Position numbers and translations under genes: made by a program. Under the pieces are notes generated by a model that did not search any database, had not been told where the DNA came from, and saw only the letters and a list, made by a program, of their open reading frames with translations. Shown piece after piece: positions 1-64,000 of a stretch of 64,000 nucleotides of DNA (position 1 is its first letter; every line of letters starts with the position of its first letter). Source of the stretch: Azolla caroliniana (Eukaryota > Plantae > Polypodiophyta); contig JBHGNT010000020.1 of assembly GCA_043228905.1 (NCBI GenBank), positions 8,742,001-8,806,000 of the forward strand, in the 5' to 3' direction.

Positions 1-21
1 GACGACATTGCTTCTAACATC

Positions 22-217
22 TTGCATATAATGGAAGCCCGAATTGGTTTGTTTTAAATGTCAAGTCGATTGCCCAAGAGTTGTTTAGGGTCAACCGCTC
101 ACACATTTCCAACATCCATTGTTTAATCCATTGTTTAGGGTCCACCGCTCACACACATCAAATAGGTCATCTTTGCAACAACTTATGACATTGGGGTGTG
201 CTGGCAAATGGTACACA
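22..217 (-). pseudogene. Fragment of a second MULE-type transposase (DLTFKTNQFGLPLY); also at about 30530-30730 and 52680-52925
   Basis: D-x-T-F-K-T-N-x-F-G-L-P-L motif typical of the start of the MULE DDE domain. Confidence 0.55.
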
Positions 218-559
218 TCTTCTTCATCATCTTCTTCTTCACAGAAAGGCCCTTCTTTCAACCTCACAATGCATTATTTGGCTTTCATTGATTGATCCTG
301 AGTTGCAACATGCTTTGAGAATGCTTATAAATGTAACAATATTAAGGAAGATACCATTAGATTGCATCTTTTCAAAGCATTCAACTGCTTCTTCAGATTT
401 TCCATATGTAACTTCTCACCCATTCTTCTCAACATAGAGGTACAATTCTCAAGCTTAGATCTTCTTTGACCCATTTGATTCATCTCCTCTTCTTTCCTTT
501 TTAAGGCCTCAATGCATCTAAGAAGAGAATTTCTGACCGCATTGAAGACGAGAATCTCC

Positions 560-920
560 CAATTTCACAACTCGATCAAATAAATTCCTTGCCTCTTCTA
601 AGCTTTCACAGGTCGAATACAGGTTGACTAGTGCATTTCCAATGATAACATCTGACTCCAGACCATTTTTGAGAATTTGATCATAAATCAGTTGTCCTTC
701 TAAAGCTCCGATCATTGTGCATGACTTTAGAACAGATGAGAATATAAAGCTACTAGGTTTTACGTGCTTCTTTTGCATTTTCTCAAATACCAATAATGCC
801 AAGAGTCCATAGCCATTCTGGCCATATCCAACAATGAGAGAACCCCACAAGACAACATCTTTCTTCGGTGAGATGTCAAATAATTTCTGAGCCTCTTCAA
901 TAGCTCCATGATTCGAATAC
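560..920 (-). pseudogene. Captured PLS-type PPR fragment
   Basis: WGSLIVGYGQNG and IGNALVNLYSTCESLEEARNLFD. A deleted derivative of the longer copy at 53225-54442. Confidence 0.85.
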
Positions 921-1506
921 AGTAACTCAAATGTTTATTTTCATTTTCTTTTGTCAAACAACAATCATGAAGAGTGAAACAACAAAGATTCTGCATTTAT
1001 ATCTAATTTTAGACGAATTTCTTCCTTTTTCCCATACAATAACATTCCGCACGAAAGAACAATAGTTTCCACATAGTTACTACTATATTTCTCTCATATA
1101 AGAACAACGACTACCAGCATTAGACATACATAAGGATAATTAGCAAAAGCACAAAGAACATTGTACAATAGCTACTAATCTTAGATGAATTTATTCTTAG
1201 TTTCACTCATACAAAACAAAAGTATTTACTGCCAATCTCAAATGAATTTTTTTCCAATTTTTTTCTTATAACAAATCATCGTAATGATTCTTACTACTAA
1301 TTTCACATAAACCTCTTCCATTCCTTTCCCGTACGAAACTAGTTACAATGAAATCCTTACCTGTCCATCTCTTACTTATACACAAGAACATCAAATACGT
1401 GTAATTCCAAATTTTACCAATCTAATACAAAAAGTTTAATTCCAAAAATATCCACAAAGTCAAATATATCTATCGAGTCAACAAAATATCTAATAATGCA
1501 CAATCA

Positions 1507-3311
1507 TCACTGAATTGGGGCCCTACAACTGCGAGCATTGTGTCCTTTCCCACGGCACCTTCCACAACGATGTTCTTTCTTCTTTGTGCCTTCTTCTATT
1601 GTGCGTATACGTTTGGTTTTTGGACGTCCCGGAGGTCTTCGTGTGGCTGGTGGTAACATGCCTGGAACAAAATTATCATGCGTAACAACAACAGGAAATA
1701 TTGACTCCTTGTAAGTATCACAATATGATTGCAACAAATATGCCTTGTGTGCAAAAGATTGAACTCTTTCTTTTCGAAACAAAATAGCGGCCGCTGCATG
1801 TGCACAAGGTAACCCCATATCCTGCCATTGTCCACAAGTACATATCTTCTTATCCACATAAACAATCCTAACATGTTTCGGAGTATGGATCTCAAAAACA
1901 TCATTAGTAGATGGCAAAATACGATATAGTCTTCCATGTTGTATGGATTCTCTAATGAATTTCTCTGCATATCCAACCAATGCATTACGTGTTATCTCTC
2001 CATTAACCAATCCAGTACGTGCTTTAGAAGTTTCTCCATTAACCCTCCTTTCATAAAACCATGACGTTATCTTCTGGCTTATCAATTCCATCATCCCTAG
2101 AATAGGCATAGCTCTAGCCTCTAACAACCATGCATTTAGGGGACTCGGCAATGTTAGATGTCAAGTGTCCAAACCTTTTCCCTGAAAACTTACATGTAGC
2201 CCAATGTGAGGGGTCGGCGATGCTCATTAGCCATTCAGCTGCATTACTATTTAAAGTGAGAATTTCTGCAATGATAAGATCAAAGTCTTGAGTATTAGTT
2301 GCATCTGCAGCTTTCCACAACATCCCCAATAGTTGAGTGCTTTTAAAAGCTTTTCTGAAATTGTCTGATACATGGCGCATGCAATATCCATGTGATGAAT
2401 CATTGCCAAACACCAACATGACACCATCCACTAAACCCTTTTGTCTATCTGAAATAAACGTTAGTGGATCTGTGTGTCGAAGAACATCCTTCAAACTTTG
2501 AAGAAACCAACACCAATTATCATCATTCTCTACTATTACTACACCAAATGCAATCGGAAACAAAGCACCTTGTGCATCGATGGTAGTAGCCGTGAGAAGG
2601 ATTCCTAGGTATTTTCCTTTCAAATGAGTTCCATCTAGACCAATTATTGGTCTACAATGCATGAAACCATTTATGCTTGCATTGTAAGCAATGAATATGC
2701 GAAGAAAGCGGCCTTCAATTGTTTCTTGAACATGTGCCACACTACCAGGATTAGCTTCTAAAATGTTTTGGCAATAATTTCGAAGATTTTGATATGCAAA
2801 TACATGTTCCCCATGGATTTGAGCACGTGCACTTTCTTTTGCTTTCCACGCTACCCTGTAAGAGATAGTGACGCCTTTTTCACGACGCACATCACCAATT
2901 AGTTCCTTTGGTGTGTATGTAGGATGATCTTTAAACTTCTCCAATGTTGTTTCAGCCAATCATTTTGAGCTTACTTCTTTGTTCCCTAAGTGTTGAGTGC
3001 CACCACATTTATGTTCTTCCCTATTCTTCTTGATTTGGCATTTTGGACCTCCTTCAATACAAGATGCATGCAACCTCCATCGCCATCCAGAATTTTTGCA
3101 TGCAATTGTTAATCTAGCAAAAGTCATGTGAGCACAAATTTAAGATTAAAAGTCAAGCGAATGTAAAAGCATATGAGTGCAAAATTCATGTGAACCTTGT
3201 TTTATCCGACTTGATCACTCTTAGCTCAACATGAGAGCCAATTGCATCATCTGTCACAGTTTGTCGAAGCTCCTTCAAAGAGTCAAATTGCCTTCCCTCC
3301 ACCAAAGCCAT
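1507..3311 (-). pseudogene. MuDR/MULE transposase with SWIM and CCHC zinc fingers, copy A (intron 3195-3114, stop near 2960, frameshift near 2140)
   Basis: IGLDGTHLKGKY, FISDRQKGL, CMRH, TSNIAES, CTCGQWQ..PCAH and CGRCRGKGHNARSC motifs; an in-phase 82-bp GT-AG intron. Confidence 0.9.
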
Positions 3312-3376
3312 TCTATGAGAGACATCAAACATCGAAATGAGAGCGAGATAGAGAGAAGAAGAAGAAGAAGAAAGCA

Positions 3377-3660
3377 TTGGATCTATACAAAACGATGAGA
3401 AACGTTGATGTTTCTTCTTCACATCCAAATGAACATACTTTTGTTGCTTTACTCAAGGCTTGTATAAGGTTAAGAGACATGAGAACAAGTCTTCATGTAC
3501 ATGTAGAATGTGATTCGAGAGGTTTCCTACATAGTGATATCTCATTGGCTACCACTTTGGTTGATACTTATGCAAAATGTGGCTCAATCGAGAGAGCTAG
3601 ACAGGTTTTCGATAAATTACATGTTAGAGATACAATCTCCTGGACTTCATTGATTGTGTT
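3377..3660 (+). pseudogene. Captured PPR fragment; also at 34950-35210
   Basis: TFVALLKAC..TLVDTYAKCGSIERARQVFDKL..DTISWTSLI. Confidence 0.85.
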
Positions 3661-3769
3661 TGAAAGACTACCCAAAGAAGAGAATCACATGTTAGAGATA
3701 CAATCTCTGTCAGCAGTTGGAGAGAATCACATCTTTGTCAGCAATTGGAGAGATTGAAGTCAACCGATG

Positions 3770-4180
3770 AAGGTGGATATTTTAGTATTCCATGGCTTTG
3801 CTAAGCTATGAAAGAAGTGGTTCTTTCTACACATGGATATGCAGAGGTATTTATCCCTGATCTTCAACAGGCTCTTGCAGAAGGTGATTTCAAATGGTTA
3901 GATGAGTACTTAGATGACAAAGCTTCTTGGCATTTGCCGAACTCTCCGAGATGCCATCTCAGAAATAAAAACCTACGATTCTTATGTTGATCTAGTTATA
4001 CATAGCTTCTCACCACATACAGTTGGTTATGAACCTTACCTGAGAAGATCTAAAAATTCTCTTCTTAGATGCATTGAGGCCTTAAAAAGGAAAGACGAGG
4101 AGATGAATCAAGTGGGTCAAAGAAGATCTAACCTTGAGAATTGTAGCTCTATGTTGAGAAGAATGGGTGAGAAGTTACAT
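3770..4180 (+). pseudogene. Captured BYPASS1/DUF793-like fragment
   Basis: Frameshifted reading FSIPWLC*AMKEVVLSTH..KWLDEYLDD/TKLLGICRTLRDAISEI resembles the BPS1/ROH1 family N-terminal half (from recall). Confidence 0.55.
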
Positions 4181-4320
4181 ATGGAAAATTTGAAGAAGCA
4201 GTTGAATGCTTTGAAAAGATGCAATCTAATGGTATCTTCCTTGATATTGTTACATTTATAAGCATTCTCAAAGCATGTTGCAACTTAGGATCAATCAATG
4301 AAGGCCAAGTAATGCATTGT
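4178..4320 (+). pseudogene. Short PPR fragment inside the long inverted repeat; mirrored at about 270-410 on the minus strand
   Basis: YGKFEEAVECFEKMQSNGIFLDIVTFISILKACCN. Confidence 0.7.
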
Positions 4321-5287
4321 GAGGTTGAAAGAAGGGGTTTTCTCTGAAGAAGAAGAAGAAGAAGAAGAAATCTTTGAAGGATACAGGAAAAAGAGAAATT
4401 AGTAGGAAAAGGGGATTGAATAATAAAAGAAGAAAGAGCAAACCTAATAATAGAGAAATGACTACATATAAACACACACACACACACACAGTACTCACCT
4501 GATGAAGACGATTGATGATGAACAAGAAAGAAGAGAAAGACTACCCATAGAATCGCTAAGTAAAGAATTTTGTGTTTGACGAGTATTTTGGTAAATATGG
4601 CTTGTATATATTTGAGTGTATATTTACTTTATAGAGTGTATTTTTTTGGACATAGGGGTAGTTTGGTAAATTTGAAACTTCCAAGGGCATTCTGGTAAAT
4701 AGACAAACTTCTAGGGGTATCCTGGTACTTTTCCCTTAAAATTATTCAGAGTACCATCATTGGAGCTGAATTGTGATAAGCAATCTTGTACAAATCTAGC
4801 GCGAAATCCAAAGATGAGCGACAATATTTGACATGTCTCCTTTAAGAATCATTTCTTACGAGACTTAATCGAGGATAAAAAGATAGAATTAAAGTTCACA
4901 CCATCAACCTCAATGTGGGCCGATTTTAAGACAAAAGCACAACATATTGTATTGCAAGGAAATAGGATCTCTAAATATTTCTAAATTCAAAGAATAAAGC
5001 ATGATGCTTTGATTATTTGATTAGGTGGGAGTGTTAAATTAGAGAATAATAAACAATAATGTATATGGTCTCTCATCTAGGAGACACGTGAAGAGACATA
5101 GTGTCTCATGGGAAAGCCCACGGTTGGCAACTACTTGTTGTATCGTTGTACATTTTGTTTCATTAGAATCGAATCAATACGTTAAGTCTATACAAATCTG
5201 TTACACTATATTCTATTCCTATACTTCTACATTTTAATATGTACATCATCATATGTCTTCATTAATCCTAAAAGAATTTGATGGAGG

Positions 5288-7541
5288 TTATGCATGGGTG
5301 GTTGGGCTGAAGAGGTTGGCGATGGCCGAGGAGCGGAGCACAGAGAGGGCATCGGGTGACACAAGGCAGCGTGGAGTTTTGTACTGTGTGATCGTGGCGC
5401 CACTCAACATGAAGCGGTCTACGAGGCGCGAGAAAGTGCCGCGTTGCACAATGCACAACTCCAAGGCACCGATTGTCCCCATTTTCCTTGACGTGACATA
5501 CCCTGCCTCCACAAATGAGCGGTCCATCAATGCGGCGCAATCCGCCAACACGTCTGCTTGCGATATGACCCGTTGAGCTCCCATAATTGCCAGCTCGTGG
5601 TGGCTCGTGCCGTCGTATGCATGCACCTTCTTAGATGATTTTGCACATTTGTCCGCCTCGGTCGGCACTACTTCGGGCTCTCCTCCTTGAACCTCCCAGA
5701 AGACCACGTAGTGACCCGGCGTGGTCGTTCTGTCCGCGTAGCTCGTATAGTCCACCAGCTCCATGGTGCTCCTGCTCGCCTCCGCCAACTGCTTCGCCGC
5801 CCGGTCCACGACAGCTTTCAGGTCTTTCTCGGTGATCTTGTCGATGTTGAGACTGAGCATCACATTCTTCCGACAAACATACGCCACTTGTGGAGCATTG
5901 TTATAGAACCCGGTGACTCGCACGATGTCACCGAGACGGTACCTGTAGAGTCCCCAAGCCGTGGTCATGACGATTTCGTATTCTTGCCCAACTTTCACGT
6001 CGGTAAGTCCGACTGGCACTCCTTCGTCGTATGCCGCCAGGGCTGCACCCCCGCCATTCGACATGTCGTTGATATGAGTGGATCGCGTCCTGCTCAAGGG
6101 AATGAACTCGAAGAATGCGAGCGTGGGCAAGATTGTGAAGGAGACATCGGTAGGTGTCGAAGTCGGGCCAATATTGACACCGATCCAGCCTTCAGTGGCG
6201 GCGTAGTCAGCGGACACGAGGGGTACGGCCCCGCCCGTGTAAAACTCGAGCTTCTCGACATACACCTCCATGGCACCGGTGAGGATGGACAGCACGTACT
6301 TGCAGCGCGGCCACAGGATGCGTACCGCGCCCTTCCAAGCACCGCCGGAGCCGAGAGCACGTTTCGAGGTCAAGCTGCGGCACTTGCTGGCGATCAAGTC
6401 CGCGAGCACGGGATTCGGTTTACGGAGGAGGATGTGGTCTTCCATAGCCGCCCGGAGGGTCGGGTCGGTGATCTTCTCGTTGAGCTCACCGGTGCGGATA
6501 TCGTGGCAAAGGCTGCGCCACTCGGTCTCGAGTGTCCGGAGGGCTTCCACGAGTGTGAACGCGAAGGGGGCGCTGAGGACTTGGACCTCGTGCGCGTGGA
6601 AGAGGCCACACAGGAGGTGGCAGTACATGGATTGCCGGCAGTCGGGTGCGAGGATCACGTCTTGGGGACTACACGATTGGAAACCGCTCTTTTGCTGCCT
6701 CATCCGGAATGCATCGGCACGGATCATGTGAGTGGTCGCAGTCCCGGCCTTCAAGCCGCCTTTGGTTGTCGAGAATTTCCCGCAGAAGAGGAATTCCAGG
6801 ATCCGGGATCCTCCGTCCACCGGATAAATCCTGCAGATCACATCACAGATCACACCATTAATATCTGATGAATTGAATTAGGCATTTTGAAATAGTTTTG
6901 AAACAGCAGTGAGTGAGTGAGTGAGTGAGTAGTTAATCAGGTACCGGTGCAGGTACTAAAGATTGGTTTTTTAACTTAATTTAACAAAAAAAAGTAATGA
7001 TTGGAACAGGAGCTCACCCTTCTCGAAATGCTGCAGCAATGCTGGCTACCTCCAGAGTTCCTTCCTTGAGTCCTTCGTGATACAGAAGATACTTGGCTCT
7101 GGTATCAGTCGTGCCAGAGCTCAGACACAGGCCTTGGACAGGGGCTGCCGTGAGGAGGCCCCCTGGTGGCGATCCTTGGTTCCCATGCTCCGCGATCCTT
7201 TCAATGAATGGCATGATATCGGGGTGAGTAATGAGAGGAACGGTCTTCTTGAATCCATCAATGTAATCGGTGGCGCCGCCGCCTACTACTTCAGATGCTG
7301 AGCCGATCGATGATGATGATAATGCTTCGATCCCTTGGAATTGTTGCAGATATTCGCAGCACGCATTGTCTCGGATGATGGAGCGGAGCAAATCCGATTG
7401 AATCTCGGCTGCGTTCCTCGTGATATCTTCGAATCGATCGAGGACGGGCTGGAATCGATTGGTCTTATGGAATGGCGAGACGGGATCCGAATGAGAATTG
7501 GGAGAGAAAGAAGAAGAAGAAGAAAGTGGGCGGCCCGGCAT
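5288..7541 (-). CDS. GH3: Group I GH3 acyl-acid amido synthetase (JAR1/GH3.10-like), two exons (7541-7018, 6830-5288), about 688 aa
   Basis: Motifs LSSGTT, GTATT, ADYAATEGWIGVN, GLYRYRLGD, PGHYVVFWE and QYKTPRC. The GT..AG intron at 7017-6831 (GG|gtgagc ... ctgcag|G) joins ORFs 7014-7541 and 5288-6853 in phase 2 with no stops. Confidence 0.93.
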
Positions 7542-7720
7542 GGTGATGAAGGCGATTTGGGAATTTCGATCGTCGATTGCGATTCAAAAGTGATGAGGAA
7601 GGCGATCAGGAGATCAAATGAGGTTACAATGAGAGGCCGATTTGGGGCTTGATTGAGTGAGTGAGTGAGTTGAGTGATGAGCATTAGCCACTCTGATTTG
7701 ATCTGATCTGCTGCTACTGT

Positions 7721-7727
7721 ATTTATA
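7721..7727 (-). promoter_or_regulatory. Putative TATA box of GH3
   Basis: TATAAAT on the minus strand about 180 bp upstream of the ATG, followed by a pyrimidine-rich 5' UTR with (CACT)n. Duplicated at about 58822-58828. Confidence 0.55.
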
Positions 7728-9677
7728 GGCGGGCGGAACTCCTTTCCTTTTCCTTTTCCTTTTCCTTTCCCGCGTTGTCACCATCACTTCTTACTTCTTA
7801 CTTTCTTTTCTGCGTTGTGCTGCAGTGTTTGGGGGGAACTAACCGTCAACGCCCTTCTTTCCTCCTCAAAAGCGTTTGTGTTGGCCAGTTCCACCTTCCT
7901 TTCTTTCTTCATCAAAAACCCACTCTCTCTCTCTCTCTCTCTCTTTGTCGCCTCTACATTCTTTTTCCCCCTTTATATACATATCAATATGTATTTGTAT
8001 CATGTATGTATAGTGAGTGCTAAAGCTACATATATCAATATGTCTTATACATTATGATATATGTACATACATATGTATTATTAGCTTTGTACTTGCCACC
8101 CTCTCGCCAACAAGCAAGGTGTGCGCGCGAACTCAATCCTTAGCTACACTTGTCCCTCTAACTTTATCTTCAAATAATTAGGCCTGCGTAATGTCAAAGA
8201 ATTGATAATAGAATTTAGAGGCAATCAACCTTTGACTAGACTTCACTTAAACCTATTGTGGATTCCATGCTCCTTCTATGCCACCTAGATGAGCATAGAC
8301 TCACACTATGAAGTAATGTAAAACGTTTCTACTAAGAAATCATAATGTATGGATTTGAATGCAGTCTCCATTGAAGGCATAGCTAGTTGTCGAAAAACTA
8401 AAAATGGCTTAAAAGCGACTCGCATGTACATAGTCTCACATTGTGCATGGACCTTAATCTTGCTCCTACATCTTTGGTTACTGTTAAGAATCTCTCACTA
8501 ATCAATAAACCAAATAAAAGTAAAAGAAAGGTGAATATATATATTGGATAGAAGAACCCAATCCTACCAATCATCGTTGGGCTATGACCAAGACATAACC
8601 AACCTACCGTCGACGTTCCATATCGACTAATATTAGGATGACGAGTACCTTGGAAGAGGTAACACAATCGTCATGAAGAACGCCTAGCTCATACCACTAG
8701 TGTCTCAAGATTTCAGCCTTCCAATGTAATGTGTTTTATGAGGATAGTTAGATCTCACATTTATTCTTCTTCTTAGGCCCCTTGAATAGACGTGCTTTTC
8801 TAAAAGACTCTCATTCATTGTTTGTCAAGATCATGATAATCCAGACACCTATCATTCTCTTTATCTAATAATATTAGTCCCTTTCTAACATTTGTGAATA
8901 TAGCCTTCACTTATGTTTTGTAAATATTAGTACCTACTCTTAACTACATAATAGTTAGCAACTAATCATCATTTAAAATTTGTGATTTTGATGGAAATAT
9001 CTTAATTTCATATTTTTCGTATAATCCATCATTTTCAATCCGTTGGAGTCTTGCATTTGTTTTACTAATATATATACTCGCATGCTACCTCAAGCAAGTG
9101 AAGTATGATTAATTTTAGGAGTACTACTAGTCGTGATTTTCTCTAAATATTGAATGAGTGTAACAAGAAATAATTTTAAAATAAGTGCTACAAACCGAAA
9201 ATAATATAGACATCCAAGGAAAAGAAAAGAAAGAAATGATATATCAGCACCACTAATCAAGAAATTCAAAAGTTTGGGCATTATCACAAGATCGTTGAAA
9301 CTTCCAATAGTCAGGTTTTCTAATTTCCTAGGACACAATAAAGTTGGGACAAATTTTGGTATTTTTTACCAAATTTTTGGTATTTCGACAAGTTAGTTTG
9401 ACACATGTTTACTTTGTAGATTTCCAACCCTTGATTAAAAGTGTTGGAAATTCATACACTTTTTACAATTTCAAAACTTCCCATAGGAAACGAAGCTTAG
9501 GAAAATTCTGTCATCAATGAAGTGTTGAAACTTTTTACGAGGCACAAGCACCATATCGCATTGGAGATTATCACCCACCAAAATGACCAAATAAACCTTC
9601 ATGTGCAAAAGTGTAAGGTGGAAAGTATTGCCTCTACAGTCAATATGGATAGGAGGTATTCATCATTGATTTGTTAC

Positions 9678-10397
9678 ACGTGTGCATTTTATGTGTTTAA
9701 GGTCAAGTTAGTCTCGGATTATTGTATTGTTCATACCTCTCCCCCATATGTACATGTCCCCATTTAACTGGTATTCCTTTGTATATGAAGAATGTGTAAA
9801 ATTTTGCCTAGAACCTAGGCTAACATATGATGACCTCATACCTAACATATGGGAACTAGTGAAGAATGGTATTAATCCCTTCATGAAGCTAGGAAAGCTA
9901 ATGATAATCTTAATTAAGATGTAATTAATAAAACACATGATCCTAGCCTCTTTCATAGAAAATGTGGCCGATCTAGCATAAGACTCCAATCTAACATTGG
10001 TAATGAACACATAAACATGAGCCTTTCTTGAATGATCAATGATGTGATAATCTAACAACCTAATCAAACGTTTTCATTCGATCAAAGATTCTCACCAAGG
10101 TGATGATAAAATGAGGTAGTTTGCATATTTATATCTTGAGTCAAAGACCCCTTGATCACCACTTACATGCTTACGTGTGACAAACCATGCTAGGTTGTCT
10201 GAGACTATAGGGTAGTTATCCTTCTTGATTTATATATTTATTTATGATAGACTATTCCCATTTGGACCTAAAGCTATGTCCGTAACAAATAATTATTGAA
10301 TTCATGCCATGAACTTTGAACCCAAGCTTGAACTTGCCCACAACTAAAAATTGTTTGGTTAGCATGTCTTAGATATTAAACAATGAATGTCATGGTT
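9678..10397. repeat. Direct duplicate of 23425-24144; contains the empty ACGT target site of the gypsy element
   Basis: Near-identical sequence; the same spurious ORFs occur at 9708-10067 and 23455-23814. Confidence 0.92.
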
Positions 10398-10749
10398 GTT
10401 CAACCACCGGATTGGACCAAAGACTTTCATGTCTTTATCGATGCGTCGGATATAACAATTGGGAGTGCATTAATGCAATTATTAGAAACCAATTTGTATT
10501 GATTGACGGGAACTGGTCGTTCCTTATGCCCAACGCTCGGCCACAACCGAGCTTAGAATGATACACAGAAAATGGGAAATAAAACGCGACACAAAGAAGA
10601 GACGAGGTACACAGGAGGTTTACGTGGAAAACCCCAAACTAGGGGAAAAAAAACCACGGCAGCCCACAGGCTACAAACTATCACTATGATGGAATGTACA
10701 ACCATGAGTTCACTGAGGCACCGACCTCGTGCTCACAAATCTTCGCCAC
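10394..10749. repeat. Duplicate of 25666-26019: gypsy RNase H remnant (VVQPPDW..FIDASD) plus a truncated copia LTR starting at 10504
   Basis: Direct sequence match. The LTR start TGACGGGAACT matches 25776 and 35294. Confidence 0.88.
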
Positions 10750-11244
10750 CAGATTGCGGTCAGATGCCGTCGGATCACCGGCTCCATCGCCGGTCTAGTT
10801 TTGGTTGGCCAATACCCTTTTCGAGTAGCTAGCCACCTCCACTCTAAGTTCAAGTTACCTTGAACTCTCTATGCTCCACACATAGACACAAAGATAATAT
10901 CTTTTGCTCCACCTTATATATGATGAGAGCCGTATTTGTCGTGCCTATGTGGGATATCTCACAATTTTCTCTTTTCTTTTCACAAACTTTATACCCTCAT
11001 ATCTTGACATTTAGTTGTCTATTTCTCGTGTAATAAAGTGCATTCGAAACCTCCATCATTTTGTGCTTAGATATTAAAAATGTTATCTTCACAATTACTG
11101 TATTACGTGATTCATACTCGATTTTGTACGTTTTATGGGATTTTCACACTATTGCCGAAAATCTTCACGACATCCACCCCCACCAAACCGCACGTCCTCC
11201 GGTACGTGCCAAGAAGAGAAGAAGTGAGATTTCGGCTACGATGA

Positions 11245-14200
11245 TCAATTAGATTCCTTCATGTCTTCATTTTCATCCGGCCTATTATGTTCATCGTCGA
11301 GGTAATCGAGATCAGGATCCTTGTCTTGTCTTTTCTTGAAAAGCTTTACTCTTTTCCCCGCAATGGGTACGGCCAACCTTGATCCGTCTAGTTCCGCAAG
11401 GTGGTATGTGGCATTATCGTTGGCACTTGTCACCACATATGGCCCAAACCATCTTCTTGCGAACTTCCTTGTTGTACTATGTTGATTGTCAAGGGTGCTA
11501 TCGTAAACTAAAACCCAATCCCCTTCTTCAATCTTCTTGGGACGAAGTCGATGCGTGTTGTCGAACCGAACTTTGTTCTTTACTCGGGCTGCCTTCATCA
11601 TCTTTCGTGCTTTTTCTAAATCTTCAGGTCTTCTTTCAAGTTGCCTTATCCGCGCCGCTAATAACTCTTCTCGGCTCATCTCGTTCCCCCACGGTATCGC
11701 TACCCATGAGGCGATCGTCCTTTCGATGGGCATAATCGGCTTTTGTCCATACATAAGCTCCGTCGGCATATACCCTATCACCGAGCTATGTGTCGTTCTA
11801 TCGGCCCACAAGGCATAGGGTAATAGTCGTGGCCAATTCCCAACTCGACCGTTGCATGCCCGTACGATGGCTTTAACGATAGGTCCATGCCCTCGCTCGA
11901 TCTTCCCATTTGCTTCCGGATTGTAGGCAGTCGTGAGGGAGAGCTTCACGCCTAGTCTTTCGAAGAGCTCCGTCGCTTCGTGCGCGTCCAACTCCCCTCG
12001 GTCGGCCACTATCTTCCCTACACATCCATATCGGCAAACAACATCTTCAAGTAGAAATTTGCAAACGGCTGAAGTCGTCTTATTTGTCAAGGCTCGTCCT
12101 TCCACTTGATTTGTCAAGTCTTCCCTTGCCAACGCTAAGTACTTCATTTGTCCCACTCCCATTGGCATCGAGACCAGATCCACCATCCATTTGAAGTGTA
12201 TGGTGAGTGGGTATGTCGGCTTTAACTCATCACGATGACGTATATTTGAATATACTTGGCAAGTTTCGCATGTGGACACGAAATGGAGTACATCTTTGTA
12301 CATGCTTGGCCACCAGTACTTCTCCTTCAACTTTTCGAACGTCGCCCATGTTCCTCTATGACCTGCCCAAGCACTCTCGTGGAATTCGGTCATTAGCGTC
12401 TCTTGCTCTTCTTTCTTTACCACCACTCGACGTGGTATTCCTGTCCTTCTTTTTGGATGTCGCCAAAGGAATCCTCCCTTCAAGAAGTATCGGTAAGCTT
12501 TCTTTCGGATTCGTAGGGCCTCCTCCTTTGTCAACGAAGCATCGGTCGTCAATGTTCTTAGGAATCTACCGATGAGTAACCACTCTCCTTCGTATTCGTT
12601 CTCGTTGAAGGCGTGGAGGGTTTGCGTGTCCTGGTCTTCCGCCGACAATCGAGCCATCTTGAAGAAGTCGAGGGCAACATCTTCATCTTCCGAAACCATG
12701 TTACTTCCATTTGAAAATCTTGCCCTCGACAGCATGTCAGCCATGGCGTTCTTCTTCCCTGCGATGTGACGAATCTCTGGGTTTAAAGACTTGATGTAGG
12801 CGATCCACCTTAGCATAGCAAGATCTGGGGTCGCACATCCCGAGACCATTCCGAGAATTGGGAGACAATCTGTCTCTATTATCACTTCTGACCCGATCAG
12901 GTAATCTTTGTCCGTCTTCACTGCCGACACAATACCCCAAAGTTCCCGCTTGACTTGGGCATATCTTTGTTGCCGTTCGCTGAGAACCTTTGCTCCGAAC
13001 CGGACGGCATATCGCGCATTATCTTCACCTTCTTGATTGATGACCCACCCGATTCCGGTTGGGCTCGTATCTACGGTCACGTAAATTGGTTTCCCTTCGG
13101 CATAGTCGGCCTTCCTTAGTGCCGGAGCTTCAAGAAGCAGTTTCTTTAATCTTTGCATCGCCTCTGTGTGCTCGTCTCGCCATTCAAACTTTATTCTTTT
13201 CTTTAGTAGTCCATATAACGGTCCGGCGACATGAGCGTAGTGAGGAATCCATATATGGTAAAACGCGCATGCTCCAAGGAACCTTCGAACCTCCGTTTGG
13301 TTTTCGCATTCTTCTTTCATGTCTTGGATTGCGTTCACTTTGGATGGCGAGGGCTTCCGGCCGTATGCTCCACACAAGTGACCTACCACCAAGATCTCCG
13401 GTTGCCCGAATGCGGATTTTTCTCCCGAAAATGTCAAATTCGCATCTTCGAGCCTTTGAAGCACCTTCTCGCAATCTTTCATATGATCCGCAACGAACTT
13501 TCTACAACCTTCCTTATCTTTCGATTCATCTTTCTCCTCATCCGAACATCCTTTTATTGGAATATCATCCAAGAATGGCATCGTGATGTCCGGAATGCAA
13601 TCCTTCAAGACTTTATTCATGGCATTCACCATATGAGCCACCGAGTTCGTTGCGCCTTGGGGTAAGGTACACATCCGCACAAGCCCGATCGGAGTCCTCA
13701 TGGTTGTAATGTCCCGACTGTCGATTGCCAATTGGAATTGGTCATATCCGGAGTAGAGATCGCCAATGGAGTAGATGGACCGGCCCGCAAACGCTTCGGC
13801 AAATTCGTCCACGCTCGGACCGATTCCGGCATTTCGAATTGTCACCTTGTTGACGGGTTGAAGATCTTGGATGAATCGCAATGATCCATTCTTCTTCGGC
13901 ACCGTGAACCACCTATTGGAATAAGGAGCATTCGACGGTTCTAGAATTCCCATACTCACCTTCTCCTTTAAGAGCTCGATCAGCTTCGGAAGGTGTGCTC
14001 TCGGAACCGGTATCGGTTTCAAGTTCCAAGGCACATGAGGCACCGTGAAGATCACCATTGGCTCTATAACCTTTGGGTCGGCGCATCCGATTTCTCGTGG
14101 GAAGAATGCGAAAGCCTTCCCATGTCTCTCAAGCATATCACGAAACATTCGCTCCTCTTCAGGGAGAAGGAAATCCTCCTTTCCAACTCGTAGCTTCCCC

Positions 14201-14735
14201 TTCGTCTCTTTGGTGAAGTCATGACCTATCTTCTTCGGATCTCTTAAGCTTGGATCGTTAGCGACTTCATCTTTTGCCAACTATCTTCCGGTAGCGGAAC
14301 CGCAACTGGCTTGATCTTCTTATCCACTATTTTATATTTCGTGTTGATGTCAGCTTCATTCATCGAGATGCCACGACGGTATTCATCGATGATAGCGTAC
14401 ATGTTGACGGAGTTAACCGAAATCACACGTTGGTTGTGAAGATAGCTCAAGTCCACGACGTCCTCGATTTCGCCGATGGTGTCGTTAAATGAGGCTTCTT
14501 CCATAATATGAGTCACGAACTCTCCTTCTTCTATTATGTTCTCTTCTTTCAGCATCTTCTCGAATTCTTGTATCCGGCTCTTGTGCTTCTTGTCGGGTAG
14601 TACTAGTTTACATGCGCCACTAGGTGTGACACATGTTGCTTCTCCTTGCAATCCACGCGCTCTTCTTTCTTGTGGGGTCTTGTGATTGCTCGGACTATTT
14701 GTGCCCCATGCTTCAATAGTCCGCTCTAAAAATCC
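11245..14735 (-). pseudogene. Gypsy ORF2 pol (RT-RNase H-integrase); 4-bp deletion frameshift near 14268
   Basis: DLYSGYDQ, LPQGATNS, FLDD, VDTS, ETDC, HHCC, DRGE..NGKIERGH and GPY motifs. The duplicate at 60244-61236 lacks the frameshift. Confidence 0.93.
14673..14735 (-). promoter_or_regulatory. Predicted -1 programmed frameshift signal (G GAT TTT plus stem-loop or pseudoknot); copy at 61258-61320
   Basis: Heptamer directly before the ORF1 stop, -1 frame continuous with pol, 9-bp stem CGGACTATT/AATAGTCCG, and loop TGGGG complementary to downstream CCCCA. Confidence 0.75.
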
Positions 14736-16930
14736 GAGGATTCGCCTCCGAGACTATCTCGATTCCTTTCATGATTGGCTCGCACTGTTAGGAATTGGAC
14801 CGATCTTTGGTTGTCAAGACTCTTTATTCGTGCGAAGGCTGCTCCATTATCGAACACTTTGGTCTCCATCCGAGATGATGTGATATAAGGTTGCCCTAGG
14901 ATGACAAGATGCGATGTCGATTCTTGTACGAAGAAGTGTTGATCCATCTCCACATCCCCGATCGTGACTTTGACATTGGGACAAGCTCCGTACAAGTCCT
15001 CCGTAGACTTTGTTGCCGCGCGAATCTTCCATCTGTGGTTTGTATTAATTGGCCATCTTCCCTTTTTGTAGAAGTCGGTTGACATGAGGTTGATCTCCGA
15101 GCCGTGGTCGATCAAGGCTACGACGGTCTCTTTCTTCTCCCCGATCTTCACCGGCGTCTCCGTTGTCGCTCGTGCCCAATGAGGTCGAGTGTAGTGGCTG
15201 TCCACCATATCTTCATCGATTTCGTCTCTTGCCATCGTTATGGCATTCGTTTTTGCTTTCTGCGGCTTCTCTTCTTCCTCGTCCGATTGTTGTCTCTTTC
15301 TCTTTACAAGGTCCACGATCGTGTCATGGAACTCCTTCTTCGTAATGCCAAGCAATTCCCTCAAGGACAAAGTTACATGGCTATCAAGAACTCGTTCTTC
15401 GAGAATCTTCTTTAGGTCCGTCGTCTGCTCTATGTCCGACCTTAGCTTATAGGTAGGTATGGTCCTTGTCCTCCGAGCGGGGTCTTCGACACCAACCTTC
15501 ACGGGCTGAACCGTTTCTTCAACTCGTATGCTTGGCTCCCCTTTTCGGCTTGATTCTCGTTCCTCCGTTTGTAAAGGTCGACTCGTCTCCACATCGTCCT
15601 TCTTTTTCGCGTTCCTTGTTTCATGTCTTTTTGATGGCCCTTGCTCTTCTATTCTCTTTCTCTTTTCTTCAACGAACACCTCGTGGTTGTCGCACATCAC
15701 CTCTGCGAGTATGGTGTTGTCGTCCATCAGATCCGACCACCCGGTTATGCATTGCACGTTTCGGTCCGCAAGCTCTACCTCGTTCGATGTGACTTTTCCC
15801 TTCTTCTCATATTCGAGAATGGAAGTCCAAAACTTTGCTCCCGCTCTAGCAGCTTCAGTCTTGTCTTTCCCGACTCTTATTCCGGCCGACGCAGCATAGT
15901 GCATCGCATCCACATGAGTCGCATCGGCATCCTCCATAGATTTCTTCATTCCTCCTCTTCCGAAATTCACCCGTAGGGGTCTTCTAGTCTCGCTTGAGCA
16001 GATCATGTTGTCCTCTATGTATACGATATTTTGTCGAATCGCCTCTCGAAGGCTCGCACAATCCCTTCTCATGTGGTCCATGCTATCGCACCACACGCAT
16101 CTAAAGGGTTCTTTTCCTTTAGGGCCCCGACGATTCATGTTGGCTAGCGTGACCTTCTCGAACTTCTTCGCTAGCTCTTCAATGATGTCGTCATCAATCT
16201 TCTTTTCTTCCACGTTACTTTGTCTCGGCGGCTCAGCTACTTTCGGCGGTCTTGCTTTCTCCGTGGTAGTCGGTCCCGTCAAGTCGGTGTCATCAACCCA
16301 TTGGCGACGCTTGTCGAGCCTATTGCATGCCCGCTTCACCGCGATCCAGTCCGCTACGAGCCCATTTGCTTGGGTATCATCTTCGAGAAGAGTCCCCAAC
16401 TCCCGTCTATCCTTTATGTCCACGGCCTTCAAGAAGTACAAAGTCTTGTCCTCTTCAAGCAATACTTGGTCCGTATTGGGGAGACGACTAAACATTTGGT
16501 CGAATTCGTCGTACACCCTCGAGACGCTCATCTTCTTATTCTTCTTCTCTATCCACTTCATCAGGGCATGTCAAGTCATCCTCGTTGAGTCTTCAGTCAC
16601 GAACTCCGCTAGTATCGTCTTCTCGAATTCGGACCATGTTGTCTTTCCTTCTTGAAGCTCGATGACGCGTCTTTGGATGTTGTTGGCGACAACTCTCTTG
16701 AAGCTTGCGATTTGACGTGCCTCGGACACGTCCCTTTGATTCATCTCCCTCTTATATGCATCAAGGAACTTCGTAATGTTCCTTCCATCGAATTGGCCCT
16801 CGAGCTCTATGACACGATCGACAGCCTTCTCCACGCTCGCGTCGTTGTCCCGAGATCTCATCATTTGCTCGACGATTAGCATCATCCTTTCAAGCTCTCC
16901 TGCTTGGTTGCTTGAGGACGCCATCTCCAA
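14726..16930 (-). pseudogene. Gypsy ORF1 gag-protease with one in-frame TGA at 16571-16573
   Basis: CCHC knuckle CVWCDSMDHMRRDC and protease motifs ALIDHGSEIN and ILGQPY; ends SSDF*. Confidence 0.88.
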
Positions 16931-16965
16931 GTATTAATCTCGACTTGATCCTTCCTACCGCCTCT

Positions 16966-16983
16966 TTCACGTCGGGTTCACCA
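16966..16983 (-). promoter_or_regulatory. Primer binding site complementary to tRNA-Trp; copy at about 63551-63568
   Basis: Plus-strand TTCACGTCGGGTTCACCA equals the 3' 18 nt (including CCA) of plant cytosolic tRNA-Trp as recalled. Confidence 0.8.
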
Positions 16984-17370
16984 CTTTATTATGTCGTGAA
17001 GATCCGTCACTACGCGCGGATCGTGAGGCGGAACCGCCGGGGTTCTGGACCAGAAGGATTTAGAGTCGATACAAGCTTTGGCGAGAAAGCACTTAAGATA
17101 GATTGGGAAAGAGAGAAGATGAGATTACACAATTGATTTGATAATGAATTTCTTGTTCTTAATTTTCATAAAAAAAACCGTGTTTTTCTCCTCCCCCTTC
17201 CCTCTTTTATAGATGCTCTCATGCATATAATGCATGTGAGGGTACAAGACATGCATAAATTGCATGTTTGCCATTTGGCGCTTAAGTATTACATGTGGTG
17301 CATGCTAACCATGTCACTCATTTTAGTTCGCATGGATGAGAATTTACATGTAAAAGTACAATGATAGAAA

Positions 17371-20300
17371 TGTTGGGAATCAACGCTTCGATTCACCTTC
17401 ACCACTCGGCCACAACCGAGTAATCGCGAATCAATGCAGCAGAAAATAGGAACCACAGAGAGAAACACACGTATACACAGGGATTAACGTGGAAAACCCT
17501 AGATGGGAAAAACCACGGGAGTACGAGACTCCAAACCAACACTATACAAAGAGAAGTACACAATGGCGAGCTGCAAGGCGACGACCTTGAGCTCGCTGTC
17601 CTCGCCACAGGCGGCGGAAATACACAGAGGCGTAGTCCTCTTCCTCTCTCACGCTCTATCTCTCTCTCTCTCTCTCTCTCTCACGGCTGCTCCCTCTTCA
17701 CTCCTCTTGAGTGGAAAAACAGAAAAATGATTAGCAACAATAAAACTATTTGCCCTAAGTCATATTTATACATATATGACTTTGGGGCTATTTACAACTA
17801 TAGCCTCAGGGGGCCCTTAGCGGACATATTCACGGATATGTCCCTGCATCCGGATCTCTCTCCGGGTACATTCGTCATCCGGCACCGAAGCCGGGGTCTT
17901 CAACATCCGGATCCGAAACCGAAACCGGGCTCGTCGGCATTCATCTCCGACATCCGACCATCCCATCCGAAGGGATCGTAATCCCAACAAACTCCCCCTT
18001 CACTTCGGCATGGGATGTCTTTCCAAACCGATCCTCTTCCGGCATGCTTCCAGCTTGTCGGGTGTGAGGACCTTGGTCAGCATATCCGACCCGTTCTCAT
18101 CCGTGTGGATCTTTGTCAGCACGAACTCCTTGTCTTCTATCCTTTCCCGGATCCAGTGATATCTTCGCTGGATGTGCTTCGTCCGGGAGTGATAGGCCGC
18201 GTTCTTCGCAAGGTGGATTGCACTCTGACTGTCACAGTAGAGTCGGTACTCCTCCTGCCGGATACCGAGCTCTCTAATGAAGTCCTTCATCCATATTACT
18301 TCCTTGCCGGCTTCAACAACCGCCATGTACTCCGCCTCCGTAGTTGACAACGCAACCGTCTTCTGCAGCCTCGACTGCTATGAAACAGCTCCCCCTGCAT
18401 ACGTCATCACATACCCTGATGTGGACCGGCTGGTATCTGCATCAGCCGACATATCCGAATCGGTAAAGCCGTCGAGTTCGGGCTTACCGGAGCCGAATCG
18501 GAGGCACACGTTTGCCGTGCCCTTCAGGTATCGGAGTATCCACTTGGCCGCGTTCCAATGCTCTTTGCCGGGATTGCTCATGTACCGGCTCACCACTCCG
18601 ACTGCATATCCGATGTCCGGTCTCGTACACACCATGGCGTACATCAAGCTCCCGACGGCTGAGGCATATGGCACTTTCATCATATCCTCCTTTTCAGCCT
18701 TTGTCTTGGGACTTTGCTTGTTGGACAGCTTGCAGTTTGCCGGGAGGGTCGATCCGACCGGTCTTGCTTCCGACATGTTGAACCGGTGAAGCACCTTCGT
18801 CACGTACTTCTCCTGTGACAGCCACAACTGCTTCTTCTTCCGGTCCCGGATGATGTGCATCCCTAGTATTTGCCTCGCCGGACCCAAGTCCTTCATTGAG
18901 AAGGTTCGGTGAAGAGCCTTCTTCAGCATCCGTATCTTGACCTGGTCCCGTCCGACGATCAACATGTCGTCCACGTACAGGAGGAGTATTAGGAAGTCTC
19001 CTCCTTCGAACTTCTTCACAAACACGCAGTGGTCGGACTGCGTTTTGAGGTACCCTTCGTCGGTCATGAAGGAGTCGAATTTCCGGTACCATTGCCGGGG
19101 AGCCTGCTTCAGTCCGTAAAGGCTCTTCTTCAACCGGCATACCAGGTGCTCCTTCCCTTTCTTCTCGAATCCTTCCGGTTGCTGCATGTAGATCTCTTCA
19201 TCGAGGTCACCGTGAAGGAATGCCGTCTTCACGTCCATCTGTTCTACCTCGAGGTCCATGCTTGCCGCTATGCTCAGCACCGTCCGGATGGAGGTCATCT
19301 TCACTACCGGGGCAAATATCTCGTCGAAGTCGACGCCCTTCTTCTGCTGAAACCCCTTCACCACGATCCCGGCTTTGTATCTCGGGGGGTTTCCGGCATC
19401 TCCCGGTTTCAGCTTGAACACCCACTTGTTTCGAAGTGCCCGCTTTCCTTTCGGCAACTCCACAAGTTCATATGTGTGGTTCTCATGCAGGGAATCCATC
19501 TCGTCCTGCATGGCACTCAACCACCTGCGGCTCTGGGTGTCGTGCTTTGCTTCTTCAAAGCTCTCCGGCTCCCCCTCGTCGGTTAGCAGCACGTGCTCTG
19601 GATCCGGAAATCTCCGGGGGGCCCTCCTCTCTCTTAGAGGATATCTCCGTTCGGGAGCTTCGGTAATCGGTTCTTCCGATTCTTCTTCTTCATCCGAATC
19701 CATTTCGGGATCGGGGCCGGTTCCGGTATCATTTTCATCTTCTTCGGCCGGTTCTGTTTCTTCACCGTCTTCGGCCGGATCCTCGAGTGCTAACCGGTCC
19801 CTTGCCGGTCGGGACTGCTCCTCATAAAGTTGATCCTCACCGGTTGACTTGGAGCTCTTCATCTTCTTCTCCGACTCCCAGTCGGCGAGTGTCTTGTTCT
19901 CCATGAAGATGATATCACGACTCCGGAATATCTTCTTGTCGACCGGGTCCCATACTCGGTAGCCGAACTCGTCGTCGCCGTAACCGAGGAATATGCATGG
20001 CCGGGTCTTTGGATCTAGCTTTCCTCTCCGGTCCTTTGCCACATGCACGTATGCGAGACACTCGAACACCTTCAGATGCCGGTAGGATACTTCCCTACCG
20101 GTCCACACTCTCTGCGGCGTGTCTCCGTCCAAAGGTACTGACGGTGATCTGTTTATCACATATGTCGCCGTCGACATTGCCTCAGCCCAAAATCCCTTGG
20201 GTAATTTCGCATGCGCCAGCATACTCCGAACCCTCTCCATTATGGTCCGGTTCATCCTCTCGGCCAGCCCGTTCAGTTCCGGCGTCTTCGGCACAGTAAA

Positions 20301-22389
20301 CTCGAGTCGGATTCCCTTCGAGCGACAGTACTCCTGGAACTGTCCCCGGTATTCCCCTCCGTTATCCGCTCGTATCGCTTTCAGCTTCTTGCCGGATTCT
20401 CTTTCCACTCTCGCGTGGAGTTCTTTGAAGACGGACAACACTTGGTCCTTTGTCTTCATCGGTGCCGTCCACAGTCTTCGGCTATGATCATCTATGAAAG
20501 TTACGAAGTACTGGGCTCCGCCATGTGACTTCGTTTCTACCTGACACACATCGGTGTGCACCAACTCCAATGGTGCGCTACGTCTCGTCGGTGGCCTTGA
20601 GTGGAAGGAGGTTCGGTTCTGCTTACCGGCCAGGCAATCGGTGCACTTCTCCAGGTGCACATGCTTCACTGGAATAAGGTTGTCTTCTGCAAGCCTCTTC
20701 ATCCCCTTCTCACTCATGTGACACAGTCTTTTGTGCCACAGCTCACCGGCAGTGTCGGCTGCCACATTCAGCTCTTCCGGACATAACCGGGCATTCATCA
20801 GGTACAGTGTGTTGATCTTCCGGGCCCGAGCCACTATCAGGCTCCCCTTGCTGAACTTCATTACGCCGTTCCGGATGCTACCTGTGTAGCCTTCATCGTC
20901 TAGCCTCCCGGCCGAAATCAGGTTCAATCGAACCTCCGGAACGTGTCAGACATCCTTCAGCAGCATTTTGCATCCGGTCGGGGTTGTCAACCACACGTCT
21001 CCTATGCCGGCAATCCGGCACGTACCTTCATTTCCCATCCGAACACAGCCATGCTCACCGGCTGTGTAGGATGAGAAGTATCTTCTCTCCGGGGTCAGGT
21101 GGAACGATGCTCCGGAATCGACCACCCAGGTCGTCTCATCGCCGGCAACGTTTAGTTCACCTTCTTCGGTGATGAGCATGATTTCTTCCTCACTTGCCGC
21201 GAGTGCCGTTGTTCCTTTCCGGTCCTGCCCTCGCCGATCCGAACCTCTCCGGTCCGTGGCTCCCCGGTATGCACCGTTTCTCTCCGGTGACTTCTTCGAA
21301 TCGGTGTCGTCGGCTCCGTTGTCTTTTCGGTAATGCCGACAATTCTTTCGGAAGTGCCCCGGTTTCCCACAGTGGAAGCATGTGGGCCTTCCTCTTGACT
21401 GCGACCGGGTCCCCGACTTCTCCCGTCTTTGCGGACTCCGGTTCCATTGTCTTCCCCGATCCGATTCGGTAAGCAGCGCCTTCGGGTCGGAGGCCGGTTC
21501 TTTATCTCTCCGACGCGCTTCTTCGTTCAAAATACTTGTCTTTACCGTTTGCAAGGACAAGTTATCTTCTGTGCAGGAGGTGCTGAGAGTCACCACCAAG
21601 TTCTCCCAGCTTTCCGGCAATGTACACATCAGGATGATGGCTTGCATTGCATCCTCCAACGGGAACTTGATCGCCGCAAGCTGATTCACGAATCCCATGA
21701 ACGTGCTTACGTGTTCCACCATACTCTCGCCGTCCCGGTACTTGAGATTCACTATCTTCCTCATCAGGGAGGTTCGGTTCAACGCATTCTTCCTCTCATA
21801 GAGGCCCGACAGCTTCCGCCACATCTCATATGCGTTGGTGTCGTTCGCCACATGTTGTAGAACGCTCACGTCGACGTATTGCCGAATGGTTGCAACGGCT
21901 TTCCGGTTCAGAAGCCTCCATTCCGACTCAAGTACCCCTTTCGGTATTTCCGACCTGTCAATCGGTTCGTACAGGTCCCGAACAATCAGAAGATCCTCCA
22001 TCTTGATCTTCCAGTCGGCGTAATTCTGCGCAGTCAGCACCATCATCCCCGGCTGCCCGCTGCCGCCGCCTTCCATTTTCTGCAGCAACCCGCTCTGATA
22101 CCAGTTTGTTGGGAATCAACGCTTCGATTCACCTTCACCACTCGGCCACAACCGAGTAATCGCGAATCAATGCAGCAGAAAATAGGAACCACAGAGAGAA
22201 ACACACGTATACACAGGGATTAACGTGGAAAACCCTAGATGGGAAAAACCACGGGAGTACGAGACTCCAAACCAACACTATACAAAGAGAAGTACACAAT
22301 GGCGAGTTGCAAGGCGACGACCTTGAGCTCGCTGTCCTCGCCACAGGCGGCGGAAATACACAGAGGCGTAGTCCTCTTCCTCTCTCACG

Positions 22390-22420
<31 letters not shown>

Positions 22421-22727
22421 ACGGCTGCTCCCTCTTCACTCCTCTTGAGTGGAAAAACAGAAAAATGATTAGCAACAATAAAACTATTTGCCCTAAGTCA
22501 TATTTATACATATATGACTTTGGGGCTATTTACAACTATAGCCTCAGGGGGCCCTTAGCGGACATATTCACGGATATGTCCCTGCATCCGGATCTCTCTC
22601 CGGGTACATTCGTCATCCGGCACCGAAGCCGGGGTCTTCAACATCCGGATCCGAAACCGAAACCGGGCTCGTCGGCATTCATCTCCGACATCCGACCATC
22701 CCATCCGAAGGGATCGTAATCCCAACA
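17371..22727 (-). mobile_element. Full-length Tnt1/Tork-like copia nested in the gypsy 5' LTR; LTRs 17371-17989 and 22107-22727; TSD AGAAA
   Basis: TG..CA LTRs differing by about 1 substitution and one CT unit, tRNA-iMet PBS 22091-22103, PPT 17990-17999, empty site visible at 63951-63955. Confidence 0.96.
18000..22076 (-). pseudogene. Copia gag-pol polyprotein with two in-frame stops (20946, 18378)
   Basis: CCHC, DSGAS protease, GAG-pre-integrase, DDE integrase, YVDD RT and RNase H in copia order. Confidence 0.93.
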
Positions 22728-22750
22728 AGAAATATAATTTCAACTAAATA

Positions 22751-22818
22751 TCATGGCTTAATTGTAAGCCATTTGACTCCTAACTTGGAGGTGCAAGGTT
22801 CGAATCTATACTTGCCCT
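22751..22818 (+). ncRNA. tRNA-like (A-box/B-box) module within the gypsy LTR; also 33123-33191 (minus) and partial at 63973-64000
   Basis: TGGCTTAAT(T/G)G A box with paired GGCTT/AAGCC D-stem, TGACTCC, GGTTCGAATC B box and a downstream T-rich tract. Acceptor and anticodon stems do not pair well, so this is not a functional tRNA. Confidence 0.6.
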
Positions 22819-22863
22819 CTTTGTATATGTAAATATGTATATATTTTTATATATTTTTATATA

Positions 22864-23030
22864 TGCCGACGCCGACGCCGGATGCCGTCGTCGGATGCCG
22901 ACGCCGGATGCCGTCGTCGGATGCCGACGCCGGATGCCGTCGTCGGATGCCGACGCCGGATACCGGTGCCGACGTCGGATACCGGTGCCGCATGCTGCCG
23001 CCAGATTGCCGTCGGATGCCGTCGGATCAT
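22864..23030. repeat. GC-rich tandem repeat (13/26-bp unit GCCGACGCCGGATGCCGTCGTCGGAT) in the gypsy LTR
   Basis: Visible tandem array; a different arrangement occurs in the solo LTR at about 32930-33075. Confidence 0.85.
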
Positions 23031-24687
23031 CGGCTCCATCGCCGGTCCAGTTTTGGTTGGCCAAAACCCTTTTCGAGTAGCTAGCCACCTCCACTCTAAG
23101 TTCAAGTTACCTTGAACTCTCTATGCTCCACATATAGACACAAAGATAATATCTTTTGCTCCACCTTATATATGATGAGAGCCGTATTTGTCGTGCCTAT
23201 GTGGGATATCTCACAATTTTCTCTTTTCTTTTCACAAACTTTATACTCTCATATCTTGACATTTAGTTGTCTATTTCTCGTGTAATAAAGTGCATTCGAA
23301 ACCTCCATCATTTTGTACTTAGATATTAAAAATGTTATCTTCACAATTACTGTATTACGTGATTCATACTCGATTTTGTACGTTTTATGGGATTTTCACA
23401 CCATTGCCGAAAATCTTCACGACAACGTGTGCATTTTATGTGTTTAAGGTCAAGTTAGTCTAGGATTATTGTATTGTTTATACCTCTCCCCCATATGTAC
23501 ATGTCCCCATTTAACTGGTATTCCTTTGTATATGAAGAATGTGTAAAATTTTGCCTAGAACCTAGGCTAACATATGATGACCTCATACCTAACATATGGG
23601 AACTAGTGAAGAATGGTATTAATCCCTTCATGAAGCTAGGAAAGCTAATGATAATCTTAATTAAGATGTAATTAATAAAACACATGATCCTAGCCTCTTT
23701 CATAGAAAATGTGGCCGATCTAGCATAAGACTCCAATCTAACATTGGTAATGAACACATAAACATGAGCCTTTCTTGAATGATCAATGATGTGATAATCT
23801 AACAACCTAATCAAACGTTTTCATTCGATCAAAGATTCTCACCAAGGTGATGATAAAATGAGGTAGTTTGCATATTTATATCTTGAGTCAAAGACCCCTT
23901 GATCACCACTTACATGCTTACGTGTGGCAAACCATGCTAGGTTGTTTGAGACTATAGGGTAGTTATCCTTCTTGATTTATATATTTATTTATGATAGACT
24001 ATTCCCATTTGGACCTAAAGCTATGTCCGTAACAAATAATTATTGAATTCATGCCATGAACTTTGAACCCAAGCTTGAACTTGCCCACAACTAAAAATTG
24101 TTTGGTTAGCATGTCTTAGATATTAAACAATGAATGTCATGGTTTTCCAACAAAAGTTTAAGAAATAGCAAAATTAATTACATTAAGTCAATGTTCTCCT
24201 TATAATATTCCTGGTGCATGTGGGACACAATGACCTCATTATTGACCCCATGTTCTTATATTGAAGGTTCCACTAAATAAGCTTTCTTCTTTGAGAATAA
24301 AAAATACTTTTTTCTTTGTGCAAGTACAATCCTAGACACGTCAATGTTAAAGGTTTTTAATTTCTATAAACATTTGAAGTGCTTTAAGAATTACATGAAA
24401 AGAAGGATATCATCATTTGGAGTAGGTAATGTACTATCAATATGTTAAAATGCGTGTGTTTGTATATTAAAAATCTTATAGAAACATTTATGTTAAAATG
24501 TGTGTGTATACTTTGGAAATATTCTATAAACATTTGAAGTACTTGAACAATAGAAGAAACATATATTATCATCAACAATCATGCATGATGTACCATAGAT
24601 ATGTTCTAGGAAAACACTCGAAAAGTAGGGAATCAACTTTATTGGACCCATTAATCCACTTTCCAATCACAAGTTACAAGTTACGAC

Positions 24688-25322
24688 CATAGATTGACAT
24701 GTACGTGATATTCGTGGTATATGCCATGCGTGATATTCGCGAATACAAAATGTCCCCAAGAATATTATAAAACCATTAGTTTTTCAAAATAAATTTACAT
24801 AATAAAAAATATTTAATTCACTAAAAAATTAATTAATATACTAATAATTAATTAATTAATTATGCTCACTAATAATTAATTAATTCACTATTAGAATGGT
24901 ATTCCTTATAAACCAGTATGCTATTCCGTGAAGTATCCTCAACAAATTAGGAGGAATTAATTCACTAACAATTAAATAATTAGGGTTTCTACAAAACCCT
25001 GAGTTTGTAGGCTGAGAAGAGGAAATATGGTTGCAATTAGGGTTTTGACTAAAATTTCGGGTTTTCAATTGAAACCCTAATTTTCAGACCAAGAACAAGA
25101 TACAAGGGAGGTGAGGATGTAGGAGTCATGTAGGATGGAGGGGGAGGCGTGGATGAGGCATCACGCACACGATGCAGGGGGAGGCGAGGATGTAGTGTAA
25201 AAAAAATGCTTTTGTTTTAAAAAAAAAAACAAAAAAACAAAAACTTTTAGAAGCATTCGTATGCGTATTTGTACTATGCATTTGTGGGTCCTTCCCCATG
25301 AATGCGAATATGTCAATCTATG
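24688..25322. mobile_element. Non-autonomous TIR element (hAT-like MITE)
   Basis: 13-bp perfect terminal inverted repeat CATAGATTGACAT, subterminal ATTCG motifs and an AT-rich interior. No clean TSD seen. Confidence 0.5.
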
Positions 25323-25775
25323 ATCACAAACAAATACCACTACATCAAATGGGTGAACGCAAAAAATGTGCTTTATGTAAGGGCACCCTCTCTCTTCATT
25401 AACTTAGTAAAACAAACACTCTCTCACTAGAGCTATAGAAGCTCATGAGTCATGGGGAATGTGGAAACTCATTAGTTATGTGTAATAGAATATGATTCTA
25501 TGACACATAATTAATGTGTAGAAAGTAGTGTTGACTTTTGACCTTTGAATGTTCATATATTCTCAAGACACCATTACATACAACGGTCCATTGAAATGGG
25601 TTTCAATGGACGACTACCGAGTAGGATGCTTATGATTCATTAAAACAAATGTTGTCTAAAGTAACGGTTGTTCAACCACCGGATTGGACCAAAGACTTTC
25701 ATGTCTTTATCGATGCGTCGGATATAACAATTGGGAGTGCATTAATGCAATTATTAGAAACCAATTTGTATTGAT

Positions 25776-27810
25776 TGACGGGAACTGGTTGTTCCTTATG
25801 CGCAACGCTCGGCCACAACCGAGCTTAGAATGATACACAGAAAACGGGAAATAAAATGCGACACAAAGAAGAGACGAGGTACACAGGAGGTTTACGTGGA
25901 AAACCCCAAACTAGGGGGAAAAAAACCACGGCAGCCCACAGGCTACAAACTATAACTATGATGGAATGTACAACCATGAGTTCACTGAGGCACCGACCTC
26001 GTGCTCACAAATCTTCGCCACAGGCAGCGGTTACAACAGAGGCAACGACCTCTTTCTCTCTCTCTCTCTCTCTCTGTACAGTTACACACACTCTCTATTC
26101 TTGCACCAACAAGAATGACAACAACAACAACAACAACAGTAATAAGAGTTACTAAAAGTTTGCCCTAAGTCATATTTATACTAATATGACTTTTCGGCTA
26201 TTTACAAATGTAGCCGCGATGGACTATCTAAAAACATATTTACCAATATGTTTCTTCATCCGGTTCTCCGTAACCGGGTACTCCTCATCCGGTCTTCCCC
26301 GGGTCTGCATCATCCGGCTCTCCGTAGCCGAGTACTCCTCATCCGGTTCATACCGGGTCTACACCATCTGGCCCTTTGTAGCCGGGTACTCCTCATCCGG
26401 TCTTCACCGGGTCTGCATCATCCGGCTCTCCGTAGCCGGGTACTCCTCATCAGGTCTCCCTTCCCATCCGGAGTTTGTTCATCGGCACTGTTCTTCTCCC
26501 TTCCCATCCGGAGGGACCTGTCTCCCAACAAACTCCCCCTTCACTCCGGCATGGGGTGTCTTACTAGTCCGATTCTCTTCCGGCATGCATCCAGTTTGTT
26601 GGGTATCAGCACTTTGGTCAGCATATCTGACCCGTTCTCGGCCGTGTGGATCTTCATCAACGCGAACTCCTGGTCATCTACTCTTTCCCGGATCCAGTGA
26701 TATCTTCGCTGGATATGCTTCGTTCGAGAATGGTAGGCCGCATTCTTAGCAAGGTGGATGGCACTTTGATTGTCGCAATAGAGTCGGTATTCCTCTTACC
26801 GGATACCGAGCTCTCGGATGAAGTCCTTCATCCATAATATTTCCTTGCCGGCTTCCACTGCCGCCATGTACTCCGCCTCTGTGGTTGACAATGCAACCAT
26901 CTTCTGCAGCCTCGACTACCACAAAACGGCTCCCCCTGCATATGTCATTACATACTCGGAAGTAGACCGGCTGGTATCCACATCAGCCGACATGTCTGAA
27001 TCGGTGAAACCGTCAAGTTGAGGTATTCCGGAGCCGAATCAGAGACACATATTTGAAGTGCCCTTCAAATATCGGAGTATCCATTTGACCGCGTTCCAGT
27101 GCTCCTTGCCGGGATTGCTCATAAACCGGCTCACCACTCCGACTGCGTATCCTATGTCCGGTCCGGTACAAACCATTGCGTACATCAAGCTCCCGACGGC
27201 AGAGGAATATGGAATCTTCATCATATCCGCCTTCTCTGCTTTCGTCTTCGGGCTTTGCTTACCGGATAGCTTGCAGTTTGCCTGAAGTGTCGATCCGATC
27301 GGTTTTGCTTTTGACATGTTGAATCGGTGAAGCACCTTTGTCACGTACTTCTCCTGTGACAACCATAATTGCTTCTTTGACCGGTCCTGAATGATATGCA
27401 TCCCAGCATCTGTCTTGCCGGACCCAAGTCTTTCATTGAGAAGGTCCGGTTGAGAGCCTTCTTCAGCATCCGTATTTTTACTTGGTCACGTCCGACGATC
27501 AACATGTCATCCACGTACAGAAGGAGTAACAGGAAGTCGCCTCCTTCGAACTTCTTCACAAACACGCAGTGATCGGCCTGCGTCTTGTGGTACCCTTGAG
27601 CGGTCATGAAGGAGTCGAACTTCCGGTACCATTGACGGGGAGCCTGCTTCAGTCCGTACAGGCTCTTCTTCAACCGGCATACCAGGTGCTCCTTCCCTTT
27701 CTCCACGAATCCTTCTGGTTGCTGCATGTAGATCTCCTCTTCAAGGTCGCCGTGAAGGAATGCCGTCTTCACGTCCAACTGCTCTACCTCGAGGTCCATG
27801 CTTGCTGCTA
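25776..27810 (-). mobile_element. 5'-truncated copia: 3' LTR 25776-26530, PPT, degenerate RT/RNase H
   Basis: LTR homologous to 49263-50064, PPT AACTCCCCCTT, LYVDD and SLMYAMVC motifs. Confidence 0.9.
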
Positions 27811-28463
27811 TACAACAATCGGCAACAAGAATAATATTGACATGACCACAAGAAGTGTGACAAGAAAACCAGGCAACAACTGACAACTGAGGAAGCAAGG
27901 GCTCAACAACAACCACCCACTAATCAAGAACGAATCCCTACTACGCAATAAGAATGAAGTAGAACACAAGAGGAAAATACGACATCCTCACCACCCCATT
28001 CTAAAGAAAAGAGTTGGTTAGCTTCGCAACAAGCCGACAGAGAACAACAAAACTAGGAAACAAGCCGACCGACAAAAAAGAATTGTTTTGGAAAGAAGCA
28101 GTCGACCGGCCAAGAGCAACAAGGAGAAGGAACAACAACTAATGTCGAATCAATCGACTATGTTGAGAGGGGCACTATGGATAAAGGCAAAGCATTGGAA
28201 ATATCCCCAAATGAAGTATTAGCTATACCCGACATACCACCACCAAGTCATGAAATAACGACCATATTATGATTTGGCACATCTTACGAGCTTGTGGATT
28301 GGTTAACTAAACACTTGCAGTTCACTTCGTATCAATTGGCGCAGGAACACAAGGACCGGGAAATGATCCAATGCGCACTATTAGGCGAAACGGAGCCTAA
28401 GGACGAGCAAGAGCTATAGAGAATCGGCTGACAACAGGATCTCAGGAATAAAGGGGCGGCTAT

Positions 28464-30500
28464 TCAAATGCCTCTTATGCATATAGCTTTGGTCATAGCA
28501 GATAAAGGGACAGACTCTAACATGTATTGATGTGTAGGGTTTCCCTGTTCCGCACAAAATATGGTTTTGTAGTTAGGTGAAACATCTATCGTATAATGTG
28601 TGAAGCGTGAGCCTCCACATTTGTCCCTTGTCAAGACACATTGGCATTGCAAAAACGCCTCATTTATAGAGGAATCTAGTGATGCATCATGAAGCAAGTG
28701 TCTCACATCCCATCTACCAAACCATTTTTCTTTATCTTGCATCCAATCGGAACACAAAATTTTGCTTTTATGCGTCTTTTGGATCTTTTTGCTTGCTTCC
28801 CATGCAAATCTAGGAAGTCGATGTGAGGGACTTTTTTGAGCCTTAAGCATGTATTCAACAACCCTTTCCATGGCCATGATCTCAATGGGAAGCGAGCCAG
28901 TCTCAAGGAGGAGGAGGGTGTAGGGCGTTTGTTTCTTAACTTGTAGAAACTTTGTAAGAAAATGTCTATGGACCTTTTCAAACTCTTTCCACGTAGATTT
29001 TGGGATGCTATGGCCCCATACTTCCACCCCATAGAGAAGGACCGATGTCACCAAAGTGTCGAAAAGATATTTCTTGAGGACCCAACACTTAATAGCTCCA
29101 AGATTGCATGTGTTGTCAAATGCATACATAGTATGCTCGCTTACCCGCCTCTAAGCGGTGTGTAGCACATTCATTTATCATTTGCAAGAACTTCAAGGCC
29201 AAGATATTTGAAGCTTTTCACATATTCAAGTGGCTCACTATTGTACATAATGCATGGTTTATCTTTTTTTATTTTTCACAAGCATAATCTTTGTTTTAGA
29301 GCTATTGACACATAATTTACGATGCACGCAAATTTTTTCCAATGACTTCATAAGCTTTTGTGCATTTCCTAAAGTATTTGCAAAAAACAGTACATCATCT
29401 GCATATAGCAAAAGCGTAATCACAACATCCCTAATGACAACTTCTTCAACACATTCTTCCTGTGCAAACTTGGTAACCATTTCTTCCAATTCATCAATGC
29501 ATAGACCAAATAGTGTTGGTAAGAGTGGGCATCCTTGCTTAACACCAATAGTGCTATTAAAAAAATTTGAAAGTCTATATCTCATACACACACAACATAT
29601 AACCTTCTGATAAATTTGAGAAATTACAAGCATATATTCACTTGGCACCTCAAGTTCTTCCATTCGCCTCCAAAGATGCTCACGAGGTACCATATCAAAA
29701 CCTTTCTTGATGTCTACAAAGCAACGATATAAACCTTTACATCTAAGGTGACTTTCCTCTATTAATACTCAAAGGGTGAAAAGGTGATCAATGGTATTAT
29801 GGTGTTTTCGAAAGCCAACTTGTCCATAAGCTCTCTTACCATGTTTTTTAGCAAATACACTTATCTTTGATTCATTATACATCCAAATAGTTTTGCCATT
29901 AATGAGGCAACCATCATGGTACGATAGTTGTTTACATTGTTTACATCTCCACCTTTATGTAAAGGTTGGATCCAATTTGTAGTCCAATTATACGGCATAC
30001 CATGTTGCAATGCATCATTAAACATATCACTTATCCATACATATGTTTCCTTTCACGTCCATTTGAGCATTTTAGCCTTTATACATTGAAGATCACTTGC
30101 CTTTCGAGAGGCCAATTTCTTAAGTCCTATGCATAAAAGAAAGGAGACATATGTGAAAGAGAACCATAACAAATCATCTTTCCGGCAAGAGATAATTCAT
30201 ATAAATTCATACAATGCATAGACGTCATGAAGAGTTAAGTCACCATAACTCTCAACATGTTTCCCCTTTAGATTTCCCCAAAATTTGTCACATGCATGTG
30301 CTTTCTCTTGCGTTTGGATAAATTGTTGAGTAACTTCCCATATTCTTCTCTTTCTCTGAATAAGCCATTTATACTCATGCAAATGCTTTTGGTAATTTTC
30401 TTTATCCTTAACTATATCCAAAATCATAAGGCACTTTCGAGCTTCACGACATTTTTTATCAAACCATTTTTTCCTAAATTTCTTGGTGCATTTCCCCTTA
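28464..30500 (-). mobile_element. Degenerate non-LTR (RTE-like LINE) ORF2 fragment
   Basis: GVKQGCPL, LLYADD, FKYLG and LLYGVEVW motifs with many stops. Confidence 0.85.
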
Positions 30501-30529
30501 TCAAAACTACAACGCATGTACCATAGGCA

Positions 30530-33500
30530 ACGATTGCATATAATGGAAGCCCGAATTGGTTTGTTATAAATGTCAAGTCGATTGCCCAAGAGTTGTTTAG
30601 GGTCAACCGCTCACACATTTCCAATATCCATTGTTTAGTCCATTGTTTAGGGTCCACCGCTCACACACATCAAATAGGTCATCGTTGCAACAACTTATGA
30701 CATTGGGGTGTGCTGGCAAATGGTACACATCTTCGTCTTCATCATCTTCTTCAAAGAAAGCACCTTCTTTCAACCTCACAATGCATTATTTGGCTTTCAT
30801 TGATTAATCCTGAGTTGCAACATGCTTTGAGAATGCTTATAAATGTAACAATATTAAGGAAGATACCATTAGATTGCATCTTTTCAAAGCATTCAACTGC
30901 TTCTTCAGATTTTCCATATGTAACTTCTCACCCATTCTTCTCAACATAGAGCTACAATTCTCAAGCTTAGATCTTCTTTGACACATTTGATTCATCTCCT
31001 CTTCTTTCCTTTTTAAGGCCTCAATGCATCTAAGAAGAGAATTTCTGACCGCATTGAAGACGAGAATCTCCCAATTTCACAACTCTATCAAATATATTCC
31101 TTGCCTTTTCTAAGCTTTCACAAGTCGAATACAGGTTGACTAGTGCATTTCCAATTGTAACATCTGAGTCCAGACCATTTTTGAGAATTTGATCATAAAT
31201 GAGTTGTCCTTCTAAAGCTTCGATCATTGTGCATGATTTTAGAACAGATGAGAATATAAAGCTACTAGGTTTTACGTGCTTCTTTTGCATTTTCTCAAAT
31301 ACCAATAATGCCAAGAGTCCATAGCCATTCTGGCCATATCCAACAATGAGAGAACCCCACAAGACAACATCTTTCTTGGGTGAGATGTCAAATAATTTCT
31401 GAGCCTCTTGAATAGCTCCATGATTCGAATATAGTTACTCAAATGTTTATTTTCATTTTCTTTTGTCAAACAACAATCATGAAGAGTGAAACAACAAAGA
31501 TTCTGCATTTATATCTAATTTTAGGCGAATTTCTTCCTTTTTCCCATACAATAACATTCTGCACAAAAGAACAATAGTTTCCACATAGTTACTACTATAT
31601 TTCTCTCATATAAGAACGACGACTACTAGCATTAGACATACATAAGGATAAGTAGCAAAAGCACAAAGAACATTGTACAATAGCTACTAATGTTAGATGA
31701 ATTTATTCTCAGTTTCACTCATACAAAACAAAAGTATTTACTGCCAATCTCAAATGAATTTATTTCCAATTTTATTCTTATAACAAATCATCGTAATGAT
31801 TCTTACTACTAATTTCACATAAACCTCTTCCATTCCTTTCCCATACGAAACTAGTTACAATGAAATACTTACCTGTCCATCTCTTACTTATACACAAGAA
31901 CATCAAATACGTGTAATTCCAAATTTTACCAATCCAATACAAAAAGTGTAATTCCAAAAATATCCACAAAATCAAATATATCTATCGACTCAACAAAATA
32001 TCTAATAATGCACAATCATCACTAAATTGGGGCCCTACAACTGCGAGCATTGGGTCCTTTCCTACGACACCTTCAACAACGATGTTCTTTCTTCTTTGTG
32101 CCTTCTTCTATTGTGCGTATACGTTTGGTTTTTGGACGTCCCGGAGGTCTTCGTGTGGCTGGTGGTAACATGCCTGGAACAAAATTATCATGCGTAACAA
32201 CAACAGGAAATATTGGCTTCTTGTAAGTATCAAAATATGATTGCAACAAATATGCCTTGTGTGCAAAAGATTGAACTCTTTCCTTTCGAAACAAAATAGC
32301 GGCCGCTGCATGTGCACAAGGTAACCCCATCTCCTGCCATTGTCCACAAGTACATATCTTCTTATCCACCTAAACAATCCTAACATGTTTCGGAGTATGG
32401 ATCTCAAAAACATCATTAGTGGATGGCAAAATACGATATAGTCTTCCATCTTGTATGGATTCTCTAATAAATTTCTCTGCATATCCAACCAATGCATTAT
32501 GTGTTATCTCTCCATTAACCAATCCAGTACGTTGTCGTGAAGATTTTCGGCAATTGTGTGAAAATCCTATAAAACGTACGAAATCGAGTATGAATCACGT
32601 AGTACAATAACTGTGAAGATAACATTTTAAATAGATTTAATATCTAAGTACAAAATGATGGAGGTTTCGAATGCACTTTATTACACGAGAAACGAACAAC
32701 TAAATGTCAAGATATAAGGGTATAAAGTTTGTGAAAAGAAAAGAGAAAATTGTGAGATATCCCACATAGGCACGACAAATACGGCTCTCATCATATATAA
32801 GGTGGAGCAAAAGATATTATCTTTGTGTCTATGTGTGGAGCATAGAGAGTTCAAGGTAACTTGAACTAAGAGTGGAGGTGGCTAGCTACTCGTAAAGGGT
32901 TTTGGCCAACCCAAACCGGACCGGCGATGGAGTCGGTGATCCGACGGCAATCCGGCGTCGGTGATCCGACGACATTCGACCGCAATCCGGAGTCGGTATC
33001 CGGCGGTGGCACCGGTATCCGGTGTCGGCATCCGGCGACCGACGGCATCCGGCGGCGGCACCGGTATCCGGCGACTATATAAAATAAATATATAAATATA
33101 TATACATATTTACATATACAAGAAGGGCAAGTATGGATTCGAACATTGCACCTCTAGGTTAGGAGTCAAATGGCTTACCATTAAGCCATGGTATTTAGTT
33201 GAAATCATATTTCTATCATTGTACTTTTACATGTAAATTCTCATACATGAGAGCTAAAATGAGTGAGATGGTTAGCATGCACCACATGTAATACTTAAGC
33301 GCCAAATGGCAAACATACAATTTATGCATGTCTTGTACCCTCACATGCATCATATGCATGAGAGCATCTATAAAAGAGGGAAGGGTGAGGAGAAAAAACA
33401 CGGTTTTTTTTTATGAAAATTAAGAAGAAGAAATTCATTATCAAATCAATCGTGTAATCTCATCTTCTCTCTTTCCCAATCTATCTTAAGTACTTTCTCA

Positions 33501-35293
33501 CCAAAGCTTGTATCGACTCTAAATCCTTCTGGTCCAGAACCCCGGCGGTTCCGCCTCACGATCCGCGTGTAGTGACGGATCTTCACGACAACGTGCTTTA
33601 GAAGTTTCTCCATTAACCCTCCTTTCATAAAACCATGACATTATCTTCTTGCGTATCAATTCCATCATCCCTAGAATAGGCATAGCTCTAGCCTCTAACA
33701 ACCATGCATTTAGGGACTCGGCAATGTTAGATGTCAAGTGTCCAAACCTTTTCCCTCAAAACTTACATGTAGCCCAATGTGAGGGGTCGGCGATGCTCAT
33801 TAGCCATTCAGTTGCATTACTATTTAAAGTACGAATTTCTCCAATGATAACATCAAAGTCTTGAGTATTAGTTGCATCTACAGCTTTCCACAACATCCCC
33901 AATAGTTGAGTGCTTTTAAAAGCTTTTCTAAAATTGTCTCATAAATGGCGCATGCAATATCCATGTGATGAATCATTGCCGAACACCAACATGACACCAT
34001 CCACTAAACCCTTTTGTCTATCTGAAATAAACGTTAGTGGATCTTTGTGTCGAAGAACATCCTTCAAACTTTGAAGAAACCAACACCAATCATCATCATT
34101 CTCTACTATTACTACACCAAATGCAATCGGAAACAAAGCACCTTGTGCATCGATGGTAGTAGCCGTGAGAAGGATTCCTAGGTATTTTCCTTTCAAATGA
34201 GTTCCATCTAGACCAATTATTGGTCTACAATGCATGAAACCATTTATGCTTGCATTGTAAGCAATGAATATGCGAAGAAAGCGGCCTTCAATTGTTTCTT
34301 GAAAATGTGCCACACTACCAGGATTAGCTTCTAAAATGTTTTGGCAATAATTTCGAAGATTTTGATATGCAAATACATGTTCCCCATGGATTTGAGCATG
34401 TGCACTTTCTTTTGCTTTCCACGCTACCCTGTAAGAGATAGTGACGCCTTTTTCACGACGCACATCACCAATTAGTTCCTTTGGTGTGTATGTAGGATGA
34501 TCTTTAAACTTCTCCAATGTTGTTTCAGCCAATCATTTTGAGCTTACTTCTTTGTTCCCTAAGTGTTGAGTGCCACCACATTTATGTTCTTCACTACTCT
34601 TCTTGATTTGGCATTTTGGAATTCTGTCAATACAAGATGCATGCAACCTCCATCGCCATCCAGAATTTTTGCATGCAATTGTTAATCTAGCAAAAGTCAT
34701 GTGAGCACAAATTTAAGATTAAAAGTCAAGCGAATGTAAAAGCATATGAGTGCAAAATTCATGTGAACCTTGTTTTATCCGACTTGATCACTCTTAGCTC
34801 AACATGAGAGCCAATTGCATCATCTGTCACAGTTTGTCGAAGCTCCTTCAAAGAGTCAAATTGCCTTCCCTCCACCAAAGCCATTCTATGAGAGACATCA
34901 AACATCGAAATGAGAGCGAGATAGAGAGAAGAAGAAGAAGAAGAAAGCATTGGATCTATACAAAACGATGAGAAACGTTGATGTTTCTTCTTCACATCCA
35001 AATGAACATACTTTTGTTGCTTTACTCAAGGCTTGTATAAGGTTAAGAGACATGAGAACAAGTTTTCATGTACATGTAGAATGTGATTCGAGAGGTTTCC
35101 TACATAGTGATATCTCATTGGCTACCACTTTGGTTGATACATATGCAAAATGTGGCTCAATCGAGAGAGCTAGACAGGTTTTCGATAAATTACATGTTAG
35201 AGATACAATCTTTGAGTGCCACCACATTTATGTTCTTCCCTATTCTTCTGGATTTGGCATTTTGTACCTCCTTCAATACAAGATGCATGCAAC
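30530..35293 (-). mobile_element. Pack-MULE unit, copy B (interrupted by the gypsy solo LTR; continues at 44802-45134 and 50065-50434)
   Basis: Colinear with 22-3637 at high identity. Confidence 0.9.
32533..33590 (+). mobile_element. Solo LTR of the gypsy family with 4-bp TSD ACGT
   Basis: 12-bp terminal inverted repeats, ACGT at 32529-32532 and 33591-33594, and the empty site CCAGTACGTGCTT in MULE copies A and C. Confidence 0.95.
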
Positions 35294-35965
35294 TGACGGG
35301 AACTGATCGTTCCTTATGCGCAACGCTCGGCCACAACCGAGATTCTTTTCATACACAGAAAACGAGAAATGAAGCGCTACACAAAGGAGAAGAAGATACA
35401 CAGGAGGTTAACGTGGAAAATCCCAAACTAGGGAAAAAAAAAAACCACGGCAGCCCACAGGCTGCAAACTGTCACTATGTATGAATGTACAAAAAAGTGA
35501 GTTCACGGAGGCAACGACCTCGGACTCACGATCTTCGCCACAGGCAACGGTTACAACAGAGGCAACGACCTCTTTCTTTCTCTCTCTCTCTCTCTCTTTG
35601 TACAGTTACGCACACTAATCTTGTGTAATACAAAAAAATGACAACCACAAACAATATTAGTTTGCCCTAAGTCATATTTATACTAATATGACTTTTCGGC
35701 TATTTACAAATATAGCCACGATGGGCTCTCAGAAACATATTTACGAATATGTCTCTTCCTCCGGTTCATACCGCGTCTGCACCATCCGGATCTCCGTAGC
35801 CGGGTACTCCTCATCCGGTTCGTATCGGGCCTGCACCATCCGGCTCTCCGTAGCTGGGTACTCCTCATCCAGTTCATACCGGGCCTGCATCATCCGGCTC
35901 TCCGTAGCCGAGTACTCCTCATCCGGTTCATACCGGGTCTGCATCATCCTGCTCTCCGTAGCCAG

Positions 35966-38900
35966 GACGATTCCTGCAAAGTGTAGAGGACAACCGGGGG
36001 ATGGATGTCTAGACCAAACGACGACCACATCACCGAACGAGGGAGATGATACACCGAACGCGAGCAACGACGGGAATCCCTACAGCAAGCCGTCGATGAG
36101 ATCCGGCGGGATCGGTCATTCTCCAAAACTCTTCGGAGAGTCGCAGAAGAAGCACTACAGTTCCGGGTTCTGCAAATCCCCGACGAAGGCAGTAGCATAA
36201 CAAGCCTGCAAAAGGCGGAAACGATACTGCAGACGCTCGCCGCGGGCGACGGGGACTCGGAAGCATTCGCAACACTTGAGGCGGAGTCGGAAAGCGACGG
36301 AAGCGTTGCATCCCGGTATAAAAGCAGCCACGACACACCAAACGACCGGGAGGACGAGGGGTCGGAAGACTCAGTAACACCGGCGCCAGAGGAAGAAATA
36401 ACCCTGGAATTCGGTGACCGGCAACCGCCGAGGAAGGTTGACCGGATACCAACAACAACCGCGAGGGAACCGAAGGAGCGGATACCGACAACACCCGCGG
36501 AGGAACCAACGGACCGGACACCGGCAACACCCGCGGAGGAACCAAAGGTTCTCACACCAACGCCAACAGCAGACAGAGAACGGAGGGAACAGGAAAGTCA
36601 GTTGGACGACACGATGCCGTACCCATACCCAAAGTACCGGGATGAGGCCGACGCGGAGGCACACGTGTACGCATTCCTCCAAACATGGGAAGCCAACCAT
36701 ATCTCCCAAAGACTGACAGAGCCCGAAGCCGAACGATCCAAAATCGCCGAATTCGGCATAACCTTAGAAGGACCGGCGGCCCAATGGCACGCAAAGCACT
36801 TACCAGGCACCTTTGCCACATTCGATGCCTTGAAGGCCAGATTCCTCAGGTTTTTTCACAGACAATTTGAGCAAAGGGAATTGGTCGGGCAGTTCTACAC
36901 CACCCGGCAGGAAGAGAACGAGACTATGCCACAATTCATCATTCGGTTCCAGACCCTGCACAGCCAACTGACAAGAGCACCACCCGAAGACGAAGCCAAA
37001 GCAGTCTTTCTGGCCGCACTGAAAGAGCCGCTTCGAACAATGTGCGGAGTCCTTGATTTCCAAACCAGCACAATGGACCAAGTTATTGATTGGGTTTTAG
37101 AAATGGACAAGACTAGCCCCTTCTTGTCGATGGGGATGTTACACCGGGCACTCCCAAAAGAGGAAGACCTGAGGTTCCGACAGGCCTTACAATGTACAAC
37201 ATGCCTAAATTCGGGGCACTCAACAGTAGACTGCACCCTGCGGACACAATGTGTGATCTGCAACTCTTGAGCCCATACAACGGACCGATGCGAATACAAC
37301 CTGTTAAATCGGCAGGCAGCACCGGTTCGACACATAGAACCGCGCAATCAGAACCCGGACGAGGATCGATTCCGGAGAGACGACCGCTACCAACGCGAAC
37401 GCGGTAACCGATACGCTGATAGAAGACGCGACAACTATGACCGAGAGGAGAGACGCATAGATAGCTACCCCCGGGACCGGTACGACAGAGACGAATCCCC
37501 GGAAGACGACAGACGCGGAGAAGAGAGGCGACAAGGATACGCTGATAGAAGACGTGACAACTATGACCGAGAGGAGAGACGCAAAGAAAGCTACCCCCGG
37601 GACCGGTACGATCGAGACGGAGCCCCGGAATACGACCGACGCGGAGAAAAGAGGCGACAAGGGAACCGAAATTTCCGACGGAATCAGAAGCGTGGATTTT
37701 TCCGAAGAGAGGAACGTCGGGAGGCAGCAAGGAATGACAACCCGGTATCCGTACCGGATAACCGAAAAACCGAAGACGACCGCCGGAGCATACCCACCCT
37801 CCAAACCGGGGACAAAGGAGAAACGAGCAACAGTCACAAGGTGTACTGTTATTACTGCCGCAAGGAAGGCCACTATAGTAACCAATGCCCAAGCAAAAGC
37901 TATGACAAGCAGCCGGAAGTCAACATGGTTACAGCCGAAATAACAGAAGTACAACAGGTCACAACCCGGTCAAAGGGAAAGACCGCCGAGTGGGAAGCCC
38001 AAGAGGCAATCAGAAAACAAGCGGCACAATGGATCAAGGAGGCCAATGAACAGAATGCGGCAGAAGTAAGAGACCAAAATATGCCAAAAGACGAAGAAAT
38101 CATACAGCCAGGAGAAAACCCGACGTGGCAAGCGCTACAGGACTGTCAAATCGTGCTGCCGTTAGCACGACTACTACAGTTAGTGCCACGATTTACGGGA
38201 GATCTACAGGCATCCGTCAGCAAACCGAAGCCAACGCCAGCACCGGCATTCTTCTCCAACCCGGAGGAAGGACCAGCGGTGGTCGATACAAGTAGCCCGG
38301 CGATCACGACAATCGTGAAAGGAAAGGAAATTGCTGGAACGATTATTGACGGAGGCTCCGAGGTAAATGTCATCAGCCAACAGACATGCAACGACCTGGG
38401 CATCCGGGAATGGGAACCATGCCCCTTCTGGTTACGCATGGCGGATACTAGCTCAGTCCGACCGACCAGGCTTATCCGGGATTTGGAAATCACGATCGGA
38501 GGCCACGTATTCCGGATATCGGCCGTGGTGCTGCAGCTGAATGTACAAGGCGCGTACCCCCTACTGCTAGGACGACCATGGCTGCGAACGGCGCATATCA
38601 AGCAGAACTGGCAAAAGAACATGATCACATTCCGGCGAGGGAAAACAAAGGTACGAGTAACGACGCAACCACGGGTGATCACCAGTAAGGAAGCAACTCC
38701 ATTGTATGCGGAAAGCATTAACATGTTGGAGGGATTACTGGACGAGGAAGTCGAGCGGTACCTCGAGGAACACCCACGAATCGTCCCACTATTTGAGGTG
38801 GATATCACGGCGGCAGTAGAACCGTACATTACGACGCCGGAAGAACCGGACCAAGCGGCGATCCGGGAACTACGACAAGCGCAGGAATCCCTAGAGAGGG

Positions 38901-41900
38901 AAATGACGATATCCCAGAGGGTAAAAGCATCCCAACTCGAGGAGGTGGACCTCGGCACAGCAGACAAGCCCCGACCGGTAAATGTTGCAAAGGAATTGCC
39001 GAAGGAAGAAAAGAAGGCAATGGTAGCATTGTTAACAGACTTCAAGGATGTGTTTGCGTGGTCGTACGAAGACATGCGAGGGTTGGACCCCCAGCTCTAT
39101 CAGCACCAAATTCACCTAAGTACGGACGCGAAACCGATTGCTCAACGCAGGTACCGGATGAATCCGAATTATGCGGCAAAGGTGAAGGAGGAAATTGATA
39201 AGCTCCTCCGGGTCGGATTTATCCGACCGGTCAAGCAGGCAACCTGGCTGAGTCCGATAGTGGTGGTCCCGAAAAAGAACGGAAAAATCCGGGTATGCGT
39301 GGACTACCGAAAACTAAATGCCGCAACAGTGACCGATGCGTTTCCACTACCATTTACGGATGGGGTGTTAGATGCGGTAGCCAGGCACGAAGTTTACAGC
39401 TTCCTGGATGGATTTAGCGGCTACAACCAAATACGAATGAACCCGGCCGTCCAAGAGAAGACAGTGTTCATGACGGAATGGGGAGTGTTCGTCGCGGCCG
39501 TGATGATGTTCGGACTAAAGACGGCTCCAGCGACCTTTCAAAGGATAATAATGGAAATTTTCGAGGAATATATCCCCGGTTTTATGCAGGTCTTCCTTGA
39601 CGATTTCGCGGTCTACAGCTGGCACGGAGAGCATCTCAATCACCTCCGGCTGTGCTTGGAGAAGTGCCGCGAGTACCGATTGAGCCTGAATCCGGCCAAG
39701 TGCGTCTTTGGAGTGGCAAGCGGCAACTTGCTAGGGCACGTGGTGAGTAAGGAAGGAATTGCAGTAGATCCGGATAAAGTCAAGGCGATTCTCGATGCAC
39801 CAGCACCAAGTAACGCAAAGGCTTTAAGCCGGTTCCTGGGCCAAATAAGGTGGCATAGCCGGATGATACGGCACCTCGCGGACTTCGCTACACCGTTACA
39901 TACCGCCGTACATAGGGTACCCTTCCTATGGGCAGAGACGAAGGAGGAAGCCTACAAAGCATTGAAGGTCATGCTGTCGCAAGCTCCGGTGGTGCAACCG
40001 CCGGATTGGAGTAAAAGCTTTCACGTCTTCGTCGACGCGTCGGACGTAGCAATCGGCAGCGTTCTGATGCAACTCACAGAGCCGAAATGGTACCGACCGG
40101 TGTACTACGCAAGCCGGAAACTCTCAAAAGCCGAACGGAATTACTCTACGACGGAACGCGAGGCATTGGGAATGGTGTATAGTGTCACAAAGTACAGGCA
40201 CTATCTGCTCGGAAGGAAGTTTTCCTTCCATGTCGACCATTCGGCACTACTCTACCTGGTCTCGAAGGCATCCCTGACGGGAAAAATTGCACGGTGGACA
40301 CTGCTACTACAGGAATTTGAATTCGACATTTTCCACCGACCCGGGGCGCAGCATGCGGTAGCGGACTATCTAAGTAGACTTGAATCCGGAGAAGCAGGGG
40401 ACGGCGTCCAGGATGAGTTTCCCGACGCCGAATTGTTCCGGATCACGACGAAACCGGCAACGGATACAACGGTAGCCGACGAAGCCACATGGCTAACTGA
40501 GATGCACCAGTTCCTGAGCACCGGAGTTCCCCCGGACAACATGGACCGCGATGAAAGGAAAAGGGTAGCAGTAAGAAGTAGACATTTCTGCTTGGTTGGA
40601 GACACCCTCTATCACAAGGGGGCAGATGGCATCTGGAGACGAGCAGTGCGGAGCGATTAGAAGGATCTAATCCTCAGGGAAGCCCACTGTGGAATTGCCG
40701 GCGGGCATTATGCCGGCGACGCAACCGCTCGGAAAATATGGCAGAGCGGACTGTGGTGGCCGACAACCCTAAAAGATGTCGTGAAGTATAGCAGAGAATG
40801 CGATTTGTGTCAACGACTGGGCCAACCCACAGAGCAGGCCCGGATGCCACAGCACCCGGTCTTGCCCTTAGAACCATTTCAAAAGTGGGGGTTGGACTTT
40901 GTCGGTCCCTTCAAACCACCGGCAATGCGAACCGAAAATCGGTATGTCATAGTGGCGACCGACTATTGCACCAAATGGGTAGAAGCAAAGGCCTTATGGG
41001 ACAACACGGCCGCTTCCACGGCAAAGTTTCTGTACGAATGCATATGGTGCCGGTATGGATGCCCGATCGAGCTTATAAGTGACCAAGGAGGACATTTTCT
41101 CGGGCAGGTAGTAGAAAGCCTGACGTCATTTTACGCGGTGGTACATAAAAAGAGTACACCCTACTACCCTCAAGCCAATGGACTAGCAGAATCAACGAAC
41201 AAAACTCTGCAGAACATCCTACGAAAAATCGTCAACGAGAACCGGACCGACTGGGATACCAAATTGCAAAGCGCGCTATGGGCGTACCGAACAACGTACA
41301 AAACCAGCATCCGGACAACCCCGTTCCGACTAGCATTCGGGTTAGAAGTGGTCATGCCGGTAGAGTTCCAGATCCCCAGCTTACGGATTCAAGTAAAGGA
41401 GCGCTTAAGTGAGAATGAGTCGGAACAAATCCGACTGGCAACGCTGTTGGAATTAGAGGAAAACCGAATAGCCAGCTTACTACAACTCGAACTGGAGCAA
41501 AGGAGGAGAAAAGCCTTCGTGGACCGACACCGGCGTGGCTATGAAAAGGAGTTCGAAGTCGGGAAACCGGTGCTACTATTCCAGACAAGGATGGGGAACA
41601 TGCCGGGAAAGTTGCGGTTTCGATGGACCGGACCGTTCTGGATCACCAAGGAGTACAATGGGTCGTATCAGCTCGACACGTTGTCTGGAGATGTCATCGG
41701 CAAGTGGGCAAATGGATTTCAGCTAAAGCCGTATAAAGGAAATATGCCAGCCAACCCGTTCAAGCGAAACCCGGAAATCCGGCAAGATGAGGAACCGACA
41801 CCGACAGACGCTACTGAAGACATTCGGATCGAGGAAGAACCGACACCAATACTGGCAAGGACCATCCCGGAAAACCGACAGAAGGATCCGGTATCCACAC

Positions 41901-41938
41901 GAACCGACCCGAACAAATCGGGGGGGACCAGCAAATGA
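35966..41938 (+). pseudogene. Athila/Tat-like gypsy gag-pol in a single frame with in-frame stops, 5'-truncated
   Basis: Retrotransposon gag, CCHC, IIDGGS protease, LDGFSGYNQI/FLDD RT, VDAS RNase H and WGLDFVGP integrase. ORFs 36602, 37841 and 40781 share a frame. Confidence 0.92.
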
Positions 41939-42154
41939 CGTGGTCCAAGCAAAATTTAAAAAAAAAAAAAAAAAAAAAAAGACGTGGGCAGAATCGACGC
42001 GAATCATCGTAATGATGGGGAGATCACAAGAGGTGGGAGCGCCACCATGCAACGAAGAGCCGCCATGCATTAAAGAAGGACGTGTGCGAACTTGCTATTT
42101 AAAGCAGGGAACGTGGGTACTCACACGCGGCAAACAAGAAAGGACATACTAATT

Positions 42155-44632
42155 ATGGCGGGAGAAGAACATGCGCGGGAAACGAAAAAGGACGGCTCGA
42201 GGCACAACCCACTATATAAGACACAGGCCTGCGAAGGGCTCACTTTTCACGAATTTTCCTACATACAGGCGCAGAAGCACAGAAGAGCGACTCGACGCAC
42301 AGAGCACACACAGCGCGATCCCGAACAACAGGCAGCAGACGAAGAATTCGAAGAAATGGTACTGTCAGAAGAGGCACCCCAATGGATGAGGGAGAACGGG
42401 TTAAAAGGATTGTTGCGGATCGCCGACGCTCCACCACACGCAGAACCAGAGCTGGCGGTAGCATCGATCGACATATCAGAAGTCACGGAAGGAGCGGTGC
42501 AGGCACTCACGGGGATCAAAGCAGGAGGACTGCAAACAATTGAAAACCCTTCCAGTGAAATCCTGTTCGAATATTTCGGGGAATACTCTATCAGCAGCAA
42601 GGCGTACCGAACGTAGGGCGGAGAGAACCTGTTGTTCGGAGAAGTGGCCCGCGCTATGATGGAATACGGATTCGTGAATCCCCGTCCCCCAGCCATAGCC
42701 AAGTACCGTGCAGCATTCTTGATAACAGCGTACGAGGGCTTACAAATAGACTGGCTCCATTTCATAACCGAAGGATTGAAGGAGGCCATCAAAAATCTGG
42801 TGGAAGGAAAAAAGCCATGGGCCGGGATAGCACAGTGGCTAACGGTGTTAGTCCCACCGGTACTCCCCATCACACAAAAGAAAAGAAGTCGGCAGGAGAC
42901 GACGCCGAAAAAGGTCACAAAGCGCCGACAGATCTTGGAGAAACACACCCCCGGATGGACCCCGCAAGAAGCAGAACAGCAGGGGGAAGGACCATCCCGA
43001 CAGCAACAGGAACCGGCAACAAAGGCAAAACCGGCAGGTAAAGGCAAAGGGAAAGCGGCCGAGGAGGAACTGGTAGCGCGCAAACCAATCCATATAACGC
43101 TGCAACGGCCGGAACCGGAACCAGGGGTCTCTAGACAAAAGGTCCGTCTGGTAACCGCACCGGAGGAGGAAACGGAAACAGAAGACTCATCCGAACCACT
43201 GGTAAGACTCCCAGCAAGACAAGGTCGGGAGAAACGGGCGAAAGGACCGGCTCCACCAGTGGACAGAACTCAACAGAGGGCGCAAGGACCATCTCCAGTA
43301 GCCGAGGCGGAAACAACACCGGAACCCGTACCCAGGGAAGCAGCACCGACACCGGTTGGGCCGGACCTCAGAAAACCGGTCATCCCAGAGAAGAAGAAGG
43401 AACGAGCGCCGGAGCCGGAGCCAGAGAAGAGGCCGGAAAATCAGCCTGGCTTAAGTGAGCAAGGCCACCCCGAAATCGGAAGAACAAAGCCACAATGGCT
43501 GAGATGGCTTTCGGAGCAGTTATCGGGAGTAGCGGACCAGTTAGAGAAAGAAGAAACGTGTCGGCAACAGCTGACGCATACAACAACTCAGGAGTTGGTC
43601 GCGCTCCGAACACAGATCGAGGAAATGCAAGGGGAGCTGTTGCAGGCAAGGTAAGGAATTCAACAAGCACAAGCTGTCACCGAGCCGGTCGGGACAACAA
43701 GGAAGCAACCAGAACCGGAACCGGAACCGGTAGCCTTGCAAACCGGCCCTGAGACCGAAAAAATAATAGAAACCTTACGAGAGGAGTTACAAGCTCAGGA
43801 GGCATTAAGGGAAAGAGAAAGGGAGCAGCGGAAAGCGGTGGAGGATGACAGACGAAAAATGGAAGAAGGCCTCCGGAAAGGTGGAGCCGCTAATGACCGA
43901 CTGCAAGAAGAAAAAGAGAAGCTGCAGAAGGAGAAGGACCGACTACGTCGACATGCCGAACAAGAGATAGAATGACTGCAGGAAGAACTCCGACAACAGA
44001 AGGACCGGGACGATCGGTTAAGAGCTCAGGCAACCCGACGCCTGAAGCAGAAGACGGAGGACTTCGACCGTCTCTACCGAGATCACAAGCAGGCGGAGTC
44101 GGACAACAAAAAACGAGCAGCAGACTACGACCGGCAAATAGAGAAGCTGAAAGAGCAGCTCAAAGAGACCCGATTAGACCTGGCTAAGGCGATGGATGAG
44201 GTCAGTGCCAACAAGGAAGCATTGTCGGCGGAAATAGCCCAAGCAACGGAGAGAAGGAAGGAATTAGAGACGCTAAGGCGGGAAAAGCTGGACCTGACCA
44301 AGATCAGGAATGAAGAAAAGGAAAAATCGACCTTCACGATCAACAAACTGCAGAGTACCTATGAAAAGCAAAAAGCAGATTACGAGGCCCAGGCTCAGAT
44401 AATGGCCGACATTATAAAACGGGAAAGGAAGGAAAAGTAGGAAGCTTATGCGCATGCTAAGGCAGGAGTTGACCGGATCAAGCTCATCATGTCAGGATGG
44501 AGTACCCGAGCTCAGGCAAGTATCAAAAAAAGTACGGAAAAGCTATGGAAGGAGTGGTCACAACAGGCAGCCGAGCTGCAGACACTCCGAGCGGATGCCG
44601 AGAATCGGAAGAAGACCGGTGACAGGTTCTAT
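42155..44632 (+). pseudogene. Extra 3' ORF (over 800 codons, Pro/Glu-rich plus coiled coil) of the Athila/Tat-like element, 3'-truncated
   Basis: ORFs 42092, 42632, 43736, 44192 and 44489 are all in one frame, separated only by stops. Preceded by a poly-A tract and TATTTAAA. Confidence 0.75.
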
Positions 44633-45135
44633 AACCGGTTCATACCGGGTCTGCATCATCCGGCTCTCCGTAGCCGGGTACTCCTCATCCGGTTCATACC
44701 GGGTCTGCATCATCCGGCTCTCCGTAGCCAGGTCCACCTCATACGGTTTCCCATCAGCACTGTTCTTCCCCTTTCCCATCGGAGGGACCTATCTCCCAAC
44801 AACAACCTCCATCGCCATCCAGAATTTTTGCATGCAATTGTTAATCTAGCAAAAGTCATGTGAGCACATATTTAAGATTAAAAGTCAAGCGAATGTAAAA
44901 GCATATGAGTGCAAAATTCATGTGAACCTTGTTTTATCCGACTTGATCACTCTTAGCTCAACATGAGAACCAATTGCATCATCTGTCACAGTTTGTCGAA
45001 GCTCCTTCAAAGATTCAAATTGCCTTCCCTCCAGCAAAGCCGTTCTATGAGAGACATCAAACATCGAAATGAGAGCGAGATAGAGAGAAGAAGAAGAAGA
45101 AGAAAGCATTGGATCTATACAAAACGATGAGAAAA

Positions 45136-48100
45136 TGTTCTTCCCCTTTCCCATCCGGAGGGATCTGTCTCCCAACAAACTCCCCCTTCACTCCGGCATG
45201 GGGTGTCTTCCGGTCCGATCCTCTTCCAGCATGCATCCCGCTTGTCGGGTGTTAGCACTTTGGTCAACATATCTGACCCGTTCTCGGCCGTGTGGATCTT
45301 CGTTAGCGTGAACTGTTGGTCATCTACTCTTTCCCGGATCCAGTGATACCTCCGCTGGATATGCTTCGTCCGGGAATGGTAGGTCGCGTTCTTAGCAAGG
45401 TGGATGGCACTTTGACTGTCGCAGTAGAGTCGGTATTCCTCTTGCCGTATACTGAGCTCTCCGATGAAGTCCTTCATCCATAAAATTTCCTTGCCGGCTT
45501 CCACAACCGCCATGTACTCCGCCTCTGTGGTTGACAACGCAACCGTCTTCTGCAGCCTCAACTGCCACGAAACAGCTCCCCCTGCATATGTCATCACATA
45601 CCCGGATGTAGACCGGCTGGTATCCACATCAGCCGACATGTCCGAATCGGTGAAACCGTCCAGTTGAGGTTTTCTGGAGCCGAATCGGAGACACATATTT
45701 GAAGTGCCCTTCAAATACCGGAGTATCCATTTGACCGCATTCCAGTGCTCCTTACCGGGATTGCTCATAAACCGGCTCACCACTCCAACTGCGTATCCTA
45801 TATCTAGTCGAGTACAAACCATTGCGTACATCAGGCTCCCGACGGCAGAACCATATGGGATCTTCATCATATCCGCCTTCTCTACTTTCGTCTTCGGGCT
45901 TTGCTTACCGGATAGCCTGCAGTTTGCCGGAAGTGTCGATCCGACCGATTTTGCTTCTGACATGTTGAACCGGTGAAGCACCTTTCTCACATACTTCTCC
46001 TGTGACAGCCATAGTTGATTCTTTAACCGGTCCCGAATGATGTGCATCCCCAACATCTATCTTGCCGAACCCAAGCCTTTCATTGAGAAGGTCCGGTTGA
46101 GAGCCTTCTTCAGCATCCGTATTTTTACTTGGTCTCGTCCGACGATCAACATGTCATCCACGTACAGGAGAAGTATCAAGAAGTCTCCTCCTTCGAACTT
46201 CTTCACAAACACGCAGTGATCGACCTGCGTCTTGTGGTACCCTTGATCGGTCATGAAGGAATCGAACTTCCGGTACCATTGACGGGGAGCCTCCTTCAGT
46301 CCGTACAGGCTCTTCTTCAACCGGCATACCAGGTGCTCCTTCCCTTTCTCCACAAATCCTTCCGGTTGCTGCATGTAGATCTCCTCTTCGAGGTCGCCGT
46401 GAAGGAATGCCGTCTTCACGTTCAGCTGCTCTACCTTGAGGTCCATGCTTGCCGCTATACTCAGCACCATCCGGATGGAGGTCATCTTTACTACCGGGGC
46501 AAATATCTCGTCAAAGTCCACGCCCTTCTTCTGCTGGAACCCCTTCACCACGATCCTGGCTTTGTATCTCGGGGGGTTGCCGGCATCTCCCGGTTTAACC
46601 TTGTACACCCACTTGTTTCGGAGTGCCCGCTTCCCTTTCGGCAACTCCACCAATTCGTACGTACGGTTCTCATGCAGGGAATCCATCTCGTCCTGCATGG
46701 CACTTAACCATTTTCGGCTGTGGGTGTCATCCTTCGCTTCTTTGAAGCTTTCCGGCTCCCCCTCATCGGTCAGCAGAACATGCTCTGCATCCGGAAATCG
46801 CCGGGGGGCCCTTCTCTCTCTGAGAGGATATCTCCGTCTTCGGGCTTCGGTAACCGGCTCCTCCATTTGCTCTTCATCCGAATCCGATTCGGGGTCTTGG
46901 CCGGTTCCGATTTCAGCTTCCTCTACTTCTTCTTCAACTGGTTTGGTATCCTCACCGTAACCGGCCGGTTCCTCGAGTGCTAACCGGTCTCTTGCCGGTT
47001 GGGTCTGCTCATCGTAGAGTCTATCCTTACCAGTCGACTCAGAGTTCATTATCTTCTTCTCCGACTCCCAGTCGGCGAGCGTCTTGTCCTCCATGAAGAT
47101 AATATCTCGACTCTGGAATACCTTCTTGTCGATCGGGTCCCACACTAGGTAGCCGAACTCATCGTCACCGTAACTGAGGAATATGCATGGCCGGGCTTTG
47201 GATCTAACTTTCCTCTCCGGTCCTTTGCTACATGCACGTACGCGAGACACCCGAACACCTTCAGATGCCGGTAGGACACTTCCTTACCGGTCCATACTCT
47301 TTGTGGCGTGTCTCCGTCCAGGGGTACTGAGGGTGATCGGTTTATCACGTATGTCGCCGTCGACAGTGCCTCAGCCCAAAACTTCTTGGGTAGGTTTGCA
47401 TGCGCTAGCATACCCCGGACCCTCTCCATTATGGTCCGGTTCATCCTCTCGGCCAGTCCGTTTAGTTCCGGCGTCTTCGGCACGGTAAATTCGAGCCGGA
47501 TTCCCTTCGAGCGGCAGTACTCCTCGAACTGCCCCCGGTACACTCCTCCATTATCTGCTCGAACCGCCTTCAGCTTCCGGCCGGTTTCTCTTTCCACTCT
47601 CGCGTGGAGCTCTTTGAAGACGGATAGCACCTGGTCCTTCGTCTTCAGTGGTGTGGCCCACAGCTTCCGAGTGTGGTCATCTATGAACGTCACGAAGTAC
47701 TGCGCTCCGGCATGTGACTTCGTGTCTACTTGACACACATATGTATGCACCAACTCCAGTGGTACATTACGTCTCATCGGTGGCCTTGGTCGGAAAGAGG
47801 TCCGGTTTCGTTTACCGGCCAGACAATCAGTGCACTTCTCCAAGTGCACATTCTTCACTGGAATGAGGTTGTCGTCTGCAAGACTCTTCATCCCCTTCTC
47901 GCTCATATGACACAGTCTCTTGTGCCAAAGCTCACCGGCAGTGTCGGATGGCACGTTCACTTCTTCCGGACATAACCGGGCATTCATCAGGTACAACGTG
48001 TTTACCTTCCGGGCCTGAGCCACAATCAGGCTCCCTTTGCTGAACTTCATGACACCGTTCCGGATGCTACCTGTGTAGCCTTCATCATCTAGCCGACCGG

Positions 48101-49537
48101 CTGATATCAGGTTCAAGCGAACTTCCGGAACGTGTCGGACATCCTTCAGCAGCAACTTGCATCTGGTTGGTGTTGTCAGCCACACGTCTCCTATGCCGAC
48201 AATTCGGCATGTCCCTTCATTTCCCATCCGGACACAGCCGTGATCACCGGCTGAGTAGGATGAGAAGCATTTCCGGTCCGGGGTAAGGTGGAACGACGCT
48301 CCGGAGTCTACCACCCAGGTCATCTCGTCGCCGGCAAGGTTTATCTCACACTCCTCGGTGATGAGCATCAACTCTTCTTCACTTGCCGCGATTGCCGTCG
48401 TCCCCTTCCGGTCAGGCCCCCTCCAGTCTTTACCGTTCCGGTCCGGGGTCCGCTTCGAATCGGTACCATCGGTCTCCTTATCTTTTCAGAAATGCCGACA
48501 GTTCTTTTGGAAGTGTCCCGGCTTGCCGCAATAGAAGCAAGTAGGCCTCCCCCTTGACTTTGACCGTGTCCCCGACTTCTCCCGGTTCTGAGGACTACGA
48601 TTTCTTTGTCTTCCGTGTTCCGATTCGGTAAGGAGCACTTTGGAGTCGGAGCTCGTATCTTTATCTTTCCGACGCGCCTCCTCATCTAGCAAGCTCGACT
48701 TTACTCTTGCTAGGGATAACCGCTTTCCTTCCAGCCCAGCGTTGCCCAAAGTGACAACCAACGTCTCCCAGCTATCCGGGAGGGAACCGAGCAGGAGTAG
48801 CGCAAGTACCTCATCAGCGAGAGGTACTTCCAATGAAGTTGCCTGGTGGATCAGCCCCTGTAAGGCATTCATGTGCTCCGCCATGCTGGAGCCATCTTGG
48901 TACCGGAGTCTTACTAGCTTCCGGAATACCGACACCTGGTTAACAGCATTTTCGTTCTGAAACATTATGTCGAACTTCTCCCAGAGCTCATGAGCCTTGC
49001 TCTCTTCATTGAAGTTGTTGTAGAGGCTCATGTCGATGAAGCACTGTACGTACGCCGTTGTCTTCATGTGCATCACCTCCCATATTGCGGCGTCGATTTT
49101 GTTCGGTCTCTTGTCCCCGAACTGAACCGGCAGCCAGAGGTCTTTAACCACGAGCATATCCCTCATCTTCGACTTCCACACTGAATAGTTGGAGCCGGTG
49201 AGCTTGAACATGCCGCCAAACGATTCGTCCATTTTCTGTGTTGATTTCGCTCTGATACCACTTGATGGGAACTGATCGTTCCTTATGCGTAACGTTCGCC
49301 ACAACCGAGATTCTTTTCATACACAGAAAACAAGAAATGAAGTGCGACACAAAGGAGAGGAAGATACATAGGAGGTTAACGTGGAAAATCCCAAACAAGG
49401 GAAAAAAAAAAACCACGGCAGCCCACAGGCTGCAAACTGTCACTATGTATGAATGTACAAAAGAGTGAGTTCACGGAGGCAACGACCTCGGACTCACGAT
49501 CTTCGCCATAGGCAGCGGTTACAACAGAGGCAACGAC

Positions 49538-49576
<39 letters not shown>

Positions 49577-50064
49577 CAGTTACGCACACTAATCTCGTGT
49601 AATATAGAAAAATGACAACCACAAACAATATTAGTTTGCCCTAAGTCATATTTATACTAATATAACTTTTCGCCTATTTACAAATATAGCCACGATGGGC
49701 TCTCAGAAACATATTTACGAATATGTCTCTTCCTCTGGTTCATACCGGGTCTGCACCATCCGGCTCTCTGTAGCCGGGTACTCCGCATCCGGTTCGTACC
49801 GGGCCTGCACCATCCGGCTCTCCGTAGCCTGGTACTCCTCATCCAGTTCATACCGGGCCTGCATCATCCAGCTCTCCGTAGCCGGGTACTCCTCATCCGG
49901 TTCATACCGGGTCTGCATCATCCGGCTCTCCGTAGCCAGGTACTCCTCATCCTGTTCATACCGGGTCTCAATCATCCGGCTCTCCGTAGCCAGGTCCACC
50001 TCATACGGTTTCCCATCGGCACTGTTCTTGCCCTTTCCTATCCGGAGGGACCTGTCTCCCAACA
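45136..50064 (-). mobile_element. Tnt1/Tork-like copia: 5' LTR 49263-50064, iMet PBS 49249-49260, degenerate gag-pol, only 42 bp of the 3' LTR adjacent
   Basis: Domain motifs as in the 17371 element, PPT 45178-45188, right flank GCAAC matching the left flank at 35289-35293. Confidence 0.92.
49730..49995. repeat. 54-bp CCGG-rich tandem repeat in copia U3; also about 26260-26455, 35755-35965, 44635-44732
   Basis: Unit CATCCGGCTCTCCGTAGCCGGGTACTCCTCATCCGGTTCATACCGGGTCTGCAT. Confidence 0.9.
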
Positions 50065-50434
50065 GCAACCTCCATCGCCATCCAGAATTTTTGCATGCAA
50101 TTGTTAATCTAGCAAAAGTCATGTGAGCACAAATTTAAGATTAAAAGTCAAGCAAATGTAAAAGCATATGAGTGCAAAATTCATGTGAACCTTGTTTTAT
50201 CCGACTTGATCACTCTTAGCTCAACATGAGAGCCAATTGCATCATCTGTCATAGTTTGTCGAAGCTCCTTCAAAGAGTCAAATTGCCTTCCCTCCACCAA
50301 AGCCATTCTATGAGAGACATCAAACATCAAAATGAGAGCGAGATAGAGAGAAGAAGAAGAAGAAGAAAGCATTGGATCTATACAAAACGATGAGAAACGT
50401 TGATGTTTCTTCTTCACATCCAAATGAACATACT

Positions 50435-52680
50435 TTGGCACATCTTACGAGCTTGTGGATTGGTTAACTAAACACTTGTAATTCACTTCGTATCAATTGG
50501 CGCAGGAACACAAGGACCGGGAAATGATCCAATGCGCACTGTTAGGCGAAACTGAGCCTAAGGATGAGCAAGAGCTGTAGAGAATCGGCTGACAACAGGA
50601 TCTCAAGAATAAAGGGGTGGCTATTCAAATGCCTCCTATGCATATAGCTTTGGTCATAGCAGATAAAGGGAAAGACTCTAACATGTATCGATGTGTACGG
50701 TTTCCCTGTTCCGCAAAAAATATGGTTTTGTAGTTAGGTGAAACATCTATCGTATAATGTGTGAAGCGTGAGCCTCCACATTTGTCCCTTGTCAAGACAC
50801 ATTGGCATTGCAAAAAGGCCTCATTTATAGAGGAATCTAGTGATGCATCATGAAGCAAGTGTCTCACATCCCATCTACCAAACCATTTTTCTTTATCTTG
50901 CATCCAACCGGAACACAAAATTTTGCTTTTATGCGTATTTTGGATCTTTTTGCTTGCTTCCCATGCAAATCTAGGAAGTCGATGTGAGGGACTTTTTTGA
51001 GCCTTAAGCATGTATTCAACAACCCTTTCCATGGCCATGATCTCAATGGGAAGCGAGTCAGTCTCAAGGAGGAGGAGGAGGGTGTAGGGCGTTTGTTTCT
51101 TAACTTGTAGAAACTTTGTAAGAAAATATCTATGGACCTTTTCAAACTCTTTCCACGTAGATTTTGGGATGCTATGGTCCCATACTTCCACCCCATAGAG
51201 AAGGACCGATGTCACCAAAGTGTCGAAAAGATATTTCTTGAGGACCCAACACTTAATATCTCCAAGATTGCATGTGTTGTCAAATGCATAGTATGCTCGC
51301 TTACCCGCCTCTAAGCGGTGTGTAGCACATTCATTCCATCTATCATTTGCAAGAACTTCAAGGCCAAGATATTTGAAGCTGTTCACATATTCAAGTGGCT
51401 CACTATTGTACATAATGCATGGTTTATCTCTTCTTTTTTTTCACAAGCATAATCTTTGTTTTAGAGCTATTGACAATTAATTTACGATGCATGCAAAAAA
51501 TTTCCAATGACTTCATAAGATTTTGTGCATTTCCTAAAGTATTTGCAAAAAACACTACATCATCTGCATATAGCAAAAGCATAATCACAACATTCCTAAT
51601 GACAACTTCTTCAACACATTATTCCTATGCAAACTTGGTAACCATTTCTTCCAATTCATCAATGCATAGACCAAATAGTGTTGGTAAGAGTGGGCATCCT
51701 TGCTTAACACCAATAGTGCTATTGAAAAAATTTGAAAGTCTGTATCTCATACACACACAACATATAACCTTCTCATAAATTCGAGAAATTGCAAGCATAT
51801 ATTCACTTGGCACCTCAAGGTCTTCCATTCGGCTCGAAAGATGCTCACGAGGTACCATATCAAAAGCTTTCTTGAAGTCTACAAAGCAACAATATAAACC
51901 TTTACATCTAAGGTGACTTTCCTCTATTAATACTCAAAGGGTGAAAAGGTGATCAATGGTATTATGGTGTTTTCGAAAGCCAACTTGTCCATAAGCTCTC
52001 TTACCATGTTTTTTAGCAAATACACTTATCTTTGATTCATTATACATCCAAATAGTTTTGCCATTAATGAGGCAACCATCATGGTACGATAGTTGTTTAC
52101 ATTGTTTACATCTACACCTTTATGTAAAGGTTTGATCCAATTTGTAGTCCAATTATACGGCATACCATGTTGCAATGCATCATTAAACATATCACTTATC
52201 CATACATATGTTTCCTTTCACGTCCATTTGAGCATTTTAGGCTTTATACATTGAAGATCACTTGCCTTACGAGAGGCCAATTTCCTAAGTCCTATGCATA
52301 AAAGAAAGGAGACATATGTGAAAGAGAACCATAACAAATCATGTTTCCAGCAAGAGATAATTCATATAAATTCTTACAATGCATACACTAGTCATGAAGA
52401 GTTAAGTCACCATAACTCTCAACATGTTTACCCTTTAGATTTCCCCACAATTTATCACATGCATGTGCTTTCTCTTGCGTTTGGATAAATTGTTGAGTAA
52501 CTTCCCATATTGTTCTCTTTCTTTGAATAAGCCATTTATACTCATGCAAATGCTTTTGGTAATTTTCTTTATCCTTAACTATATCCAAAACCATAAGGCA
52601 CTTTCGAGCTTCACGACATTTTTTATTAAACCATTTTTTCCTAAATTTCTTGGTGCATTTCCCCTTATCAAAACTACCAC
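50435..52680 (-). mobile_element. Second copy of the LINE fragment and its flank (duplicate of about 28274-30520)
   Basis: Colinear, high-identity match with the same RT motifs. Confidence 0.88.
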
Positions 52681-55600
52681 GCATGTACCATAACAGGATC
52701 CCAATTCCCATTGGGTTGGGGGCAACGATTGCATATAATGGAAGCCCGAATTGGTTTGTTTTAAATGTCAAGTGGATTGCCCAAGAGTTGTTTAGGATCA
52801 ACCGCTCACACATTTCCAATATCCATTGTTTAGTCCATTGTTTAGGGTCCACCGCTCACACATATCAAATAGGTCATCGTTGCAACAACTTATGACATTG
52901 GGGTGTGCTGGCAAATGGTACACATCTTCGTCTTCATCATCTTCTTCAGAGAAAGCCCCTTCTTTCAACCTCACAATGCATTATTTGGCCTTAATTGATT
53001 GATCATGAGTTGCAACATGATTTGAGAATGCTTATAAATGTAACAATATTAAGGAAGATACCATTAGATTGCATCTTTTCAAAGCATTCAACTGCTTCTT
53101 CAGATTTTCCATATGTAACTTCTCACCCATTCTTCTCAACATAGAGCTACAATTCTAAAGCTTAGATCTTCTTTGACCCATTTGATTCATCTCCTCTTCT
53201 TTCTTTTTTAAGGCCTCAATGCATCTAAGAAGAGAATTTCTGACCACATTGAAGACGAGAATCTCCCAATTTCACAACTCGATCAAATATATTCCTTGCC
53301 TCTTTTAAGCTTTCACAAGTCGAATACAGGTTGACTAGTGCATTTCCAATGATAACATCTGACTCCAGACCATTTTTGAGAATTTGATCATAAATCAGTT
53401 GTCCTTCTAAAGCTCCGATCATTGTGCATGACTTTAGAACAGATGAGAATATAAAGCTACTAGGTTTTACGTGCTTCTTTTGCATTTTCTCAAATACCAA
53501 TAATGCCAAGAGTCCATAGCCATTCTGGCCATATCCAACAATGAGAGAACCCCACAAGACAACATCTTTCTTGGGTGAGATGTCAAATAATTTCTGAGCC
53601 TCTTGAATAGCTCCATGATTCGAATACATATCGACAACAGAGCTTCCTACAATAGCATCAGAATTCATCCCACTTCTAATGACTTGATCATAGAGTATTA
53701 AACCCTGCATTGTATCCCCAATAGTGCTACATGCCTTGAGAACACTTGCAAGGATGGCATTGTTGGGCTTGATAGTGCCCTTTTGAATCTCTTGGAAGTG
53801 CTTAAGGGTAGAATGACCTTGATTATGTCGAGTGTATGAACAAATCAAGGCATTCCATATAGCCACAACTTGAACTGGTAAGCTATCAAATACCTTCTGA
53901 GCTTCATTTAAGCTACCAAAATTCCCATACATGTCAATCAAAGCACTAGAAACAATCGGATCTGATATATGCCCCATTCTAATGATCTGATTATGTATAT
54001 ATTTCCCATGAACAATGGATTGAATGCTACCACACGCTTTTAAAGCACAGGCAAATATAACTTTATCTGGAACAATATTAGACATGACCATTTCATTATA
54101 GAGTTGAAGTACAACATTGCCATAGCCATGTTGGGCATATCCAGAAATCAATGCACCCCATGAAATAATGTTCCGGTTTTGCAATATGTCGAATGTTCTT
54201 TGTGCCTCCTCAAGGCTCCCACACTTGGCATACATATCAATGACTGCACTTCCAATCAACATAGCTGATTCAAATCCACTCTCGATTAACTCACCATGAA
54301 TCAACCTTCCTTGCCTTATTGAAGCCTCATTGCTACATGCTTTCAATGTGGTTAGAAATGTGACTTTGTCCAGTTTCTCATCTTGTTCATGTAACGTCTT
54401 GTCCACAATTTTATATGGTTGCAGAATCTCCCAAAGTAGCACATCACAATCTTATGCTACCTCAATGTAGGCTTGCTAATTGCTAATGTAAACATGATGT
54501 GGAGCATATAAGGCCTATCGATCGGCATCATGAACAACAATTCAGTAGGTTTGCATCAGATTCGCCAAGGATGGTTCATCATGATCTCTCCATTAATCCA
54601 AAGGATGACGGGGATATGAGTAGTGGAGAACTATAGTGGCTAGTAATTATTCGACAATTCATAAGAATTGTAGGATAGAGTTTCTAGGTTTTCCAAATCC
54701 TATTCATGTGAATGCTTAGCACAAGAGTTTCATGTACTAGATAATCATGGATAAAATACAAAACATTTTCCAATCCCTTGATTGCAGAATAATTCCGTAC
54801 ACTTACTAGCCAAGCATTCCTTGGATCACAACTTCTATATCATCTAATAATTCAAAAGAATCCTAAGTAACGATAGTAGGCTTTACAATCTTTGAATATG
54901 AATGTATACCATAGTACTACAGAGATAAAAAAATGCAGAAGAATAATATGCACATACTACTAATATCGGATGAATTTCTTCCATGTTTTTTGTCACATGA
55001 AAACATAGTGTTAGCACAAGCTACTACTAATCTCGTAGAGTTGTCCCCCTTTCTTCTATAGTTAATCATTTCCTCAGACAAATTTTCTCCATTTCATTTG
55101 CACACACAACATTAAGGAGTCAAAGCACAAAAATTTCGTACAATAACTCAAATGTTTATTTTCATTTTCTTTTGTCAAACAACAATCATGAAGAGTGAAA
55201 CAACAAAGATTCTGCATTTATATCTAATTTTAGACGAATTTCTTCCTTTTTCCCATACAATAACATTCATCACGAAAGAACAATAGTTTCCACATAGTTA
55301 CTACTATATTTCTCTCATATAAGAACAACGACTACTAGCATCAGACATACATAAGGATAAGTAGCAAAAGCACAAAGAACATTGTACAATAGCTACTAAT
55401 CTTAGATGAATTTATTCTCAGTTTCACTCATACAAAACAAAAGTATTTACTGCCAATCCCAAATGAATTTTTTTCGAATTTTTTTCTTATAACAAATCAT
55501 CGTAATGATTCTTACTACTAATTTCACATAAACCTCTTCCATTCCTTTCCCGTACGAAACTAGTTACAATGAAATCCTTACCTGTCCATCTCTTACTTAT

Positions 55601-57375
55601 ACACAAGAACATCAAACACGTGTAATTCCAAATTTTACCAATCCAATACAAAAAGTGTAATTCCAAAAATATCCACAAAATCAAATATATCTATCGAGTG
55701 AACAAAATATCTAATAATGCACAATCATCACTAAATTGGGGCCCTACAACTGCGAGCATTGTGTCCTTTCCCACGGCACCTTCCACAACGATGTTCTTTC
55801 TTCTTTGTGCCTTCTTCTATTCTGCGTATACGTTTGGTTTTTGGACGTCCCGGAGGTCTTCGTGTGGCTGGTGGTAACATGCCTGGAACAAAATTATCAT
55901 GCGTAACAACAACAGGAAATATTGGCTCCTTGTAAGTATCGCAATATGATTGCAACAAATATGCCTTGTGTGCAAAAGATTGAACTCTTTCTTTTCGAAA
56001 CAAAATAGCGGCCGCTGCATGTGCACAAGGTAACCGCATATCCTGCCATTGTCCACAAGTACATATCTTCTTATCCACATAAACAATCCTAACATGTTTC
56101 GGAGTATGGATCTCAAAAACATCATTAGTGGATGGCAAAATACGATATAGTCTTCCACGTTGTATGGATTCTCTAATGAATTTCTCTGCATATCCAACCA
56201 ATGCATTACGTGTTATCTCTCCATTAACCAATCCAGTACGTGCTTTAGAAGTTTCTCCATTAATCCTCCTTTCATAAAACCATGACTTTATCTTCTGGCG
56301 TATCAATTCCATCATCCCTAGAATAGGCATAGCTCTAGCCTCTAACAACCATGCATTTAGGGACTCGGCAATGTTAGATGTCAAGTGTCCAAACCTTTTC
56401 CCTCAAAACTTACATGTAGCCCAATGTGAGGGGTCGACGATGCTCCTTAGCCATTCAGCTGCATTACTATTTAAAGTGCGAATTTCTCCAATGATAACAT
56501 CAAAGTCTTGAGTATTAGTTGCATCTGCAGCTTTCCACAACATCCCCAATATTTGAGTGCTTTTAAAAGCTTTTCTAAAATTGTCTGATAGATGGCGCAT
56601 GCAATATCCATGTGATGAATCATCGCCAAACACCAACATGACACCATCCACTAAACCCTTTTGTCTATCTGAAATAAACGTTAGTGGATCTGTGTGTCGA
56701 AGAACATCCTTCAAACTTTGAAGAAACCAACACCAATCATCATCATTCTCTACTATTACTACACCAAATGCAATCGGAAACAAAGCACCTTGTGCATCGA
56801 TGGTAGTAGCCGTGAGAAGGATTCCTAGGTATTTTCCTTTCAAATGAGTTCCATCTAGACCAATTATTGGTCTACAATGCATGAAACCATTTATGCTTGC
56901 ATTGTAAGCAATGAATATGCGAAGAAAGCGGCCTTCAATTGTTGCTTGAACATGTGCCACATTACCAGGATTAGCTTCTAAAATGGTTTGGCAATAATTT
57001 CGAACATTTTGATATGCAAATACATGTTCCCCATGGATTTGAGCATGTGCACTTTCTTTTGCTTTCCACCCTACCCTGTAAGAGATAGTGACGCCTTTTT
57101 CACGACGCACATCACCAATTAGTTCCTTTGGTGTGTATGTAGGATGATCTTTAAACTTCTCCAATGTTGTTTCAGCCAATCATTTTGAGCTTACTTCTTT
57201 GTTCCCTAATTGTTGAGTGCCACCACATTTATGTTCTTCCCTATTCGTCTTGATTTGGCATTTTGGACCTCCTTCAATACAAGATGCCTGCAACCTCCAC
57301 CGCCATCCAGAATTTTTGCATGCAATTGTTAATCTAGCAAAAGTCATGTGAGCACAAATTTAAGATTAAAAGTCA
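52680..57375 (-). mobile_element. Pack-MULE unit, copy C, with transposase pseudogene 55731-57333
   Basis: Colinear with copies A and B, carries an extra ~1.5 kb, and is truncated inside the MULE intron. Confidence 0.9.
53225..54442 (-). pseudogene. Long captured PLS-class PPR fragment (about 400 codons open)
   Basis: Repeated P-L-S motifs (SAVIDMYAKCGSLEEA, WGALISGYAQHG). No credible start or E/DYW terminus. Confidence 0.85.
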
Positions 57376-58642
57376 TGGCACCGGTGAGGATGGACAGCAC
57401 GTACTTGCAGCGCGGCCACAGGATGCGTACCGCGCCCTTCCAAGCACCGCCGGAGCCGAGAGCACGTTTCGAGGTCAAGCTGCGGCACTTGCTGGCGATC
57501 AAGTCCGCGAGCACGGGATTCGGTTTACGGAGGAGGATGTGGTCTTCCATAGCCGCCCGGAGGGTCGGGTCGGTGATCTTCTCGTTGAGCTCACCGGTGC
57601 GGATATCGTGGCAAAGGCTGCGCCACTCGGTCTCGAGTGTCCGGAGGGCTTCCACGAGTGTGAACGCGAAGGGGGCGCTGAGGACTTGGACCTCGTGCGC
57701 GTGGAAGAGGCCACACAGGAGGTGGCAGTACATGGATTGCCGGCAGTCGGGTGCGAGGATCACGTCTTGGGGACTACACGATTGGAAACCGCTCTTTTGC
57801 TGCCTCATCCGGAATGCATCGGCACGGATCATGTGAGTGGTCGCAGTCCCGGCCTTCAAGCCGCCTTTGGTTGTCGAGAATTTCCCGCAGAAGAGGAATT
57901 CCAGGATCCGGGATCCTCCGTCCACCGGATAAATCCTGCAGATCACATCACAGATCACACCATTAATATCTGATGAATTTTATTAGGCATTTTGAAATAG
58001 TTTTGAAACAGCAGTGAGTGAGTGAGTGAGTAGTTAATCAGGTACCGGTGCAGGTACTAAAGATTGGTTTTTAAACTTAATTTAACAAAAAAAAGTAATG
58101 ATTGGAACAGGAGCTCACCCTTCTCGAAATGCTGCAGCAATGCTGGCTACCTCCAGAGTTCCTTCCTTGAGTCCTTCGTGATACAGAAGATACTTGGCTC
58201 TGGTATCAGTCGTGCCAGAGCTCAGACACAGGCCTTGGACAGGGGCTGCCGTGAGGAGGCCCCCTGGTGGCGATCCTTGGTTCCCATGCTCCGCGATCCT
58301 TTCAATGAATGGCATGATATCGGGGTGAGTAATGAGAGGAACGGTCTTCTTGAATCCATCAATGTAATCGGTGGCGCCGCCGCCTACTACTTCAGATGCT
58401 GAGCCGATCGATGATGATGATAATGCTTCGATCCCTTGGAATTGTTGCAGATATTCGCAGCACGCATTGTCTCGGATGATGGAGCGGAGCAAATCCGATT
58501 GAATCTCGGCTGCGTTCCTCGTGATATCTTCGAATCGATCGAGGACGGGCTGGAATCGATTGGTCTTATGGAATGGCGAGACGGGATCCGAATGAGAATT
58601 GGGAGAGAAAGAAGAAGAAGAAGAAAGTGGGCGGCCCGGCAT
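57344..58642 (-). pseudogene. GH3: Truncated duplicate of the GH3 gene (exon 1, intron, 5' third of exon 2) fused to the MULE intron
   Basis: 57374-60234 is near-identical to 6269-9133. The ORF ends LTGAM-TFNLKFVLT*. Confidence 0.93.
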
Positions 58643-60271
58643 GGTGATGAAGGCGATTTGGGAATTTCGATCGTCGATTGCGATTCAAAAGTGATGAGGA
58701 AGGCGATCAGGAGATCAAATGAGGTTACAATGAGAGGCCGATTTGGGGCTTGATTGAGTGAGTGAGTGAGTTGAGTGATGAGCATTAGCCACTCTGATTT
58801 GATCTGATCTGCTGCTACTGTATTTATAGGCGGGCGGAACTCCTTTCCTTTTCCTTTTCCTTTTCCTTTCCCGCGTTGTCACCATCACTTCTTACTTCTT
58901 ACTTTCTTTTCTGCGTTGTGCTGCAGTGTTTGGGGGGAACTAACCGTCAACGCCCTTCTTTCCTCCTCAAAAGCGTTTGTGTTGGCCAGTTCCACCTTCC
59001 TTTCTTTCTTCATCAAAAACCCACTCTCTCTCTCTCTCTCTCTCTTTGTCGCCTCTACATTCTTTTTCCCCCTTTATATACATATCAATATGTATTTGTA
59101 TCATGTATGTATAGTGAGTGCTAAAGCTACATATATCAATATGTCTTATACATTATGATATATGTACATACATATGTATTATTAGCTTTGTACTTGCCAC
59201 CCTCTCGCCAACAAGCAAGGTGTGCGCGCGAACTCAATCCTTAGCTACACTTGTCCCTCTAACTTTATCTTCAAATAATTAGGCCTGCGTAATGTCAAAG
59301 AATTGATAATAGAATTTAGAGGCAATCAACCTTTGACTAGACTTCACTTAAACCTATTGTGGATTCCATGCTCCTTCTATGCCACCTAGATGAGCATAGA
59401 CTCACACTATGAAGTAATGTAAAACGTTTCTACTAAGAAATCATAATGTATGGATTTGAATGCAGTCTCCATTGAAGGCATAGCTAGTTGTCGAAAAACT
59501 AAAAATGGCTTAAAAGCGACTCGCATGTACATAGTCTCACATTGTGCATGGACCTTAATCTTGCTCCTACATCTTTGGTTACTGTTAAGAATCTCTCACT
59601 AATCAATAAACCAAATAAAAGTAAAAGAAAGGTGAATATATATATTGGATAGAAGAACCCAATCCTACCAATCATCGTTGGGCTATGACCAAGACATAAC
59701 CAACCTACCGTCGACGTTCCATATCGACTAATATTAGGATGACGAGTACCTTGGAAGAGGTAACACAATCGTCATGAAGAACGCCTAGCTCATACCACTA
59801 GTGTCTCAAGATTTCAGCCTTCCAATGTAATGTGTTTTATGAGGATAGTTAGATCTCACATTTATTCTTCTTCTTAGGCCCCTTGAATAGACGTGCTTTT
59901 CTAAAAGACTCTCATTCATTGTTTGTCAAGATCATGATAATCCAGACACCTATCATTCTCTTTATCTAATAATATTAGTCCCTTTCTAACATTTGTGAAT
60001 ATAGCCTTCACTTATGTTTTGTAAATATTAGTACCTACTCTTAACTACATAATAGTTAGCAACTAATCATCATTTAAAATTTGTGATTTTGATGGAAATA
60101 TCTTAATTTCATATTTTTCGTATAATCCATCATTTTCAATCCGTTGGAGTCTTGCATTTGTTTTACTAATATATATACTCGCATGCTACCTCAAGCAAGT
60201 GAAGTATGATTAATTTTAGGAGTACTACTAGTCGCATGCTACCTCAAGCAAGTGAAGTATGACTAATATTA

Positions 60272-63200
60272 GGAGTCCTCATGGTTGTAATGTCCCGACT
60301 GTCGATTGCCAATTGGAATTGGTCATATCCGGAGTAGAGATCGCCAATGGAGTAGATGGACCGGCCCGCAAACGCTTCGGCAAATTCGTCCACGCTCGGA
60401 CCGATTCCGGCATTTCGAATTGTCACCTTGTTGACGGGTTGAAGATCTTGGATGAATCGCAATGATCCATTCTTCTTCGGCACCGTGAACCACCTATTGG
60501 AATAAGGAGCATTCGACGGTTCTAGAATTCCCATACTCACCTTCTCCTTTAAGAGCTCGATCAGCTTCGGAAGGTGTGCTCTCGGAACCGGTATCGGTTT
60601 CAAGTTCCAAGGCACATGAGGCACCGTGAAGATCACCATTGGCTCTATAACCTTTGGGTCGGCGCATCCGATTTCTCGTGGGAAGAATGCGAAAGCCTTC
60701 CCATGTCTCTCAAGCATATCGCGAAACATTCGCTCCTCTTCAGGGAGAAGGAAATCCTCCTTTCCAACTCGTAGCTTCCCCTTCGTCTCTTTGGTGAAGT
60801 CATGACCTATCTTCTTCGGATCTCTTAAGCTTGGATCGTTAGCGACTTCCTTCATCTTTTGCCAACTATCTTCCGGTAGCGGAACCGCAACTGGCTTGAT
60901 CTTCTTATCCACTGTTTTATATTTCGTGTTGATGTCAGCTTCATTCATCGAGATGCCACGACGGTATTCATCGATGATAGCGTACATGTTGACGAAGTTA
61001 ACCGAAATCACACGTTGGTTGTGAAGATAGCTCAAGTCCACGACGTCCTCGATTTCGCCGATGGTGTCGTTAAATGAGGCTTCTTCCATAATATGAGTCA
61101 CGAACTCTCCTTCTTCTATTATGTTCTCTTCTTTCAGCATCTTCTCGAATTCTTGTATCCGGCTCTTGTGCTTCTTGTCGGGTAGTACTAGTTTACATGC
61201 GCCACTAGGTGTGACACATGTTGCTTCTCCTTGCAATCCACGCGCTCTTCTTTCTTGTGGGGTCTTGTGATTGCTCGGACTATTTGTGCCCCATGCTTCA
61301 ATAGTCCGCTCTAAAAATCCGAGGATTCGCCTCCGAGACTATCTCGATTCCTTTCATGATTGGCTCGCACTGTTAGGAATTGGACCGATCTTTGGTTGTC
61401 AAGACTCTTTATTCGTGCGAAGGCTGCTCCATTATCGAACACTTTGGTCTCCATCCGAGATGATGTGATATAAGGTTGCCCTAGGATGACAAGATGCGAT
61501 GTCGATTCTTGTACGAAGAAGTGTTGATCCATCTCCACATCCCCGATCGTGACTTTGACATTGGGACAAGCTCCGTACAAGTCCTCCGTAGACTTTGTTG
61601 CCGCGCGAATCTTCCATCTGTGGTTTGTATTAATTGGCCATCTTCCCTTTTTGTAGAAGTCAGTTGACATGAGGTTGATCTCCGAGCCGTGGTCGATCAA
61701 GGCTACGACGGTCTCTTTCTTCTCCCCGATCTTCACCGGCGTCTCCGTTGTCGCTCGTGCCCAATGAGGTCGAGTGTAGTGGCTGTCCACCATATCTTCA
61801 TCGATTTCGTCTCTTGCCATCGTTATGGCATTCGTTTTTGCTTTCTGCGGCTTCTCTTCTTCCTCGTCCGATTGTTGTCTCTTTCTCTTTACAAGGTCCA
61901 CGATCGTGTCATGGAACTCCTTCTTCGTAATGCCAAGCAATTCCCTCAAGGACAAAGTTACATGGCTATCAAGAACTCGTTCTTCGAGAATCTTCTTTAG
62001 GTCCGTCGTCTGCTCTATGTCCGACCTTAGCTTATAGGTAGGTATGGTCCTTGTCCTCCGAGCGGGGTCTTCGACACCAACCTTCACGGGCCGAACCGTT
62101 TCTTCAACTCGTATGCTTGGCTCCCCTTTTCGGCTTGATTCTCGTTCCTCCGTTTGTAAAGGTCGACTCGTCTCCACATCGTCCTTCTTTTTCGCGTTCC
62201 TTGTTTCATGTCTTTTTGATGGCCCTTGCTCTTCTATTCTCTTTCTCTTTTCTTCAACGAACACCTCGTGGTTGTCGCACATCACCACTGCGAGTATGGT
62301 GTTGTCGTCCATCAGATCCGACCACCCGGTTATGCATTGCACGTTTCGGTCCGCAAGCTCTACCTCGTTCGATGTGACTTTTCCCTTCTTCTCATATTCG
62401 AGAATGGAAGTCCAAAACTTTGCTCCCGCTCTAGCAGCTTCAGTCTTGTCTTTCCCGACTCTTATTCCGGCCGACGCAGCATAGTGCATCGCATCCACAT
62501 GAGTCGCATCGGCATCCTCCATAGATTTCTTCATTCCTCCTCTTCCGAAATTCACCCATAGGGGTCTTCTAGTCTCGCTTGAGCAGATCATGTTGTCCTC
62601 TATGTATACGATATTTTGTCGAATCGCCTCTCGAAGGCTCGCACAATCCCTTCTCATGTGGTCCATGCTATCGCACCACACGCATCTAAAGGGTTCTTTT
62701 CCTTTAGGGCCCCGACGATTCATGTTGGCTAGCGTGACCTTCTCGAACTTCTTCGCTAGCTCTTCAATGATGTCGTCATCAATCTTCTTTTCTTCCACGT
62801 TACTTTGTCTCGGCGGCTCAGCTACTTTCGGCGGTCTTGCTTTCTCCGTGGTAGTCGGTCCCGTCAAGTCGGTGTCATCAACCCATTGGCGACGCTTGTC
62901 GAGCCTATTGCATGCCCGCTTCACCTCGATCCAGTCTGCTACGAGCCCATTTGCTTGGGTATCATCTTCGAGAAGAGTCCCCAACTCCCGTCTATCCTTT
63001 ATGTCCACGGCCTTCAAGAAGTACAAAGTCTTGTCCTCTTCAAGCAATACTTGGTCCGTATTGGGGAGACGACTAAACATTTGGTCGAATTCGTCGTACA
63101 GCCTCGAGACGCTCATCTTCTTATTCATCTTCTCTATCCACTTCATCAGGGCATGTCAAGTCATCCTCGTTGAGTCTTCAGTCACAAACTCCGCTAGTAT

Positions 63201-64000
63201 CGTCTTCTCGAATTCGGACCATGTTGTCTTTCCTTCTTGAAGCTCGATGACGCGTCTTTGGATGTTGTTGGCGACAACTCTCTTGAAGCTTGCGATTTGA
63301 CGTGCCTCGGACACGTCCCTTTGATTCATCTCCCTCTTATATGCATCAAGGAACTTCGTAATGTTCCTTCCATCGAATTGGCCCTCGAGCTCTATGACAC
63401 GATCGACAGCCTTCTCCACGCTCGCGTCGTTGTCCCGAGATCTCATCATTTGCTCGACGATTAGCATCATCCTTTCGAGCTCTCCTGCTTGGTTGCTTGA
63501 GGACGCCATCTCCAAGTATTAATCTCAACTTGATCCTTCCTACCGCCTCTTTCACGTCGGGTTCACCACTTTATTATGTCGTGAAGATCTGTCACTACGC
63601 GCGGATCGTGAGGCGGAACCGCCGGGGTTCTGGACCAGAAGGATTTAGAGTCGATACAAGCTTTGGCGAGAAAGCACTTAAGATAGATTGGGAAAGAGAG
63701 AAGATGAGATTACACAATTGATTTGATAACGAATTTCTTGTTCTTAATTTTCATAAAAAAAACCGTGTTTTTCTCCTCCCCCTTCCCTCTTTTATAGATG
63801 CTCTCATGCATATGATGCATGTGAGGGTACAAGACATGCATAAATTGCATGTTTGTCATTTGGCGCTTAAGTATTACATGTGGTGCATGCTAACCATGTC
63901 ACTCATTTTAGTTCTCATGGATGAGAATTTACATGGAAAAGTACAATGATAGAAATATAATTTCAACTAAATATCATGGCTTAATTGTAAGCCATTTGAC
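60272..64000 (-). mobile_element. Partial second copy of the gypsy element (matches 13691-17370 plus 22733 onward); LTR begins near 63577
   Basis: Near-identical ORF1 and start of pol; lacks the nested copia. Confidence 0.93.

What the first reader, a model, noticed from the sequence alone, without database searches (positions are those of the whole stretch)
22751..22818. Gypsy LTR carries an antisense tRNA-Trp-like module, matching the element's own primer tRNA
Seen: every LTR copy covering this position (22751-22818, solo LTR 33123-33191, partial 63973-64000) has an A box (TGGCTTAATGG), an intact D-like stem (GGCTT/AAGCC), TGACTCC, a B box (GTTCGAATC) and a T-rich tail, antisense to the element. 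Recalled: its first 30 nt match plant tRNA-Trp at about 22/30, and the PBS of this element is tRNA-Trp. Two inferences are possible. It could be a Pol III promoter stably built into the LTR, analogous to the 5S module of Cassandra TRIMs, acting as an antisense transcript source or insulator. Alternatively the genomic RNA presents an anti-tRNA-Trp tract about 400 nt upstream of the PBS for extended primer capture, as with Ty1/Ty3 extended primer contacts.
Basis: partly seen in the sequence, partly recalled or inferred. Interest (0 to 1): 0.8.

Follow-up and report, generated by a model that had tools for sequence, protein, structure and literature searches.

The report
Retrotransposon LTRs keep tRNA-gene promoter boxes
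Many lineages of a protein-coding jumping-gene group, likely from a fern, keep the two promoter boxes of a worn-out tRNA gene about 165 bases from their own promoter, which likely recruits the host's tRNA transcription factor to shield or tune that promoter; the proposed link to the element's tryptophan primer tRNA did not hold.

Summary
The module is real. It lies in the predicted U3 of a Phygy-like Ty3/gypsy LTR (Trp-type primer site, 4-bp NCGN target duplication), antisense, 180 nt from the LTR's TATA box. It is no tRNA (ARAGORN, Rfam blank) and is not Trp-specific: its anticodon position reads CCT, and 18 related modules show 11 triplets, none CCA. The larger result lies in relatives. Among 27 assessable reverse-transcriptase groups, 12 carry a strong A/B-box module, 4 a weak one and 11 none. 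A generic scan found 20 box pairs at tRNA spacing in 69.5 kb of LTR-side DNA, against at most 2 in shuffles. Boxes, spacing and distance to the TATA (median 165 nt) are kept, while stems, anticodon arm and flanks have diverged. Best reading: a retained TFIIIC-binding site acting on the LTR promoter (barrier or nucleosome positioning); binding and function are untested. Extended primer capture is not supported. It resembles Helenus/Cassandra but sits in protein-coding elements, mostly antisense. The scan found Helenus-type elements in other genomes but not this arrangement.

The parts
22747..22817 (+). tRNA-like module of the flagged 5' LTR (tRNA positions 1-72 by box spacing), antisense to the Gypsy element
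   Evidence: held-out profile E 8e-9
22754..22764 (+). A box (one departure from consensus in this copy)
22797..22806 (+). B box, exact match to GGTTCRAATC
22844..22848 (+). first run of 4 or more T past the B box; possible Pol III stop, not enriched over chance across families
22871..22990 (+). CG-rich 13/26/19-nt tandem repeat in U3, beyond the module's T run
22734..23424 (-). 5' LTR, first part (U3 with the module)
17371..22728 (-). Copia element inserted into the 5' LTR (5-bp target duplication at 17366-17370 and 22729-22733); in this copy it separates the module from its TATA box
16992..17370 (-). 5' LTR, second part, with RY-type repeats and the TATA box at 17212-17204
16966..16983 (-). 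primer-binding site, Trp-type (isotype recalled; consistent with Phygy), 8 nt past the LTR end
14726..16570 (-). gag ORF (weak DUF4100 match)
11245..14280 (-). RT-RNase H-integrase ORF; no chromodomain match
11173..11184 (-). polypurine tract
10745..11172 (-). 3' LTR remnant, cut off before the module
32533..33590 (+). solo LTR (1058 bp) with 4-bp target duplication ACGT on both sides
33125..33195 (-). module in the solo LTR: A box 33188-33178, B box 33145-33136
33189..33367 (+). spacer between module and TATA box, with 4 RY-type (CATGCA/TGCATG) motifs
33368..33376 (+). predicted Pol II TATA box of the LTR, 180 nt from module position 8
63577..64000 (-). third LTR copy, cut by the window edge; A box on + at 63977-63987, primer site at 63551-63568

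Best explanation
The module is a tRNA-type A-box/B-box pair kept in the predicted U3 of many lineages of a Phygy-like Gypsy clade, about one nucleosome length from the LTR's TATA box, and it likely binds the host factor TFIIIC (with or without Pol III) so as to act as a chromatin barrier or nucleosome-positioning site for the element's own Pol II promoter. Shown: presence, spacing, position, mostly antisense orientation, conservation of the boxes, loss of the cloverleaf, and absence from many sister groups. Inferred: origin from a tRNA gene or tRNA-derived SINE captured in an ancestral LTR; U3 location, from the TATA box; copying into both LTRs at each retrotransposition. Untested: TFIIIC binding, transcription, and any effect on silencing. 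The flagged copy is cut off from its TATA box by a Copia insertion, so it is probably inactive in this role.
For: (1) A generic box scan at 43-44 nt spacing gave 20 hits (13 antisense, 7 sense) in 69,490 nt of LTR-side DNA from 55 loci. 100 dinucleotide shuffles gave a mean of 0.26 and a maximum of 2; 280,013 nt of coding DNA gave 1. No other spacing from 30 to 60 gave more than 2 LTR-side hits. (2) The invariant or near-invariant columns of 20 modules include the Pol III promoter positions T8, G10, A14, G18, G19, G53, T54, T55, C56, A58, C61 (tRNA numbering is mine). (3) There is no structure signal: 50.0% of cells pair against 49.9% in shuffles, and RNAalifold predicts 0 pairs. (4) Mean pairwise identity among 18 modules is 0.68 for the A box, 0.83 for the B box and 0.60 for positions 44-51, against 0.36 for the anticodon arm and 0.31-0.35 for flanks. 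In 8 hand-picked related pairs: 85 of 88 box positions, 31 of 32 at positions 44-47 (not used to select them), and 278 of 432 other positions. (5) The distance from position 8 to the TATA box is 147-197 nt in 12 of 13 measurable LTRs and 242 in one, median 165. (6) One group carries a dissimilar module in sense orientation at the same U3 place (L012 215 nt, L013 137 nt from the TATA), and L042, L075, L046 and L039 carry 2-4 modules. Orientation independence fits a barrier (PMC2040200 abstract). (7) Within this family, contigs of two DNA runs differ at 10 positions between the boxes, at none of 22787-22801, and in the B box only by G>A at its purine-tolerant position. (8) Barrier, insulator and nucleosome-phasing effects of TFIIIC sites are established in yeast (PMC4228148 passages).
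Against: 11 of 27 assessable RT groups lack the module and 4 have only a weak one, including groups at 90-95% RT identity to the window element (L001-L005), so it is dispensable. Decayed copies exist (L014, L041, L021). The box-identity figures are partly circular, because seeds were chosen by box pattern. The loci are collapsed repeat contigs, 71 of 80 with one kind of record name, so they are not independent lineages and may be chimeric. There are no binding, chromatin or trustworthy RNA data. [quoted passage not shown] A-box variation within the family could not be read, because cover falls there.
Confidence: 0.45

Rival explanations
1. The module is a working Pol III gene inside U3 whose short (about 75-120 nt) antisense RNA, or the act of transcribing it, is what selection keeps, as with the Pol III small-RNA units in foamy-virus LTRs.
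For: Both boxes and their tRNA-like spacing are kept. 13 of 20 scan hits are antisense. A run of 4 or more T follows within 200 nt in 21 of 22 modules. Foamy-virus LTRs encode Pol III RNAs with A and B boxes (PMC3993851 passages).
Against: No shared fold or sequence in the transcribed body. T runs are not enriched (9 of 18 against 8.5 expected). Sense-oriented modules occupy the same place in one group.
Confidence: 0.2
2. The module is a relic of one or more SINE or tRNA insertions into ancestral LTRs, carried along with a successful promoter block or kept for binding some other factor, with no Pol III machinery involved.
For: Patchy distribution and decayed copies. Two sense modules downstream of the TATA have candidate 11-12-nt target duplications (L042, L046; 2 of 17 tested). 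A few contigs match the module core with other 5' flanks (loose ends). Kojima notes that not a few Repbase LTRs contain part of a tRNA.
Against: Neutral carriage does not explain boxes and exact spacing surviving while the bases between and around them approach random identity. No target duplication in 0 of 12 antisense modules. No strong hit outside LTR-side DNA in the window or in 453 kb of loci, counting L009 and L065 as LTR-side from their position after pol. The share of contigs running on into unlike sequence was 0 in two runs.
Confidence: 0.2
3. The module is a landing pad: Pol III factors bound there steer integration of retroelements into or beside existing copies, as Ty1 and Ty3 are steered to tRNA genes.
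For: The Copia in the flagged LTR sits 14 nt upstream of module position +1, near where a Pol III start would lie. Ty targeting is a known effect of Pol III complexes.
Against: It is one event, noticed after the fact, and by a different superfamily. This clade's own target sites are NCGN-type, with no tRNA-like sequence seen beside them in the window.
Confidence: 0.1
4. The element's RNA presents an anti-tRNA-Trp tract that gives extended primer contacts.
For: The primer site is Trp-type, and the module has the same polarity as a primer site.
Against: Anticodon CCT; 11 different triplets in 18 modules, none CCA; 5 of 15 identity to the primer's 3' end. The primer site is unchanged in groups lacking the module or carrying it in sense orientation. 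The predicted U3 location puts it only at the 3' end of the RNA. Kojima found no such role for Helenus.
Confidence: 0.03

Closest known systems
Helenus (tRNA-bearing TRIM, 'TRIMp3'; Kojima 2024, PMC10886601; main text parts 1-5 of 6 and supplement passages read)
   Same: A tRNA-like stretch inside LTRs, conservation centred on the A and B boxes, no functional tRNA, and no link to the primer tRNA; SINE insertion proposed as origin.
   Different: Helenus elements are non-coding, 311-1263 bp, and the module is proposed as their own promoter; it is in sense orientation in Helenus-1_SMo, the one plant family. Here the elements encode gag-pol, the LTR is about 1.06 kb with its own TATA box, and the module is mostly antisense and upstream of that TATA. 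Kojima argues that autonomous partners must use Pol II and are unlikely to share such LTR sequence.
Cassandra (5S-bearing plant TRIM; as described in PMC10886601, original paper not read)
   Same: A Pol III promoter built into a plant LTR and kept over long times.
   Different: 5S-type promoter, non-autonomous, and the Pol III unit makes the element's own RNA.
Phygy clade of non-chromovirus Ty3/gypsy (Neumann et al. 2019, PMC6317226; passages and supplementary file 5 read)
   Same: 4-bp NCGN target duplication, Trp-type primer site, no chromodomain, short internal region; the nearest named RT relatives are liverwort and fern proteins.
   Different: Described there as specific to Physcomitrella and 7.7-10 kb long; this element is about 7.9 kb by coordinates in a likely fern. 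No A/B-box module is mentioned in the parts read; files 1 and 3 could not be opened.
tDNA and extra-TFIIIC (ETC) boundary elements of yeasts (PMC4228148 passages, PMC2040200 abstract)
   Same: A/B- or B-box sites that act without a useful RNA product; orientation-independent barrier; effects on a neighbouring Pol II promoter.
   Different: These are host loci, not transposon cargo, and are shown in fungi; a 2026 review says the function is not described in plants (PMC13578239).
Pol III small-RNA units in foamy-virus LTRs (PMC3993851 passages)
   Same: A and B boxes inside the LTR of an autonomous retroelement.
   Different: They make defined hairpin miRNA precursors; here there is no conserved fold and the module has tRNA spacing.

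Membership tests
Helenus / TRIMp3 | tRNA-like sequence with conserved A and B boxes in the LTR | tested here: met
Helenus / TRIMp3 | Short non-autonomous element without coding capacity | tested here: not met
   gag and RT-RH-IN ORFs, LTR about 1.06 kb
Helenus / TRIMp3 | Module oriented and placed to transcribe the element itself | tested here: not met
   Antisense and upstream of the TATA box in this family; 13 of 20 scan hits antisense
Functional tRNA gene (Trp or other) | Cloverleaf with paired stems, recognised by tRNA models | tested here: not met
   ARAGORN 0 in the window and 0 in 80 of 80 loci; Rfam blank for the window and 9 loci; no covariation
tRNA-Trp derivative | CCA anticodon and likeness to the primer's 3' end | tested here: not met
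   CCT here, 0 of 18 CCA; 5 of 15 identity
tRNA-Trp derivative | Closer to host tRNA-Trp than to other host tRNAs over the 5' half | not testable with these tools
   No genome and no plant tRNA set obtained
Dispersed tRNA-derived SINE | Copies outside LTRs with own target duplications and tail | tested here: inconclusive
   None in the window or loci; unlike-flank share 0 in two runs but a few loose ends; candidate duplications for 2 of 5 sense and 0 of 12 antisense modules; no genome-wide search possible
Phygy clade | 4-bp NCGN target duplication | tested here: met
   ACGT on both sides of the solo LTR and beside the 5' LTR
Phygy clade | tRNA-Trp primer site | tested here: inconclusive
   The site is complementary to a CCA-ended small RNA common in plants; the Trp label is recalled and comes from no call
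Phygy clade | No chromodomain or extra RNase H | tested here: met
   Pfam scan and pol C-terminus
Phygy clade | RT groups with REXdb Phygy references | not testable with these tools
   Reference sequences not available (supplement too large)
TFIIIC-bound boundary (tDNA/ETC-like) | TFIIIC occupancy and B-box-dependent barrier or insulator activity | not testable with these tools
   No chromatin data held

The most novel reading that the evidence does not exclude
A clade of autonomous plant Gypsy retrotransposons has captured tRNA-type promoter modules at least twice and keeps them beside its Pol II promoter, sometimes bracketing it on both sides, as portable TFIIIC-dependent chromatin barriers against host silencing. 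These elements would then scatter TFIIIC sites through the genome and give a direct test of whether Pol III factors act as boundaries in plants.
Probability: 0.3. Interest if true: 0.82.

Novelty: new variant of a known kind. Interest (0 to 1): 0.62.

Why it matters
Pol III modules in LTRs were described for tiny non-coding elements (Cassandra, Helenus), where they are thought to make the element's RNA. Here the boxes are kept in protein-coding elements, facing away from the element, where that explanation cannot apply. If TFIIIC binds, this is a candidate anti-silencing or promoter-tuning device carried by a plant retrotransposon. [quoted passage not shown] It may also account for part of the large excess of tRNA-like sequences reported for a fern genome (over 10,000 in Azolla filiculoides). 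That link is only a lead: the window's host is not established, and ARAGORN does not call these modules.

Tried and rejected
No whole genome is held, so no genome-wide LTR alignment, host tRNA comparison or SINE search was possible. Attempts to fetch a plant tRNA-Trp gene found nothing: viral contigs 0, prokaryote genome contigs 0, two papers' supplements 0 (in the first, 3 files were image-only and 1 was not fetched). Phage blastn with the module gave only E 2-8 hits, 5 of 10 on tRNA-Asn: uninformative for isotype. Viral-contig searches for relatives were blank; genome contigs gave 3 loci, which I did not analyse for modules. No RNA holder was listed. One run guessed to be RNA has a 360-nt contig across the module, but it may be DNA, so it is not used as evidence. 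Read depth falls next to the module at an AT repeat; not interpreted. Cloverleaf covariation, terminator enrichment and target duplications around antisense modules were tested and not found. Leave-out profiles recovered the antisense modules of all 6 left-out sets that have them (E 4e-10 to 5e-3), but not the sense modules (L011, L042+, L075+, L046+ missed; L013 E 0.15), so sense and antisense modules are not shown to share an origin. The careful tree did not finish; only the quick tree was used, with no clade or ancestral-state test. A look for a self-carried B box in TRE5-A returned nothing usable. Rfam microRNA hits on the CG-rich repeat are below threshold.

Full report
Setting. The window is a stack of plant transposons. 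The best named relatives of its GH3 ORF are fern proteins (Adiantum 62-63%, Ceratopteris 55%), so the host is likely a fern; no genome is held. The flagged element is a Ty3/gypsy on the minus strand. Its 5' LTR is 23424-22734 plus 17370-16992, split by a Copia at 17371-22728. Then follow the primer site 16983-16966, gag 16570-14726, RT-RNase H-integrase 14280-11245, a polypurine tract and a truncated 3' LTR 11172-10745. A solo LTR at 32533-33590 has the 4-bp duplication ACGT on both sides. A 4-bp NCGN duplication, a Trp-type primer site and no chromodomain are the traits listed for the Phygy clade (PMC6317226, supplementary file 5). The Trp label of the primer site is recalled, and tree membership in Phygy was not testable.

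Observation. The A/B-box pair is present at the stated places, with tRNA spacing, antisense to the element. Two of three copies have an A box with one departure from consensus. The 'D stem' is an 8-bp hairpin one base out of register. The anticodon position reads CCT. ARAGORN and Rfam do not call it a tRNA. The LTR's TATA box lies 180 nt from module position 8, towards the LTR's 3' end, so the module is in U3 by inference; no start site was mapped. In the flagged copy the Copia insertion separates module and TATA by 5.4 kb.

Relatives. A search of metagenome contigs with a 27-protein alignment confirmed 256 relatives, of which the best 80 were returned. 71 of the 80 share one kind of record name, so they probably come from a few related hosts, and they are collapsed repeat contigs. 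A generic box scan, not trained on these loci, found 20 pairs at 43-44 nt spacing in 69,490 nt of LTR-side DNA (75 segments, 55 loci): 13 antisense and 7 sense. 100 dinucleotide shuffles gave a mean of 0.26 and a maximum of 2; 280,013 nt of coding DNA gave 1. No other spacing from 30 to 60 gave more than 2 LTR-side hits. A profile from 17 modules of loci only found both complete window copies (E 8e-9, 1e-8) and none in the window's other LTR families; 20 local shuffles never exceeded 7.5 bits. Grouping the 71 loci with a usable RT segment at 95% identity gave 48 groups: 12 with a strong module (20 bits or more), 4 weak, 11 without, and 21 with too little LTR to judge (9 loci had no usable RT segment and were left out). 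Loci with strong modules have RT 71-89% identical to the window's. In a quick tree (careful search unfinished), module-bearing rows fall in most deep branches of a 63-row clade, with gaps between. The three assessable loci outside that clade (L048 and L079 by the script's rule, L058 by inspection) lack it. LTR and RT histories disagree: L003 shares the window's LTR end but not the module, and L036 has it in one LTR only. This could be recombination or chimeric assembly.

What is conserved. In 20 aligned modules the fixed columns include the Pol III promoter positions, plus G-T at positions 46-47. The cloverleaf shows no signal: 50.0% of cells pair against 49.9% shuffled, and the consensus fold has 0 pairs. 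Mean pairwise identity among 18 modules is 0.68 (A box), 0.83 (B box), 0.60 (positions 44-51), 0.36 (anticodon arm) and 0.31-0.35 (flanks). The box figures are partly circular because seeds were picked by box pattern. The spacing peak, the held-out recovery and positions 44-47 (31 of 32 identical in 8 related pairs, against 278 of 432 elsewhere, pairs not independent) are not circular. Position is kept too. From position 8 of the nearest antisense module to the TATA box is 147-197 nt in 12 of 13 measurable LTRs and 242 in one, median 165. 17 were examined and 4 had no TATA in reach; the TATA was chosen by eye among pattern hits. That interval holds 51 RY-type motifs in 2,261 nt, against 0 in matching stretches beyond the TATA. 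L042, L075, L046 and L039 carry 2-4 modules. L042 and L075 add a sense module 129 nt past the TATA, so the promoter is bracketed, and the L011-L016 group has a dissimilar sense module upstream of the TATA. Leave-out profiles recover antisense but not sense modules, which suggests more than one capture.

Within the family. Three DNA runs laid 3,653-5,144 contigs each on the solo LTR; a fourth laid 1. The family is therefore abundant, though depth is no copy number. On the module, two runs (185 and 357 contigs) differ at 10 positions between the boxes, at none of 22787-22801, and in the B box only by G>A at the purine-tolerant position. Differences were listed only for 22769-22802, so the A box and the last B-box bases were not assessed. 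The share of contigs running on into unlike sequence was 0 in both runs, which argues against an abundant, closely similar dispersed SINE; a few loose ends leave a rarer or older one open. A run of another organism gave 42 contigs, 41 under 90% alike.

The Trp link. 18 modules show 11 triplets at the anticodon position, none CCA. The window module matches the primer's 3' end, read from its own primer site, at 5 of 15 positions. The same primer site is found in groups with antisense, sense or no module. The recalled 22/30 match could not be tested and includes the universal A box. Extended primer capture is therefore very unlikely; Kojima reached the same conclusion for Helenus.

Mechanism. Boxes, spacing and distance to the Pol II promoter are kept, while fold, anticodon and terminator are not, and orientation can flip. 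That pattern points to a DNA-bound factor rather than an RNA product. A and B boxes recruit TFIIIC (PMC13437025 passage). In yeasts such sites phase nucleosomes, act as barriers and insulators, and can also repress neighbouring Pol II promoters (PMC4228148 passages); the fission-yeast barrier is orientation-independent (PMC2040200 abstract). I put 0.45 on a TFIIIC site that shields or tunes the LTR promoter; the direction of the effect is not determined. The rivals are a functional antisense Pol III RNA (0.2), a relic or a site for another factor (0.2), a landing pad for integration (0.1) and primer capture (0.03). The main weakness is that 11 of 27 groups do without the module and nothing was measured in cells.

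Novelty. Ten full-text searches returned Helenus/Ajax/Cassandra as the closest prior art. In titles, abstract openings and the passages read, I saw no report of a conserved A/B-box module in autonomous plant LTRs. The library lacks most subscription journals and Repbase. Kojima states that not a few Repbase LTRs contain part of a tRNA but analysed only elements under 1 kb, so tRNA fragments in long LTRs are not unseen. Two large supplements of PMC6317226 could not be opened and may hold Phygy LTRs that bear on this. Other papers seen: PMC13578239 (section 6, passages), bioRxiv 2021.12.21.473619, PMC5846777, PMC3993851 and PMC5391098 (passages), PMC11700998 and PMC7544208 (supplement searches, no hits). 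The scan's earlier notes list Helenus-type TRIMs in other genomes and nothing like this sequence or arrangement. Interest 0.62.

Noticed in passing
window 17366-17370 / 22729-22733: The Copia insertion site lies 14 nt upstream of module position +1, about where a Pol III start would be; one event only.
   Followed up: partly
window 33189-33367; L015, L036, L041, L042, L075, L009 and others: Dense RY-type (CATGCA/TGCATG) motifs between module and TATA: 51 in 2,261 nt across 13 LTRs, 0 beyond the TATA. RY motifs are bound by B3-domain factors (recalled), which suggests developmental control of the clade.
   Followed up: partly
window 63551-63568 and 16966-16983: The complement of the primer site equals the sequence that plant small-RNA papers list as 'miR894' (17 papers hold the string; table in PMC5846777); it is likely a tRNA 3' fragment able to pair with this clade's primer site.
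   Followed up: partly
L042:6511-7059, L075:3147-3739: Two or three antisense modules upstream and one sense module 129 nt downstream bracket the TATA box; the sense modules of L042 and L046 have candidate 11-12-nt target duplications.
   Followed up: partly
window 22871-22990 and 32950-33075: CG-rich 13/19/26-nt tandem repeats in U3, variable in length between copies. The clade inserts at NCGN sites, so these may be self-insertion or methylation targets.
   Followed up: no
window 5288-6877: A GH3-family reading frame of 529 codons without a stop, among transposons; part of the region (6269-9133) recurs at 57374-60234 at 99.8% identity.
   Followed up: no
window 9678-11172 and 22997-26021: The 3' LTR remnant and its outer flank repeat the 5' LTR start and its outer flank (98-99%), pointing to a local duplication or rearrangement rather than a simple two-LTR insertion.
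   Followed up: no
L040:7044-7201, L036:13326-13399: A sister LTR type without the module in the covered part carries a 9-nt tandem array of TATA-like units.
   Followed up: no
L081, L082: Two prokaryote genome contigs encode relatives of this plant RT at about 60% identity, probably contaminating plant DNA.
   Followed up: no
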